In this document: positions 1 through 47,717 of the stretch, one piece after another | How positions within the stretch are numbered: the first letter of the stretch is position 1 | Layout of the letters: every line of letters starts with the position of its first letter | UHGV virus genome: UHGV-0097968 | From: a virus | Reading direction: 5' to 3' (one strand) | DNA length: 47,717 nucleotides | Notes under the pieces: generated by a model | The model's database searches: none | Told to the model about the DNA's origin: nothing | The model's input: only the letters and a program-made list of their open reading frames with translations | Made by a program: the position numbers and the translations under genes

Positions 1-50
1 TCGTTTCGGCGTAATTTTCAGCAAACGATCAAAAGTGGTGAAAAATATCG

Positions 51-79
51 TTGACTCATCGCGCCAGGTAAGTAGAATG
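51..79 (+). promoter_or_regulatory. sigma70-type promoter of the tRNA operon
   Basis: TTGACT at 51-56, 17-bp spacer, TAGAAT at 74-79, A-rich upstream tract; positioned about 70 bp upstream of the first tRNA. Confidence 0.5.
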
Positions 80-151
80 CAACGCATCGAACGGCGGCAC
101 TGATTGCCAGACGATAATAAAATCAAGTGATTAACTGATTGCTTGATGAAT

Positions 152-227
<76 letters not shown>

Positions 228-281
228 GTTTAAAAGACATCGGCCTCAAGCGGATGTCTGGCTGAAAGGCCTGAAGAATTT

Positions 282-355
282 GGCGCGTTAACAAAGCGGT
301 TATGTAGCGGATTGCAAATCCGTCTAGTCCGGTTCGACTCCGGAACGCGCCTCCA
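282..355 (+). tRNA. cysT: tRNA-Cys (anticodon GCA)
   Basis: 74-nt cloverleaf GGCGCGTTAACAAAGCGG...GCGCCTCCA; anticodon loop TGCAAAT. Confidence 0.95.
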
Positions 356-367
356 CTTTCTTCCCGA

Positions 368-454
368 GCCCGGATGGTGGAATCGGTAGACACAAGGGAT
401 TTAAAATCCCTCGGCGTTCGCGCTGTGCGGGTTCAAGTCCCGCTCCGGGTACCA
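368..454 (+). tRNA. leuZ: tRNA-Leu (anticodon UAA), long variable arm; intact copy, 3' part lies inside attL
   Basis: 87-nt type II tRNA GCCCGGATGGTGGAATCGGTAGACAC...GGGTACCA; anticodon stem AGGGA/TCCCT with loop TTTAAAA. Confidence 0.95.
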
Positions 455-523
455 TGGGAAAGATAAGAATAAAATCAAAGCAATAAGCAGTGTCGTGAAA
501 CCACCTTCGGGTGGTTTTTTTGT
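399..523. repeat. attL: left copy of 125-bp direct repeat (tRNA-Leu anticodon loop to the end of the operon terminator)
   Basis: Sequence 399-523 is identical by eye to 47042-47166; flanks diverge immediately outside (gg vs ca upstream, atcttc vs gcctgc downstream). Confidence 0.85.
499..522 (+). terminator. Rho-independent terminator downstream of tRNA-Leu (copy inside attL)
   Basis: Stem CCACC/GGTGG with TTCG loop followed by T7 run. Confidence 0.7.
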
Positions 524-584
524 ATCTTCTTTTTCATTTCCGAAGATGCGTCCGAAGATGATTTTTCTCTGGACGCATCATCAT

Positions 585-1631
585 TCATTTTCTCTGGCCA
601 CCAACTACGGGCACTACTTTAACTTTTCGGTCATATGCTGCTGTCTGTCGTGGGTTCTTATGCCCGGAAATTGCTTGCTTCTCTTCCAGGCTGCCTTCCA
701 GATCAGAGATACCTTTTGCTTTCAGATCATGAAATGTGAAGTCTATTTGCAGATGAGGATATTTTTCCTGTGCTGCCGCTTTGACATCACGCCAACGAGA
801 GTTAAAACCATCACGGGTGTACTTGCCTCCGGTAGTTTGATGAATCACAAACAGGCTACTGATTCCCGGTTTTAATGGCAGAGAACGAGCCAGAGCTATC
901 GCTTTCTGCAGACGAGGCGACCAGGCTTTGATTTGCTTAACGCCGGTTTTTCCCTGACGAATGTAGATCCCGGAATCGAACAGCTGGTCTTTCTGCAATG
1001 AAAGTACATCACTCTGTCTGGCCACGCATAAGTAGGCAATCTCCATTGCCACGCGAACAACATCAGGAGATACTTCATAAACGGCCTGATATTCTTCATC
1101 CGTAATATAACGTTCGCGTGCTGTCTCTTTAAACTGCTTAACTCCCTGACAAGGATTCCTCTGGACATAACCTCGTTCATAACCCCAACGGAATACCCTG
1201 GACATAAAGCTTTTTTCCCTGTTTGCCTGAGTTCGGCTTGATAAACCGCGTTGATCCATATAGCGCCGAATATGTTCAGGTTTGATTTTATCCGGGTCGA
1301 TCTTCCCGAAGACAGGCAGAACTTTTCCGGAATATTTTGTGTAGTCTTTCCTGGTTTCGACTGCCAAATCCATAAAATCAGGGGAGGTCATGAATTGTTC
1401 CGCGAGCGCCTGAAAAGTATTTCTTTCTTTTTCGTCACCGACCGCTTTTTCATATGCCAGCCATACGGCTGATCGTGGCGCATCCAATGCGCACAGGCGT
1501 ATCGCTTTGTTATCTTTATTCCTGAATTCGTAGGCCGCTTTGCCCTGGTAAACACGAGGCGGCATCCAGTTATCTGCTGGGTTCTTTCTCTTTCCGGCCA
1601 TTAAATATTGCTCCAAAATCAGGTTCATCAT
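585..1631 (-). CDS. int: Tyrosine recombinase, lambda-family phage integrase
   Basis: 348-aa ORF next to attL; C-terminal catalytic region with HDLKAKGISD...GH...AAYDRK resembling lambda Int R-H-R-Y region; RQGKTGVKQIK motif; true start may be an internal Met (MAGKRK). Confidence 0.9.
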   Translation of the reverse strand: MMNLILEQYLMAGKRKNPADNWMPPRVYQGKAAYEFRNKDNKAIRLCALDAPRSAVWLAYEKAVGDEKERNTFQALAEQFMTSPDFMDLAVETRKDYTKYSGKVLPVFGKIDPDKIKPEHIRRYMDQRGLSSRTQANREKSFMSRVFRWGYERGYVQRNPCQGVKQFKETARERYITDEEYQAVYEVSPDVVRVAMEIAYLCVARQSDVLSLQKDQLFDSGIYIRQGKTGVKQIKAWSPRLQKAIALARSLPLKPGISSLFVIHQTTGGKYTRDGFNSRWRDVKAAAQEKYPHLQIDFTFHDLKAKGISDLEGSLEEKQAISGHKNPRQTAAYDRKVKVVPVVGGQRK

Positions 1632-1833
1632 CTTTTCGCGTCGTCACCTCCTGTAAATTGCGAAATTTTATTGGGTTCATGAAATGGCCCCAGGTTGTTT
1701 TTGGGTGCCCGTCAGCCCTTTCCATGAAGAAAATTCCAGCCCGGCGAAGAGCCTCACATTGCTTTGATTTAAGTGGGCTTCCCGTCAGCTCGACCATTTC
1801 TTCTCTGGTGATTATGTCGTGATCGCTTCTCAT
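1570..1833 (-). CDS. xis: Putative excisionase (Xis-like DNA-binding protein)
   Basis: 87-aa ORF immediately upstream of and overlapping int; motif EALRRAGIFFMERADGHPKTTW resembles lambda Xis winged-helix region; RBS GAGGAAAGACC directly before ATG. Confidence 0.55.
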   Translation of the reverse strand: MRSDHDIITREEMVELTGSPLKSKQCEALRRAGIFFMERADGHPKTTWGHFMNPIKFRNLQEVTTRKDDEPDFGAIFNGRKEKEPSR

Positions 1834-2023
1834 GGTCTTTCCTCATTATGTAGCTTATTGCGTCATCTGCCGCCTTGCAGGCACGGGCAATATCAGACTC
1901 GGTCACAGCCTGTTTCCTGACGCTGGCCGACAGTCGGCCAATTTTGATATCAAATGCGGAGAGCAGAGTTGCTCCCGGTTGCCATCGCAGCATTGTGATC
2001 CTCCGGTTACTGGTGAAACGCAA
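1769..2023 (-). CDS. Hypothetical small protein (weak call)
   Basis: 84-codon ORF overlapping xis start by 65 bp; no recognisable motif. Confidence 0.25.
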   Translation of the reverse strand: MRFTSNRRITMLRWQPGATLLSAFDIKIGRLSASVRKQAVTESDIARACKAADDAISYIMRKDHEKRSRHNHQRRNGRADGKPT

Positions 2024-2042
2024 TGCTAGCGATGGTGAGTTT

Positions 2043-2225
2043 TTATTTCTGATTAGGCGTAATCAGTTCTGGTGGGGGGAATGCCGATTTCTCCCGCGTG
2101 ACCTTAATGTTTTCTGGCAGGTGTAGCCCAAGTTCGCAGCGGCTCCGTGCTTCAATAATGCCATTGGTACCATCGGCAAGTACCAGGTGAACCGCGTCAC
2201 CACGCTTTAATGTGAGTTTAAGCAT
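2043..2225 (-). CDS. Hypothetical small phage protein
   Basis: 60-aa ORF whose start overlaps the stop of the upstream gene (translational coupling). Confidence 0.4.
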   Translation of the reverse strand: MLKLTLKRGDAVHLVLADGTNGIIEARSRCELGLHLPENIKVTREKSAFPPPELITPNQK

Positions 2226-2794
2226 TAGCGTATCCTCAGTGACCGTTCGCCGCGTTCCAGATGTGCGCCTGGTACCGGGTTTAATAACTCGGCTGGTGGT
2301 GTTTCTCCACGCGCCAGTATTTCGGCGGCAACCGCCTCCGCAGATTCAATCACTTCTTTAATGGCTCGCTTGTTTGGTGTAATAACCGTTTCTACATCAA
2401 CAAGTGACACGCCTTCATACTCATCCGGGATCTTATCTTTGCTATCGATAATTACCCGGATAGCCCCCTGTGCATCAGTAAATGTGTTTTTTGCGGTTTT
2501 TAGTTTATCCAGGCCAGCAGCTTGCAGGCAGGCGAGCATATGCTTCCGAATTGCTTTTTCCTTGCCTTCAAAGGACGTCTTACGGGTAGCCAGGCGAGAC
2601 ATTTCTTCAGCGCAGGTACTGGCATTGCCCTGTAAATTGCGGCAGATGACCATCATGGCGTCCAGTTTGTCTCCCAGTTCTCCTTCCATACCTTCAAGCG
2701 TGTCGGCGATCATCTCTGGCGTCAGTTCGTCGGAGGTTTCCAGCAGGTCAATCAGGCTGGCATATTCTTTTGCAATAGCGATAGCGGTGCTCAT
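2225..2794 (-). CDS. Siphovirus Gp157-like early protein
   Basis: 189-aa acidic protein, N-terminus MSTAIAIAKEYASLIDLLE; position downstream of the recombination gene as in Gp157-family contexts (recollection, not searched). Confidence 0.5.
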   Translation of the reverse strand: MSTAIAIAKEYASLIDLLETSDELTPEMIADTLEGMEGELGDKLDAMMVICRNLQGNASTCAEEMSRLATRKTSFEGKEKAIRKHMLACLQAAGLDKLKTAKNTFTDAQGAIRVIIDSKDKIPDEYEGVSLVDVETVITPNKRAIKEVIESAEAVAAEILARGETPPAELLNPVPGAHLERGERSLRIR

Positions 2795-5007
2795 GCGGTT
2801 TGCTCCTGTGCAGCGGTGAGGGCGGCGAGGCGTTCAGTTTTGATGTCGGTGATACGGCGCAGGCGCGATCCCAGATACGATGAATATTCTTTATCGCCTT
2901 TGGCTTCTGCTGCTTTTCGGTGTACATCCACTTCGCGGGCGATGAGGCCAAATACCTTGTTTACTTCGTTAGTGGTTACCGCGGAGGCCAGCGTATTGGC
3001 AACGTTGATAAGCTTCTCATCCAGTTCCTTACGCAGACGGGTAGCATCTTCCGCATTCTCGCTGGCATTCTTGATATCAAACTCAGCTTTATTCCTCTGG
3101 CGGTATTCCGGATTGTCGTACAGGCCCATGAAAATATCGGCGCTGAATCCGAGAGGGGATAGCGCTTTCTTAACAGCATCCGTCCAGGATTTCTTCGGCG
3201 CTTCGCCGTCGCTTGTTGGTCCGTATTTAGTGTCGTAGATATAAGGTGTGCATCCGTAAGCCTCGGACTCACCGCGCACTCCATTCAATATGTACCAGAC
3301 TCTAACTTTCATGGTGTGGTGCATTTCACATAGGTACCCGCCAACACCGTCTTGAATCAGATCCCATTCTATTTTTTCACCAACCTGTTTTTTGCGAACT
3401 ATCGGTGCGCCTTTATCAAAACGCTCTTCCACCACCTCTACACCCCAGCCAATACCAAACGGCCCAAATTCGCGAGTCGCTTTCATCGCTATATAAGTGC
3501 CGTTGATGGATGTGCCGCCGCCGTCCTGAGAGAAAGCACTGGTGAAGCGCTCATCGGTTTTGAATACGTTCTTCCACAATGCCAGGTTATCTGTGTCGTC
3601 GGAGTCCTTTAACTCCGTTTCGATAGCTGAGATTGCATTCTGCCGCTTGTGCTCTTCGGTATGGATCCGCTCAACCAGCGCGTCAACGTTCTGCACCAGA
3701 TCCTTTACCTGCTCGCTAAGTTTTTCTTGTGGAGGAGTCTCTTCTGCCGGGGTAATAGCTGCAGGTTCCCTCTGTGAGACGGCGTTATTTTCAGGTACGT
3801 CATACACATGGCGAGGCGTGACAAACCGCTCACGCAACTGCTGCAAACTACGTTCTCCAGCATTTGCTGCTTCGCTTTTTTCGCCCTGATTTGAGGGTGT
3901 TTCTGACATCATCCCATCAATTGAGAATCGTCCGCCGCCGTGGTTGGTGACTTTTACATCATCCTTTGGTGCTGCTTCCTTTGGCTTCTCTTCAACAGCA
4001 TTTGCATCACGCTGCCCGTTAGCTTGCAGCCAGTTGTCGATGTGACTGCGCAGGGATTGTGGGAAGTGGTACATGTCTTTTGCGGGGACGCTCTGAATAA
4101 CACCGAATACTGATGCGCGGTCATAGGCAAGGATCTGATCCGTTGTGCGCAGGGCCATTGACCAGCGTTTAAAATCCTCCCGGTCCTGGCTGATTATTTC
4201 GTCTGCCGCTTTCAGGACGCTGGGGGTGATTTTTTCCGGGCCAACGGGTAACAGGGCGCAGGCAATTTCACGATCCAGTGTGGCGTGAGTCTGTTGGTAA
4301 GGACGTGCGGATGCTGTTTCTGGTTTTACCTCCGGCAGCATTTCATCGCGTTTACCGGGATTCTCTACCCATTTTTTTATAAATTTGGAGATAGTCCAAC
4401 TGGTCGGGTTTTGTTCCTGGGTATCGCAACTTGCCAAAATTGCATGTACCAGATTATTCAATCCAGCAATATGCATGTACTCGATGGGCTTACACGCCAC
4501 CATGGCATCAAGAACGATGCGGTTAAACGCGTCAACCTCATCCTCACTGTCAGTATCACTGTTGTCGAGCATCTCCAGGTATTCACGCGTCTGCGCAAGC
4601 AATTCACTGTCGACTTCGTTGGCATCGTGGCTGAACAGCAGGACGGCGGCGAAGCGTTCACGAGCAGGCAGTTTCATCAGGTCGCTAACCTGTGAGATAT
4701 CTGCTGAACTGCAACCTGAATCAACAGGAGTGTTAACTACCCATCTCTCGCCATCAAAACTGTGTTCTGTGGCAAACGTCTCATCAAACTCACCGACGCC
4801 TGGGCGCGGTTGGCCCGGGGCATCTTCCCAGATTTTAGGTTTGAAATAGTTGTCGCCGTGGTCAGGGTAGGTTTCCCACAATTTGCCGATGATGATGTTC
4901 TCGGCAACTTTTTTGTTAGGGGCGTCGATGGCGATGGCCAGCGCCGGGATCGCGCCGTTTTTGAGCGCGCCTTTTTTTGCTTCTAACAAGCCGTTAAAAA
5001 TGGTCAT
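2791..5007 (-). CDS. Large early-region protein (738 aa) with C-terminal region resembling a phage single-strand annealing recombinase (Rad52/Sak/Erf-like); N-terminal/central part acidic and unassigned
   Basis: Long uninterrupted ORF; C-terminal segment ...TREFGPFGIGWGVEV...GYLCEMHHTMKV...KSWTDAVKKALSPLGFSADIF... resembles SSAP cores by motif recollection; start overlaps downstream gene stop. Confidence 0.7.
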   Translation of the reverse strand: MTIFNGLLEAKKGALKNGAIPALAIAIDAPNKKVAENIIIGKLWETYPDHGDNYFKPKIWEDAPGQPRPGVGEFDETFATEHSFDGERWVVNTPVDSGCSSADISQVSDLMKLPARERFAAVLLFSHDANEVDSELLAQTREYLEMLDNSDTDSEDEVDAFNRIVLDAMVACKPIEYMHIAGLNNLVHAILASCDTQEQNPTSWTISKFIKKWVENPGKRDEMLPEVKPETASARPYQQTHATLDREIACALLPVGPEKITPSVLKAADEIISQDREDFKRWSMALRTTDQILAYDRASVFGVIQSVPAKDMYHFPQSLRSHIDNWLQANGQRDANAVEEKPKEAAPKDDVKVTNHGGGRFSIDGMMSETPSNQGEKSEAANAGERSLQQLRERFVTPRHVYDVPENNAVSQREPAAITPAEETPPQEKLSEQVKDLVQNVDALVERIHTEEHKRQNAISAIETELKDSDDTDNLALWKNVFKTDERFTSAFSQDGGGTSINGTYIAMKATREFGPFGIGWGVEVVEERFDKGAPIVRKKQVGEKIEWDLIQDGVGGYLCEMHHTMKVRVWYILNGVRGESEAYGCTPYIYDTKYGPTSDGEAPKKSWTDAVKKALSPLGFSADIFMGLYDNPEYRQRNKAEFDIKNASENAEDATRLRKELDEKLINVANTLASAVTTNEVNKVFGLIAREVDVHRKAAEAKGDKEYSSYLGSRLRRITDIKTERLAALTAAQEQTA

Positions 5008-5037
5008 TGGTCTTTCCTCATTACAGGTCAGTGGTCT

Positions 5038-5358
5038 TTAGTAGGGGATTTCATCGGTATCTGGCGTGTATTCGATGCAAAGTAACTGCTGGATTTTGTC
5101 ATCGATAGCAGCAATACGCTGTTGGGCGTCGGCGGCTGTTTTCTGTTTTTGCTCACGCAGCTGCTCAACCTGTAAACCGATGATGTCGATTGGCTGGGGC
5201 TGGTTGACGGTAATTTCAATTTCGCGGCTTTCCAGAAGGATGTACCTGTCTGGAAAATTTTTTGACATATCAACCGTCGCAATAAACAGCTTTTCATGGC
5301 TGAAAGTTGAAGTTGCATAATTAATAAAGAGTGTTACTGGGATGGTGCGCGCTTCCAT
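5038..5358 (-). CDS. Hypothetical early protein (first ORF of leftward operon)
   Basis: 106-aa ORF preceded by AAGGAG RBS (ccaccAAGGAGtcgctATG on minus strand). Confidence 0.5.
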   Translation of the reverse strand: MEARTIPVTLFINYATSTFSHEKLFIATVDMSKNFPDRYILLESREIEITVNQPQPIDIIGLQVEQLREQKQKTAADAQQRIAAIDDKIQQLLCIEYTPDTDEIPY

Positions 5359-6256
5359 AGCGACTCCTTGGTGGGGTATACTCAGAACCGATCAGCGGTT
5401 CTGTCGTTGGTCTTTCCTCGGTGTAAGGTTGGTCCCTTGCACCATATCCGAATGGTTTGGTCGCCGTTCGGGGTAACTGGCCCGCCTTGTGCGGGTCTTT
5501 TGCCATCTAAAGGGTGCCGGTTACGTTTCCGGCGTCGTTATGTTTCCATTACGACCGTACAGGGCTGGTCAGGCCCGGGCTGGTCTTTCCTGTTTTGAGC
5601 TGGTCAGGCTCATGGTCAACGCTGGTCAGGCGTGGTACTTCCTCCGGTCTTTCCCTGGTGTCATGCTGCGGGTTTGGCCTCTCCTGTTGGGGACTCAGGC
5701 ACAGCGATAAAACCTGGCTGTGTGAAAAAATGGCCCATCGTGCGGACTGGGCAAAGACTAAACACAGCAAATTGATGATGGGCGCCCGGAATCGAACCGG
5801 GTAACGGGCAGGGAGTTCCCGTCAAACACCTGTTCACCACAACCGGGAGCGCACTCCGCCATTTCAAAATTTAACGACAAAGCTCAAAGTTGAGTCGATG
5901 AAGTGCGCTCTCGTGTTGTAGCCAGGACTCTTCCCTGGTGGTCACACCGTATCGCCTTGATGGTGAATCAATCGCTCATACCTGGCTGTGGCTTGCACAT
6001 TCCGGCTACCTGCTATGGAGACAACGCGTTAAGGCTCCGCTTCCATCCAGACCGCTTCGACACATGTGCCATATGCCGGTGAAGTCTTTCCCTCTGTCAT
6101 CGTGTTGGCGCCGACGCGCAAAATTTGGTGCCGTCTTTCCGGCTGTCAGAACGTGTTTCTGAACAACTGCCGCTGGGTAAGCGTTGTTGATGGAATGAAT
6201 ATAACTAAAGGTAATTTTATGCGCAAGGTGTTTTATAACAAAAGTTAGTATTTGGG
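5359..6256 (-). other. Roughly 900-bp apparently non-coding leader of the leftward early operon, containing repeated GCCTGACCAGC and GGAAAGACC motifs and a candidate PL promoter/operator near 6210-6256
   Basis: No convincing ORF on either strand (only short overlapping biased ORFs); three copies of CCTGACCAGC on the transcript-sense strand near 5570-5640; operator-like AACAAAAGTTAGTATTT near 6236-6256 shares sequence with the cI-cro operator region. Confidence 0.45.
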
Positions 6257-6306
6257 GTAAAAATAAAGGCAATGCATTGAAAACATTGCCTTTATTTTAT
6301 TTTTTG
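6257..6306. terminator. Bidirectional rho-independent terminator after the repressor gene
   Basis: 10-bp stem AAAGGCAATG/CATTGCCTTT with 9-nt loop, flanked by A-run on one side and T-run (TTTATTTTATTTTTT) on the other. Confidence 0.6.
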
Positions 6307-6710
6307 GTGGGGGTTAGTTTCTTTCTGGTAACCAGTAACTCTTCAAATAAACGATTAAAGTTTTCAACTTTATCTTCTAATTCAATTAGTTGCTTTTCTT
6401 TTTCTGACTCGGGTAATGAATCAAATAACTCTAACAATCTTTTTTGACGTGAATCCAGCTCTGTTGGTAATTCGTCTACCGGAGTTGGCGCCTGGTCTTC
6501 GTCACCAAAAAGCAGCCATGTGGCAGAACACTTAAGTGCATTGGCCAAAGCCAGCAAGTTCTGACCTTTTGGTTCATTTTGTCCGCTTTCCCATTTAAAA
6601 ACGCTCACACTCGATCTTCCAACCATATCAGCAAGCTGTTGTTGGGTTAGACCAAGCTGTTTGCGTCTTTGAGATAAACGGTCGCTAAGCATCAAATTCT
6701 TCATCCTCAT
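6297..6710 (-). CDS. cI-like repressor, XRE-family HTH only (no peptidase S24 domain)
   Basis: 137-aa ORF with N-terminal HTH (LTQQQLADMVGRSSVSVFKWESGQNEP), divergent from a Cro-like gene; C-terminal part short, acidic and coiled-coil-like. Confidence 0.85.
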   Translation of the reverse strand: MRMKNLMLSDRLSQRRKQLGLTQQQLADMVGRSSVSVFKWESGQNEPKGQNLLALANALKCSATWLLFGDEDQAPTPVDELPTELDSRQKRLLELFDSLPESEKEKQLIELEDKVENFNRLFEELLVTRKKLTPTKK

Positions 6711-6778
6711 AATATAAGTTAACTTGACATAACTTTCGTTAGTATTTATGTTGCTAACAAAAGTTACGTGGAGGGATT
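6711..6778. promoter_or_regulatory. Immunity-region operator/promoter (PR-like for cro; operators)
   Basis: TTGACA at 6724-6729, 17-bp spacer, TATGTT at 6747-6752; perfect palindrome AAGTTAACTT at 6716-6725 overlapping -35; additional AACAAAAGTTA half-site; GGAGGG RBS before cro ATG. Confidence 0.6.
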
Positions 6779-6976
6779 ATGAAAACAGAGACGGTTATTA
6801 GTTTTTTTGGTTCAAAGACAGCCACAGCCAAGGTGCTGGGTATATCTCAAGTGGCGGTTACTCGTTGGGGGGCAACAGTTCCTGAAAAGCGAGCTGCTCG
6901 ACTCGACCATATCACTAACGGAGCACTGAAATATGACCCGACTTTTTACGATGTTCCAAAACATGAAAAAGCTTAG
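6779..6976 (+). CDS. Cro-like small HTH regulator
   Basis: 65-aa ORF, HTH FGSKTATAKVLGISQVAVTRW, divergent from repressor. Confidence 0.75.
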   Translation: MKTETVISFFGSKTATAKVLGISQVAVTRWGATVPEKRAARLDHITNGALKYDPTFYDVPKHEKA

Positions 6977-7035
6977 CAAAGGGCGGCTTATTACATCTGA
7001 TTAAGCGTAATCAATTTTTAGCGACAGGAGACGCT

Positions 7036-7512
7036 ATGGAAAACCCAGAGGAATTACAAAAAGAGATTTTGACCTGGGCGGCAAGGGCAGGGCAGGAACT
7101 CGTCACGATTGAAATCTGCCGGGCCTGGTTCAGTCAGGGACGCAATGATGAGTTGAGACTACATGAATTTGAGGACGCGGACGGCAATGTGGACTGGAGA
7201 GCCATCAACAACAATCGGCAGAAAATCTTTCGCTGGTTACGTGGCGAGACAACGGCGGCGCGCCGAAAAACTCAGGTGCTGGCCAGTGTGATGAAAGCCG
7301 TGCTACCCGCAGAACGGCGGGCGCGTCTGGAGTCGCCGGGCGATCCCGTTTTGCTGGCAACGCTGGCGGCAAAAGAAGGGGGGGAAGCGATTAACGCTGT
7401 ACATCTCCACTTCGCGCCAGAGTTAACTATTCAGGAAATTGACGAAGCAATAGCGGCGCTGGTAGCGACGCGAGGGGCAGTGATAAGCACTGCGCAAGGC
7501 CACCATGCATGA
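7036..7512 (+). CDS. YdaT-like protein (cII-position regulatory protein)
   Basis: 158 aa; segment IFRWLRGETTAARRKTQVL resembles YdaT-family signature by recollection; follows cro. Confidence 0.5.
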   Translation: MENPEELQKEILTWAARAGQELVTIEICRAWFSQGRNDELRLHEFEDADGNVDWRAINNNRQKIFRWLRGETTAARRKTQVLASVMKAVLPAERRARLESPGDPVLLATLAAKEGGEAINAVHLHFAPELTIQEIDEAIAALVATRGAVISTAQGHHA

Positions 7513-7551
7513 GCGCCTGACCAGCGTTTAACTTATACCGAGGAAAGACCG

Positions 7552-7776
7552 ATGTTAAGACATATTGACCGCATTACCTGGCGTAACGGCTGGCACCTGA
7601 ATGGGCGCCCGGCACATGTTGCAGAGATCCAACCTATTTTTGATGGGCGTATGGCTGCCGCGCTTTCGGTGTGGGAGCAGTATGAATCCAGGAAGGTCGA
7701 GTTGCGCGACAAAGGGCTGAGCAATGCGGACTATGAAGCCGGTTGTCGTCAGATAGCCGAAGCTCTGGAGATCTGA
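7552..7776 (+). CDS. Hypothetical early protein
   Basis: 74-aa ORF preceded by conserved element CCTGACCAGCG...ACCGAGGAAAGACCGATG. Confidence 0.5.
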   Translation: MLRHIDRITWRNGWHLNGRPAHVAEIQPIFDGRMAAALSVWEQYESRKVELRDKGLSNADYEAGCRQIAEALEI

Positions 7777-7778
7777 GT

Positions 7779-8843
7779 ATGAGTCGTTTGCTGATTAACG
7801 AAAACCCCCTTCAGGTCCTGCCCACGTTGGCATGCACTATAGGGTTGAATGAAGCCATCGTTCTACAGCAAATCCACTACTGGCTGAATTCGTCTCAAAA
7901 TTTCTTCGAAAATCGCCACTGGGTGTACAACAGTGTGACCGACTGGCAAGAACAATTCCCGTTCTGGAGCGAGTCGACAATAAAACGCGTGTTGGCCAAT
8001 CTGGAAAAATTGAATGTGTTGCTTACTGGGAACTTTAACAGTGATGCCTGGGATAAAACCAAGTGGTATTCAATCAATTATGCCCAGTTATGTAAGATTG
8101 AAGAGACAACATTCCCTGTGGCCAATCGATTAGGTCAAGTTGACCCAATCGAAGAGGTCAATGTGACCCAAGCATCAGGTCAAGTTGACCCATGCGCTAA
8201 GGTCAAAATGACCCAATCTCCTACAGAGAATACAACAGAGAGTACTACAGAGATAAAAGATCCCCCTTACCCCCAAAAGGGGGAGGGCGAGGAAATCATT
8301 CTCGCTGACGCTCAAAAAGCTCTGAACTACTACAACGAGAAAGTCGGTACCCGCTGCCGCGACGTTAAACCGTTTGTCATGCTGCTAACTGCCACCACCA
8401 CCCGCGCTGGTTACAGCGTGGCTGAGATTCAGTTAGTAATTCGTTGGGTTATTGCGACATGGCGCCGTCGTAGCGGAAGCGTGCCGAAACCTGCGAACAT
8501 TTGCCGCGTAAACCGGTTTGACGGATATCTGGCTGACGCTGAGGCGTGGGCCACTGCTGAGGCTGCCGTTGACCCTGCTGAAGTTGTGAAGGGCTACAAC
8601 GAGATTCTGGGCGACCTGCTACCTATAGCTGAAATTGATACTGACCGCCGTCGGGCAATCCTGCGCCTGCTGGCACATATGCGCACGCAAACTCTTGGCG
8701 CATTTATCGGCTACTTCGAAAAATTCCGCGATAACGCCCCAGACTTCTATTTCGGCGGCGAATATCGCACCGGCTGGCGGGCAGGGTTTGATTACCTGAT
8801 GAAACCGGAAACGCTGCGTAAAACCAGGGAGGGGGCATTATGA
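7779..8843 (+). CDS. Replication initiator (lambda O-like), origin iterons inside the gene
   Basis: ATG at 7779 with GGAG RBS (the track's 7743 start is a TTG); four iterons within the coding region; stop overlaps helicase start (ATGA). Confidence 0.7.
   Translation: MSRLLINENPLQVLPTLACTIGLNEAIVLQQIHYWLNSSQNFFENRHWVYNSVTDWQEQFPFWSESTIKRVLANLEKLNVLLTGNFNSDAWDKTKWYSINYAQLCKIEETTFPVANRLGQVDPIEEVNVTQASGQVDPCAKVKMTQSPTENTTESTTEIKDPPYPQKGEGEEIILADAQKALNYYNEKVGTRCRDVKPFVMLLTATTTRAGYSVAEIQLVIRWVIATWRRRSGSVPKPANICRVNRFDGYLADAEAWATAEAAVDPAEVVKGYNEILGDLLPIAEIDTDRRRAILRLLAHMRTQTLGAFIGYFEKFRDNAPDFYFGGEYRTGWRAGFDYLMKPETLRKTREGAL
8133..8215. repeat. Origin-of-replication iterons (4 copies of GGTCAANNTGACCCA, period about 22-23 bp)
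   Basis: Copies at 8133-8147, 8156-8170, 8178-8192, 8201-8215 inside the initiator gene. Confidence 0.7.
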
Positions 8844-10231
8844 ATCCGGAGGAACTGGAAGCGACCGTTCTCGCTGGTCTGATTAACGGTGGCGCGACGC
8901 CTGACGCGTTTGATGTGATAGCCACCACTCCGGAGGAAGCCTTCAGCATCGTGTTTCACCGCCACGCTTTCAGCGAAATCAAAAAGCAGGCACTGGCGAA
9001 CGGCATGATCGACATGTTGTTTATCAGCGAAGCGCTGGGCGGCTCCAGCCTTGCGGATCTGTCTCAGATATCCCGGATCCCGGCGACGGTACCGAATCTG
9101 AAAGGCTATGCCGGGAAAATGGTGCAGGCCTGGCGGAGCCGCAAAATGGCGGCATTGTTGCAATCTGGTGCTGACGGTATCCGTAACGCTGTAAACCAGA
9201 GTCAGCGTGATGAGGTTATTGAATCTCATGTTGCTCAGGTGCTGGATATGAGCGCCGCTACCGGCACAGTCCAGCCGGTACACATCAAAGAGCTGTTACC
9301 ACTCTACATTGACACCGTTGATAAACGGATGTCTGGTGACGCGCAGGAAATGATGCTGAAAACCGGAGTCGAGGATCTGGATGTCGCCCTGGGCGGTATC
9401 AACATGACCGACCTTGTTGTGGTTGCCGGTCGTCCAGGCATGGGGAAAACGGAATTTACCCTGAAGATTATCGATGGCGTTACCGCAGATGGCGGAGGCG
9501 CACTGTTTTTCAGCATGGAAATGGGCGCTCAGCAGATTGTTGAACGTACCGTTGCCGGGGCTGGGAATATGTCCTCATCGCGTCTGCGTAATCCAAAAGA
9601 AATGGACGATGAGGACTGGTCTCGATTAACCGCCGCGCTTGCAATCATGCAGGATCGCGATATCTGGATTGTTGATGCCACTGATTTGACGATTGAGCAG
9701 ATCCGCGCCATTGCAGAGACTCATAAACGCCGTTATCCGCACCTGAAGCTGATTGGTGTTGATTACATGGGCCTGATCAAAAAACCTAAGGCCGAGCGCC
9801 ACGATCTCGCGGTCGGGCATATCTCACGAAACATGAAGACTATGGCCATGCGTCTGCATACCCCTGTTTTTGCTCTTAGCCAGCTTTCCCGCCAGGTGGA
9901 TTCTCGACCTGCTGGCCAGCGTCGCCCGGTGATGTCGGACCTGCGCGATTCCGGCAGTGTTGAGCAGGACGCTGACAGCATTTTGTTTTTGTATCGCGAT
10001 GAAGTTTACACAACTGATTCACCTGCAAAGGGTATCGCCGAGGTGATTATCGGTAAAAACCGTTCTGGCGGGGCAGGTGAAATTATTTATCAGGAATTCA
10101 GGAATGGGCATTTCCTGCCAGTTGATCAACACGTAGCACGCGAAAAATTACGCATCCAGAAGGAGGCAGAACAACCGAGAAAACGTGAAAAACGGTATTC
10201 AAACAAAAACTTTAATACGGACCCCTTTTAA
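8840..10231 (+). CDS. DnaB-family replicative DNA helicase
   Basis: 463 aa; Walker A GRPGMGKT, motifs GVDYMGLI, SQLSR, DLRDSGSVEQDADSILFLYRDEVY typical of DnaB C-terminal domain. Confidence 0.9.
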   Translation: MNPEELEATVLAGLINGGATPDAFDVIATTPEEAFSIVFHRHAFSEIKKQALANGMIDMLFISEALGGSSLADLSQISRIPATVPNLKGYAGKMVQAWRSRKMAALLQSGADGIRNAVNQSQRDEVIESHVAQVLDMSAATGTVQPVHIKELLPLYIDTVDKRMSGDAQEMMLKTGVEDLDVALGGINMTDLVVVAGRPGMGKTEFTLKIIDGVTADGGGALFFSMEMGAQQIVERTVAGAGNMSSSRLRNPKEMDDEDWSRLTAALAIMQDRDIWIVDATDLTIEQIRAIAETHKRRYPHLKLIGVDYMGLIKKPKAERHDLAVGHISRNMKTMAMRLHTPVFALSQLSRQVDSRPAGQRRPVMSDLRDSGSVEQDADSILFLYRDEVYTTDSPAKGIAEVIIGKNRSGGAGEIIYQEFRNGHFLPVDQHVAREKLRIQKEAEQPRKREKRYSNKNFNTDPF

Positions 10232-10269
10232 CCACGCCTGACCAGCGTGAAATAACCGAGGAAAGACCA

Positions 10270-10680
10270 ATGACCACCACTCCAGGCAAATTAGAGTACC
10301 CGTCGGACAAAGGACACATAGATGACGGTAAAAACTATCTCGACGTCATTTTGTGGAATATGAACGTCGGGCCACGTGCGCGCACTCGTGCGGTTTTTGT
10401 GCCAAGACCCAAAGCCGGCAATTTTTCAACCCCTGCTCAACCAGCCCGTCAGGCATCCGTAACCGCAGCGCCAGCAGTGAAACGTAAGGGTAAAACGCAC
10501 ATCGGGATCGCGATTCGCAGAAATGGTGAGCGGCAAGTGAAACTCCACGAAACAGCGACAACCTGGTGTGCCTCACCGCATGAAACTTACGACAAGATAA
10601 CCGGGCAGCGAATTGGTGCGCCCGGTCGCTGTCGCCTGCTGCTGAGTTCCATCACTCCGATAGCAAAGAAAGGGACGTGA
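10270..10680 (+). CDS. Hypothetical protein
   Basis: 136-aa ORF preceded by the conserved element ending ACCGAGGAAAGACCAATG. Confidence 0.5.
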   Translation: MTTTPGKLEYPSDKGHIDDGKNYLDVILWNMNVGPRARTRAVFVPRPKAGNFSTPAQPARQASVTAAPAVKRKGKTHIGIAIRRNGERQVKLHETATTWCASPHETYDKITGQRIGAPGRCRLLLSSITPIAKKGT

Positions 10681-10681
10681 T

Positions 10682-10918
10682 ATGGCAGGGCAATCAGATT
10701 ACCTGCCGCCCGGCTTACCACACAACCGCGCCAAATGGCCTCAGGAATACCTGCTTAAAGAGCACTACGACATGCGAGCGGCGACGCTTATCCGCCAGCT
10801 CTTTGAAAAGCGTATTCCGAGGGGAAGCGTGATTGAGCAAATCGGAATGACGCCGGATACATACCGGGAATTTTTCAGAGAGCGTCTGAACTACTGGAGA
10901 GGGGTGATGGAACAATGA
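10682..10918 (+). CDS. Hypothetical protein
   Basis: 78-aa ORF, start overlapping upstream stop. Confidence 0.5.
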   Translation: MAGQSDYLPPGLPHNRAKWPQEYLLKEHYDMRAATLIRQLFEKRIPRGSVIEQIGMTPDTYREFFRERLNYWRGVMEQ

Positions 10919-11226
10919 AATACAAACGGTGGGTGCGTGCGGAAGTCGTAATCATCAAACAATGTGCGGGCAGCATGACAGTTGAACGTATAGGGCAGCT
11001 TATTGGCAGAACCGGTGCAGCGGTACGCACAAAAGCGCGCGAGCTGAAAATCTGTATGTATCTGCGGGGTAATTATCACCAGTCAGCAAAATACTGCCAG
11101 GAGGATATCGAGCTGGCAAGGGAATTACATCAGTCGGGTATTAATCGCCAGGATATCGCAGAAAAACTCGAAATGCCTATCGGAGCGGTGAATCAGTTTG
11201 TTTATTTTGAGCGGAGAATTTCATGA
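10915..11226 (+). CDS. Putative DNA-binding protein with two HTH-like segments
   Basis: 103 aa; segments MTVERIGQLIGRTGAAVRTKAREL and GINRQDIAEKLEMPIGAVNQFV. Confidence 0.5.
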   Translation: MKYKRWVRAEVVIIKQCAGSMTVERIGQLIGRTGAAVRTKARELKICMYLRGNYHQSAKYCQEDIELARELHQSGINRQDIAEKLEMPIGAVNQFVYFERRIS

Positions 11227-11447
11227 AAGAACTTTTTCTTGCATTTGTGCCCCGGTTTATTAATGACCAGATAGCACTGACTGATAATGGTGAACAATAT
11301 GAAATTGCCTGCAGCATGGTGGATGTGAATCCTGGCGAACGGTATGACGCGATGTGTGACCTGAAAATATTTACCTGGCTGGGTTGGGCTATTCCGTGTG
11401 GAGAACCAACCAATATTCGCCCGTTTGAGGGCAGGGAGGCGGTATGA
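11223..11447 (+). CDS. Hypothetical protein
   Basis: 74-aa ORF, start overlaps upstream stop. Confidence 0.45.
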   Translation: MKELFLAFVPRFINDQIALTDNGEQYEIACSMVDVNPGERYDAMCDLKIFTWLGWAIPCGEPTNIRPFEGREAV

Positions 11448-11514
11448 GTGTGTTGCCGCTGGCATTCGTATCAAAGAAGAGTGAGATGGTAGCTTAGAAC
11501 ATCGGTAATTTTCA

Positions 11515-11568
11515 TTGACGTGATTATAACCTAAGGTTATCATCAAAATACTGTACATTTATACAGTG
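11515..11568 (+). promoter_or_regulatory. Promoter with palindromic operator and LexA (SOS) box upstream of the colicin-like gene
   Basis: TTGACG 11515-11520; 15-bp perfect palindrome ATAACCTAAGGTTAT 11526-11540 in the spacer; -10 TATCAT 11538-11543; LexA box TACTGTACATTTATACAGTG 11549-11568 (CTGT-N8-ACAG). Confidence 0.7.
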
Positions 11569-11623
11569 CTTAGAGGGTGATTCTCTAATATCTCTGGGAA
11601 ATAATTAATAGAAGGAAGTAGAT

Positions 11624-12775
11624 ATGGCATGGACTGGATTTGGTGGTCAATGGAATAACGGTGTGCATTCTGGCGGTGATGATTCTGGCAGTATAGGCGG
11701 TGGGGGCATAAAACTTGACGGCAAAGGGAATCCTGTAGGTACTCGTGCGCCGACTGCTGAGGAGATCGCATCACAATGGAATAGCTTTGGAGGTAGTCAG
11801 ATTAAACCCAGTGATGTATCGAACATCAGACCGGATGGTGAAGGTACTTATCAGGCTAACATTGCAGGTAATTACCACGTTGTAAGTTCGCAGGGCGCGA
11901 ATACCCCATTTGCTTCGGAACGTAGCAACGTTGCGGCAGGTTTTAGTGGTGGTGTGGGACCAACGCCTGATGGAAGGGGTAACAATAGTGCACCCAGCAA
12001 TCCAAAGGCTGAGGCCGAGGCAAAGAAATGGATTGAAACAGTCAAGGCTGTTCGGGCTGGTAATATCCCCTACGGTTATGTTCTTAACGACGGCAAGGTA
12101 GGCGTAAACGTGCCTCAATATGTTGAACGCCGCAAAGGTCGTGGCGACACATATACCGTTCGGGGTAAAGATTTGTTTGTTGTTTCGCCTGAACTGACAA
12201 AAGCGTATCAGGATGGTCTTGCGGAACGTGCTGAGATTCTGGACGCCGTCAAATTTACGTCTGATTTCTATAAAGACCTTGCAGGTAAATTTGGACAGCA
12301 TAACGCGAACATCGCAAAGGAACTGGCGGAGGCTGCAAAAGGCAAGAAGATTCGTAACAGCAAAGATGCACTGGCGGCGGTGGATAAATTTAATAACCGA
12401 CTGAGTAAAAAGTATGGAGCCAAAGACCTTGAGGCAGTTGCCAGGGCTTTGGAATCGGTTAACCGGGATGCAATGGCGAAGAATTTGTCTAAATTTGGTA
12501 AGGCATTTGGTGTCGCAAGTTATGCTGTCGATGCTTACAATGTTCTTTACATTGAATTTCCGAAAGCTATTCGTACCAAAAACTATCGCCCAATGCTTGT
12601 TAAGTTGGAGGCAATTCTTCTTGGTGCTGATGCTGGTATTGTTGCTGCGTGGGCATTTAGTGCGCTTCTGGCAACGCCGATGGGTATTCTGACGTTTGCG
12701 CTTATAATGGCATTGCTAAGTGCGATGATTAATGAAAAACGCATTGAGGAACTGAATAAGTTCTTAGGGATTTAA
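11624..12775 (+). CDS. Colicin E1-family pore-forming bacteriocin (short, 383 aa; Gly-rich N-terminal domain, C-terminal channel-forming domain)
   Basis: Gly-rich N-terminus MAWTGFGGQWNNGVHSGGDDSGSIGGGG; C-terminal domain with GKKIRN, KFGKAFGVAS, RTKNYRPMLVKLEAILLGADAGIVAAWAFSALLATPMGILTFALIMALLSAMINEKRIEELNKFLGI (hydrophobic hairpin and terminal NKFxGI) matching my recollection of colicin E1/Ia-type pore domains; SOS box in promoter; GAAGGAAG RBS. Confidence 0.85.
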   Translation: MAWTGFGGQWNNGVHSGGDDSGSIGGGGIKLDGKGNPVGTRAPTAEEIASQWNSFGGSQIKPSDVSNIRPDGEGTYQANIAGNYHVVSSQGANTPFASERSNVAAGFSGGVGPTPDGRGNNSAPSNPKAEAEAKKWIETVKAVRAGNIPYGYVLNDGKVGVNVPQYVERRKGRGDTYTVRGKDLFVVSPELTKAYQDGLAERAEILDAVKFTSDFYKDLAGKFGQHNANIAKELAEAAKGKKIRNSKDALAAVDKFNNRLSKKYGAKDLEAVARALESVNRDAMAKNLSKFGKAFGVASYAVDAYNVLYIEFPKAIRTKNYRPMLVKLEAILLGADAGIVAAWAFSALLATPMGILTFALIMALLSAMINEKRIEELNKFLGI

Positions 12776-12795
12776 CCGTTATCAGTAGTAACAAG

Positions 12796-12818
12796 GGCCA
12801 CGTCATGTGGCCTTTTTT
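12796..12818 (+). terminator. Rho-independent terminator after the colicin-like gene
   Basis: Stem GGCCAC/GTGGCC, loop GTCAT, then T6; the immunity gene stop codon lies inside the loop on the other strand. Confidence 0.6.
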
Positions 12819-13147
12819 GACAATTGAATATAAATAATAGACAGGAGGCCAATGGGAATGGAAAAAATAAAAAGAATACCGTGGTATAAACCCATTACCC
12901 CGCTTTTTAAACAGGTGTCTGTCCACGCTCCTGTTACCCATGATTCGGATGTTGTATATTTGAGGACGATGTTTTCTACAGCTTTTTTTGCATATGGGAA
13001 CAAGAAACAACTAATAACAGAAAGCATAACCAAATAATCCCATATCCACAAATCGCCTTCAGCTATGGCCTGATGCCACCTGAAAACCGTCATGCCGAGA
13101 AATACGCATCCGTACAGGATGTTGCTCAAATAATATCGAAATGTCAT
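12803..13147 (-). CDS. Colicin E1-type immunity protein (3-TM inner-membrane protein), convergent with toxin gene
   Basis: 114 aa; MTFRYYLSNILYG..., FPYAKKAVENI..., SIPIGLLSIIYI resemble ImmE1 (MSLRYYIKNILFG..., CPYSKYAIEYI..., AIPFGLLGLF) by recollection; three hydrophobic segments; opposite-strand arrangement typical of pore-former immunity genes. Confidence 0.8.
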   Translation of the reverse strand: MTFRYYLSNILYGCVFLGMTVFRWHQAIAEGDLWIWDYLVMLSVISCFLFPYAKKAVENIVLKYTTSESWVTGAWTDTCLKSGVMGLYHGILFIFSIPIGLLSIIYIQLSKKAT

Positions 13148-13444
13148 CTATGTTCCTTAAGTGTAGAACTCGTCTGACTGTTTTAACCATCCAGAACTCT
13201 ATGAATAACATAACATACCAGTCGTTACGAGAGTACAAGAAAACAATTGGTGATGTTTCTGTATCCGAAATATATCAAATAATAGATATTAAGAATAGTT
13301 GCCTAATATCTATTTGAAGTGTTTATGGATAATATCTATGACGACGAATTGTTCGCAGGGTTTATTGCAAGAGGGGAGCTACATGGTGTTGAGTACCCAC
13401 TGAATGTAGAGAATGTGAACACAGGCTGTTTGAAGTTGATTGAA

Positions 13445-13473
13445 TTGACTTAGAAAAAGTCCGGGGCTATAGT
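13445..13473 (+). promoter_or_regulatory. Candidate sigma70 promoter for a small RNA
   Basis: TTGACT 13445-13450, 17-bp spacer, TATAGT 13468-13473. Confidence 0.45.
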
Positions 13474-13479
13474 TTCCGC

Positions 13480-13556
13480 GCAGCCGCAAAATCGGTTGCC
13501 GGGATTTGCACCCCGGATATCTAAAAGGCGACAACGACGCGCCAGCGTCTTTTTTA
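13480..13556 (+). ncRNA. Candidate about 77-nt small regulatory RNA upstream of the antirepressor gene (C4-like/antisense-type)
   Basis: Promoter immediately upstream; hairpin GCAGCCG-CAAAAT-CGGTTGC; hairpin CCGGG-ATTTGCAC-CCCGG; terminator stem GACGC/GCGTC with GCCA loop and T6 at 13536-13556; loop sequence has a complementary and a direct copy in the antirepressor leader. Confidence 0.4.
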
Positions 13557-13715
13557 TTGTCGTGCGCACAGCCACATCCGCGATTTATGGTGGGGCGTGT
13601 AGGGGAGTCGAAAGGCTCGCCGGGTCCTTTTAGCCGGTAGTGCAAACCCTGCATGTCTCACCACCCAAAGATTTGCACCTGAGGGGGGTGATTATCCGAC
13701 TAAAAGGAAATCGCT

Positions 13716-14510
13716 ATGACAACTCAAGTATCCGCAGCAGCCATCTCCCCGATTATCCACAACCAACTTCCCGTCCTCACCACCGAATTACTCGCGAACC
13801 TCTATGGCACAGAGCCGGATTACATTCGTAAAAACCATAACCGGAACTCAGAGCGATTCGTGGTCGGGAAGCATTACTTTTTGCTCGAAGGTGAGGAGTT
13901 GCGCGAATTTAAGCACAGCATGTCTTTAAGACCTCCTGTGAAAATCGCCAGAAATGTCCGCTCTCTCATCCTCTGGACAGAACGCGGCGCAGCTCGCCAT
14001 GCCAAAATGCTGGAAACAGAACAGGCCTGGGAAGTTTTCGAAAAGCTGGAAGATTGTTATTTTAGCCAGCGTCCAGAGAGGCGGAGTACAACTACCGATG
14101 ACCGTACTCCCTTACGTGATGCCGTTAATATGCTGGTCGGTAAGAAAGGCATGATGTATCCCGATGCCTACACCATGATTCATCAACGCTTCGCCGTCTC
14201 TCACATAGAACAACTGTCACAGACGCAAATGTTAGAGGCGATTGAATACATCCACTGCCTGCTACTCGATGAAAATCAGCCAACCATTCCGGATTTTTCT
14301 TTTATCACCACTATCAAAAATGGAAAAGTGACAAGGATGCGCCATGTTGCCAAAGGCGAACATCTGATGACCTTTGACGCTTTCAAAGAGATCGCTGAGC
14401 GGGCAGGGTATCTGGTGATCCACAGCGACAACCTGCGAAGTATGACGCTGGATAAATTGATGCTAATGGGGGAAAAGTCGGCTGTATCCGTTGCTGATTC
14501 AGCATTTTGA
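13716..14510 (+). CDS. Putative antirepressor (ORF6N-like N-terminal domain)
   Basis: 264 aa; N-terminal region ISPIIHNQLPVLTTELLANLYGTEPDYIRKNHNRNSERFVVGKHYFLLEGEELREF resembles ORF6N/Ant-type domain by recollection; RBS AAAAGGAAA. Confidence 0.6.
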   Translation: MTTQVSAAAISPIIHNQLPVLTTELLANLYGTEPDYIRKNHNRNSERFVVGKHYFLLEGEELREFKHSMSLRPPVKIARNVRSLILWTERGAARHAKMLETEQAWEVFEKLEDCYFSQRPERRSTTTDDRTPLRDAVNMLVGKKGMMYPDAYTMIHQRFAVSHIEQLSQTQMLEAIEYIHCLLLDENQPTIPDFSFITTIKNGKVTRMRHVAKGEHLMTFDAFKEIAERAGYLVIHSDNLRSMTLDKLMLMGEKSAVSVADSAF

Positions 14511-14541
14511 CAGGTTGAATGTTTGGCGCGGTTATACTCTA

Positions 14542-14618
14542 TTTGCGCTTAAAAAGGTATTTAGTCACAACCAGCACGAGGCCGAATACTCTGTCAAAGT
14601 ACCGCCCATGTAAAACTG
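14542..14618 (-). pseudogene. Frameshifted 3' fragment homologous to the C-terminal end of the 18140-18745 membrane protein gene
   Basis: 77 bp with about 90% identity by eye to 18144-18220; minus-strand translation starts MGGTLTE then loses frame through a 1-bp deletion. Confidence 0.5.
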
Positions 14619-14687
14619 TAACGTATGTACTTGATGACTAAGCTGGCACCAGGTTAACACCAGGCGCCAGCTTGAAGGAAACTTCAG

Positions 14688-15611
14688 TTATTGGTTTCTG
14701 AGGAAAGCGATTCTTGAAAGGGTCATTTGCGTCTGGCAGTCGAGCATTTTCTTGACTTCAGCATCTGTTCCCTGCATTGAAACTTTACCGCACATAGCAT
14801 CCTTAGTTTTGATCCACTGACGCTGAGAAGGCAGCAAATCTTTTTTCTTCGCCGGGGTTAACTTGCTCCAGACGGTACTCAAATCAGAGTCGGCATTCGC
14901 AAATGCCATTCGGGACTGATCAAGGCTGTCAGCTTTTTGTGGCTGAAGTTGTGCCTGTCTCTCTATTTGCTTCTCCGCCTCATACTTAGCCTGTTCCTGC
15001 GCCCTGAGTTGCACCTGTTGTTCCGCTTCAATTTGGCTCTGTTGGGCATCCTTAGCCTGCTGGATTTTCTGCTGCTCAACGATCGGGTTGATAATAGAAA
15101 GTGATGTCAGTAAAGCGGCGCCCACTGATATCGGATTATCAGAAGAGGTTTTTACAAAAACGTTTTTCTGATCGTCGGTCGCCTGCACGGTGTAGGTGAT
15201 ACGTTTGGAAAAGGCGTTTGCGTTGTTCTCCAAAAACAGGCTTTCCATTTGCTTGTCGAGATTACGATTAAAATTCTTTCTGTAAGCATCTGAAAGCTGG
15301 ACGTACTCGTTCGCAGGTAGAGTCATCGTCACGGTCCCTTCACAAGTTTTCATTGTGCTGCCCGTGTCACTTGATGTTGTGGAGATTTCAGAGACGGCTA
15401 GTTTGATCTTGTCCAGTGTGCTTCGTTTGGTCTGATTAGTGACATCAGGGTATTTATCGACCTGTTCAGAGAGTCCTTCATAAGCAGATTTTTTTAATAA
15501 ATCCATGAGAGCTGATTGGGTCATTTCCGAAGAACAACCGATCTCATCTTTTTTGTTATCACAGCCTGTAAGGGCAATGGCGAGTAAGAGTACTGAGTAT
15601 TTTAATCTCAT
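14688..15611 (-). CDS. Lipoprotein with C-terminal DUF1311/LprI-like domain
   Basis: 307 aa; signal peptide with lipobox LTGC; Gln-rich coiled-coil middle; C-terminal motif WSKLTPAKKKDLLPSQRQWIKTKDAMC...C typical of DUF1311 by recollection. Confidence 0.75.
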   Translation of the reverse strand: MRLKYSVLLLAIALTGCDNKKDEIGCSSEMTQSALMDLLKKSAYEGLSEQVDKYPDVTNQTKRSTLDKIKLAVSEISTTSSDTGSTMKTCEGTVTMTLPANEYVQLSDAYRKNFNRNLDKQMESLFLENNANAFSKRITYTVQATDDQKNVFVKTSSDNPISVGAALLTSLSIINPIVEQQKIQQAKDAQQSQIEAEQQVQLRAQEQAKYEAEKQIERQAQLQPQKADSLDQSRMAFANADSDLSTVWSKLTPAKKKDLLPSQRQWIKTKDAMCGKVSMQGTDAEVKKMLDCQTQMTLSRIAFLRNQ

Positions 15612-16237
15612 GAATTCCCTTTAGAGTAAGGATTGGTTTTTAAGACGCGGTCTGTAATCAGTTCCGAGAGCTACAGTAAACAACGCTGAGCACTGAACGC
15701 ATCACAGGCAAGGTAAAAGGTGATATCGGCAAAGGCTGTGAAACCTTTAATTCAACAGATGGGAACGGTATGCGCAGGATCCTGTAACGACGCTCCCAAA
15801 ACCGGAAACCTGTAAGGCATGTTTTCGCTGCTGAACTTAATATACGAACCTGCACTATCATGAACATATTTTTTATCGTTATACCCCGAGTGATTGTGCC
15901 CGGCAATGGATAGTGTCCTGGAGGAACTATTTCTACTGTAAAAGGTAGACATTTAATTTCAGTGTGGAATTATTCCCTGCTGTTAATAACCATGGCTCTA
16001 TATGGCACCGAGCGGACTAGTTAACTTGCCTGAAAGCCGCTATGAGTGAGGAGCGAATATTGGCACGAGAGGATACCTGAACCATTTTTTGGACATGCGC
16101 TAAAAGCGAATGATTAGTTTTATCGGAATATTTACAGTATACTTACAAGGCAAGCTTGGCGTGCCGTCTTGGGCGAGATTGCTTAAATTATTTTGTGGAT
16201 ATATCATTCAAACAAAAGATAATAAAATGAGGTTGTT

Positions 16238-16435
16238 ATGTCATATATTCGCGTAGAGAAAGATGGCCTTCAGTATGAAGCAGAATACTTCCGTGAAGAG
16301 GATATGGTCACAGTCTTTGGGGTTAGAGGAGGGCATTCCAGCGTGGTTCTAAATGGAATGACAGAAGTCGCGGCTGCTCGTACTGCGTTACGAAATCTTA
16401 TTAGAGAAAATCAGGTTGATCCTCTAACTGATTAA
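16238..16435 (+). CDS. Hypothetical small protein
   Basis: 65-aa ORF with GAGG RBS; AT-rich surroundings. Confidence 0.45.
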   Translation: MSYIRVEKDGLQYEAEYFREEDMVTVFGVRGGHSSVVLNGMTEVAAARTALRNLIRENQVDPLTD

Positions 16436-16639
16436 AAATAAGCCATCTTAACTGAGAGCATATTTTGATATAATTTAGATTAAATCTATTTTGAAGGTTA
16501 GTTTGGGATGAGAAGATTACATCAAAACCGTTATTACTAGCAATAAGTTGTGTAAATCAAATAATACATAATCATGTGGTAACATATACTAAGCGTAGTA
16601 AAGTTTTTATATATTCCTGTAACTTTGTGAGAAACTTCC

Positions 16640-17305
16640 ATGAAAGCCGACAACTTAAGAATTATAGAGAATGGCAAATATGTTTTCGATATGTTCTTGG
16701 ATACTGGTGAATTTTACTATACAAGTCATGCCTTTGACACGAGAGAAGATGCAAAAAGCTGGATGGAAGAATGGCAGATTTGGGCAAATAATGTATCGAG
16801 TGGGAAAGTAAGTAGTATTTATTATATTTTACAAGTGCCTGATACTTGGGCCGGTTCTTCAGATAAAAATAACCCTTACTCGGGACTTTATGTGAAAATA
16901 GGGCGTTCCAATAATGTGCTAAAAAGGTTGTCTAACCTGCAGACAGGTGCATTTGGTCAATTAATATTACACGCTTTGGAACCTGGTGGTTCAGAAAAAG
17001 AAAACTATCTTCATGAAAAATTTAGCAACGAAAGACGTCAAGGTGAATGGTTTGTTTGTACTAAGGAACTTACCAAGCATATATTTACAACATGGTTTAA
17101 AAACAAAATGCTCCCACCAGAACATCAAATAAAAATAATGCAGCTCGCAGAAAGAATAGGTATTTATTCGCATGTTCATACACTAATGGGGGGGAAGCCA
17201 GACTTAGTAAACCCATCTATTAGTGAACCTTGGGAATGCGAAAAATATGTTTTGGTTGATATGATTTATAGCTCTTTAGCAAAGCAAGTTAATCATAAAA
17301 AATAA
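16640..17305 (+). CDS. T5orf172 (GIY-YIG-like) domain protein with unassigned N-terminal domain
   Basis: 221 aa; GLYVKIGRSNNVLKRLSNLQTG ... ENYLHEKFSNERRQGEWF matches the T5orf172/MUG113 signature (KIG..., LQTG, LH..F...R..GEWF) by recollection; AT-rich region. Confidence 0.7.
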   Translation: MKADNLRIIENGKYVFDMFLDTGEFYYTSHAFDTREDAKSWMEEWQIWANNVSSGKVSSIYYILQVPDTWAGSSDKNNPYSGLYVKIGRSNNVLKRLSNLQTGAFGQLILHALEPGGSEKENYLHEKFSNERRQGEWFVCTKELTKHIFTTWFKNKMLPPEHQIKIMQLAERIGIYSHVHTLMGGKPDLVNPSISEPWECEKYVLVDMIYSSLAKQVNHKK

Positions 17306-17625
17306 AGTGTTACATTTTAACTATACAATTATTGATTCACTAATGAAGAGGTGATTTAGACGTATGAAGTTTTAATAAGCTCCAAGAATATTTTGTCATA
17401 AATGGGTTAAAGAGTTATATAATAATATCTGCTTCTGGAATACAGCAGACAAGCACCTGCAGATAAAGGTCTGCTGAGAGCGAGAAGCGGATCATACGTT
17501 GGAAGTTGTTTAGGCAAATACGTTATAAACGTATTTGATTAAATTTACTTGGATCATAGTCTTCAATAACGCTTTATTATATTGTTTTTCATGCAGCAAA
17601 CAGGTTTACAGGTAGGTAATAAGCT

Positions 17626-18030
17626 ATGAGTGGATGGAAAGAGTCTTTTACATTAGCAGAACAGATACAATTAGCATTAAATTTAGGTTATGAGGCTGTA
17701 CCAGATGAAGAGGCATATACTGGGGCATACTTCATTAAAGGTGGTAAGAAGTGGATCTTTAACATCATCGGTCTCAAAAAGACATTGAATATATCTTCAG
17801 ATGATGAACTAAGAGGGCAGGATTATGATGTTGATATGTATTTCGAAATTCGCCAAAATTGGGCACAATACCAAGATATGATCTTTGGAAGCGAAGATAT
17901 CACTCCTTCACCTAAAAATGAACTTACTTCAATTTACCATGACCTGCAGGTAACGGATGAACCCAGGGAAATGGTGTATCTTTCTGATGGGATGTGGCTG
18001 GATCCCAACGGACGAATTGTACAACGATAG
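17626..18030 (+). CDS. Hypothetical protein
   Basis: 134-aa ORF in AT-rich accessory region. Confidence 0.45.
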   Translation: MSGWKESFTLAEQIQLALNLGYEAVPDEEAYTGAYFIKGGKKWIFNIIGLKKTLNISSDDELRGQDYDVDMYFEIRQNWAQYQDMIFGSEDITPSPKNELTSIYHDLQVTDEPREMVYLSDGMWLDPNGRIVQR

Positions 18031-18139
18031 CACTCGAACACACTCAGTAATCGTCTATAAGGCCAGCACTTGTTACTTGGTCATTTGGGGTTGCTGGTCT
18101 TCTCCATTAAATCGACTAAAGTCTGTTCCATAGAGAGAG

Positions 18140-18745
18140 TTACTTGCGTTTAAAAAGGTATTTTGTCACGACCAGCACGAGGCCGAATACCTCTGTCAAA
18201 GTACCGCCCATGTACAACTGGAGCGTTAAGTCTTTAAATACAAGCCATTCAGCACCAGTGGCAAAAAATACACCATTCATTATCAAAAGCTGGCAAGCAA
18301 GGATAATAAGGAACCATTTGCCATAGCGTTTTTTTAGATCGATTTCAGCTTCAAAATCTTTGTTGTTGAGTTGTTTGCGCTCATGCTCAGTATCAAGTGA
18401 ATTCACCTGTTTCACAGATGTGAACTCGGTCAAGATTTTACTCTCAGTACGGGTGACTTGTTGAGAGGGGGTAGGAATTGGAATTCTTTTGATTGACGCA
18501 GCTACAGCCATTTTGCGAGCTTCGGCAGCTCTTTTTCTGGCTATTCCGTGAATACGGGCAGACGGTTTTTTTGGAGCGTGCGAAACCTTTGTCTGAGGTG
18601 AAGTTTCGTCAGGAGACTGAACCGGAGTTTCATCCTCCTCCGGCTCAACCTCTTCTGCTAACTGACGGTGTAGGTTGAGGGAATCCTTCAGTCGGCGTGC
18701 AACTTCCTGTTTGAAACGGCTGTTAAAATCGTCATCCGATGGCAT
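18140..18745 (-). CDS. Membrane protein (disordered charged N-terminal region, two C-terminal TM helices), co-operonic with ImmA-like peptidase
   Basis: 201 aa; hydrophobic segments WFLIILACQLLIMNGVFFATGA and GTLTEVFGLVLVVTKYL; 9-bp gap to upstream peptidase gene; 3' end duplicated at 14542-14618. Confidence 0.65.
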   Translation of the reverse strand: MPSDDDFNSRFKQEVARRLKDSLNLHRQLAEEVEPEEDETPVQSPDETSPQTKVSHAPKKPSARIHGIARKRAAEARKMAVAASIKRIPIPTPSQQVTRTESKILTEFTSVKQVNSLDTEHERKQLNNKDFEAEIDLKKRYGKWFLIILACQLLIMNGVFFATGAEWLVFKDLTLQLYMGGTLTEVFGLVLVVTKYLFKRK

Positions 18746-18754
18746 TCTAAAGCG

Positions 18755-19243
18755 TTACCCCAACCTCAAGTTCTTTAAACGATAAGTCATCGCATCGTCA
18801 GATACGCCAAAATGATGCGCCATTATATAACTTGGTTGGCCGTCAGCGTGCAGTTTTCTGACCTCATCTACCGGCATCAGAAGTTCTGCTGCGAACTTGT
18901 TCGCAAAAATTTCATCAGGATGCGTTCCGGCGCTTGCGGTTTCGCCACGTAAATCAACGTACTCATATTCATCGCTATGCGATGCTTGCCGGGCGATGTA
19001 ATGCCCCAACTCATGCCCACATGAAAAACGTTGACGAACTTTGTTGTCATCACTGTTTAGAAAGATCGCTGGATCTTGATCTTTTTGTTTAATCAGTGCG
19101 CCAGAAACTTTCCCAGGAAGATCGGTAATAAAAACATCTAATCCCATGTCGTGAGCAATTTTCGCTGGATCAACAGGGAAACCACGCCCGCACCAGAACG
19201 TGTCCAGCACTCGCCGGGCGTGCTCTCTTGGGTTGGTAGCCAT
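18755..19243 (-). CDS. ImmA/IrrE-family zinc metallopeptidase (COG2856-like)
   Basis: 162 aa; HEXXH motif in RQRFSCGHELGHYIA; downstream EIFANKFAAELLMPVDEV and FGVSDDAMTYRLKNL typical of ImmA/IrrE. Confidence 0.8.
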   Translation of the reverse strand: MATNPREHARRVLDTFWCGRGFPVDPAKIAHDMGLDVFITDLPGKVSGALIKQKDQDPAIFLNSDDNKVRQRFSCGHELGHYIARQASHSDEYEYVDLRGETASAGTHPDEIFANKFAAELLMPVDEVRKLHADGQPSYIMAHHFGVSDDAMTYRLKNLRLG

Positions 19244-19810
19244 AGCTCCTCCAGTTACTGCATTACGATTATTGGTTGAAATATAGACAACATGTTCCGT
19301 ACCACATTCCTGTAAAAGTGCAAATTCTGCACTTCTGGTACGATATTAACTGTTAGTAGTAAAGTCTTCCAGATAAATCACTTTAAAATCTTGTGAATTG
19401 CTTGCTTTTTACGCTGCATTGTGGATGACTCAATGTTTCCAGTAAAAACATACAGGATAATCATGAGATTAGTGGTTTTTTAGGCATCCATATGTTTCTG
19501 AAAAAAATGGATGCCACAAGCGCCTGGATGAGCACAGGAAGGGAAGGCTATTACATGTGTGATTTATTACATCTGTAAAAAAATACAGATCTAACTTGAT
19601 CTTTTCATTGAAGTCTTTCTTAGTCCTGGATAGGATCTGGAGGTTGCGAAGTTTTTAGAGTCGCATCAAAGGGAAAGCCCTGACAGTTGGAGCTGTCAGG
19701 GCCATACAAAAACATCGGTTAATGCTTTCGTTGAGATCTCGGTTTGGGAGATTACCTCAACCGGGATCCCGTGTAAAGCATTCATTGCCGAAAATGATAT
19801 AGGTCAATGA

Positions 19811-20089
19811 ATGAAACACATCTGTAAAAAGTCACATCGTCACGACAGTATGTTTGATGTTCTTTCTGCAAATCAGGGTAACGTTGGGCGGCACAAGTGT
19901 TGTGGATGTGCCTATGATAAAGGTATGTGGCATGCATTAATCGGCGTTCCGCGTGCGGTTGATGACTCTGTTTTAGGTGATTTACCCGAAAGCCAGGCTG
20001 GGCATGTCCGTCATAAAGATGCTTTTGAAGCATATAATATGGGCTATGACCATGGGATGCATAAAAAAGCCTATGGTATGGCCTCATAA
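19811..20089 (+). CDS. Hypothetical Cys/His-rich small protein
   Basis: 92-aa ORF followed by strong terminator; the overlapping minus-strand ORF has implausible His/Tyr-rich composition. Confidence 0.45.
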   Translation: MKHICKKSHRHDSMFDVLSANQGNVGRHKCCGCAYDKGMWHALIGVPRAVDDSVLGDLPESQAGHVRHKDAFEAYNMGYDHGMHKKAYGMAS

Positions 20090-20109
20090 TCTGGTGCAAA
20101 TGAATAACT

Positions 20110-20137
20110 AACCCGCTTCGGCGGGTTTTCTTTTTTA
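20110..20137 (+). terminator. Rho-independent terminator
   Basis: Stem ACCCGC/GCGGGT, loop TTCG, T-rich tail TTTCTTTTTTAT. Confidence 0.65.
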
Positions 20138-20206
20138 TAGAACCCTGCGATGTGAAAACGAATAATAAATTGTGCAAATAATGCAATTTTTTTATTCGAG
20201 GTAATT

Positions 20207-20848
20207 ATGAAAACCTTCTATGAGGGCTGGCCTGAAACTTTCGTTAGCCGGTTAGATATGTTACGGGCGTTGGATGATCGCGGTTCGACCCGGAGGCTCT
20301 ATCTTGAGCGGACCGGAGCAATATTTGACTCTCTGGCAGAAGAGATACGTACAGCCGTTGCCGGGCATCCTGAAATTGACGCGAGTGAACTTGATATCGG
20401 GCCGCTATATCGCTATTACAAACGTGGAGAAAAGGGGGATCCGCTGGCTGACTTACTTATTAAATTGGCTCCACCAACCTGTGAACGGGTTCGTATATCC
20501 CCTGAAGTGTACACAATCCCGTATTTGTTTTTTGCACTGTTGATAGCGCAAGGCGCTGACAACGATGCCCGCGATTTTTTCAATATGATGATGCGACCGT
20601 TAATCATTGCTTACCGTTTCAAACAACTGGCGCGTTACCTTGGCACTAAGGGCGGAGGACGACCACAGCACAGATTAAAAAGCGAAGCCATTGAACTGGC
20701 TGATCGTTTTTTTACTGAAAACCCGACAGCGCCATTATCGCGTGGTGTGCAATACATATCCGGTATTTTTGTGGCGAAATACTCTGACCCACCTGCAGCG
20801 TCGACGATTAGAAAATGGTTAATTTCAATTTACAGGAGTGATAAATAA
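20207..20848 (+). CDS. Hypothetical protein
   Basis: 213-aa ORF with GAGG RBS; no recognised motif. Confidence 0.55.
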   Translation: MKTFYEGWPETFVSRLDMLRALDDRGSTRRLYLERTGAIFDSLAEEIRTAVAGHPEIDASELDIGPLYRYYKRGEKGDPLADLLIKLAPPTCERVRISPEVYTIPYLFFALLIAQGADNDARDFFNMMMRPLIIAYRFKQLARYLGTKGGGRPQHRLKSEAIELADRFFTENPTAPLSRGVQYISGIFVAKYSDPPAASTIRKWLISIYRSDK

Positions 20849-20941
20849 TGACCATAAACGGTTTAATCCCCTATAAAACCGTTTAATAAAATTCACGACG
20901 TGAATATAATTGTTCATTATTCCCTCATTGTATCTGGCGTT

Positions 20942-20979
20942 ATGACAAATGCCATAAAATACTGTATAAATGTACAGGC
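20942..20979 (+). promoter_or_regulatory. Second LexA (SOS) box overlapping a promoter
   Basis: TACTGTATAAATGTACAGGC at 20960-20979 (CTGT-N8-ACAG); -35 ATGACA 20942-20947 and -10 TATAAA 20965-20970 inside the box. Confidence 0.65.
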
Positions 20980-20999
20980 AATGGCGTTAGGGGGAAGAC

Positions 21000-21179
21000 A
21001 TGAATATTCAAGAATCTATAGGCGAACTACCGGAAACATGCCGGGCTGTTATCAAGCGTAAGGACGGACACATCGTTGGTGTGCGTGTTCTGACTGATGA
21101 TGAACGGATTGCCAGCCTGACGGCGTTTCTCGAGTTGGCAGAAACAGCCGGATATACTATTACACCCCCTGACGCGTAA
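21000..21179 (+). CDS. SOS-controlled small protein (59 aa), candidate antirepressor or SOS effector
   Basis: ORF below the track's 60-aa cutoff, found by reading; strong RBS GGGGGAAG; LexA box 20 bp upstream; terminator-like hairpin downstream (21195-21225). Confidence 0.5.
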   Translation: MNIQESIGELPETCRAVIKRKDGHIVGVRVLTDDERIASLTAFLELAETAGYTITPPDA

Positions 21180-21256
21180 AACACGGTATAATATCGGTGC
21201 TGGATTGAACACCCGGCACCATTTTCTGAACACTGCCGCGCCACCTGGAGTTAAAC

Positions 21257-21853
21257 ATGGCGCAGCATTCATTTATCAGGGTATCCGGCGGTTCGCTAAT
21301 ACCCGCGACACCAGACACGCAACGCTGGTTGACTGAACGAGTCAAACCAGGTGCTGTTGTGTATGCAGATTTCAAACAAGCGCGTAATCCCGCGTTTCAT
21401 CGTAAATTTTTCTCACTTCTCAACCTGGGCTTTGATTACTGGCATCCGTCCGGAGGGGCTATTTCTCCTGCGGAGCGCGAACTGGTTCACGGCTACGTTA
21501 AGTTACTGGCGTATTACGGTGGACACGGTGATGTCATGGCAGAGCTGGCTGATCAGTATCTTCTCGATGAGTCGGAAAAGCGCGCGGGGAATATCAGTGC
21601 GGTGAAGTCGTTCGAGGCGTTTCGCGCCTGGGCGATTATGGAAGCTGGGTTTTATGACGTTCATCAGATGCCGGATGGCAGTTTGATGCGCGTACCTCGT
21701 TCAATCTCGTTTGCTGCGATGGACGATCTTGAGTTCGGTCAACTGTATTCAGCCGTTTTAGATGTGCTGTGGAATTATATTTTGTTCCGCACGTTTGCCT
21801 CTCAGGAGGCCGCTGAAAATGCTGCCGCGCAGCTGCTGGATTACACATCATGA
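21257..21853 (+). CDS. DUF1367-like nin-region protein
   Basis: 198 aa; position and sequence recalled as DUF1367-type prophage protein; GGAG RBS. Confidence 0.55.
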   Translation: MAQHSFIRVSGGSLIPATPDTQRWLTERVKPGAVVYADFKQARNPAFHRKFFSLLNLGFDYWHPSGGAISPAERELVHGYVKLLAYYGGHGDVMAELADQYLLDESEKRAGNISAVKSFEAFRAWAIMEAGFYDVHQMPDGSLMRVPRSISFAAMDDLEFGQLYSAVLDVLWNYILFRTFASQEAAENAAAQLLDYTS

Positions 21854-22143
21854 AAAAAATCGACCTCAGAAAAGCTGCACGCGGTCGCGCTTGTACTGTG
21901 CGTATCCCCGGTGTGTGTAATCACAATCCGGAAACCAGTGTACTGGCTCACTACCGCCTCGCCGGAACATGCGGAACAGCAATCAAACCACACGATATGC
22001 AGGGCGCTATCGCCTGCAGTGCGTGTCACGATGCTATCGACGGACGTACAAAAACGGATTACGAGCACGACTCATTGCTGTTGATGCACGCTGAGGGAGT
22101 TTTCAGAACACTGGCTATCTGGCGCGATGAGGAGTTTATCTGA
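21850..22143 (+). CDS. DUF1364 (YbcO-like) nin-region protein
   Basis: 97 aa; DLRKAARGRACTVRIPGVCNHNPETSVLAH...IACSACHD resembles YbcO by recollection. Confidence 0.6.
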   Translation: MKKIDLRKAARGRACTVRIPGVCNHNPETSVLAHYRLAGTCGTAIKPHDMQGAIACSACHDAIDGRTKTDYEHDSLLLMHAEGVFRTLAIWRDEEFI

Positions 22144-22814
22144 TGAGTAACGAGTATTTATTGGAATATACCCGCATAAAACTGCGCGCTGCATTGCGGG
22201 ATTTGTCTGGTGGTTCTAAGGGGCAACTGGAAGCATTGTGTGAGCACCCGCCGGCAGACAAAAACGCATACCCACGCAAACATATTCATCGTGTGCAACT
22301 GGAGGACCGGACCGTTGATGCTCTGGTTACGCCAGTTTACGCCCTGGAAAGTTTCAGCAGACGTCGCCCCGCGCCGCCGATGAATGATTTTGAATTTGCT
22401 GATTCATCCTGGCGGCGTTCTGTGAACTCGCTGGATGCAAGTCAGCAAGCGTGGTTGCGCTATTGCTACGGTGGTAACCTGGCGTTCAAACACCAAACAG
22501 CTATTTGTGAGGCTGTCTGGAGTCGCTATAAAGGAAACATCCCCGCGTCAACTCAGAGAAAAGTAGTCAAGCGCCTGCTTTCGCTGGTGTGGTTGTCCGT
22601 GCAGGCGGTCGCAGCAGCAAATAAACGCGAGGATTTTAAGGAGATGGCCGGATCTGCGCTAGCTGGAATGTTGTCTGTTTCTCGCTCCACCTGGTGCGAA
22701 ACATACTCCCCGCACTGGGCAGGAATGAAAGAGGCGGTGAGAGCACTTGATGAAGTGGCACTTCTTGCAACTTTGCATCATTATCAAAACCATTTAGACG
22801 ACGTTTGCGTATAA
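22143..22814 (+). CDS. Putative late-gene antiterminator (Q-like) by position
   Basis: 223-aa ORF immediately upstream of the late promoter region and holin gene; no family motif confirmed. Confidence 0.4.
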   Translation: MSNEYLLEYTRIKLRAALRDLSGGSKGQLEALCEHPPADKNAYPRKHIHRVQLEDRTVDALVTPVYALESFSRRRPAPPMNDFEFADSSWRRSVNSLDASQQAWLRYCYGGNLAFKHQTAICEAVWSRYKGNIPASTQRKVVKRLLSLVWLSVQAVAAANKREDFKEMAGSALAGMLSVSRSTWCETYSPHWAGMKEAVRALDEVALLATLHHYQNHLDDVCV

Positions 22815-22926
22815 TGCTTGCAAAACCGAACAAAATAGGCCATATTTAACGCTAATTTGGTATGTTGCCAAATTTCTAAGAACCTCGCCACGGCGGGGTT
22901 TTGTCGTTTCTGAATCAGGAAAAATC

Positions 22927-23310
22927 ATGTCTGAACCTCTAACCGCTGGCGTTGCTGCTGGCTCGGCGGGGGTGACGTTTGCTGCGTTATTTCCTGAGGC
23001 AACACCTGCAGTGATGATCTGTGCGCTGGCAGGCGCAGCTCTCTATGTGTTGTCATCCGGGCAGCATCGATTCTGGAAGCAGGTTATTTTCGCACTCATT
23101 TCGTTTGTTGGCGGTGTGTATTGCGCTGAGACAGCGTCAGCAATCATTACCGGTATTCTGAATGCGATGCTGAGTCACCTGAACCCTCCCGTAACAGTAA
23201 AAGTCTCTCCCGCCATTGGTGCACTGGTTGCATCAGTAATCAGCGTTACATCACTGTTGCGGATCATGTCACAAGCTCGTTTATGGAAATCAGATAAGGG
23301 GATGAAATAA
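22927..23310 (+). CDS. Holin
   Basis: 127 aa with three hydrophobic segments and charged C-terminus; first gene after Q-like. Confidence 0.7.
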   Translation: MSEPLTAGVAAGSAGVTFAALFPEATPAVMICALAGAALYVLSSGQHRFWKQVIFALISFVGGVYCAETASAIITGILNAMLSHLNPPVTVKVSPAIGALVASVISVTSLLRIMSQARLWKSDKGMK

Positions 23311-23582
23311 TGACCCTGCACTCTGTCCTCATCAATGCCAATGCAATTATTTGTCTGATGCTGGCACTACGGTTGATGTTTTTTCAAAAAACAGGCCGCT
23401 ATCGTTTTTTTATCTCACTAACTGCTTACCTGGCGATTCTGTCTGCTGCGTGGATAGCCCTACGAATTTTTTACGGGAAATATACGCAGGTTGATCCCGC
23501 AGAGTTTTTTCTCAACCTCACCATCTGTATTGCTGTCTGGCGGGCACGAGGGAATATTTCAAAAATAACAGGAGACAGGTAA
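23310..23582 (+). CDS. Small membrane protein (second holin/antiholin-like)
   Basis: 90 aa, two hydrophobic helices, overlapping start/stop with neighbours. Confidence 0.55.
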   Translation: MTLHSVLINANAIICLMLALRLMFFQKTGRYRFFISLTAYLAILSAAWIALRIFYGKYTQVDPAEFFLNLTICIAVWRARGNISKITGDR

Positions 23583-24064
23583 TGACCGATCCTAAATGGC
23601 TAATTGAGGCTCGAAAAAACCTCGGCATTCGGGAAATGAAAGGGAAGCAACATGCTGCAGAAATTGTGCAGTACTGGAAAGATATCAAACGCGGCGGCAT
23701 TAAGGATGACGAAACACCGTGGTGCGCTGCTTTCACCGGGGCAATGCTGGAACGTGCGGGTATTCGCTCAACGCGTTTTGAGTCTGCGAATTCTTATCTC
23801 GATTGGGGTAATGAACTGAAGGAACCCGCCTATGGATGCATTGCTATTCTGTCTCGGTCTGGCGGTGGTCACGTTGGCTTTGTTGTCGGGAAAAATGCCG
23901 CCGGGGATTTAATGATTTTGGGTGGTAACCAGGCAGATGAAGTAAATATCAAAGCTTTTTCTCGTTCCCGCATAACAGGCTATCGCTGGCCTGTTGATGT
24001 GCTGGATGTGCCGTCAACCTTGCCGCTGCTGATGGGAGGTGAATTATCAACTTCGGAGCAGTAA
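23582..24064 (+). CDS. Endolysin, Cys/His peptidase type (TIGR02594/CHAP-like)
   Basis: 160 aa; conserved Cys (PWCAAF) and His (GGHVGFV) spacing typical of CHAP/NlpC-P60-like endolysins. Confidence 0.65.
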   Translation: MTDPKWLIEARKNLGIREMKGKQHAAEIVQYWKDIKRGGIKDDETPWCAAFTGAMLERAGIRSTRFESANSYLDWGNELKEPAYGCIAILSRSGGGHVGFVVGKNAAGDLMILGGNQADEVNIKAFSRSRITGYRWPVDVLDVPSTLPLLMGGELSTSEQ

Positions 24065-24066
24065 CC

Positions 24067-24258
24067 ATGAAAAAGTTCTTTCTACTGGCAGCGTTGGTGC
24101 TTGCGGGTTGCTCAAACACGACGTACACGGAAGCAACGCATCCCAACGGCACGACCGTAAAGCACATTTCTATCGCACCGGGTACGAAGAGCACAACCGC
24201 AAGTGGTGGCTGTATCGACTCTACCGGGGCTGCGGCTTCATGCCCATTGGATCAATGA
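24067..24258 (+). CDS. Small lipoprotein (possible o-spanin-like or entry-exclusion lipoprotein)
   Basis: 63 aa; signal peptide with lipobox LAGC; additional Cys residues; follows endolysin. Confidence 0.55.
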   Translation: MKKFFLLAALVLAGCSNTTYTEATHPNGTTVKHISIAPGTKSTTASGGCIDSTGAAASCPLDQ

Positions 24259-24633
24259 GGGTAATTGGCATAGGCAATTTAACCGTATAAGTGCGCCTTC
24301 ACCGGCTTCCTGCAAATAAGTGCATTTCGTAATTTATAAAGTTCTAAGAAGCAAGTCCATAAGCTTAACATTACAGCACAAACGATCTGTTTTTAGTTCT
24401 ATGGGTGTTCTCTTTTTCGGGAATATATTTTAGTAACCAGAATTAAATTCTAAAAGGCCTTGCAACTGCGGGGCTTTTTTATATCCGTATTTCGCTGCGC
24501 ACCGCATGCGCATATCAACCACCGAACCAGACCCTTTGGAATGAGCCGTTGAGGATGTCAGTTAGTGCTGGCGAGCCTCGGTGGGCTGACTTCCTATGCG
24601 GCAACGGTTCATCTCAAAGAGTAGGTACACGCT

Positions 24634-25131
24634 ATGAAATCATTAACCCTCTTCAATCAACCAATCCGCGTCGGGGATGATGGCATGATCTGCCTCACCG
24701 ACATGTGGAAAGCCAGCGGCAAAAGTGACGCTGAATCGCCGTACCACTATCTGCGAAACAAGCAGACCAAAGAGTTCCTTGTCGAGCTGGAGAAAAACCA
24801 CGAATCTGTGGTTTTCACTGCCCGCGGCGTACACGGCGGAACCTATGGCGGGAAGTTTGTTGCTTACGATTATGCGGCTTGGTTAAACCCAGGGTTCAAG
24901 TATGCAGCCTATAAAGTACTCGATGACTACTTCACCGGAGAGCTTCGGCATCGTAATAGCTTAAGTGCGCAGCTCAACATGAAGTGTTATGAGTTTGACC
25001 AGAAGAAAGACATGGCGAGCTTCTGTGGGCAAGGACTCGCGGCATGGCGTTATACAAAGCCTGTGCTGATCGCTGAGATGAACACCTTGGCAAACCAACT
25101 GCAGATTACGCTCCCTGGACTTCCTGGATGA
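24634..25131 (+). CDS. KilA-N domain protein
   Basis: 165 aa; PIRVGDDGMICLTDMWKASGKS...FVAYDYAAWLNPGFKYAAYKVLDDYF resembles KilA-N. Confidence 0.65.
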   Translation: MKSLTLFNQPIRVGDDGMICLTDMWKASGKSDAESPYHYLRNKQTKEFLVELEKNHESVVFTARGVHGGTYGGKFVAYDYAAWLNPGFKYAAYKVLDDYFTGELRHRNSLSAQLNMKCYEFDQKKDMASFCGQGLAAWRYTKPVLIAEMNTLANQLQITLPGLPG

Positions 25132-25370
25132 GTAATCGCGTCATCGAATGCGCCTCCAGAGCGGGGCGTGACTTCTCAGAGTTCATGAAAGGCGAGAAGG
25201 GTATGGAGGACGCGCTGTCCTCGGTGGATCAGTTTGGCGAGCAGATTCGACTCAACGGCTGCGTCAATCATCACTTTGTCAGTTACATGATGCGTAACGC
25301 GATCATGCAGGCATTCATGGACATGGCAAGCGCTGAGAAAAAAGAAGAGCGCCGACGTAAACGAGCGTAA
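25128..25370 (+). CDS. Hypothetical protein
   Basis: 80-aa ORF overlapping upstream stop. Confidence 0.45.
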   Translation: MSNRVIECASRAGRDFSEFMKGEKGMEDALSSVDQFGEQIRLNGCVNHHFVSYMMRNAIMQAFMDMASAEKKEERRRKRA

Positions 25371-25520
25371 GCAAAAGCTGAGTAGTCATTCCAAAGCTCA
25401 TCCCCGGGTGGGCTTGATAATGGATAGTCATCACAGATTTAAAATGTGGCAATGAAGTCTCTTTAATAAGCCAATTCTTAGCATTATTCTGACCTCTCCA
25501 ATTGAAAAGGAGGTTGAGTA

Positions 25521-25712
25521 ATGTCAGATGAAATCCGTCGCTGTAAAATCGTCAGTATGTATGAACAACCCGAGGGAACGTTCATTAAGTTCGCCCCAGT
25601 GAAATTCTATGACGAAGGCAACAACCCTCATGTCGGCGAGCAAGCAATCGTAGAGATGGATAACGGCAAAGTGATTACCGTAAACCCGGGTGAGATTCAC
25701 TTTATTAAATAG
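25521..25712 (+). CDS. Hypothetical small protein
   Basis: 63-aa ORF with AAGGAGG RBS, followed by terminator. Confidence 0.5.
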   Translation: MSDEIRRCKIVSMYEQPEGTFIKFAPVKFYDEGNNPHVGEQAIVEMDNGKVITVNPGEIHFIK

Positions 25713-25732
25713 TGACAAAACTGATTGTGATG

Positions 25733-25756
25733 AAACCCACTGCGGTGGGTTTTTTA
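25733..25756 (+). terminator. Rho-independent terminator
   Basis: Stem ACCCAC/GTGGGT, loop TGCG, T5. Confidence 0.65.
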
Positions 25757-25820
25757 TTGCTATCACCATGGGCAGACCCATCGTAATGGCAAAAGCAGGG
25801 CGAGGTTATCGCCCTGTGTC

Positions 25821-26090
25821 TTAACCGCGTGCCTCACGACCCTCCTCGTCCTCAGGTACACGATATCGCCAGTATTTGTCCGGCCTAACCCAAACAACAT
25901 CCCCGCCGCTATCAACTCTGAACTTATTTATGACTTTTGTTGAAAGTGCTTGGTTGCCGTCTGCATTTTCCTTCAAATGTTGCTCATTACCAACTTTGAC
26001 CAAATAATCAACGACGTCCTGCTGGTATAAGCATCCATCTTTTTGTAGTGCAGATAACATCCAATTTGATACATCTGCAACAGCTAACAC
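25821..26090 (-). CDS. Hypothetical protein (minus-strand moron)
   Basis: 89-aa ORF downstream of the 26105-26323 gene on the same strand. Confidence 0.4.
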   Translation of the reverse strand: MLAVADVSNWMLSALQKDGCLYQQDVVDYLVKVGNEQHLKENADGNQALSTKVINKFRVDSGGDVVWVRPDKYWRYRVPEDEEGREARG

Positions 26091-26104
26091 AGTGGTTGAT
26101 TGGG

Positions 26105-26323
26105 TTATGGCTTTGGGATGAATTTATCTAACGACTCTTCTGGGAAATTACCACTGTCTAATTTCCTTCCTGCAAACCATTGGCAACGGTAGTTACCATT
26201 GAAGGTATCCGATAAGGTAGTAAGTGGTTTTTCAACAGTCATTGCTGGGCCACCTGATTTCAATACGACTAGCTCCCCTTTATTAAATTTTGCAACTGGA
26301 GTTTGTGAAGGTGCTTTAGCCAT
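26105..26323 (-). CDS. DUF2158 (YodC-like) small protein
   Basis: 72 aa; KFNKGELVVLKSGGPAMTV...QWFAG motif; AAGGA RBS. Confidence 0.55.
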   Translation of the reverse strand: MAKAPSQTPVAKFNKGELVVLKSGGPAMTVEKPLTTLSDTFNGNYRCQWFAGRKLDSGNFPEESLDKFIPKP

Positions 26324-26430
26324 TTTATGTCCTTAAAAGTTAGTGATATGACAATGATTAGATGGCGACAATAGGTATAAATTTCAATAATAACAACTTG
26401 ACTTAGCTCACAAAATTTAAAGGAAATCTT

Positions 26431-26600
26431 ATGGCAAAACCGAACTGGGGAGCACTGCAACACCAGTTCCTCGCCGACCATGCCAAAACGGGTATATCAC
26501 CGAAAGAATGGTGTGACGCGTAGGGACTGAGCTACGCAACAGCTCGCCGACGTATAAAAAACAACTGCGCAATGTGCCAAAGAGCTGGTGGCTGATGAAA
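26431..26600 (+). pseudogene. Decayed 5' remnant of a terminase small-subunit-like gene (in-frame TAG plus frameshift)
   Basis: MAKPNWGALQHQFLADHAKTGISPKEWCDA then TAG where intact homologues, as I recall, continue QGL...TARR..IK; reading frame then shifts and terminates. Confidence 0.4.
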
Positions 26601-26661
26601 GAGACGCTTTACTTTAACGAGAGGCCGCCTTTTTGTTTTAAGGCGGCACACATTCAACAGA

Positions 26662-26922
26662 TTAAGGTAACTGATTTGACCATTTTGTTGCGCGCCAGTT
26701 GTTCTGAACCATAATCTTCTGAAGTATCTCATCTGAAGGCTCTGCTTCGCCGCTTAGCCATTCTCTTAAAGTTGAACAATTTAGATAAGAGGAGTTCGCA
26801 CGATAAAAAGATACGATGGCGTCCTCTGATAACGTCTCAGGAAACTTTTTTGGGTCAGCTTCTTTTAATATTACGCTCATTAAGGCTTCAATTTTTTCTC
26901 TGTTCATTTTTTGCGTTCTCAT
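26662..26922 (-). CDS. Hypothetical protein (weak)
   Basis: 86-aa ORF in AT-rich segment between packaging-gene remnant and cos; poor RBS. Confidence 0.3.
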   Translation of the reverse strand: MRTQKMNREKIEALMSVILKEADPKKFPETLSEDAIVSFYRANSSYLNCSTLREWLSGEAEPSDEILQKIMVQNNWRATKWSNQLP

Positions 26923-27197
26923 GGTTGTTGTTTTTCTGTAAGGATATCAATAAGTTCAAGATATATACATATATCGAAAACTTGTTCGGTAGTCTATCGA
27001 TACAGCGCAAAAGGATGGCTCGCTGCCAAAGTGAAAGCTTACGCTGATAATCAGATACACAAAGCTGATGTATGCAAACAAGTACGCCGCGAGGCTACAG
27101 TCGAGTTTGATGAACCTGATGCGAGCCCCCGATTCCTGTCCTGAAAGGGAGATAGCCCACCCTGGTCGCGGGTCCTTTCCGAAATCCAAAACACCGA

Positions 27198-27277
27198 GGG
27201 TCGGTAGACGCGCAAAAACTCGCTCGTTTTTAGTATTTTTTCATTTTGGGTATTTCCGGTTCCGGTGAGGATTTTTA
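27198..27277. other. Candidate cos region (cosN-like GGGTCGGTAGAC followed by TTTCCGGTT-type cosB motifs)
   Basis: Located immediately upstream of Nu1-like terS; resembles my recollection of lambda cosN GGGCGGCGACCT and downstream TTTCCGGTT motifs. Confidence 0.35.
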
Positions 27278-27844
27278 ATGGCAAGTCAGGCTGAGGTCGC
27301 AGCACATTTATTGCTATCAGATCGTCGTCTGCGCGATCTCGCAAAACTTCCGGGAGCTCCAGTCCCCCAAGGACGTGGCGATTGGGACCTTGATGCCTGG
27401 CGCCATTTTTATATTCATTATCTCCGGAGCAATAGACGCGACACAATTGGTACAGACGAACCGGAAGTGGGGGACAATTCTCCCGAAAAAAATCGCGAGC
27501 AGTGGTTGAAAAATGAGGAACGGCAGGAGCGAATCCTGATGGCTCGCGTGAAACGCCGCATTCTTGCTAAACGCTACGCGCCAATTGAATTAATTAGCGT
27601 CGCTGTATCTCGCGTCGCCGTTGAATTACGTACCCGCGTCGAGTCGTGGCCACCACGATTGAAAAAGGTGTGGCCTGAAATGCCGCAGGAGGCGAGCAGT
27701 GTATTACGAGAGGAGCTGGCGATAGCCCTGAATGAACTGGCAGACATACGAGTCGACTTCAGCGATTACGATGTCAGCGATATCGAACGCGATCTCGACA
27801 GGGTTGAATCCCTTGCGCGTGACGATACCGATGACGGGGGTTGA
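27278..27844 (+). CDS. Terminase small subunit (Nu1-like)
   Basis: 188-aa ORF directly upstream of and overlapping the gpA-like large terminase gene. Confidence 0.7.
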   Translation: MASQAEVAAHLLLSDRRLRDLAKLPGAPVPQGRGDWDLDAWRHFYIHYLRSNRRDTIGTDEPEVGDNSPEKNREQWLKNEERQERILMARVKRRILAKRYAPIELISVAVSRVAVELRTRVESWPPRLKKVWPEMPQEASSVLREELAIALNELADIRVDFSDYDVSDIERDLDRVESLARDDTDDGG

Positions 27845-29693
27845 GTGGGCTGATAAATATTTTTATCTCCCTGAGGGCTCCAGCCACATCGCTGGCCACT
27901 GGACGACTCAGCCGGTCCAGGTAGTGATGCTCAATATGATGACTAACGACGCGATAAAAATCGTGTCTGTTCGCAAATCAGCTCGTCTCGGTTATACAAA
28001 AATACTCGTCGCGGCGCTGCTCTATTTCGCTGAGCACAAAAAACGTAGTGCCGTGGTCTATCAGCCTATCGATGACGAATCGGATGGATTTGTCGCCGAC
28101 GAGGTTGACCCCGCTATCGCCGAAATGCCGGTGATTCAGAAAATTTTCCCCGACTGGGATAAAAGCAACGAGCGTAACAATCTCCAGCGTAAAGAAATGA
28201 ACGGCGCGATTATTGATTTTCGCGGCGCGAGTACGCCAGGAAATTTCCGGCGACTAACGAAACAGGTTGTCGAGGGTGACGAAGTTGACGGCTGGCCGCT
28301 GGAAGTTGCCAAAAAAGGCAAAGGCGAGGGCTCGCCCATCGAACTGGCGCTCGTTCGAATTAAAGGGGCAGCGTACCCGAAGGCGATTTTCGGTTCGACA
28401 CCGACAGTCACCGGTAAAAGTCATATCGAAATGTTGGAAGACGCTGCTGATCTGACATTTCGTTTTTACCTGAAGTGTCCGCATTGTAGCGAGGAGCAGA
28501 CCCTAGTATTTGGTTTCGACGGTATCGAATACGGTCTCAAGTGGGATGACAGCCTGCAGACTAACGAGTCGAAATCGTCGTCCGCGTATTACCAGTGCTG
28601 CCACTGCCCGGAGCATTTTTACTATCGCGATCTCGAAAAAATGGAGCTCGGGGGGCGCTGGATAGCCGAGGACTGCACCTGGACCCGAGACGGAATCCAT
28701 TTTTTTGATCATGACGGTGGCGTCGTTCGCGCGCCGAAACACGCGGCGATCGTGATAAACGCCCTGTATTCACTAAACCTCGATGGATGGGGCGAGATTG
28801 TCAGCGAGTGGCTGAAAGCGAAGGGTGACCCACTCAAAGAAAAAACGTTTCATAACACGACGCTCGGCGAACTCTGGAGCGACGTAGCCAGCGAGCAGCT
28901 GGAGCACGATATTCTGGTTAATCGCCGGGAAAAATACGCCAGCCAGGTTCCTGACGGTGTTGTTTATATAACCGGTGGCATCGACTCTCAGACGTCCGGG
29001 CGCTACGAGTGTTACGTATGGGGATGGGGAGCCGAGGAAGAGTGCTGGTTGATTGATAAAACCATCGTCCTCGGTCGCTACGACGAGGAGGACACGCTGC
29101 AGCGCGTCGACGGAGTGATTCGCAAACAATACCGGCGCAGCGACGGGACCACAATCGGCGTCAGTCGCTGGGCGTGGGATACCGGTGGTATAGATGCGCA
29201 GGTCGTTTATAACCGCTCGCTGAAACTCGGTCCGCTGTGGGTCATTCCAATTAAAGGTGCGAGCTCATACGGTCAGCCAGTCGTAAATATGCCGCGTACA
29301 CGTAACGCGAATAAAGTCTATTTGTCGTTAATCGGTACTGATACGGCAAAAGATTTGCTCGCAATGCGCCTGCCGCTGGAACCCGATTCTAAATCGGCGA
29401 CACCAGGTGCGATTCATTTTCCCAACGACGTCGAAATATTCGGCACAACAGAGGCAAAACAGCTCGTTTCTGAAGTTCTGATCCCGAAACTGATTAACGG
29501 TCGCGTCGTTTATCGCTGGGACAACCAGGGCCGGCGAAATGAAGCTCTCGACTGCTGGGTATACGGGCTGGCTGCGCTGCGTATCAGTAAAATTCGTTTC
29601 CAGCTCAATCTCGAGGCGCTCGCTGAGCAACGGAAAAAATCACAAAACAAACTGTCTCTCGAGGAGATGGCGAGAATGCTCGGAGGGAGCTAA
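27732..29693 (+). CDS. Terminase large subunit, lambda gpA family
   Basis: 653 aa with extended similarity to lambda gpA by recollection (VEWAD..YLP, KSARLGYTK, CPHC, IPIKGAS, RRNEALDC); true start may be the ATG at 27831 overlapping the terS stop. Confidence 0.95.
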   Translation: MNWQTYESTSAITMSAISNAISTGLNPLRVTIPMTGVEWADKYFYLPEGSSHIAGHWTTQPVQVVMLNMMTNDAIKIVSVRKSARLGYTKILVAALLYFAEHKKRSAVVYQPIDDESDGFVADEVDPAIAEMPVIQKIFPDWDKSNERNNLQRKEMNGAIIDFRGASTPGNFRRLTKQVVEGDEVDGWPLEVAKKGKGEGSPIELALVRIKGAAYPKAIFGSTPTVTGKSHIEMLEDAADLTFRFYLKCPHCSEEQTLVFGFDGIEYGLKWDDSLQTNESKSSSAYYQCCHCPEHFYYRDLEKMELGGRWIAEDCTWTRDGIHFFDHDGGVVRAPKHAAIVINALYSLNLDGWGEIVSEWLKAKGDPLKEKTFHNTTLGELWSDVASEQLEHDILVNRREKYASQVPDGVVYITGGIDSQTSGRYECYVWGWGAEEECWLIDKTIVLGRYDEEDTLQRVDGVIRKQYRRSDGTTIGVSRWAWDTGGIDAQVVYNRSLKLGPLWVIPIKGASSYGQPVVNMPRTRNANKVYLSLIGTDTAKDLLAMRLPLEPDSKSATPGAIHFPNDVEIFGTTEAKQLVSEVLIPKLINGRVVYRWDNQGRRNEALDCWVYGLAALRISKIRFQLNLEALAEQRKKSQNKLSLEEMARMLGGS

Positions 29694-29926
29694 TGACCGC
29701 GCGCGAGGTTTTAACAGAACGGCTGCTGGAAGCGGAAATCGCTCTGCACAAATTATTAACGGGTAAATCGACCGTGTCGCTGTCTCACGGCGATTCAGCG
29801 GGAAATAACCGGAGCTATCAGTACTCCCAGGCGAGTATTGAACAGCTCCGAACGTACATTATCGAGCTGAAATCACAGCTCGGTCTGAGTACGGGACGCC
29901 GCCGTCCCGTGGGAGTTCGATTATGA
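29693..29926 (+). CDS. Head-tail joining protein, lambda gpW-like
   Basis: 77 aa; LHKLLTGK...YIIELKSQLG...RRRPVG parallels lambda W. Confidence 0.75.
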   Translation: MTAREVLTERLLEAEIALHKLLTGKSTVSLSHGDSAGNNRSYQYSQASIEQLRTYIIELKSQLGLSTGRRRPVGVRL

Positions 29927-31497
29927 CTGCTCCACAGCAGCTGCTCGGGCCTGACGGTAAAACGCCACTACGCCGTTTTGCGGGGTATAACGGCGGCGGT
30001 CCCGGCTTCGGTGGCCAGCTGATTGACTGGAATGCACCACAGCAAAGTGCCGATGCGGCACTGCTGCCTAATTTTTATCGCGGTAACGCGCGAGCAGACG
30101 ATCTCGTTCGCAATAACGGCGTCGCATCGAACGCTGTGCAGCTGCACCAGGATCACATCGTCGGCAATCTGTTTAAGCTGAGTTACCGCCCTAACTGGCG
30201 TTACCTAGGGATATCTCGCGAGGACGCCAGGGCGCTGGCGCGTGACGTTGAGGTCGCGTGGACTGAATACGCCGAGGACCCTCACTGCACGATTGATATC
30301 GAGCGGAAACGGACGTTCACAATGATGATCCGCGAGGGCGTGGCTACTCACGCTTTCAACGGTGAAACCTGCGTACAACCAGTCTGGGAGAGTAGTGCCG
30401 GCAGCGTTTTTCGGACGCGATTCAAAATGGTCTCACCGAAACGGATTCGAAATCCGGGTTACGCAGCTGACACCCAATTTCGCCGCGCCGGTGTTGATAT
30501 CGATAAAAACGGGGCCGCGGTCGGGTATTGGATAGCCGAGGATACCTACCCCCTCGGCGGAGTCGGTAAATGTCGGCGTATCCCAGCACAGCTCAGCAGC
30601 GGCAGACACGCATTCATCCACATATTCGAGCCGCTCGAGGACGGACAGACCCGCGGAGATAACATTTTTTACAGCGTAATGGAGCGGTTGAAAATGCTCG
30701 ATACGCTGCAGCAAACACAGCTGCAGAGCGCCATCGTGAAAGCGATGTACGCCGCCACAATCGAATCAGAGCTCGACAGCCAGCAGGCGTTTGAATATAT
30801 CGCCGGCGCGGGTACTGATATCGACTCGAACCCGCTGAATTCGTTTATTCAGAGTTACGTGACGTACTACAACGGCGCAAATATCAAGCTCGGTGGTGTG
30901 AAAGTTCCCCACCTGCATCCCGGCGACAAACTCAGTTTACAGACCGCTCAGAATGCTGATGCTGGTTTCAGTTCGCTGGAAAAATCACTCCTGCGTTACG
31001 TTGCCGCTGGCGTCGGCGCGTCATATGAGGAACTGAGTCGGGACTACAGCCAGGTCAGTTACTCCAGCGCGCGGGCCAGCGCAAACGTGAGCTGGCGTTT
31101 TTTCATGGGCCGTCGACGTTTTATCGCCGCACGACAGGCGTCACTGATGTTCTGCTGCTGGTTTGAGGAAGCTCTGGCGCGCGGAGTTATCACCCTGCCA
31201 CGCTCAGCGGTCCGGTCGTTTTATGAGGCGCGGAACTCCTGGACGAATGCGCTCTGGATCGGTGCAGGTCGCATGGCCATCGACGGACTGAAAGAGGTTC
31301 AGGAGAGTGCAATGCGTATCACGACTGGCCTCAGCACGTATCAGAACGAACTGGCGCTGCAGGGGCAGGACTACGAGGAGGTCATGGAACAACAGGAATA
31401 CGAAATTCAGCGCCGGCGCGAAATGGGGCTGAGCGAACCATCCTGGTCAGTATCTCACCCCTCAAATACCAACGATAACGGCTGGGGAGGTAACTGA
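29923..31497 (+). CDS. Portal protein, lambda gpB family
   Basis: 524-aa ORF following terL and gpW in lambda order. Confidence 0.9.
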   Translation: MTAPQQLLGPDGKTPLRRFAGYNGGGPGFGGQLIDWNAPQQSADAALLPNFYRGNARADDLVRNNGVASNAVQLHQDHIVGNLFKLSYRPNWRYLGISREDARALARDVEVAWTEYAEDPHCTIDIERKRTFTMMIREGVATHAFNGETCVQPVWESSAGSVFRTRFKMVSPKRIRNPGYAADTQFRRAGVDIDKNGAAVGYWIAEDTYPLGGVGKCRRIPAQLSSGRHAFIHIFEPLEDGQTRGDNIFYSVMERLKMLDTLQQTQLQSAIVKAMYAATIESELDSQQAFEYIAGAGTDIDSNPLNSFIQSYVTYYNGANIKLGGVKVPHLHPGDKLSLQTAQNADAGFSSLEKSLLRYVAAGVGASYEELSRDYSQVSYSSARASANVSWRFFMGRRRFIAARQASLMFCCWFEEALARGVITLPRSAVRSFYEARNSWTNALWIGAGRMAIDGLKEVQESAMRITTGLSTYQNELALQGQDYEEVMEQQEYEIQRRREMGLSEPSWSVSHPSNTNDNGWGGN

Positions 31498-32807
31498 TGC
31501 CGTGGAACAATTTTCCGCACCTTGCCGCCCGGGCGTTCAATCAACCGCTTTTGCTGGAGCCCGCCTACGCGCGGGTATTTTTTTCGGCACTGAGCGACCG
31601 GTTCGGTACCGGGCGACTGATTGATACAGCGTCCGGAGAGGTAATGAGCAGTGACGAAATGAACGCGCTCGCGATGGGGTGGGACAGCACAGAGCGAACA
31701 CGCCAGAAATCGTACCGCGTGGAGCGTGGTATAGCTGTTCTGCCGGTTACCGGGACACTGGTTCATAAATTGGGTTATATCAATCCGGTTAGCGGTATGA
31801 GCGGTTACGACGGAATCGTAAAACGCCTGCAGCAGGCGATTTCTGATCCCGATGTTAAGGGGATTTTGCTGGATATTGACTCCCCAGGTGGTGAGGTTGC
31901 CGGCGCGTTTGATACTGCTGATTTAATCGCCCGGGCGCGAGAGCAAAAACCAGTCTGGGCGCTGGCCAGTGATACAGCCTGCAGCGCCGCCTATTTGCTG
32001 GCGTCAGCGTGTTCGCGCCGGCTGATAACGCAGACCGGCACGGTTGGTTCAATCGGCGTCCTGATGGCTCACCGCTGCGTCGAAAAAGCGCTGGAGATTG
32101 CCGGCGTTGACGTGACGCTGATTTACGCCGGTGCGCACAAGGTCGACGGGAACCCGTATTCCCAATTGCCCGACGACGTTCGCGACGAATTCCAGCTGAG
32201 TATTAACTGCACACGCGAGCAGTTCGCGCAAAAAGTCTCGGATTATACCGGGCTGAAAAAATCCAGGGTGCTGGCCACAGAGGCCGCAGTATTTATCGGC
32301 GCGGACGCGATTAAATCTGGTCTCGCTGATCAACTCGTTAATTACGCGGACGCTATCGCAGTGATGGCCGACGCACTGAAACCAAAAATGGAGCGATTTA
32401 TGCCAGGTACAACAGAAACCACGGCGGAGACCACGACCACAGAACAAACCGCGGCTACGACTACGGTCGCGCCGGTTGAGTCCAACGCGGAGCAGATTCG
32501 CGCGGACGCCGCATCGAGCGAACTGGCACGCGTGATGGCCATCATCAACTGTCCCGAAGCTGTTGGGCGCGAGGCGCAGGCAAAAGCGCTCGCTGGCGTC
32601 CCCGGGATGACGGTCGGGCAGGCGCAGACGGTCCTCGCGGCAGCACCGCAAACAGCGCAGGCGCGGACAGAAACGGCGCTCGATACACTCATGAGCACTG
32701 AATCACCGGAAACTATTCAGGATGCCGGCAGCACCACGGCAACAGGAACAGCCGCAAACGTCTCGATGCTGGTTGCTGCAGGGCGTTCAATTTTAGGGGA
32801 TGAATAA
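31497..32807 (+). CDS. Prohead protease/scaffold (lambda gpC-Nu3-like, S49 peptidase)
   Basis: 436 aa; N-terminal ClpP/S49-like region (GILLDIDSPGGEV...ASDTACSAAYLLASA), Ala/Thr-rich C-terminal scaffold-like tail. Confidence 0.85.
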   Translation: MPWNNFPHLAARAFNQPLLLEPAYARVFFSALSDRFGTGRLIDTASGEVMSSDEMNALAMGWDSTERTRQKSYRVERGIAVLPVTGTLVHKLGYINPVSGMSGYDGIVKRLQQAISDPDVKGILLDIDSPGGEVAGAFDTADLIARAREQKPVWALASDTACSAAYLLASACSRRLITQTGTVGSIGVLMAHRCVEKALEIAGVDVTLIYAGAHKVDGNPYSQLPDDVRDEFQLSINCTREQFAQKVSDYTGLKKSRVLATEAAVFIGADAIKSGLADQLVNYADAIAVMADALKPKMERFMPGTTETTAETTTTEQTAATTTVAPVESNAEQIRADAASSELARVMAIINCPEAVGREAQAKALAGVPGMTVGQAQTVLAAAPQTAQARTETALDTLMSTESPETIQDAGSTTATGTAANVSMLVAAGRSILGDE

Positions 32808-33136
32808 TGACCACAGAAACGTATAGCCCGGATGATTTTATTCTGGGACCCGATCTTGTTGTTACGACCGTCGGTCATTTTCAGGGCGGGATCAACGTAC
32901 CCCGGCTGACACCGATTATGCTCGACGCTACTGTCGGGACGTTTAAGGTTTGGGACGGCTCAGTCGGTAAAGCTATTGGCCTCACTGCCACCGCAGTTAA
33001 TACTGGCTCCAGTTCTGCAGACTGCTCGTACTATAAATCAGGCTCGTTCCGTTACACGGCGATTAACTGGGGTACGGTTACCGACGTAGCTAAACGCAAA
33101 TCAGCGTTTGCTGGTACGCCTGTCAGCGTCGGCTGA
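32807..33136 (+). CDS. Head decoration protein, lambda gpD-like
   Basis: 109 aa; LTPIMLDATVGTFKVWDG...YKSGSFRYTAINW...AFAGTPVSVG parallels lambda D. Confidence 0.8.
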   Translation: MTTETYSPDDFILGPDLVVTTVGHFQGGINVPRLTPIMLDATVGTFKVWDGSVGKAIGLTATAVNTGSSSADCSYYKSGSFRYTAINWGTVTDVAKRKSAFAGTPVSVG

Positions 33137-33156
33137 TAGCAAAAAACTCAAAACAA

Positions 33157-33180
33157 GCCGCCTCCGGGCGGTTTTTTTTA
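33157..33180 (+). terminator. Rho-independent terminator/attenuator before the major capsid gene
   Basis: Stem CCGCC/GGCGG, loop TCCG, T8. Confidence 0.65.
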
Positions 33181-33194
33181 TACAGGATATCTAA

Positions 33195-34229
33195 ATGAGC
33201 GATTCGTTTACTACGTCAGAATTGATTACCGCGACACAGCAGGTATTTAAGTTCAATCCGTTGTTTTTAAGACTGTTTTTCCGTGAGACCTACACGTTTA
33301 CGAGCGAAGAGGTTTTTCTGGATAAAATCCCGGGTAAGGTCAATATGGCGGTGTATTGCGCGCCGATGATCACCGGCAAAGTAGATCGCACCCGCGGCTA
33401 TTCAACTAACCATTTTAAGCCGGGTTACACGAAGCCGAAACACACGATCAATCCGAATATGAGCATCAAGCGCGCCGGCGGAGAGCCGATTAGTGAGCCA
33501 TTAACTCCCGTAATTCGTCGCGCCAAACTCATCATGCAGAACCTGCTCGATGAGGAACTGAGCATCAGCCAGCTCGAAGAATATCAGGCGGTACAGGCTG
33601 TTCTGTACGGTAAATACACAGTTTCCGGCAGCAATATCGAGACCTATGAGATCGACATGAGCCGCAGCGCGACGAATAACGTCACTCAGTCCGGTTCGAC
33701 AGCCTGGTCGACTCAGGATGCGGAAACGTATGACCCGAGCGACGATATCGAATCTTATGCGGACCTTGCATCCGGTGCTGTTAACGTCATCATTATGGAC
33801 GGTAAAGCCTGGAAGCAGTTGAAGCGTTTTAAAAAGTTCTGGACGGCACTGGATACGCGCCGCGGCTCAAACAGCCAGCTCGAAGTCGCGCTGAAAAACC
33901 TGGGCGACGTCGTTAGCTTTAAGGGCTATTACGGCGACACAGCGTTGTTTGTCTACAAAGGACAATACATCGATCCGGAGACAGGCACTGAAAAGCGTTA
34001 TATGCCGGATAGCACGATGATTTTGGGCAACACAAAAAATCGCGGACTCCGCACTTATGGCGCAATCCAGGACGAAGACGCTTTGAAAGAGGGTATCAGC
34101 GAGGCCACGCGCTATCCGAAGGTCTGGACCACTACCGGTGATCCAGCGGTGACGCAAACAATGACCCAATCCGCGCCAGCAATGGTCCTCACCGACGCTG
34201 ATGCGTTCGTCGTCGTAAAAATCGCGTAA
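33195..34229 (+). CDS. Major capsid protein, lambda gpE family
   Basis: 344 aa with end-to-end similarity to lambda E by recollection (FKFNPLFLRLFFRE, TRRGSNS, NTKNRGLRTYG, YPKVWTTTGDPA). Confidence 0.95.
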   Translation: MSDSFTTSELITATQQVFKFNPLFLRLFFRETYTFTSEEVFLDKIPGKVNMAVYCAPMITGKVDRTRGYSTNHFKPGYTKPKHTINPNMSIKRAGGEPISEPLTPVIRRAKLIMQNLLDEELSISQLEEYQAVQAVLYGKYTVSGSNIETYEIDMSRSATNNVTQSGSTAWSTQDAETYDPSDDIESYADLASGAVNVIIMDGKAWKQLKRFKKFWTALDTRRGSNSQLEVALKNLGDVVSFKGYYGDTALFVYKGQYIDPETGTEKRYMPDSTMILGNTKNRGLRTYGAIQDEDALKEGISEATRYPKVWTTTGDPAVTQTMTQSAPAMVLTDADAFVVVKIA

Positions 34230-34250
34230 GAGCCGAAAGGCTCTTTTTTG
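34229..34250 (+). terminator. Rho-independent terminator after major capsid gene
   Basis: Stem GAGCC/GGCTC, loop GAAA, T6. Confidence 0.65.
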
Positions 34251-34263
34251 TTAAGGAATCAAC

Positions 34264-34683
34264 ATGAGCACAAAAACAGAATTGCTGGCGAGAATCGACG
34301 ATCTGAGCGCACAGCTCGGTCGCGAATTACCGCGTAGCGGGACTATTGCGGAACTTGAATCAATCGTCGCCGGTGCTGAGTCAGAGCTCGATATTCTGAA
34401 TGAGCAATCTGGTGACGCGGGAGGCATCGAGATTGCGGTGAATACTGCGCCCGGGACTGATAGCGATCTCGCTCAATCAATTACGAGCACCATCGTTTCA
34501 CAGTCACAAGAGCAGAAAATCGCATTAATTACGCGTCGCGTAAAGCTGCGTAACACACTGGATATTTATCACTACGTGAACGGGCGTCGTGTTCGCGAGA
34601 TTGTTGCCGAAGGCCGTGAAATTATTGTCGATTCGCCTGAAGTCGCAGACCTCATCGCAGCTGGTCACGTTTACGCTCTATGA
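34264..34683 (+). CDS. DNA-packaging/head completion protein (FI-like, by position)
   Basis: 139-aa acidic ORF directly after major capsid gene. Confidence 0.45.
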   Translation: MSTKTELLARIDDLSAQLGRELPRSGTIAELESIVAGAESELDILNEQSGDAGGIEIAVNTAPGTDSDLAQSITSTIVSQSQEQKIALITRRVKLRNTLDIYHYVNGRRVREIVAEGREIIVDSPEVADLIAAGHVYAL

Positions 34684-35060
34684 GCTACTACGATGACCTC
34701 CGGGCTGGCGACGAAGAGATGATTCGTGAGTGGGGACGGCCCGTTAAATTACGCGGTAAAACCGACCCCATTATCGCTATTTTCAACGAGCCTTACGCGC
34801 GCGTTGACGTTCCTCACGCTGGTTTTATTACCGGTACAGTAACGAGCCTGACGGCGCTCTCGGACGACGTCGCTGGCGTTGTTGCGCGTGACGTCGTCCA
34901 GGTTCCAAAGCAGCGCAGCATCGAACCTGACGGCTCTGTTACCTGGTCTGGCTGGACCGATTACGTGGTTAAAGAGCCTCAACCTGATGGCACAGGGCTC
35001 ACGAATATTTTTTTAGAGCCTCACACGTCCAGCGAAAACAGCGAGTATTCAAAATACTAA
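34680..35060 (+). CDS. Head-tail connector protein (FII-like, by position)
   Basis: 126-aa ORF following FI-like gene. Confidence 0.4.
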   Translation: MSYYDDLRAGDEEMIREWGRPVKLRGKTDPIIAIFNEPYARVDVPHAGFITGTVTSLTALSDDVAGVVARDVVQVPKQRSIEPDGSVTWSGWTDYVVKEPQPDGTGLTNIFLEPHTSSENSEYSKY

Positions 35061-35069
35061 GGGGGAACC

Positions 35070-35750
35070 GTGGCCGATTTACGTAGTAACGCGCAGATGT
35101 TCGATATCGATGTTTCGGCGCTGGAGCAGCTCAGAGTCGAAATCAGCGCGACGCAACATCAAATGTTAATGGCATACAACAGGGCGCTGAACCGAACTGC
35201 AAAACATATGCACCGAATTTCAGCAGGAATGATTTTGACTGCACTGGCAGCTAAAAATCATAAGGCCGTAGATAAACGAATCAAGCCGTTCATTAAGCGC
35301 CGTAATTTTACAAAAGAAGGGGCTGGAGACCTGAGCAGCGCCAAGCTCTGGTACGGTCTGAATGATTTCCGGGTATCTGAGCTAAAGGGGCGATTACAAA
35401 ATCCACGGAGGCAAAAACAGCCTCGCGATCCTGAGACCGGCCTGTTTTTGAAAACCAAAAAAGGCGCTAGAGGGGCAACTTTTACACCCAAAAGTGCAGG
35501 GCTGGCGATGATGAGTTGGCCCGATTCATTCGTAGCGAAACGCTACGGTGCGAAAAGTGTCTGGATTCGACTGGCTCGCGGAGGAATCGAGGAGGCTCGC
35601 GTACCGGTACACGAAGCGCTGGAGTATGCTATCGATGATTATATTTTTGAAAACATTGGCACCGTGTTCATGGGTTTTTTTGAACAGGACTTGCGCGGTC
35701 GCGTGAAAGGTAATGTCCACGTAGAGCCAAAAACAGGTAAACGATTATGA
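35070..35750 (+). CDS. Phage structural/morphogenesis protein, unassigned
   Basis: 226-aa ORF between head and baseplate modules. Confidence 0.5.
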   Translation: MADLRSNAQMFDIDVSALEQLRVEISATQHQMLMAYNRALNRTAKHMHRISAGMILTALAAKNHKAVDKRIKPFIKRRNFTKEGAGDLSSAKLWYGLNDFRVSELKGRLQNPRRQKQPRDPETGLFLKTKKGARGATFTPKSAGLAMMSWPDSFVAKRYGAKSVWIRLARGGIEEARVPVHEALEYAIDDYIFENIGTVFMGFFEQDLRGRVKGNVHVEPKTGKRL

Positions 35751-36283
35751 GCGGACTGGATGCATTTGACGAATATCTTGATCGCGTTAAAGGCGCGGTT
35801 TTACAAATACCGTTCATCAAAACATTCGGAATTTATCCGGAAATTCCGGCTGGATTTGAAACGCCAGCTCTGTTCCTGGAAATCAGCAACTGGTCACAGA
35901 GTGACGAATCGGTTCCAGGCTCAATTCAGTCAGTCGAGCTGTCGTGTAATTTGTATTTGCTGCGTGAATTTGCAGCTGATCAGTACGGACTTAAATCGCA
36001 GAATGCAGCGCTCTATATGACGAGCTGGATTAATGGGCGAATGTTTGGTGCCGGAACTAAACCAGCAAAATTCAGCGACGCGGAACCGTGTGACTGGATT
36101 AAAAACGGGCAGTCAGTCGGTTCGCATTCAGTTCAGTGCGTGTCGTTCACGCAGGTTGTAGGCGTTGGTCCAGATATTTTCGATTATCCCTCACAGGGAA
36201 CCCTGAAAAATATATACGTCGGAATAGCGCCAGATATCGGCGCAGAACACGAGAGCGACTACTATGGCCCAATCGGACGATGA
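35747..36283 (+). CDS. Phage structural/morphogenesis protein, unassigned (possible tail completion)
   Basis: 178-aa ORF with overlapping start/stop coupling. Confidence 0.5.
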   Translation: MSGLDAFDEYLDRVKGAVLQIPFIKTFGIYPEIPAGFETPALFLEISNWSQSDESVPGSIQSVELSCNLYLLREFAADQYGLKSQNAALYMTSWINGRMFGAGTKPAKFSDAEPCDWIKNGQSVGSHSVQCVSFTQVVGVGPDIFDYPSQGTLKNIYVGIAPDIGAEHESDYYGPIGR

Positions 36284-37166
36284 ATATGCCGCAGCGGAGA
36301 ACGCGCGTCGGCTGCGTGACGCAGTTAAACGCGGCACGATAGCTGCAGTTCAGATGAATCCTCCAAGATGTCGCGTGTCGTTTGGTGGAGAACACCAATC
36401 GGGCTGGCTACAATGGTTCACGCACGCGACATCGGAGCGCGTGGACTGGAGCGCCCCATCTGTTGGCGACCCAGTCACTGTTGTTTCTGAGGGGGGAGAT
36501 ACGCGAAATGGCGTCGTCATGCTCGGATTACATATTGACAACAAAGCACCGCCCAGTACTGACCCTCACGACCACGTCACCGTATATTGTGACGGCGCAA
36601 CGCTAACCTATAACACAGAAAACCACACTCTCATCTGGCAAGGAGTACCAGAAGGAATTGTAAAAATTCTCGGCGAATCCAAAATAGAAATTTTGGGTCG
36701 CGCAGAAGTTACGGTCACAAGTGAAAACGTTGTCAATATTCACGGCGGAAAATTAATTAACGCAGACGCTGACGTTATTAACGTGACAGCGACAGATACA
36801 ATTAACGCGCACGCTGATTTAGTGAACGTAATAGCAACAAGTTCAGTAAGTGTTACCGCCGCGAATAGTATATCGCTGACGGCAGAAACAATAAGAGCAT
36901 TAGCGCCCGGCGGGATAACGCTAGCAGGTCCAACGCATATAACAGAAACGCTGGTTGTTGATAAACTGGCGACATTCCGCAACGATATTTCTGTCACTGG
37001 AGATAACGGTGGAACAGGTAATATCACAACTCGCGGTAGTGTGTTAGCAGGGCAAGAGGTGCAGGACCGACAAGGCACAATGACTGAGGTCCGCACAACG
37101 TACAACGGACACACTCACACATGTCCTGATGGGGAAACACAACAACCGAACCAACCAATGGCGTAA
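36264..37166 (+). CDS. Baseplate assembly/spike protein, P2 gpV-like
   Basis: 300 aa; N-terminal CRVSFGGEHQSGWLQWFTHA...WSAPSVGDPV matches P2 V by recollection; repetitive beta-helix-like middle. Confidence 0.8.
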   Translation: MAQSDDEYAAAENARRLRDAVKRGTIAAVQMNPPRCRVSFGGEHQSGWLQWFTHATSERVDWSAPSVGDPVTVVSEGGDTRNGVVMLGLHIDNKAPPSTDPHDHVTVYCDGATLTYNTENHTLIWQGVPEGIVKILGESKIEILGRAEVTVTSENVVNIHGGKLINADADVINVTATDTINAHADLVNVIATSSVSVTAANSISLTAETIRALAPGGITLAGPTHITETLVVDKLATFRNDISVTGDNGGTGNITTRGSVLAGQEVQDRQGTMTEVRTTYNGHTHTCPDGETQQPNQPMA

Positions 37167-37168
37167 AT

Positions 37169-37510
37169 ATGCTTGGAATGGACCGTAACACCGGTAAGCC
37201 TTTATCGGGGACTGATCACATTCGTCAGTCTATCGTTGATATTTTAACGACCCCGCTGGGGACGCGTGTAATGTTGCCGGAATATGGCAGCAAATTATTT
37301 GATCTTGTTGATAATCCCACAGATCCGTCGCTTGCTATGCGAATAATCATGGAAAGCGCTGGCGCAATAGCTCGCTGGGAACCACGCGTCAGAATTGACA
37401 GAATAAATGTGTTAGCAGTGGATGTCGGGAAAATAACAATATTAATTATCGCAACAGATATCGAAACACAACAGCGATTAGAGTTTAATAATATGGAGCT
37501 GATATTTTGA
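37169..37510 (+). CDS. Baseplate protein, P2 gpW-like (GPW/gp25 family)
   Basis: 113 aa; HIRQSIVDILTTPLGTRVMLPEYGSKL...WEPRV parallels P2 W. Confidence 0.8.
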   Translation: MLGMDRNTGKPLSGTDHIRQSIVDILTTPLGTRVMLPEYGSKLFDLVDNPTDPSLAMRIIMESAGAIARWEPRVRIDRINVLAVDVGKITILIIATDIETQQRLEFNNMELIF

Positions 37511-38427
37511 TAACATCAACAGTTCAGAATTCGATAGTGAAAACTATTGATATGAGTCTGCTGCCGCCGCCCGCGTTTGTTAAAACCCCGCTATTTTCAG
37601 ATGTTAAATCTAATCTATTGTCAGAGCTGCAGATATTATATCCACAATTTAACGCACTCCTGGAGTCAGACCCGGCCGTTAAACTGCTGGAAATAGTTGC
37701 ATACAGAGAAATTATCATTACAGCGCGGGTAAATCAGGGGATGCTCGCGGTATTACTCGCGTTTGCAAAAGAGTGGGACCTCGACCAGATTGGCGCTAAT
37801 TTTGACTGCCTGCGGCTGTTGATAACGCCAGCTAATCGTGATGCGATTCCCCCGACTGAGGCGGTTTACGAGAGTGACGACGAGTATCGTCATCGCATAC
37901 AGCTATCGTGGTACGCGCGGAATACTGCCGGCAGTACAAACGCGTATAACTATTTCGCGCTATCGAGTGATCCCGACGTTCTGTCAGCTCAGGCATACGG
38001 ACCGCCGGTGACACAACCAGGGTACGTCGATATGTACGTTTTGTCCCGAACCGGCGACGGTGTACCTCCGCAATCACTACTGAATACAGTGAATGCGGCT
38101 CTGTCTCCTGACGATACTCGACCGCTGACTGATTTCGTGACTGTAAAACCTGCGTCGAACCTGAATTACCGGGTTGAGGCCGTTATCGTAGCCGGGCTTG
38201 GACCCGACCAGAACGTTTTGCTTAACGGTGCTCAGAGCGATTTGGCGATATATGTGGATACGCAGCATAAAATCGGAGCGACGGCAGCTCTGTCAGGAAT
38301 TTACGACGCGATACATCGTGACGGCACTGAACGTGTGATTCTGATATCGCCAACAGAGGACGTGATTGCTGGCGTCGGACAGGCTCCGCACTGCACTGAA
38401 ATTAAACTCAGCGTGCAAATGGGGTAG
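37507..38427 (+). CDS. Baseplate protein, P2 gpJ-like
   Basis: 306 aa; motifs LDQIGANF, YESDDEYRHRIQLS, RPLTDFVTV parallel P2 J. Confidence 0.85.
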   Translation: MITSTVQNSIVKTIDMSLLPPPAFVKTPLFSDVKSNLLSELQILYPQFNALLESDPAVKLLEIVAYREIIITARVNQGMLAVLLAFAKEWDLDQIGANFDCLRLLITPANRDAIPPTEAVYESDDEYRHRIQLSWYARNTAGSTNAYNYFALSSDPDVLSAQAYGPPVTQPGYVDMYVLSRTGDGVPPQSLLNTVNAALSPDDTRPLTDFVTVKPASNLNYRVEAVIVAGLGPDQNVLLNGAQSDLAIYVDTQHKIGATAALSGIYDAIHRDGTERVILISPTEDVIAGVGQAPHCTEIKLSVQMG

Positions 38428-38429
38428 CT

Positions 38430-39056
38430 ATGGCAAGTCAAAGTGTGCTGCCTCCGAACGCAATAACTCCCGAGAGGGCGCTTGAGGTTGTTTTATCTCA
38501 CGTCGGAGATCTGCCTGGCGATATTCGAATTATTAAAAATCCCGATTTGTGCCCTGCAAATCTGTTGCCGTGGCTGGCGTGGGAGTACGCGGTCACCTAC
38601 TGGAACCCCGACTGGAGTGAGCAGCAAAAACGCGAAATTATTAAGGCCGCAGCCTGGCAAAATAAACATCGCGGCACGCGTGGTGCCGTCGAACGAGCAT
38701 TATTAACGGTGGGATTTGAGAGCAAAATGAGAGAGTGGTTTGAAGCCACGCCCAGGGACGACCCGTATACATTCGCAATTAAAATATATCTGCTAAAAAG
38801 TATAGGGTTAGATTTAGAGCTATTGAATACCTTTATTGCACAAATATTTGATGCAAAAAATTGCCGTTCCTTATTAAAAGAAATAAATTTTGAAACGGGT
38901 GTCGATGGTGAGTTTTTTATAGCTGGTGCACCTTACGCGAAAATAGGCGTAAATATCCCAGCAGACGGCGACGGCGGTGTAAAAATTAACGGCGGGCTAT
39001 ATATATCAGGCTCGCCAATTGTTAGTTTAAATGTGGAGATAGGGCCAAATGGCTGA
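38430..39056 (+). CDS. Tail protein, P2 gpI-like
   Basis: 208 aa; LLPWLAWEYAV...W...KHRGTRGAV parallels P2 I. Confidence 0.8.
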   Translation: MASQSVLPPNAITPERALEVVLSHVGDLPGDIRIIKNPDLCPANLLPWLAWEYAVTYWNPDWSEQQKREIIKAAAWQNKHRGTRGAVERALLTVGFESKMREWFEATPRDDPYTFAIKIYLLKSIGLDLELLNTFIAQIFDAKNCRSLLKEINFETGVDGEFFIAGAPYAKIGVNIPADGDGGVKINGGLYISGSPIVSLNVEIGPNG

Positions 39057-40227
39057 AAATAAAATTTACGCAGTACTGACAGACCGGGGGGCACAACTTG
39101 AGGCCGCGGCATTAGCATCAGGTGTGCCGGTAGTACTGAATAAATTCGTTATTGGTGACGCGAACGGAAACGACGACGTAACACCGGACCCGTCACGAAC
39201 AGTATTAATTCACGAAACGTATCGCGGAGATATTAAATCGTCAGAAAATAGCGGCAATCAGGTTATTTTTACACTGTACGTACCACCGGAAACCGGCGGT
39301 TATACTATTCGAGAGGTTGGAATATTAACAGATAAAGGCGAGCTGTACTCTGTAGCACGCTCGCCGGATATTTTAAAACCCACGGACAGCAACGGCGCGC
39401 TGATTTCAATCACATATAAATACACTCTCGCGGTGTCCAGCGCGTCTACTGTTAACGTTGTCATTGATAACAGTAGTGGAATGAGCCAGGCAGATGCAGA
39501 TAAGCGTTATTTGCAGATAAGCAAAAATTTATCTGAAATTAAAGATAAGGGCGCGGCGGCGCAACAAGCTGGGCGAGAAAATCTCGGCGTTAACTTAAAT
39601 AACTATTATAAAAAAGAAGAGATAGATAATAAATTTTCAGAAGTGGATAATGAGTTAAATAATATAAACCCAGTCATGACGGTTAACCATTTACAGCCTG
39701 ATTCTGACGGCAACGTTAATGTGGATTCGGGATACGCAAAACTGGGCGGCGACGGGGCATTTAATTTAGTTGCTCTGTTTCCGCAGCAATCTGAACCTGA
39801 CGCGACAAATAAAACCATGCCTGGTTACCGGCTTTCTTCTGTGATATTTAAAGCGAATCCCAGCCTTGAAATTTTGGCTCATGGATATTTATTTGGATTG
39901 TGGGAATTAATTGCCATTCCGTTAGTGACAGTATCTAGCGGATACGAACTGAATGGCGGTGTTTCTGGTGCTGTAATGGCTCGGCGAATTCCTGTTGGCA
40001 ATATAAACAAATTCAGCAATATAAAAAACCCTCATTATCCTCAGGGCCGTGGCGTGGTGGGAACGTATGAAACTGCCTACATAAACATTGAATGCGATAT
40101 TGAGGGAGTTGGAACCGGACTAATATTCACGACAAATAATAATGATGTTGAGGAATACGGTCGTCAATTATATCAAAACGCAATAAGCGGTATGTACGGC
40201 ACAGTAACAAACGGTTATCAAAGTTGA
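39049..40227 (+). CDS. Tail fibre protein, P2 gpH-like N-terminus with divergent AT-rich C-terminal part
   Basis: 392 aa; N-terminal VIGDANG...LIHETYRGDI...GGYTIREVGIL matches P2 H anchor domain by recollection; C-terminal region compositionally different. Confidence 0.75.
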   Translation: MAENKIYAVLTDRGAQLEAAALASGVPVVLNKFVIGDANGNDDVTPDPSRTVLIHETYRGDIKSSENSGNQVIFTLYVPPETGGYTIREVGILTDKGELYSVARSPDILKPTDSNGALISITYKYTLAVSSASTVNVVIDNSSGMSQADADKRYLQISKNLSEIKDKGAAAQQAGRENLGVNLNNYYKKEEIDNKFSEVDNELNNINPVMTVNHLQPDSDGNVNVDSGYAKLGGDGAFNLVALFPQQSEPDATNKTMPGYRLSSVIFKANPSLEILAHGYLFGLWELIAIPLVTVSSGYELNGGVSGAVMARRIPVGNINKFSNIKNPHYPQGRGVVGTYETAYINIECDIEGVGTGLIFTTNNNDVEEYGRQLYQNAISGMYGTVTNGYQS

Positions 40228-40239
40228 TGGAGGTAATAA

Positions 40240-41739
40240 ATGAGCACTAATTTTTTGCACGGCCCCCGCACGCTCGAATACGACGACGGAACAAAAGAGA
40301 TCAGCACGGTCGATATTTCCGTTATCGGTATCGTCGGCACTGCCCCGGATGCGAGCGCCCCCACATGCGCATCACTACTATGGGGATCAGAACTCGCAGA
40401 TAATCTTGTTCAGTTTTCCACTGTCATGCCTGGGGCCGACGGAAACAACTGGATTGTCGAAATCGTCAATCTCGGTATTAACGGGAATGTGGCAACTCCG
40501 GGATACAGCACACTGCCCGACGGTTCGAGAAAATTAACAATGATCACGGACGGTGCCATGACTCCGTCAAAAATGTACGATCAGAACCAGCAGTATAAAG
40601 AAGGACTCCAGATTGGAGAATATATTAACGTCACATTCGGTGGTGATCACGCAGGAACGGGGACTGTATTCGCGCTCCCCCCAACAAATTTATCCGGTGG
40701 TAAAGACGAATCGTTCAAATATAATGTTCCGACGTTAATTGCAGGCAGTCAGAAAAAAGCTGGATTGCTCGGTGGGTCTGGTACGCTTCTTTCCGCTGTA
40801 TCTGAAATACTAAATCAGGAGGATGCCATTATTGTTGTTGTCCGCGTCGAAGAGGACAGCGACGAAACAAAAATGAGGCAGAACGTCGTTAACGGGATTA
40901 ACGCACTGTTGACGTCTGCACAAATAAATCAAGTGACGCCGAGAATTTTAATCGCTCCAGATTATAGTGCTAACGATTATATTGCAGAACAACTTGAAGT
41001 GGTGACAAATAAATTACGAGGTGTTGGATATATCGATTCACAGCGAGGCGCTACGCCTGCTGACGTTGTGAATCGTCGTCAGAGGTACGGCGGCAGGATG
41101 GAAATTTTACGCCCTCGCGTTTATTCTACGAGTGATGTCAGTGGGTTATCTCGTCCGTATTCAGCTATCGCTGCTGGTTTGCGAGCCAGAATTGATAATG
41201 AAAAAGGATTCTGGTGGAGTAAATCGAACCAGAATATCTACGGAGTTACAGGGCTTGAACAAGTCGACGATTTTATTATTGGTGAGACAAACTGCACAGC
41301 GAACCTGTTGAACGCCAGTCAGGTCAGCACAATTATTCGCTATGACGGGTTCCGGCACTGGGGTAACTATCTGTGTAGCCTCAGTCCCCAATGGTCCTTT
41401 GAATGCGTTCGTCGAACAGCTGACGTAATTGAGGATTCTATAGCCCGGGCAATGATGACCGATTTTATTGATCGTCCGATAGACCTGCACCTCGGAACAG
41501 ACGTTGTCGAGTCGATAAACGCATATCTGCACAAATTAGAGGAGCAGGGCGCGATTAACGGAGGGCGTGCGTGGTTAGACAGTGAGCTGAATACAAAAGA
41601 AAGCCTGGCTGCGGGGAATCTTTATATTAATGTCGATTTTGGCCCGAAATCTCCGGCACAAACAATTACGTTAATGTACCGCATTAATAATGACTATACA
41701 GTTGAAGCGCTGGCCTCCCTTTTTAAAGAAACAGCCTGA
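40240..41739 (+). CDS. Contractile tail sheath protein
   Basis: 499-aa ORF at sheath position of a P2/Mu-like tail module, followed by tube and chaperone genes. Confidence 0.85.
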   Translation: MSTNFLHGPRTLEYDDGTKEISTVDISVIGIVGTAPDASAPTCASLLWGSELADNLVQFSTVMPGADGNNWIVEIVNLGINGNVATPGYSTLPDGSRKLTMITDGAMTPSKMYDQNQQYKEGLQIGEYINVTFGGDHAGTGTVFALPPTNLSGGKDESFKYNVPTLIAGSQKKAGLLGGSGTLLSAVSEILNQEDAIIVVVRVEEDSDETKMRQNVVNGINALLTSAQINQVTPRILIAPDYSANDYIAEQLEVVTNKLRGVGYIDSQRGATPADVVNRRQRYGGRMEILRPRVYSTSDVSGLSRPYSAIAAGLRARIDNEKGFWWSKSNQNIYGVTGLEQVDDFIIGETNCTANLLNASQVSTIIRYDGFRHWGNYLCSLSPQWSFECVRRTADVIEDSIARAMMTDFIDRPIDLHLGTDVVESINAYLHKLEEQGAINGGRAWLDSELNTKESLAAGNLYINVDFGPKSPAQTITLMYRINNDYTVEALASLFKETA

Positions 41740-41756
41740 TAATTCGGAGAGTAAAT

Positions 41757-42269
41757 ATGTCAGATAGCAACGCTTACCGCGCGTTTGCGCTATTCGTGCA
41801 AGGTGAACGGGTTTTAAATTGTACTGAATATACTCCTGTTGATATGAAAATAATCGAAGACGAGTTTAAAACTGGCGCAATGGATACAGCCATCACTCTG
41901 GATGGGGGGATGGAGAAAATGTCAGCCAGTTTTAAAGTTTCAGGTTCTGATTCTGGTGTTATGAGTTATTTCGGGTTAATACCGGGAGTTAAGACGCGGT
42001 TTGAAATTCGTAGTGCGTACACAGACTCCTACGGAATAAATTTTGAGCGTATTGATACCTACGAGGGGCTTATTACGGCAATCACTGATGATGCTCAGGG
42101 GACTGATTCAAAATCGTCAGTGGGGCAATCAGTAACAATTGCGCCGAGCTATTATAAACGAGTTCAAAACGGACGAGTTATTTACGAAATTCATCCTGCA
42201 AAAATGAAACGCGTTATCAACGGTGTTGATGTTCTTGCGGGCGTCGCTCGAATCCTTCATGTATATTAA
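41757..42269 (+). CDS. Tail tube protein
   Basis: 170-aa ORF directly after sheath. Confidence 0.8.
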   Translation: MSDSNAYRAFALFVQGERVLNCTEYTPVDMKIIEDEFKTGAMDTAITLDGGMEKMSASFKVSGSDSGVMSYFGLIPGVKTRFEIRSAYTDSYGINFERIDTYEGLITAITDDAQGTDSKSSVGQSVTIAPSYYKRVQNGRVIYEIHPAKMKRVINGVDVLAGVARILHVY

Positions 42270-42281
42270 AAGGTAAGTAAA

Positions 42282-42563
42282 ATGGAATCCTTATTAGACA
42301 GTATGACTATTACGCTCTCTCGACCGTTTATTATTAAGGGCGAGAGCTGCGATACAATTACTATTCGCGAACCAAAATTACGTGACCGCATTATGTTCAG
42401 TAACGATAAAAGCGGTCTTGAAGAGCGGACAGCGACAATGCTGGCGCGCCTGGCAAATCTGGAGAGAGAGGATTTATATGCGCTCCCCGCGTGCGATTAC
42501 GATCAACTGGAGGCCGCGTTTAACGAACTGGTAAAGCACCCGAAAGACCGACATCAGATATAG
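42282..42563 (+). CDS. Tail assembly chaperone (P2 gpE-like); a -1 frame extension is open to 42694
   Basis: 93-aa ORF before tape measure; the -1 frame is open from 42524 through 42694 and overlaps the tape measure start, as in P2 E/E+E' and lambda G/GT. Confidence 0.6.
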   Translation: MESLLDSMTITLSRPFIIKGESCDTITIREPKLRDRIMFSNDKSGLEERTATMLARLANLEREDLYALPACDYDQLEAAFNELVKHPKDRHQI

Positions 42564-42671
42564 TTATTCTGATTCCGTTTATTGCGAAAAAACTTGCCAT
42601 CCCGCCTGATACGCAAATGGACCTGCCGTATCGGGTTTTTAATTTCTATGTAGACGAGGTCATGAAAACTG

Positions 42672-44312
42672 ATGGCTATTTCTCAAAACTTTAAAACGCA
42701 GGTTGTATTCGGGGGGCGAATAGACCCGTCGTTTCGGCGCGGTACAACAGAACTCAACGATGCAATTCGGCAGACGTCGTCTACTGTCGGAAAATTAACG
42801 AAAAGTCAGGATAAATTAAAAGACAAAATCGCAGCAATGAAACTGGCAGGTAAAGACGTTTCTGATTTATCTGCTCAGTATCAAAAGCTGGACCGTCGAA
42901 TAAAAGCGACAACGCAGGACCAGGAGGCACTGAATACTCAGCTTGCTAAAAAACAACGGCTGGAGAAGTGGACGGGTCGCGCAAAAGGGGCTGCAAAATG
43001 GGGCGGTCGAGCGACTGCAAGAACGATAAAGGCAACAGGAAAAGGCATCAAATGGGGGACGCTTGGCGCGGCAGGTCTCATTGGTGGCGCTGCTGCTGGC
43101 GCGCTGGCAATGAACGCAGAGACGTCAGAAAAACTCGGTCTGGCGAAGTCATACGGTGTTGGCGTTGAAAAATATGCTGCGTGGGAAAATATTGGTAAAG
43201 CCGCGGGCCTGAACGGCGAAAATATCGGGGATTTGTCTGAAGAACTTACAAATAAAATCGGCGAAATCGGAAACGAAAAAAATCTGAATCCCATGTTGTT
43301 TCAAATCGGCCTGACGAAAAAACGAATGGCTGGCTGGGATCGGGAAAAGCAGTTTAATGAAGTTATGCGTCGCATCTCTGAAATGAAAGATGAGAAGCAA
43401 GCGGCGAGCCTCGCTGACCAGCTCATGGGGGGCGAGGCTAATAAGATCATGACGTATATGAAGGCGACGGGTAAAAGCTGGGAACAGACAATGTCTGACG
43501 CGCAAAAGTCGAATTTGTTAACAAAAGAGGGTGCGGAAGGGGCGGCGCGTGCGCATGTATCTGTAACAAATTTGTGGGGATCGATAACGTCAGGACTTGC
43601 AGATACACTTGGTAAAATTGGGGGTGAGCTCGCGCCGACGTTTGACTCAGTTCGCGAAACATTTACAGCATGGTTTAAGGACAATCAGGGCGGATTTGTC
43701 AGCACAATTACTGAGTGGGTAAAGCCCGAAAGCATGAAAAAAATGTGGGAGGGGATAGTCAGTTTTGGCGAAGCTTGCGTTAAATTCGGAAAAATAATTT
43801 GGGCAGTAGCAAAAAGACTTGAGTGGTTAATTCCGGACGAGAAAACAGACGAGGAACAGCGCGTATATAACGAAGAATATAATAAGGCGTATCAGGAATT
43901 CATGGATAGTGGTGGTAAATATTCACCGAATCCAGGACTGGCAGCAGATAATGTAGCAAAAGCAAAAGCCGACGAAGCCGTAGATAATATGCGACACCCT
44001 GAGCGTCTTGCGCGTGCAAAATCACAGGCTGAATCAATGCTCTCATTTGTTAACCCGTTTACTGGATTAATAAATAAAGACTCAACGCCTAAATCACAAA
44101 ACTCAGCAACGTTGAATATTGACGCGCTGAGACAGGCAGTCGCAACTCCAGCTCCAGAGCAAAACAATAAAATTGAAATCAATATTATCGGAGCAGCAGA
44201 CCCACAATCAACACAGCAGGCCGCTGCATCGGGTGTGCTCGACGGGCTGAGACAAGTTGCGAGTTCGTACAATCGTGGCGCGATGTTTGATAAACCAGCG
44301 GCGGCGGGGTGA
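42672..44312 (+). CDS. Tail tape measure protein
   Basis: 546-aa Ala/Gly/Lys-rich ORF with coiled-coil character downstream of chaperone. Confidence 0.85.
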   Translation: MAISQNFKTQVVFGGRIDPSFRRGTTELNDAIRQTSSTVGKLTKSQDKLKDKIAAMKLAGKDVSDLSAQYQKLDRRIKATTQDQEALNTQLAKKQRLEKWTGRAKGAAKWGGRATARTIKATGKGIKWGTLGAAGLIGGAAAGALAMNAETSEKLGLAKSYGVGVEKYAAWENIGKAAGLNGENIGDLSEELTNKIGEIGNEKNLNPMLFQIGLTKKRMAGWDREKQFNEVMRRISEMKDEKQAASLADQLMGGEANKIMTYMKATGKSWEQTMSDAQKSNLLTKEGAEGAARAHVSVTNLWGSITSGLADTLGKIGGELAPTFDSVRETFTAWFKDNQGGFVSTITEWVKPESMKKMWEGIVSFGEACVKFGKIIWAVAKRLEWLIPDEKTDEEQRVYNEEYNKAYQEFMDSGGKYSPNPGLAADNVAKAKADEAVDNMRHPERLARAKSQAESMLSFVNPFTGLINKDSTPKSQNSATLNIDALRQAVATPAPEQNNKIEINIIGAADPQSTQQAAASGVLDGLRQVASSYNRGAMFDKPAAAG

Positions 44313-44737
44313 CAATGAGTGATTCAATAAGCGGTGCTGAGGACATTATGCTCGGCCTGGGTGATTTCATTTTTGCTATATCAACAATAGCGTACAACAA
44401 ACTGCAACGTAGTGACGCCTGGCGCTGGGCTCAGCAAACACGATTCGGGAAAAACGACGCGTTGCAGATAACAGGACGACCGAACCCCACAATTACTATC
44501 GATGGAAAGATAAACGCTTTATTCCTTGACGGGTGCGGCGTCGGCCTGTTGACAGATTTGCGTGCGCTCGGGAACACGGGAGAACCCCAGCAGCTAGTGC
44601 TGGGGACCGGGGAGGTGAAAGGGTACTGGGTTATCAGGGAGTTAACAGAAACGCAAAACAGTTTTCTGAAAGGAGGAACCCCAAAATCGCAGGACTTTTC
44701 ACTCACGCTCGAATATTACGGAGCTTCGCTGGATTGA
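44309..44737 (+). CDS. Tail protein, P2 gpU-like
   Basis: 142-aa ORF immediately after tape measure. Confidence 0.65.
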   Translation: MTMSDSISGAEDIMLGLGDFIFAISTIAYNKLQRSDAWRWAQQTRFGKNDALQITGRPNPTITIDGKINALFLDGCGVGLLTDLRALGNTGEPQQLVLGTGEVKGYWVIRELTETQNSFLKGGTPKSQDFSLTLEYYGASLD

Positions 44738-44976
44738 ACTTCTTTCGGTTTTTTATCACCGAGAGCGGACCACAGCAACAGAATGATCCACATCAAAAAT
44801 ATCCATCCGAATAATATATTCAGAATAACGACCATTGCGCAGCTTTTATGTCCCCTTATTAGAGCAATTACTAACGGTATTACGTATAAAATGATGGATA
44901 TTAACGGGTTCGCCATTAACCATATATACAGAGCGATAACCCACGCAAATAATTCCATTTGAGGCCTCATAATCAT
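44716..44976 (-). CDS. Small integral membrane protein encoded antisense within the tail module (candidate moron)
   Basis: 86 aa, two to three hydrophobic helices; local AT-rich composition; convergent with gpU-like and divergent from gpX-like. Confidence 0.45.
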   Translation of the reverse strand: MIMRPQMELFAWVIALYIWLMANPLISIILYVIPLVIALIRGHKSCAMVVILNILFGWIFLMWIILLLWSALGDKKPKEVQSSEAP

Positions 44977-45187
44977 GATTACATATACGACGCGGGACGG
45001 GGACCGTCTCGATCAAATCTGCCTCGCGGTCTACGGGAGAGCGTCAAAAACGACAGAGACTGTTTTATATCAGGTTTCGAATTACGGCGTAACTGATATG
45101 TATACCGTGTTTCGTGCTGGAGAAAAAATTGTTTTACCAGATATTGAACCAGAACCGGTTAAAAAAGAAACGCAATTATGGGATTGA
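44975..45187 (+). CDS. Tail protein X (P2 gpX-like)
   Basis: 70 aa; MITYTTRDGDRLDQICLAVYG N-terminus typical of tail protein X by recollection. Confidence 0.7.
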   Translation: MITYTTRDGDRLDQICLAVYGRASKTTETVLYQVSNYGVTDMYTVFRAGEKIVLPDIEPEPVKKETQLWD

Positions 45188-45190
45188 TGA

Positions 45191-46234
45191 ATGAGTGATT
45201 ACGTAAATACTGGCGTGGAAGCATGGAAGCCCAATTTTTATATATCTGCTGATAATGAAAACATCACGGAAAAAATAAGAAAAGGTTTGATCAATATCAC
45301 GCTCACAGATTATGGCGGTTCGAGTAAACAGACAGACGAATTACGCGTAGCTATCGTTTCTGAAACACTGAAAATTCCGGCCCGTGGTGTGAAAATCAGT
45401 CTTGGGCTCGGTTTCGGTAATCAGATAATTGATAAAGGTATATACATCGTTGATGGTGCGAGCAGTGGCGGGGAACCCCGGGTAGTTGATTTCACAGCAA
45501 AAGCGGCTCCGATGAACGCGTCAAAAGGCGCTCCGACAGTTCAGAGCAAAAAAACTCGCTCCTGGAGCGACGTCACTGTCAGCAATATCGTTGCGACAAT
45601 AGCGAGCGATAACGGGCTTAAACCTCGCGTATCAAAGCGGTTTGCAGACAACATTATCACGCAGCTCGATCAAGTCGGTGAGTCAGATATGCACCTGATG
45701 TCGAGACTAGCAACACGATTCGATGCGGTGAGCAAACCCGCAGGAGGGTACTGGATATTCCTGCCGCGCGGCGCGGGCGAATCAGTTAGCGGTGCTCCGC
45801 TCCAGCACTACACGCTAACTCGTCGTGATAACTCCAGCTGGGGCTATTCGAGAAATGGACAAAGCGGTGATAGTGGCGGTGGTGGCGAAAATCCGGAGCC
45901 GACGTATCTGATTAAATATCACGACACAGCAACTGGGCAGATCAAAGAATTGCGGACAGGTAGTGGCGGCGATCCTGTCATTGAATGGCCGGCAGTTGAG
46001 CCGTCGCTCGACGCAGCGAAAGAAGCTGCACCAGGGCTCAAGGGCGGTGCAGCTAAAAAAGAGTTCTCTATGACGTACACGACGCCAGCGACGCTCGATT
46101 TAGTGTCGCTGACAGCAGAATGCAAAGTCACAACTCAAGGATTCGGGACCGAGGAGGACCGGGACTGGACTATCAACACGCTGAGCCTGACGCTTGCTGA
46201 AAACGGCTTTTCGGTTCGACTGTCTCTGGAGTAA
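45191..46234 (+). CDS. Tail protein D / late control D-like
   Basis: 347-aa ORF at gpD position after U and X. Confidence 0.8.
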   Translation: MSDYVNTGVEAWKPNFYISADNENITEKIRKGLINITLTDYGGSSKQTDELRVAIVSETLKIPARGVKISLGLGFGNQIIDKGIYIVDGASSGGEPRVVDFTAKAAPMNASKGAPTVQSKKTRSWSDVTVSNIVATIASDNGLKPRVSKRFADNIITQLDQVGESDMHLMSRLATRFDAVSKPAGGYWIFLPRGAGESVSGAPLQHYTLTRRDNSSWGYSRNGQSGDSGGGGENPEPTYLIKYHDTATGQIKELRTGSGGDPVIEWPAVEPSLDAAKEAAPGLKGGAAKKEFSMTYTTPATLDLVSLTAECKVTTQGFGTEEDRDWTINTLSLTLAENGFSVRLSLE

Positions 46235-46400
46235 ATTGGCTCGGCGAGCCGGTGGCGGGTATGAATTTAGTATTAACGACTGTCGACTGCAAACGGCACC
46301 TGCGATATTTTTAGGCGTAAGCCGGAGAACGAAGAGTCTCTGGTGCTGAACGTTGTTATCGTTAGATCCTGACATTTTTTAATATTGGGAGTTTTCAAAC

Positions 46401-46820
46401 ATGGTCGTTAAAAATGCTCTTGCCTGTGGGATTATGCTTGCTCTTGTCGGTTGTGCTACAAAACCTGTCTCAAATGAACAAGCCACTCCTGTTCCTGAAA
46501 AACAAATTATCAGCACCGCGTTACTCGAAAAACGAGACGGTACGGGAGAGGTGATCATCAAGCGTGACTCGGGTTTCTTTGGAAGCGCGTGCTTTTCCCG
46601 TGTTTATGTTGATGGTAAAGAGGTGGCAGATTTAGGTACAGCTCAGAAAGTCGTTGTATACCCAACGATTGGTGATCATGTCTTCAGCGCGTGGCCTAAA
46701 GGGGTATGTGGCGGTGGTATGAGTGAGCAGGCGGGCAAGGTGACAACAGATCGTACTTTGATGTATCGCATAGGGTATGGATCAAACGGTGAATATGGCA
46801 TTCACCCAACTGCGTTTTAA
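46401..46820 (+). CDS. Lipoprotein of unknown function at prophage right end (candidate lysogenic-conversion cargo)
   Basis: 139 aa; signal peptide with lipobox LVGC; located between last tail gene and attR with its own terminator. Confidence 0.7.
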   Translation: MVVKNALACGIMLALVGCATKPVSNEQATPVPEKQIISTALLEKRDGTGEVIIKRDSGFFGSACFSRVYVDGKEVADLGTAQKVVVYPTIGDHVFSAWPKGVCGGGMSEQAGKVTTDRTLMYRIGYGSNGEYGIHPTAF

Positions 46821-46828
46821 TTTGTGTT

Positions 46829-46860
46829 GGGGTATGTGAGTTTTTCTCATACCCCTTTAC
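46829..46860 (+). terminator. Terminator-like hairpin after the right-end lipoprotein gene
   Basis: 8-bp stem GGGGTATG/CATACCCC with T-rich tail. Confidence 0.45.
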
Positions 46861-47041
46861 CTCACTTTGCTCCTGACTGTTTGGTCACATCAAGGCGCAA
46901 AACATCACCATTTTTTGCCAAAAACCTTCAGAAGATGATGAGTAAGACGTGTCATAACTATATGATTATTTGATATTCACACGCACCATTATGTCCGGAT
47001 AATTTACCATAATCATTTGAATTTATTGCACAAAACGAACA

Positions 47042-47166
47042 ATTTAAAATCCCTCGGCGTTCGCGCTGTGCGGGTTCAAGTCCCGCTCCGGGTACCATGG
47101 GAAAGATAAGAATAAAATCAAAGCAATAAGCAGTGTCGTGAAACCACCTTCGGGTGGTTTTTTTGT
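47042..47166. repeat. attR: right copy of the 125-bp direct repeat (3' fragment of tRNA-Leu plus terminator)
   Basis: Identical by eye to 399-523; contains only the 3' 56 nt of the tRNA (47042-47097) plus the terminator hairpin. Confidence 0.85.
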
Positions 47167-47292
47167 GCCTGCAACTTGTCGTTACACCCTCCTTAATTTT
47201 TAATCACCAGCAAAGCCACTCAAAAAGTATCTCTGATACGGACCGGCATGTAAGATAGGTGCTGGCGAGTTGAGATCCACAAGGAAAATCGT

Positions 47293-47717
47293 ATGAAAAC
47301 GGGACCGTTAAACGAAAGTGAGTTGGAATGGCTGGACGATATTCTGACCAAATACAACACTGACCACGCCATCCTTGATGTGGCGGAGCTGGACGGTTTA
47401 TTGACGGCGGTGTTGAGTTCTCCGCAAGAGATTGAACCGGAACAGTGGCTGGTTGCCGTGTGGGGTGGGGCTGACTATGTGCCGCGCTGGGCGTCAGAGA
47501 AAGAGATGACGCGCTTTATGAATCTGGCTTTTCAACATATGGCCGATACCGCAGAGCGTCTGAACGAATTCCCGGAGCAGTTTGAGCCGTTATTCGGCTT
47601 GCGAGAAGTTGATGGCAGCGAGCTGACGATTGTTGAGGAGTGGTGCTTTGGCTATATGCGGGGCGTGGCACTTTCTGACTGGTCAACGTTGCCCGATTCG
47701 TTAAAACCAGCGCTGGA
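47293..47717 (+). CDS. yecA: YecA-like protein (UPF0149 family), host gene, 3'-truncated by window end
   Basis: ORF begins MKTGPLNESELEWLDDILTKYNTDHAILDV with AAGGAAAA RBS; runs off the window; known neighbour of leuZ in E. coli by recollection. Confidence 0.75.
   Translation, partial: MKTGPLNESELEWLDDILTKYNTDHAILDVAELDGLLTAVLSSPQEIEPEQWLVAVWGGADYVPRWASEKEMTRFMNLAFQHMADTAERLNEFPEQFEPLFGLREVDGSELTIVEEWCFGYMRGVALSDWSTLPDSLKPAL

Follow-up and report, generated by a model that had tools for sequence, protein, structure and literature searches.

The short tail fibre of the prophage studied here raises the question how such a protein is folded and assembled at a locus in which the fibre gene is not followed by a separate chaperone gene. 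The window, i.e. the whole stretch of 47,717 nucleotides that was analysed, is an E. coli prophage whose integration site adjoins tRNA-Gly/Cys/Leu. Its fibre gene is located on the plus strand at 39049..40227, ends with a TGA stop codon (40225-40227) and encodes 392 aa, which match phrog_5075 over the full length. The start of the gene overlaps by 8 nt with the gene of a gpI-type baseplate protein (38430..39056, plus strand; Pfam PF09684 Tail_P2_I, E 4e-37). The tail sheath gene (40240..41739, plus strand; PF04984 and PF17482) starts 12 nt past the fibre stop codon and is preceded by a GGAGG ribosome-binding site, as found by inspection of the sequence. The overall gene order is gpV, gpW, gpJ and gpI homologues (Pfam, 36264-39056), followed by fibre, sheath and tube. 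The N-terminal part of the fibre (aa 4-143; 39058..39477, plus strand) matched PF12571 (Phage_tail_fib), a baseplate-anchor domain of the P2 gpH / tail-collar type, with an E-value of 1.3e-31 and a score of 110 bits (cut-off 23). The 392-aa reading frame, the P2 H-type anchor and the sheath as the next gene, all of which had been proposed in a first-pass annotation, were thereby confirmed. With its anchor domain and its position behind gpI the protein is a P2 gpH-type fibre, but a separate gpG/Tfa gene downstream is missing.

Among the 613 six-frame ORFs of the window, no Tfa-like ORF was detected besides the fibre C-terminus itself, when the HMM of the stand-alone protein family described below, 81 Tfa C-terminal parts and Mu U/U' were used as queries. 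Invertible segments such as Mu G, P1 C and e14 P combine a serine invertase with flanking inverted repeats. Inverted repeats around the fibre gene did not exceed 15 nt in length, and no invertase is annotated in a near-identical prophage. As only two imperfect inverted repeats of 14-15 nt were present, an invertible segment was rejected, in agreement with the initial description of the locus.

To which extent the distal part of the fibre has been swapped was deduced from related prophages. By megablast, 453 of the 5,426 complete E. coli genomes contain the same tail module, as do four deposited phages. The window and ON470604 (vB_EcoM-720R5, locus L001) are ~91% identical at the nucleotide level over 36000-39540 and 40238-43000, and share essentially no DNA similarity over 39540-40238 (blastn). 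These breakpoints delimit a distal cassette of 697 nt (39541..40237, plus strand). The left breakpoint (nt 39540, aa 164) falls within a conserved joint, YLQISKNLSEIK; the joint YLQISKNLSEIKDKGAAAQQAGRENLG comprises aa 154-180 (39508..39588, plus strand). The common allele, found in about 428 complete E. coli genomes, has a different fibre end (394-aa fibre) and a 129-aa ORF before the sheath gene. In this sister form the cassette replaced by the 697 nt of the window is 1079 nt long and holds the other fibre tip together with the 129-aa gene, which overlaps the fibre stop codon as TAATG. Over aa 1-190 the window and sister fibres share 82% identity, and BLAST detected no relationship between them beyond that. 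Profile comparison with hhalign revealed that the heads of fused (one-gene) and split (two-gene) fibres are distant homologues (probability 93%, E 4e-7), which have the motifs PVxTVN..PD..GNV, G-G-A/T-F/Y-x-L and G-x-W-R in common. Taken at the level of DNA alignment, the data show that the distal cassette (nt 39541-40237) was exchanged.

The first-pass annotation had suggested such a swap and had described the distal half as markedly AT-rich and rich in Asn and Lys. The swap is supported by the breakpoints at 39540 and 40238, not by composition. The GC content of the cassette (0.413) was low compared with the flanks (0.472; z = -3.0), but did not differ significantly from that of the gene's own 5' part (0.451; z = -1.3), so that the AT-richness had been overstated. 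Among equal-sized windows the cassette ranked at the 8th percentile across the whole stretch and at the 2nd percentile in the structural module. The sliding-window analysis that had been suggested displayed a weak shift, with truly low GC limited to 39500-39699 (0.34). Asn was modestly elevated in the distal part (10.9% versus 7.4%); the supposed Lys richness did not hold for the C-terminal half (3.0%) and was confined to aa 144-190 (12.8%). The cassettes of the sister prophages, though unrelated, are equally GC-poor (0.418 and 0.405), so that low GC is a general trait of the exchangeable region. In view of the z-score of -1.3 within the gene, composition was dropped as evidence of a swap in favour of the comparative breakpoints.

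Downstream of the joint, the distal fibre is divided into several parts. A short Lys/Glu/Asn-rich stalk (aa 184-206; 39598..39666, plus strand) coincides with the GC minimum (0.34) and was modelled by AF2 as helices with low pLDDT. It is followed by the motif PVxTVNxxxPDxxGNVN (aa 208-225; 39670..39723, plus strand), which is common to fused and split fibres (alignment A2), and by a variable, beta-rich head (aa 230-316; 39736..39996, plus strand), which is presumed to bind the receptor and for which AF2 predicted strands with pLDDT mostly >80. The conserved strand AVMARRIPV closes the head at its C-terminal side. The remaining residues form a C-terminal domain (aa 317-392; 39997..40224, plus strand). 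A sequence search of the PDB with the fibre gave no meaningful match; the sole one was the Mu fibre 8ju3, which aligned weakly and not significantly at the NLSEI joint (E 0.3). The protein is a mosaic short tail fibre composed of a gpH-type anchor and the joint, followed by an exchanged stalk, head and C-terminal domain.

The head also contains a CRISPR target site. A canonical AAG PAM and a 32-nt protospacer are located at 39851..39885 on the plus strand, and the protospacer proper (39854-39885) is identical in 32/32 nt to the type I-E spacer CGAATCCC...CATGGA. This spacer lies in the type I-E CRISPR array of E. coli that adjoins queE, and was found in roughly 55 complete genomes. The head allele of strain GF131 has 8 mismatches at the protospacer site.

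The C-terminal domain provides a possible answer to the question of the missing chaperone. Fibre aa 318-387 aligned with residues 3-65 encoded by the 129-aa ORF of the sister form (40% identity, E 5e-15). The domain also shared 57% identity with the beginning of P0003, a protein of 132 aa whose gene separates the fibre and sheath genes in a further prophage of this type. When compared with the HMM of the stand-alone family, the domain matched positions 8-70 only, which constitute the N-domain part (E 4e-20). The start methionine of the stand-alone proteins aligns with G317 of the fibre (alignment A2; also L020). At this stand-alone start codon the split form reads MQRVA-stop/MNINCFSNIKNP and the fused form MARRIPVGNINKFSNIKNP; in exact register, ...SLMQRVA-stop followed by MNINCFSNIKNPVY in the split form corresponds to ...AVMARRIPVGNINKFSNIKNPHY in the window.

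Word-indexed homologue searches gave just a handful of proteins, and an exhaustive search among representative proteins was required. The profile search of 1.84 billion representative proteins yielded 355 matches. They included 11 clusters of full-length fibres (341-509 aa; P0011-P0021) with a whole head and the domain at the extreme C-terminus. These clusters are less than 50% identical to one another, possess different anchors and derive from P2-like, Mu-like and other prophages. They stop 2-24 aa beyond a G-x-YG motif, the window fibre 8 aa beyond it. Hence the search for homologous receptor-binding domains, which had been recommended for this gene, revealed the combination of head and domain in no fewer than 11 further clusters, defined at 50% identity. 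They are characterised by a GDGAF...G-W-R...RIPxG head directly before an NP...FTA..D.EEYGR.LY..A..G.YG domain, a signature shared by the window fibre, and in the genomic contexts inspected below by the absence of a downstream Tfa gene; they fall partly in phrog_5075. In contrast to the fused fibres, most of the other matches listed were proteins of 63-250 aa with the domain alone, always at the N-terminus. A tblastn search with the domain against 50,697 phage genomes matched four vB_EcoM records and none besides.

The stand-alone proteins connect the domain to tail fibre assembly. Among 134 of them scanned with Pfam, Caudo_TAP (PF02413), the family of lambda/P2/Mu tail fibre assembly proteins, was found in 14, Phage_tail_APC in 14 and DUF4376 in five, and all 33 chaperone-domain matches were located C-terminal to the shared domain. 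The rest (three quarters) contained neither a recognised chaperone domain nor anything else meaningful in Pfam. In hhalign (probability 74%, E 3e-5) and as an HMM (E 1e-6), the profile of the stand-alone family aligned with the conserved C-domain of Mu U, and a local HMM of the family detected Mu U and U' through their conserved C-terminal region. In the hhalign comparison with Mu U and U' only this C-terminal part aligned, not the N-domain. The domain itself has no Pfam or NCBIfam model, and its carrier proteins are annotated as 'tail fiber protein', 'hypothetical protein' or of 'unknown function'; fibre aa 184-392 and the sister 129-aa ORF remained without a match in Pfam (E <= 1) and NCBIfam. 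Tfa proteins consist of a variable N-domain, which attaches to the tip of the fibre, and a conserved, multimerising C-domain (DUF4376 / Caudo_TAP) (PMC9608196, PMC7882524, PMC10579305, PMC11990801). Tfa and fibre can form 3:3 complexes, and Tfa may stay on the virion (PMC9608196, PMC7882524, PMC10579305, PMC11990801). Taken together with this literature, the homology means that the fibre carries a Tfa-type N-domain in cis, without the C-domain. The label 'fibre-binding' for the domain follows only from its position in Tfa proteins, since no solved structure resembles it. The window fibre has an N-domain of the type found in verified Tfa proteins but lacks both the conserved C-terminal helical domain and a gene of its own.

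The alignments thus show that aa 317-392 are homologous to a Tfa N-domain in exact gene-boundary register and that the Tfa C-domain has been lost. This modifies the initial statement that the locus lacks a gpG-like chaperone, which holds for a separate gene in the window but not for the fibre, since a chaperone-like N-domain resides at aa 317-392. The swapped receptor-binding domain had originally been regarded as possibly self-folding, which would make it an ordinary one without any chaperone-related element. The absence of a separate chaperone gene and the blank Pfam and NCBIfam results over aa 184-392 agree with that explanation. We nevertheless consider it very improbable, because aa 317-392 and the N-domains of assembly proteins verified by Pfam are significantly homologous and the start-codon register is exact.

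We then asked whether fused fibres elsewhere are accompanied by the missing part. Eight independent contexts were inspected: the window, P0012, P0018, P0011, P0014, P0016 and the Mu-like P0019 and P0021. P0012 is an allele within the same prophage family, and P0018 belongs to a more distant P2-like module. The fetched flanks contained neither an ORF with a Tfa C-domain nor a second copy of the N-domain in any of the eight contexts (0/8), and the positive controls, the sister 129-aa ORF and Mu U/U', were found by the same searches. In P0019 and P0021 com/mom directly follow the fibre gene, so that U is absent there along with the G segment and gin. The fused form recurs without a separate chaperone gene. 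Several tfa genes are common in E. coli genomes, and the visible DNA amounts to 47.7 kb. The fibre might thus depend on a trans-acting Tfa, or on the function of its C-domain, supplied by another prophage of the host, and the absence of the trimerising Tfa C-domain from the fused protein would fit such a dependence. We regard it as improbable: no Tfa-like ORF exists in the window, and the fused form occurs without a nearby Tfa in eight contexts from varied phage types and hosts, which is hard to reconcile with an obligatory foreign helper.

The gene could also be a decay product, if a deletion in a defective prophage had joined the fibre gene to the remainder of a chaperone gene and left a non-functional protein. 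The allele is indeed rare (4/5,426 complete E. coli genomes), and the terminase is broken in the ETEC1738 copy of the prophage. However, each of the four genomes retains an intact ORF, and TerL, portal and tail genes of the window prophage are intact as well. Comparison of the window with strain GF131 over aa 165-315 (stalk and head) gave a dS of 0.54, a dN of 0.058 and a dN/dS of 0.11; the C-terminal domain displayed 7 differing sites, too few for dN/dS. Moreover, the architecture is kept in at least 11 clusters less than 50% identical to one another and with different anchors, and the CRISPR spacer with a correct PAM that targets the head implies encounters with such DNA. On the basis of this conservation (at least 11 clusters; dN/dS 0.11) the pseudogene explanation was rejected, and we give it hardly any credit.

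The AF2 models were reasonably confident. The monomer of head plus domain was modelled as one unit (pLDDT 77, pTM 0.72), a result that is at most suggestive of tip binding and trimer folding, and the domain alone (pLDDT 83) as three strands and one helix. Foldseek searches of the PDB with the head-plus-domain and the domain-only models gave nothing below E 0.5, and for the domain E exceeded 0.9. The lack of a PDB fold match, including TfaMu (5YVQ) and Pam3 gp25, leaves a likeness to the N-domain folds of TfaMu or gp25 unsupported. The best fold match in BFVD, a collection of predicted viral structures, was annotated as 'phage tail assembly chaperone protein'. Next in rank were small phage proteins that are uncharacterised, and several large tail fibres, which matched with their C-terminal ends.

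We favour a model in which the tethered N-domain would take over in cis the role that the Tfa N-domain has in trans. By clamping the nascent head with a 1:1 stoichiometry it would help the trimer to fold, starting at the C-terminus, and it would probably remain on the mature fibre tip as a cap. A separate chaperone gene might thereby become unnecessary, and receptor specificity would be set by the variable head rather than by the conserved C-terminal domain. On balance we consider it probable that the cis domain acts as an assembly clamp or cap for the head in place of a separate chaperone and that the variable head determines the host range. As the Tfa C-domain, which is thought to drive trimerisation, is missing, the mechanism cannot equal that of a Tfa. 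With part of a chaperone present in cis, self-folding of the fibre, as initially suggested, appears plausible.

The domain could instead be mainly a permanent distal tip or adhesin, which contacts the receptor, as has been proposed for bound TfaMu or T2/S16 gp38, and gives no aid in assembly, the fusion merely hard-wiring a tip protein to its fibre. Its location at the extreme C-terminus corresponds to the distal end, many stand-alone homologues consist of only 63-100 aa and thus of the domain without a chaperone C-domain, and TfaMu is retained on the virion, where it may contact LPS (PMC9608196, PMC10579305). Among 13 fused proteins, however, mean pairwise identity was 49% in the C-terminal domain and 27% in the head, the reverse of what is expected for a specificity surface, and the sequence has no glycine-rich adhesin motifs. 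That the domain is chiefly such a tip component seems rather unlikely to us, yet a permanent tip and an assembly clamp are compatible and do not exclude each other.

Separate Tfa chaperones and intramolecular chaperones of the S74 type are already known. In the searchable literature we came across no fibre to which a Tfa N-domain had been fused with the C-domain discarded, although a prior mention may exist. It is conceivable, and we put it forward only tentatively, that the fused fibres represent an unnamed self-chaperoning class, in which a Tfa N-domain was captured in cis, the supposedly essential trimerising C-domain was discarded and repeated interconversion with the two-gene form took place exactly at the stop/start junction. 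If so, tethering would stand in for the Tfa C-domain, and the fused fibres would be natural compact receptor-binding cassettes, free of a chaperone gene, for P2-, Mu- and pyocin-type scaffolds. Tail fibre chaperones are a practical hurdle for swapping receptor-binding proteins among phages, pyocins and delivery particles; a Campylobacter H-fibre, for example, is functional only with its downstream chaperone (PMC7882524). A family with a covalent fibre-binding module and a dispensable C-domain would be a natural experiment on the role of each Tfa domain and would also supply single-gene specificity cassettes. For annotation, the locus teaches that the lack of a chaperone gene is not equivalent to the lack of a chaperone.

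The locus was compared with known systems. With Mu S/U and P2 H/G the window fibre shares the H-type anchor (as in P2), the NLSEI joint as exchange point and the principle that a Tfa N-domain binds to the fibre tip, and its stand-alone relatives share the conserved C-domain of Mu U. In contrast, Mu and P2 encode a fibre and a separate Tfa (Caudo_TAP / DUF4376), whereas the window has neither a separate Tfa nor its C-domain and, unlike Mu, neither an invertible G segment nor an invertase. The N-domain of TfaMu has no detectable similarity in sequence or fold to the N-domain type of the window. T2/S16 gp38 tip adhesins are likewise small proteins encoded downstream of the fibre that end up at the fibre tip, but the domain of the window has no glycine-rich motifs and is conserved rather than hypervariable. 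Peptidase_S74 fibres, such as the K1F endosialidase and the T5 L-shaped fibre pb1, also carry a C-terminal chaperone element and need no separate gene. Unlike them, the window fibre displays no S74 signature with an autoproteolytic Ser-Lys dyad (no Pfam match over aa 184-392 and no PDB fold match) and no sign of autoproteolytic release, and the domain derives from a Tfa N-domain and not from the S74 helical bundle. The gp24-gp25 pair of cyanophage Pam3, a 3:3 complex (PMC9608196), resembles the window in its short simplified fibre. Pam3 gp25 differs in being a separate protein, which is absent from virions, trimerises via C-terminal helices and has no fold match to the domain of the window. 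Its N-domains clamp one subunit each (PMC9608196), a stoichiometry that is compatible with a covalent 1:1 fusion. The sister E. coli prophages have ~91% nucleotide identity in the V-W-J-I-fibre-sheath module, the same anchor and a distantly homologous head. Their small protein keeps the Tfa-like C-terminal helical part that the window fibre lacks, and head and domain are encoded there by two translationally coupled genes, whereas in the window they form one polypeptide.

A second, nested mosaic was found inside the fibre gene when the window was compared with the locus of strain GF131 (L003; window 39541-39993). The two alleles are nearly identical in the anchor (dS 0.03) and in the C-terminal domain (dS 0.04), whereas the stalk and head (fibre aa 165-315) diverge strongly, with a dS of 0.54. 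The head alone has thus been exchanged or has diverged. The head region also contains a 32-nt protospacer preceded by an AAG PAM (window 39851-39885, PAM included), which is identical at 32 of 32 positions to an E. coli type I-E CRISPR spacer. The spacer is located in the type I-E array adjoining queE/ygcF, for example in strain CP53 (L019:1502-1533), and is present in approximately 55 of 5,426 complete genomes. In the three carriers of near-identical prophages and in GF131 the only match was that of the prophage itself, and none of these four genomes had a match to the spacer. The head allele of GF131 differs from the protospacer by eight mismatches.

A 126-nt direct repeat including the 3′ part of a tRNA-Leu gene is present at window positions 399-524 and 47042-47167; it was deduced from the match of both copies to one segment of the ETEC1738 sister prophage locus (L008:2298-2423). 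The repeats probably represent attL and attR, in which case the prophage would measure about 46.7 kb. An accessory region missing from the sister prophage harbors a plus-strand ORF of 383 aa (11624-12775), whose residues 200-378 form a colicin pore-forming domain (PF01024, E 2e-45). Possible immunity genes are located on the opposite strand at 11771-12301 or 12803-13147. Accessory genes at 16640-19243, likewise absent from the sister prophage, encode a T5orf172/MUG113-domain protein (16640-17305) and, on the minus strand, a Peptidase_M78/IrrE-like protein (18755-19243). An LprI-domain protein is encoded on the minus strand at 14688-15611.

The ETEC1738 sister prophage possesses a second fibre gene 3′ of gpD (L008:46241-47188), which has no counterpart in the window, where the equivalent junction lies at approximately 46237-46263. 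Its 315-aa product is a 'prophage tail fiber N-terminal domain' protein that likewise carries this Tfa-N-like domain at its end (...IPFTAAADDVTDWGRKIFSDALAGLYG...). In P0030, a metagenomic/genomic protein of 511 aa, the fusion is complete: a single polypeptide unites a lambda-stf-like N-terminal domain with collagen-like repeats and a head, and contains both the Tfa N-domain and an entire Caudo_TAP-like C-domain. P0030 is a third state besides the split form and the fused form with the N-domain only.

In the Mu-like prophages encoding the fused fibres P0019 and P0021 (L015-L018), gp45-gp48 are followed by the fused fibre and directly thereafter by com/mom. These prophages have neither gin nor the invertible G segment, and they lack U, the Tfa gene, as well; here the fused cassette thus takes the place of the complete Mu host-range switch, too.

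Follow-up and report, generated by a model that had tools for sequence, protein, structure and literature searches.

A gene of the T4 Imm family, predicted to act in superinfection exclusion, lies antisense at the gpU-gpX junction of a prophage tail operon

Introduction

What is a short open reading frame for a hydrophobic protein doing on the opposite strand of a phage tail operon, and is it a gene at all? The question is raised by UHGV-0097968, a virus genome of 47,717 nt that was analysed over its whole length and is referred to here as the window. An earlier note, made from the sequence alone, had drawn attention to a minus-strand ORF between the tail genes U and X and had read it as a moron encoding a small membrane protein, with superinfection exclusion or toxicity as possible functions.

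Although the Imm protein of bacteriophage T4 was already known in the 1980s, it took until a 2026 preprint for the tape-measure protein to be identified as its target. That preprint reports co-purification of T4 Imm with the tape-measure protein gp29, specifically with its helical-bundle domain, and weaker exclusion by the R33A and W50A mutants (bioRxiv 10.64898/2026.03.06.709160). A literature search for prophage members of the Imm family, for experimental studies of them and for an arrangement of imm genes within tail operons found nothing. Here we present evidence that the minus-strand ORF is an imm-like gene (imm below), describe its position at a junction that takes up cargo in related phages, and weigh the functions it may have.

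Results

The window contains a prophage of ~46.8 kb (399..47166). It is bounded by direct repeats of 125 nt (399-523 and 47042-47166) that match perfectly, contain the 3' part of tRNA-Leu(taa) (368-454) and represent the attachment sites; the integrase is encoded at 585..1631. Related prophages that share this tail module occupy other loci, for example near yodB/zinT in E. coli LD91-1. Two Rfam matches lie side by side on the plus strand, isrK at 13480-13555 (76 bits) and C4 antisense RNA at 13583-13668 (74 bits), and suggest an antisense-RNA immunity or anti-repressor control region of the P1/P7/P4 type. Three overlapping 45-nt direct repeats with a spacing of 22-23 nt (8117-8206) lie inside a 366-aa ORF (7743..8843) and appear iteron-like, as in a lambdoid replication-origin gene. 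A direct repeat of ~86 nt (92% identical) is found at 14540-14624 and again 3.6 kb away at 18141-18226, its copies lying at the ends of two minus-strand ORFs (14688..15611 and 18140..18745). At the right end of the prophage, a gene for a 139-aa lipoprotein (46401..46820, plus strand; PHROG 890; signal ending LVGC) stands alone between gpD and attR and is another cargo candidate; E. coli LD91-1 has a gene for a tail-fibre N-terminal domain at this position instead.

The tail genes around the ORF are all encoded on the plus strand. A gpU-like gene at 44309..44737 (PF06995, E=1.9e-32) is followed by the tail protein X gene at 44975..45187 (PF05489, E=5.9e-15) and by a gpD-like late control/baseplate hub gene at 45191..46234 (PHROG 52, E=1e-92), which matches PF05954 weakly (20.7 bits, under the Pfam cut-off of 30.1). 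Upstream of gpU lies a gene of 546 codons (42672..44312) presumed to encode the tape-measure protein because of its size and because it is flanked by the tail-assembly chaperone gene on one side and gpU on the other. Its product matches PHROG 3654, a family without assigned function, matches no tape-measure family in Pfam or NCBIfam, and has by hydropathy a Gly/Ala-rich hydrophobic segment at residues 126-150. The tail operon (40990-46236) is strongly mosaic when compared with L002, L012, L001 and L010, mismatches ranging from 0 to ~30 per 100 nt and divergence peaking within the tape-measure gene (43000-43800).

The gpU-gpX junction is filled by a cassette of 237 nt (44738..44974), delimited by a break in homology and by base composition. 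When the window was aligned with L001, which carries a different cassette (variant-B), homology ended exactly at the gpU stop codon and resumed at the gpX ATG. The AT-rich pocket described in the earlier note is reflected in the GC content, which is 0.38 in the cassette, 0.47 in the tail operon and 0.48 in the prophage as a whole. A GC content lower than that of neighboring genes was also the trend in L036-L041.

The ORF in the cassette was originally described as 86 codons long, and in the list of ORFs for the window 44716..44976 (minus strand) is indeed its maximal extent. Its start was said to abut gpX; the first ATG in fact shares 2 nt with the gpX start codon (44975-44977), being the product of a palindromic CATG common to both. 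The six codons that begin there, MIMRPQ (44959..44976), have no ribosome-binding site, are not conserved in homologues, and are probably noncoding 5' UTR. All 17 of 17 homologues begin at ME(L/I)F, the equivalent of which in the window is the ATG at 44958, preceded at a distance of 6 nt by GAGG on the minus strand (44968..44965). Since all homologues begin there, translation most likely starts at ATG 44958 and yields a protein of 80 aa (44716..44958, minus strand; MELFAW...SSEAP). The GAGG belongs to a 10-nt palindrome, TGAGGCCTCA (44960..44969), read directly from the sequence, which gives GAGG on both strands: the minus-strand copy stands 6 nt ahead of the ATG of imm, the plus-strand copy 10 nt ahead of that of gpX. 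AAGG or GAGG also precedes the equivalent Met in the Salmonella locus L003 and in L006, from another E. coli lineage. RefSeq start calls vary, with 66 aa in one record and 80 aa in most. For annotation, the correct imm product is thus most likely 80 aa rather than 86 or 66.

At the other end, the reported overlap with the gpU-like gene is 22 nt long (44716..44737), the last six imm codons and the stop being the complement of gpU C-terminal codons. An overlap of 19-22 nt is also present in L003 and L006. In the alleles P0007-P0009, a frameshift gives a longer C-terminal tail (...KKTERSSIQRSSVIFERE) that reads further into the gpU antisense strand, which suggests that the last ~10 residues of the protein may be dispensable.

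The 80-aa protein was assigned to the T4 Imm family by three comparisons. It matches Pfam PF14373 (Imm_superinfect) with 42.5 bits over profile positions 1-41 of 42 (cut-off 27.9, E=5.8e-11), and this is the only Pfam family matched at E<=0.1. It also matches PHROG 1039, 'immunity to superinfection', with E=3e-14. Finally, BLASTP against the 83-aa T4 prototype (NC_000866; UniProt P08986) gave 34% identity and 62% positives over 65 aa (E=5e-13); T4 Imm itself scores 58.2 bits on PF14373. Pairwise alignment places T4 residues R33 and W50 at R35 and W52 of the window protein (R41 and W58 in 86-aa numbering). Both residues are invariant in 18 of 18 aligned sequences and, by eye, also in the distant relatives P0018-P0026.

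The earlier note had predicted two to three transmembrane helices. The hydropathy profile has two extended hydrophobic segments, one spanning residues 9-40 with a break at N23-P24 and one spanning residues 46-72, with a basic loop RGHK between them. An AlphaFold2 model (pLDDT 72) has helices at residues 5-22, 24-41 and 44-73, the RGHK loop separating the second from the third. The C-terminal tail is charged and disordered. The protein thus has the ~80-aa length, the multiple helices and the basic loop between hydrophobic helices that are typical of the T4 Imm family. A PDB sequence search returned only a designed transmembrane protein (E=0.013), which we took as noise. Foldseek gave no match in BFVD or PDB at E<=0.001, small helical hairpins being uninformative in such searches. 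NCBIfam and PADLOC assigned the protein to no family, and Rfam had no match in the imm region.

Many antisense ORFs of similar length occur in the window, and length alone is not unusual. Selection on the reading frame was estimated by comparing imm with its counterparts in L010 (E. whittamii), L006 (E. coli, 81% aa identity) and L003 (Salmonella enterica, 70% aa identity), which gave pN of 0.03-0.19 and pS of 0.26-0.9. Wherever dS could be estimated, dN/dS was ~0.05-0.10, indicating strong purifying selection in the minus-strand frame. Thus, relatives retain this frame, and the earlier note had named its loss among them as grounds for giving the gene up. The other five frames of the region contain 2-11 stops, except that in the Escherichia sequences one frame of the tail strand is also largely open. 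A profile search with the imm alignment recovered 3861 clusters (50% identity) at E<=0.001. Because the Pfam match exceeds the curated cut-off and purifying selection acts in that frame, imm stands above a chance ORF, and we are highly confident that it represents a genuine gene and a member of the T4 Imm family.

The protein has been named before. RefSeq and UniRef list an identical sequence (P0001, 100%) under the name 'superinfection immunity protein [E. coli]', and at least 1000 contigs encode it. A tblastn search of the phage collection with the 80-aa query found no match, probably because the low-complexity filter masked the hydrophobic sequence; DNA matches of the locus in that collection carry another cassette in place of imm. 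Scans of genome contigs and of viral contigs with the Imm alignment added two further close loci from each.

The junction was compared among relatives in a survey of gpX-containing viral contigs and in complete E. coli genomes. In 18 of 5426 complete genomes, E. coli E24377A (NC_009801) and SE11 (NC_011415) among them, the imm cassette is present, its 237 nt 100% identical and the gene mostly annotated as 'superinfection immunity protein', and in ~435 of the 5426 the same flanks (94.6% identity) enclose a different spacer of 173 nt. The insert-less relatives that the earlier note had proposed as a comparison exist: in L026-L034 gpU and gpX are 0-23 nt apart. Elsewhere the spacer is 237-242 nt with imm (the cassette is found in L017 and L023), 173 nt in L014-L022, 590 nt in L025 and 1265 nt in L024, and all inserts surveyed are AT-rich (GC 0.30-0.38) and antisense. 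Because some relatives are insert-less at this junction and others have different AT-rich antisense cargo there, we conclude that P2-type tail operons repeatedly take up antisense cargo (morons) between gpU and gpX, a hot spot for such inserts. The moron-like character proposed for the insert is therefore borne out by its presence or absence at one junction, by the breaks in homology at the gpU stop and the gpX ATG, and by its deviating base composition; a promoter and terminator of its own within the element, the further mark of a moron, were not found.

The other cargo is of several kinds. The 173-nt cassette (L001, 3445..3579, minus strand; L014-L022) has an antisense ORF for a hydrophobic product of 44 aa, MRINFSSRRGISISASKKIPSGCFTFMFVVFFIIFILVKCSGSA; its ribosome-binding site is AAGGA, and it has no match in Pfam, PHROG or PADLOC. 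This ORF aligns with the N-terminus of a 176-aa antisense ORF in L024, and is for that reason probably a truncated remnant. The L024 insert itself (229..1491) holds two antisense ORFs of 176 and 220 aa. Among the small antisense ORFs of the L025 insert (896..1517), one has an N-terminus resembling a signal peptide. The ORFs in these two inserts matched no Pfam family.

The antisense order U-imm-X-D is shared with L003 and L006, and the identities of the encoded proteins permit a comparison of their divergence. Relative to L006 and L003, respectively, amino acid identity is 81 and 70% for imm, 81 and 57% for U, 83 and 83% for X, 89 and 73% for D, and 72 and 54% for the tape measure. Because the divergence of imm tracks that of U, X, D and the tape measure, imm appears to be an old resident that has diverged together with the tail module, not a newcomer. 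We also considered special mobility of the cassette, given its 100% identity in 18 genomes against ~95% in the flanks, and dropped the idea because the mosaic operon has other blocks with zero mismatches.

A wider association with tail genes was apparent among the eight nearest 50%-identity clusters of homologues, seven of which lie beside tape-measure, U, X or D genes, five of them antisense. In P0018, P0022 and P0023 the gene is antisense and directly between the tape-measure gene and gpX or gpD; in P0019 and P0020 it is antisense and just 3' of gpD; and in P0021 and P0026 it follows gpX or gpD on the same strand. The eighth, P0025, is on a short contig beside a Bro-N gene. These genomic places show this Imm sub-family to be in lasting association with the distal part of P2-type tail operons, in most cases on the strand opposite to theirs. 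P0030 (L042), a more distant member, has a non-phage chromosomal context. Distant members are thus found in non-phage chromosomal surroundings, and the family is therefore not exclusively an anti-phage device.

Signals for expression of imm were sought on the minus strand. The upstream promoter that the earlier note had recommended looking for did not appear: a consensus scan of the window found no sigma-70 promoter near imm, and a relaxed scan gave weak candidates only. A scan of the window for a terminator of imm was likewise negative. Scans of the imm strand of L003 and L006 found no promoter or terminator near the gene, except for a 9/12 site in L006 inside gpD; in L006 a terminator-like hairpin follows the imm stop codon and is absent from the window. 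Within the cassette only 16 nt separate the imm start from the gpX ATG, and the imm stop lies inside gpU; any imm promoter must therefore sit inside gpX or gpD.

The relaxed scan gave two candidates in that region whose positions are conserved. The first, TTTTCA-16 nt-AAAAAT, lies inside the 5' end of gpD (45234..45261, minus strand). At the equivalent position L006 has TTTACA-16-AAAAAT with TG in front of the -10-like half. Insert-less loci lack the -35-like half, and the -10-like half is conserved everywhere as gpD coding sequence. The second is a candidate -10 element, CATAAT (45175..45180, minus strand), at the junction of the gpX stop and the gpD start, with a poor -35; loci that carry imm or the 44-aa ORF have CATAAT here, and L024-L029 have CATAGT or CATAGC. 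Both promoter candidates are weak and in part explained by coding constraint. A 21-nt invariant block, AACCTGATATAAAACAGTCTC (45076..45056 on the imm strand), was rejected as an extended -10 promoter since it lacks the -7 T, and as an imm-specific signal since its core, GATATAAAAC, is also kept in insert-less phages as gpX coding sequence.

Discussion

We consider it likely that imm acts in superinfection exclusion at the step of DNA entry. The exclusion role raised in the earlier note thus gains weight from membership of the T4 Imm family by Pfam, PHROG and BLASTP, the function being predicted from homology; the toxin alternative raised with it found no backing in Pfam, PADLOC or Rfam. According to the mechanism we propose, transcription of imm would not depend on the late operon, which is silent; this apparently explains why the gene is on the opposite strand. 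Its product would insert into the inner membrane. When a superinfecting phage with a contractile or long tail injects, Imm would bind the incoming tape-measure protein, which then could not open a channel for DNA through the inner membrane, and the genome would be kept out of the cytoplasm. We infer that imm is expressed while the prophage is repressed, that it confers exclusion, which phages it would act on, and that the tape-measure protein is its target; exclusion through tape-measure binding in particular is predicted from the homology and from the conserved residues R35 and W52.

T4 Imm is the closest parallel. Both proteins have an N-terminal helix followed by IAL-x-RG-x-KS and a hydrophobic core with (G/N)W, and they are of similar length (83 aa in T4, 80 aa here). 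The genomic settings differ. T4 is a virulent phage with imm among early/replication genes between genes 42 and 43, whereas the window gene belongs to a temperate prophage and lies antisense inside the tail operon, overlapping gpU. The partner of Imm in T4, Sp (spackle), was not seen here.

A second parallel is HK97 gp15, likewise a small inner-membrane protein encoded by cargo in the tail operon beside the tape-measure gene, and the first moron to be described. It blocks genome entry in a manner that depends on the tail of the incoming phage (PMC3594210). However, gp15 is non-homologous and belongs to the YebO family, to which the imm product shows no sequence similarity in the Pfam comparison. 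In addition, HK97 is a siphovirus and its moron has a recognizable promoter and terminator, unlike imm. Similarly, P22 SieA is an inner-membrane protein expressed from the prophage that blocks DNA entry of superinfecting phages (PMC10883804, PMC3594210). SieA is an unrelated, larger protein encoded at a different genomic location, and no homology to it was detected.

The immunity genes of pore-forming (ionophoric) colicins resemble imm in gene organization and logic alone, there being no sequence relationship. They encode small inner-membrane proteins and lie on the strand opposite to the inducible operon from which the membrane-inserting protein is made, with their own promoter (PMC9517006). 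The preprint on T4 itself likens Imm to colicin immunity proteins (bioRxiv 10.64898/2026.03.06.709160).

As in T4, where Imm acts during lytic infection (bioRxiv 10.64898/2026.03.06.709160), the gene could be expressed in the lytic cycle of the prophage itself, shielding a cell already infected or induced against secondary infection, and would then not be a lysogenic-conversion gene. The scans identified no constitutive promoter, and imm has co-diverged with the tail module, unlike recent cargo, both of which are compatible with such timing. However, the strong late transcript of the tail operon would be antisense to imm and would favor transcriptional interference, and the opposite strand is what one would expect of a gene uncoupled from late expression, by analogy with colicin immunity (PMC9517006). 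On balance we regard lytic-cycle expression as rather unlikely.

That the protein is a small membrane toxin, resembling type I toxins or abortive-infection effectors and depolarizing the membrane instead of blocking entry, strikes us as very unlikely. In its favor, the product combines small size and high hydrophobicity with a charged tail, cells grow poorly when T4 Imm is over-expressed (bioRxiv 10.64898/2026.03.06.709160), and other cargo at the junction also includes a small hydrophobic ORF. Against this stand the specific homology to Imm, functional residues included, the lack of any known antisense RNA or toxin family in Rfam, PADLOC and Pfam, and a 237-nt cassette that has no antitoxin-like partner. 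A role as a holin, antiholin or lysis-timing protein is suggested by a size and a two- to three-helix architecture like those of class II holins, and we judge it highly improbable. The prophage has a complete lysis cassette elsewhere (22927-24064), in which two adjacent holin-family genes (PHROG 198 and PHROG 217; 22927-23582) precede the endolysin gene (23582-24064), and imm has no holin family match in Pfam or PHROG and lies on the strand opposite to the late genes. Last, a chance antisense ORF without a product, for which the frequency of long antisense ORFs in the window and the missing promoter might be cited, is hardly credible and appears effectively refuted by the Pfam match, by the start codon and Shine-Dalgarno sequence conserved in three deep lineages, by the dN/dS values with their saturated synonymous sites, and by the thousands of family clusters in the profile search.

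Returning to exclusion at DNA entry as the favored function, the locus offers a compact natural test set, composed of an Imm with both functional residues, a closely related backbone with other cargo (~435 genomes) and insert-less relatives. With it one could ask whether prophage Imm proteins exclude via tape-measure proteins and whether the phages excluded depend on the tail module to which imm is linked.

The second of these questions leads to a speculative extension. The Imm homologues might be cognate partners of the tape-measure protein of the same tail module, the two forming co-evolving specificity pairs that serve kin exclusion. We hold this to be possible though on the unlikely side; the circumstantial support comes from the seven of eight clusters beside tape-measure, U, X or D genes, three of them abutting the tape-measure gene, and from an Imm divergence that tracks the tail module. 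If true, P2-type tail operons would carry, beside the gene for a membrane-inserting tape-measure protein, an independently expressed immunity gene on the opposite strand, an organization that mirrors pore-forming colicin operons with their immunity genes. Lysogens would then exclude phages of the same tail type, and this exclusion would drive diversification of the tape-measure protein.

Follow-up and report, generated by a model that had tools for sequence, protein, structure and literature searches.

A predicted outer-membrane lipoprotein encoded as moron-type cargo at the end of an E. coli prophage

Judged from its sequence and its distribution among relatives, the last gene of the prophage studied here is an intact accessory ("moron") cargo gene and not a core phage gene. 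The lipoprotein that it encodes probably alters the cell envelope in a way that protects the host, most likely against other phages, and our best guess is that it acts as a receptor-independent envelope-protection or superinfection-exclusion factor. The joint reading, in which an intact moron encodes an outer-membrane-anchored, periplasm-facing beta-sandwich lipoprotein of PHROG 890/DUF2846-like type that confers receptor-independent envelope protection, is advanced tentatively and as a whole falls somewhat short of probable.

The window (the whole 47,717-nt stretch of DNA that was analysed, virus genome UHGV-0097968) contains an E. coli prophage of 46.6 kb inserted in the tRNA-Leu gene leuZ. 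Its 125-nt att repeats consist of the 3′ part of tRNA-Leu(taa) and downstream sequence, and yecA follows attR. The features that frame the gene are as follows.

368–454: tRNA-Leu(taa), from the tRNA call
399–523 and 47042–47166, plus strand: attL and attR, an exact 125-nt direct repeat (100% identity) from the repeat search
585–1631, minus strand: integrase gene
22927–24258: lysis cassette, with holins (22927–23582), endolysin (23582–24064) and a 63-aa lipoprotein ORF (24067–24258)
44716–44976: Imm_superinfect gene, 1.4 kb from the lipoprotein gene
45191–46234, plus strand: gpD-like tail/baseplate hub gene, the last tail gene (PHROG 52 "tail protein", 1e-92; weak match to Pfam Phage_GPD)
46401–46820, plus strand: lipoprotein ORF with an ATG start, 139 aa, from the ORF list

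The original prediction had placed the gene after the last tail gene and next to attR, and this holds: it begins 166 nt past the gpD-like stop codon, is the final gene of the prophage and ends 221 nt before attR. The cargo site opens immediately past the gpD-like stop codon, and the match to the sister prophage TUM11353 stops there, at query position 837 (window position 46236). With the Imm_superinfect gene only 1.4 kb away, exclusion cargo is already present at this end of the cluster of tail genes. An Rfam scan of 45900–47717 returned nothing beyond sub-threshold chance hits at attR.

The ORF is preceded by a Shine–Dalgarno motif (GGGAG, 46387–46391, 9 nt before the ATG) and begins with a lipoprotein signal peptide, divided as follows.

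46401–46451: signal peptide, residues 1–17
46452–46454: codon of the lipidated Cys18
residues ~19–45: Pro-rich tether
residues ~46–139: beta-sandwich domain with conserved C64 and C103

The criteria for a lipoprotein were an n-region bearing positive charge, then a hydrophobic stretch, and a lipobox [LVI][ASTVI][GAS]C whose Cys falls at about position 15–35, and the PROSITE-type lipobox pattern, {DERK}(6)-[LIVMFWSTAG](2)-[LIVMFYSTAGCQ]-[AGS]-C, was run as a regular expression. Signal peptide and lipobox are both present: the signal peptide MVVKNALACGIMLALVGC carries K4 in its n-region and continues through a hydrophobic core to the lipobox L15-V16-G17-C18, giving the layout MVVK-NALACGIMLA-LVG-C18, and the pattern matches residues 8–18 with K4 within the first seven. 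The prediction of a 139-aa lipoprotein with lipobox LVGC is thus borne out by an exact ORF, by the pattern match and by a match to PHROG 890 ("lipoprotein", category "other"; E = 1.7e-52), in which residues 4–139 align with positions 2–136 of the 136-position profile. Lipoboxes occur in 192 of 230 family members, where the residue at +2 is Ala in 158, Ser in 18 and Asp in none; in the window protein it is also Ala, and Lol-dependent sorting to the outer membrane is predicted from this Ala in place of Asp.

Several Cys residues had been noted earlier, and there are indeed four (positions 9, 18, 64 and 103). However, because Cys9 lies in the signal peptide and Cys18 is lipidated, the mature protein can form a single disulfide, C64–C103. 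Both of these residues are at least 90% conserved among 127 diverse relatives, in which C18, R55, D56, G58, C64, A76, G91, C103, E109 and R123 are near-invariant. The 139-aa protein has no hydrophobic or membrane segment at its C-terminus. The earlier suggestion of a disulfide-stabilised periplasmic or outer-membrane protein agrees with these predictions, and a periplasm-facing, disulfide-braced protein anchored in the outer membrane appears to be the most reasonable reading of the +2 Ala and the conserved C64/C103 pair.

We found 84 close homologues, and the family comprises at least 1465 representative clusters at 50% identity. The window protein shares 69% identity with HK639 gp16 (YP_004934046), 45% with gp31 of Vibrio phage H20, 38% with Klebsiella phage-plasmid members and 28% with mEp390 gp17; the SSU5 lipoprotein is also a member. 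Size, lipobox, Cys pair and a C-terminal PTAF motif are common to these proteins, whereas the window gene differs from other PHROG 890 genes in lying after gpD, at the prophage end, in a P2-like-tailed myovirus, with a degraded promoter and terminator. Longer family members showed no domain fusions, their extra length resembling mis-called starts or frameshifts. With the window protein as query, no Pfam family matched at E ≤ 1 (Lambda_Bor, TraT and DUF2846 included), NCBIfam gave no match and none of the defence families of PADLOC-DB 2.0 matched at E ≤ 1. Weak hits to DUF2846 (PF11008) appeared in six of 23 close relatives (best E = 1.2e-6) and 32 of 127 diverse relatives (best 1.3e-7), the two for which a score was shown reaching 18–20 bits against a gathering threshold of 34.3. 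The family is best described as a putative distant sister of DUF2846, which is likewise a small bacterial lipoprotein-type beta-sandwich domain and is itself uncharacterised; Bd1399, the sole solved DUF2846 "member", has been reassigned to DUF4360 (PMC10792529).

Homology and structure prediction supplied a family and a confident model (PHROG 890; pLDDT 89), but no informative structural neighbour. The AF2 model (pLDDT 89.4, pTM 0.82) is an all-beta sandwich of eight strands, for which Foldseek returned only generic Ig-, transthyretin- and PEGA-like sandwiches from the PDB (best E = 1.3e-3, TM ~0.5; none with E < 1e-3) and, from BFVD, a DUF4352 protein as the best viral match (E = 9e-6). Since the structural neighbours are generic, the fold gives no readable function. 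Sequence searches of the PDB, run with the protein alone and with a profile of 127 sequences, matched the signal peptide only, and our literature search on PHROG 890/DUF2846 and on HK639 and H20-like prophage lipoproteins found no experiment on any family member.

Values of dN/dS of 0.03–0.08 indicate strong purifying selection, which is very strong on the globular domain. Between the window and ST131 alleles there are 11 synonymous changes and one nonsynonymous change, located in the signal peptide (dN/dS 0.03); between the window allele and a siphovirus copy there are 29 and 10, respectively, and residues 42–139 are identical despite a dS of 0.38. The full-length PHROG 890 match, the homologues and these ratios together show that the ORF is not a chance one. 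The gene is carried by 436 of 5426 complete E. coli genomes (~8%), many of them labelled O25b:H4-ST131.

That the gene is cargo, as originally proposed, is supported by its distribution. We use moron in the sense of Juhala et al. (2000), namely an extra gene that close relatives lack at the corresponding junction, with a factor-independent terminator of its own directly after it and its own promoter active in the lysogen. TUM11353 has gpD and lacks the lipoprotein gene, and at the same site other relatives (GF131, LCP30S3_I5) carry other inserts, either a Bro-N gene or a tail-fibre-N gene. By this presence and absence at one junction, the gene qualifies in sequence comparison as the extra gene of a phage moron. 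Moreover, a cassette corresponding to 46350–46857 closes an unrelated siphovirus prophage (JNE151685) near yodB with 89% identity. Across 78 loci the gene occupies at least nine types of junction, most of them inside tail-gene clusters, where it is always co-oriented: between gpK and gpI at 38 loci, between an extra gene after gpK and gpI at six, between TMP and M at nine and upstream of TMP at five, with further cases at M/L, at I/J and after gpD. The prophage end had been called the classic location for such genes, which is not typical of this family, as most members lie between gpK and gpI inside tail operons. Elsewhere, the gene directly follows a cI-like repressor (Vibrio H20 and L089), stands alone on SSU5-like phage-plasmids or, in distant members, adjoins an integrase, HepT/MNT and YoeB/Phd toxin–antitoxin pairs, resolvases or a type I restriction system. 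The plasmid and toxin–antitoxin contexts would suit any cargo beneficial to the host and are not specific to exclusion. Family hosts comprise Enterobacterales, Vibrio, Pseudomonas and Ralstonia phages in addition to plasmids, and environmental carriers include Vibrio anguillarum phages, Pseudomonas sp. ANT_H14, Ralstonia, a Geobacteraceae genome and wastewater metagenomes.

Receptor-independent envelope protection could operate as follows, on the basis of established lipoprotein biology. The precursor would be exported, receive diacylglyceryl, be cleaved by signal peptidase II and be N-acylated at Cys18, and the Lol pathway would then sort it to the inner leaflet of the outer membrane. The putative C64–C103 disulfide would brace one end of the sandwich, where the conserved loops KRDxGxxGSxC and CGGG lie, and the tethered domain might bind a conserved partner, either a component of the envelope or a part of the tails of incoming phages. 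Lysogens and lytically infected cells would both be protected at the level of the envelope, the likeliest form being a receptor-independent, post-adsorption superinfection exclusion. A bolder version, which we consider unlikely, makes PHROG 890 proteins a periplasmic barrier of broad effect that would stop genome entry whatever the receptor, the tethered sandwich recognising a conserved feature of envelope crossing, for example the emerging tape-measure or tail-tip complex or its peptidoglycan-cutting activity. Such recognition would serve siphoviruses, myoviruses, phage-plasmids and plasmids across the Proteobacteria. If this were true, the family would be among the most widespread superinfection-exclusion families, present in many E. 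coli genomes including ST131-labelled ones.

Alternatively, the protein may be a host-fitness or virulence factor of the Bor/Iss/TraT type that changes the outer membrane with respect to complement, antimicrobial peptides or stress and has no anti-phage role. This would fit an outer-membrane lipoprotein moron comparable to lambda bor, which is established as such (PMC7067206), and a gene that is common in E. coli, often in O25b:H4-ST131, an extraintestinal pathogen, that is also carried by plasmids and other mobile elements and that is under strong purifying selection. However, neither Lambda_Bor nor TraT nor any further Pfam family was matched at E ≤ 1, the family is equally present in environmental hosts for which serum resistance is irrelevant, and the overwhelming placement in tail modules would be left unexplained, so that we regard a purely Bor-like role as unlikely.

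A role in immunity against non-phage attack is a distinctly doubtful alternative, with the protein acting as an MliC/PliC-like inhibitor of lysozyme or peptidoglycan hydrolases or as an orphan immunity protein against a T6SS effector, colicin or tailocin. Inhibitors of this sort are typically small beta-sandwich lipoproteins with a bracing disulfide and a conserved loop, the whole globular surface of the window protein is conserved, and the family travels on diverse mobile elements beside other conflict genes. In addition, the siphovirus copies most often follow gpK, which we take to carry a peptidoglycan-endopeptidase-type domain. Nevertheless, known inhibitor and immunity families gave no sequence or structure match, and no adjacent effector gene was seen in any locus examined.

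It is very improbable that the protein plugs the receptor of its own phage, as Cor (phi80/N15/HK022) or Llp (T5) do, which would prevent superinfection and the loss of progeny on debris. An outer-membrane lipoprotein beside tail-tip or fibre genes does resemble cor and llp in position, and the lipoproteins encoded in mEpimmI tail clusters exclude those phages whose receptor is the matching one (PMC11893012). However, at 18 loci with complete J genes (crude ORF-finder calls), lipoprotein identity correlated with that of K (Spearman 0.69), I (0.79) and the J N-terminus (0.73) but hardly with that of the C-terminal 250 aa of J (0.09), and 25 of 39 lipoprotein pairs at least 95% identical have J C-termini less than 40% identical. 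The lack of covariation with the receptor-binding end of gpJ argues against a Cor/Llp-type plug, and a receptor-matched lipoprotein was rejected on this correlation. Furthermore, the globular domain is identical in a P2-like-tailed myovirus and a lambdoid siphovirus, and the family extends from phages of Enterobacterales, Vibrio, Pseudomonas and Ralstonia to plasmids. The PHROG search returned PHROG 890 and signal-peptide spanin hits with no Cor/Llp-type family among them, the direct sequence comparison being with Lpp021.

The regulatory signals around the window gene bear on whether this allele is still expressed, and comprise the following elements.

46275–46349, plus strand: deletion scar, a 3′ remnant of a "prophage tail fibre N-terminal domain" gene, from alignment
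46350–46400, plus strand: cassette leader with the Shine–Dalgarno motif and a decayed promoter; homology to the JNE151685 siphovirus prophage begins at 46350 (query 951)
46353–46358 and 46378–46383: decayed promoter, with a −35-like TTGTTA, a 19-nt spacer and a −10-like TTTAAT
46829–46855, plus strand: 3′ hairpin, GGGGUAUGuGAG-UUUUU-CUCAUACCCC, terminator-like with a weak U tract

In related prophages a tail-fibre-N gene is located between gpD and the lipoprotein gene; this reading draws on the alignment, on the annotation of LCP30S3_I5 and JNE151685 and on a 598-aa ORF of L012 that matches Pfam phage_tail_N (E = 4e-24). Family-wide, intrinsic terminators follow 43 of 50 genes compared with 132 of 464 controls (p = 1.7e-15), and an extended −10 motif, TGnTAnn[AT]T, precedes 25 of 57 genes compared with 17 of 426 controls (p = 1.8e-15); the motif recurs across different junctions, lies 30–43 nt upstream in nearly all cases and, at HK639-type loci, comes directly past the terminator of the upstream gene. 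These comparisons show a family-wide cassette of a short leader with a predicted promoter, the ORF and a hairpin or terminator.

In the window allele, where the nearest relatives carry TTGGTA-N18-TATAAT, the alignment reads TTGTTA-N19-TTTAAT, the −10 having lost the A at position 2. A scan of 45900–47300 found no sigma-70-like promoter and no canonical terminator at the lipoprotein gene. The terminator of the original prediction stands as a strong hairpin (−16.4 kcal/mol, z −4.5; none of 200 shuffles was as stable) that is kept in the JNE151685 allele by compensatory stem changes and past which homology stops at once; but with a weak U tract, trailed only by UUUACC, it fails the canonical scan. 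Expression from the prophage, as had been claimed, finds no support in the promoter scan, and expression of this allele in lysogens is uncertain given the lost A and the missing consensus promoter and canonical terminator. As no terminator separates gpD from the lipoprotein gene, read-through of the late operon can still express it, and transcription of the window allele is probably due largely to such read-through from the late tail operon or to the weakened promoter of its own. An allele that is decaying and no longer expressed, its promoter and terminator eroded, would account for both signals being degenerate relative to the family and the nearest relatives and for an upstream region that is a deletion scar. 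We consider it highly improbable because the ORF is intact in ~436 genomes, the window/ST131 lineage shows 11 synonymous changes against a single nonsynonymous one, and the terminator-free interval keeps read-through possible.

A role in lysis or the virion, as o-spanin, u-spanin or tail assembly component, is barely conceivable: although weak PHROG hits to Rz-like spanins (E ~0.09) and co-orientation with late genes in all tail-cluster loci point that way, the hits are limited to residues 2–34 of the signal peptide, the folded beta-sandwich of 100 aa lacks a membrane segment at its C-terminus, the gene is missing from related prophages, tail assembly in the cytoplasm is out of reach of an exported lipoprotein, and identity with the prophage spanin was rejected on the position of the lysis cassette, 22 kb away with a 63-aa lipoprotein ORF of its own.

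Phage morons rank among the main means by which prophages alter the cells that carry them and, to our knowledge, most moron families have no tested function. The present family is large, mobile among phages and plasmids that are not related to one another, and subject to purifying selection of unusual strength; because only one small gene is involved, testing it is easy. A general block to entry would be relevant to the prediction of host range for phage therapy in ST131 and Klebsiella, whereas a role in serum or envelope resistance would make the gene a new fitness determinant that a prophage brings to a pandemic clone.

Among known systems, Cor (phi80, N15, HK022, mEp167) and Llp (T5) are receptor-blocking outer-membrane lipoproteins that exclude phages when expressed alone. 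The mEpimmI tail-cluster lipoproteins Lpp021 and Lpp010 likewise exclude phages when expressed alone (PMC11893012). All of these resemble the window protein in being phage lipoproteins of the outer membrane whose genes lie among or next to those for the tail and host range, but the window protein is twice as large, forms a folded sandwich and is unmatched to the receptor-binding domain of its own phage. Homology to Lpp021 (72 aa) was rejected (BLASTP E = 0.17, signal peptide only), so that the mEpimmI precedent is an analogy only. Lambda Bor/Iss and plasmid TraT are also lipoproteins of the outer membrane that mobile elements bring along as cargo and that the carrier cell expresses; they differ in size and predicted fold, and the present family lies in tail modules and not in the lysis region.

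HK97 gp15, an inner-membrane protein and not a lipoprotein, has an autonomous promoter and terminator and excludes phage after adsorption. Homology to the window protein was neither found nor expected, but gp15 is similarly an extra co-oriented gene within a lambdoid tail cluster, and some family loci (L080–83, L087–88) lie at the gp15-type junction beside the tape-measure gene. In T4, the periplasmic Spackle and the small membrane protein Imm jointly block the entry of superinfecting phages, and this prophage likewise has an Imm_superinfect gene near a periplasm-facing lipoprotein. A T4_Spackle hit was obtained for only one relative, at chance level (E = 0.23). In ST131-type prophages the interval between the U-like and X genes is too short for the complete Imm gene, and in TUM11353 Imm is present and the lipoprotein gene absent, from which we conclude that the two genes are independent cargo. 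The gene is thus a well-documented example of a familiar sort of phage cargo and not a new type of element, and by analogy its closest counterparts would be found among the other morons of tail clusters, HK97 gp15 for example, and among exclusion proteins of the periplasm like T4 Spackle and P1 Sim.

The right end of the prophage carries a real open reading frame at 46401-46820 (+), with an ATG start, 139 codons and a Shine-Dalgarno sequence (GGGAG) 9 nt 5' of the start. The N-terminus, MVVKNALACGIMLALVGC, reads as a classic lipoprotein signal peptide (Lys4, hydrophobic core, lipobox LVGC, Cys18) that matches the PROSITE-type lipobox pattern, in agreement with the 139-aa lipoprotein of the original prediction. 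In Enterobacterales, Asp at position +2 leads to inner-membrane retention of a lipoprotein; because residue +2 is Ala here, the mature protein (122 aa, approximately 13 kDa) is predicted to reach the outer membrane, where, by the standard reasoning for such signal peptides, it would be anchored. The disulfide stabilization proposed from several cysteines could involve only C64 and C103, since Cys9 lies within the signal peptide and Cys18 is the predicted lipidation site.

The protein matches PHROG 890 ("lipoprotein") over its full length (E=1.7e-52); sequence searches of Pfam, NCBIfam, PADLOC and PDB returned nothing for it, and DUF2846 was matched weakly by 6 of 23 close and 32 of 127 diverse relatives. 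A profile search (E<=1e-3) recovered 1465 representative clusters (50% identity), nearly all of 125-150 aa. The lipobox is present in 192 of 230 collected members, and the +2 residue is Ala or Ser across the family, never Asp. Residues C18, R55, D56, G58, C64, A76, G91, C103, E109 and R123 are near-invariant across the 127 diverse members. AlphaFold2, using a 23-sequence alignment, produced a confident model (pLDDT 89.4, pTM 0.82) in which an extended Pro-rich tether of approximately 25 residues is followed by an eight-strand beta-sandwich, and Foldseek with this model retrieved only generic Ig-, transthyretin- and carboxypeptidase-regulatory-like sandwiches. Homology and structure prediction, both suggested earlier as checks, have supplied a family and a predicted fold. 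The conserved KRDxGxxGSxC and CGGG loops, together with the C64/C103 pair, form the obvious candidate binding site. A literature search found no paper on this lipoprotein family. The window gene is a newly added member of a catalogued family whose function is putative.

The window contains a complete prophage, flanked by host genes (tRNA-Gly/Cys/Leu and yecA), with a gpA-type terminase and a P2-like contractile tail (sheath, gpU, gpX, gpD). Its features include:

368-454, tRNA-Leu(taa)
399-523 and 47042-47166, attachment repeat (attL/attR), an exact 125-nt direct repeat containing the 3' part of tRNA-Leu(taa)
585-1631 (-), integrase gene
22927-24064, lysis cassette (holins 22927-23582, endolysin 23582-24064)
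44716-44976 (-), Imm_superinfect gene (Pfam PF14373, E=5.8e-11, above threshold; PHROG 1039 "immunity to superinfection")
45191-46234, gpD gene, 166 nt 5' of the lipoprotein gene

As predicted, the lipoprotein gene follows the last tail gene and is the final prophage gene, with attR 221 nt beyond. The attachment repeat is unusually long and exact; it takes in the 3' 56 nt of tRNA-Leu(taa) and approximately 69 nt beyond it, among them the tRNA operon terminator, so the host sequence copied in the phage extends far past the tRNA gene. Directly 3' of the endolysin gene, a 63-aa ORF with lipobox LAGC (24067-24258, +) had no PHROG match; it may encode a lysis lipoprotein of an unclassified type that resembles o-spanins or u-spanins. 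In the early region, a segment is bracketed by a pair of adjoining direct repeats (50 and 36 nt, 92% identity) whose copies, 3.6 kb apart, occupy 14540-14624 and 18141-18226. The 3' end of an ORF at 18140-18745 (-) overlaps the second copy. The repeats may represent duplication of a gene end or, alternatively, delimit an inserted module. At least three tandem repeats of approximately 22 nt (TGACCCAATCGA..GGTCAA type) at 8117-8206, inside ORF 7743-8843, look like origin iterons of a replication gene resembling lambda O.

Gene neighbourhoods were compared among annotated phages and 80 IMG/VR loci, in which neighbours were labelled by ORF calling and BLASTP against annotated mEp390, HK639 and window tail proteins. 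In tail clusters the lipoprotein gene always has the orientation of the tail genes.

Junctions occupied by the lipoprotein gene
gpK/gpI: 38 loci
K, extra Bro-N-like gene, lipoprotein, I: 6 loci
Tape measure/M (HK639 type): 9 loci
3' of tape measure and a 130-138-aa ORF of unknown function (PHROG 35526): 3 loci (L077-079)
Upstream of tape measure: 5 loci
M/L: 1 locus
I/J: 1 locus
3' of gpD (window and relatives): 6 loci, a tail-fibre-like gene intervening in one

Outside tail clusters, Vibrio phage H20 and locus L089 have the gene 15 nt after a cI-type repressor gene, a rexAB-like position that is transcribed in lysogens, and it stands alone in SSU5-like Klebsiella phage-plasmids. Distant members adjoin an integrase, HepT/MNT and YoeB/Phd toxin-antitoxin pairs with resolvases, or a type I restriction system. 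Other morons adjoin the cassette in the HK639 tail operon, including a YafO-family toxin and a PHROG 8416 protein, and Bro-N/antirepressor-like genes (PHROG 129) lie between gpK and the lipoprotein gene; neighbouring morons were noted in HK639-type and K/I-type loci (L002, L038, L039, L052).

Within E. coli, the site after gpD is a cargo hotspot. We compared 46235-46400 with IMG/VR loci L012, L098 and L099 and hit loci H126 and H163. Among related prophages, strain TUM11353 has a tail-fibre-N-domain gene there and no lipoprotein gene, GF131 has an inserted Bro-N gene, and in LCP30S3_I5 and L012 a 598-aa tail-fibre-like gene (phage_tail_N domain plus a long uncharacterised C-terminal part) separates gpD from the lipoprotein gene. 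Only approximately 75 nt of its 3' end (46275-46349) remain in the window. A second copy of the cassette (leader, ORF and 3' hairpin; 46350-46857), at 89% identity, ends a lambdoid siphovirus prophage near yodB. These distributions mark the gene as a mobile cassette, and the many junctions and the presence or absence in relatives support the cargo reading well.

A moron is defined by its promoter-gene-terminator layout, which the family shows in its sequences. A canonical terminator (GC-hairpin and T-run <=90 nt 3' of the stop) follows 43 of 50 non-redundant family genes versus 132 of 464 controls, the other same-strand genes of the same loci (Fisher p=1.7e-15), and the excess persists even where the essential tail gene I follows. 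Of 57 non-redundant upstream regions, 25 contain the extended -10 motif TGnTAnn[AT]T (typically TGnTAGGAT; in nearly all cases 30-43 nt 5' of the ATG), against 17 of 426 controls (p=1.8e-15). The motif is shared by K/I, TMP/M, I/J, pre-TMP and post-cI contexts, and where the locus is of HK639 type it lies directly 3' of the upstream gene's terminator. The window allele departs from the family on both counts. Its promoter region reads TTGTTA-N19-TTTAAT versus TTGGTA-N18-TATAAT in the nearest relatives, and a promoter/terminator scan called no such site around the gene. Expression from the prophage, as originally proposed, has weaker support for this allele than for the family as a whole. Of the proposed terminator, a very stable hairpin stands (46829-46855; dG -16.4 kcal/mol, z -4.5), its stem kept via compensatory changes and marking the exact 3' end of the cassette, but it is followed only by UUUACC, without a U tract. 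The sole sigma-70-like site in the right-end region (46976-47003, +; TTCACA-16-GATAAT, 10/12 matches) lies between the lipoprotein gene and attR, is directed at the tRNA-Leu 3' remnant and may be due to chance (shuffles gave 2.1 sites per region).

Carried as dispensable cargo by mobile elements of many kinds, the gene would serve the carrier cell or element, not virion structure. We tentatively favour a receptor-independent role in envelope-level protection or superinfection exclusion, because of this dispensability, the positions occupied and the lack of tracking of the receptor end of gpJ. A Bor/TraT-like fitness factor is an unlikely alternative, and somewhat less likely again is an immunity protein or inhibitor directed at non-phage attack. 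A receptor-specific blocker is improbable: across 18 loci with complete J genes, called by a crude ORF finder, lipoprotein identity correlates (Spearman) with K (0.69), I (0.79) and the J N-terminus (0.73) but not with the J C-terminus (0.09), and J C-termini are <40% identical in 25 of 39 pairs with lipoproteins >=95% identical. The lipoprotein thus follows adjacent conserved tail genes but not the receptor-binding end of gpJ; this, together with an identical domain in both a myovirus and a siphovirus, makes it less likely that the protein plugs the receptor of its own phage in the manner of Cor or Llp. Equally improbable is a decayed gene, given the substitutions:

Window versus ST131-type allele: 11 synonymous, 1 nonsynonymous, dN/dS 0.03
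Window versus siphovirus/L012 allele: 29 synonymous, 10 nonsynonymous, dN/dS 0.08

In the latter comparison all 10 replacements are confined to the signal peptide and tether (residues 6-41), and residues 42-139 are identical at dS 0.38. Of 5426 complete E. coli genomes, 436 contain the gene (>=80% coverage), nearly always as a single allele with 97.1% identity; O25b:H4-ST131 is the label on many of the strains with that allele. Selection and prevalence point to strong functional constraint, whatever the state of the gene's own promoter. A lysis or structural role, at odds with dispensable cargo, is very improbable.

Receptor-independent protection or exclusion would also suit the locations of the family, which repeatedly occupies exclusion-gene positions (tail-operon moron sites, the post-repressor slot and, in the window prophage, proximity to an Imm_superinfect gene). 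The window's Imm_superinfect ORF encodes an 86-aa membrane protein, antisense between gpU and gpX and 1.4 kb from the lipoprotein gene; its TUM11353 counterpart carries the annotation "superinfection immunity protein". With this ORF the tail cluster holds a second, independent moron of exclusion type. The 261-nt gene would not fit in ST131-type prophages, where the corresponding intergenic gap measures only 174 nt, against 238 nt in the window. The phage moron lipoprotein is a well-known element type and no surprise here, and the gene is a good, cheap experimental target. HK97 gp15 is likewise a tail-operon moron with an exclusion role, and PHROG 890-type genes take like positions. Unrelated tail-cluster lipoproteins of mEpimmI phages exclude phages experimentally (PMC11893012).
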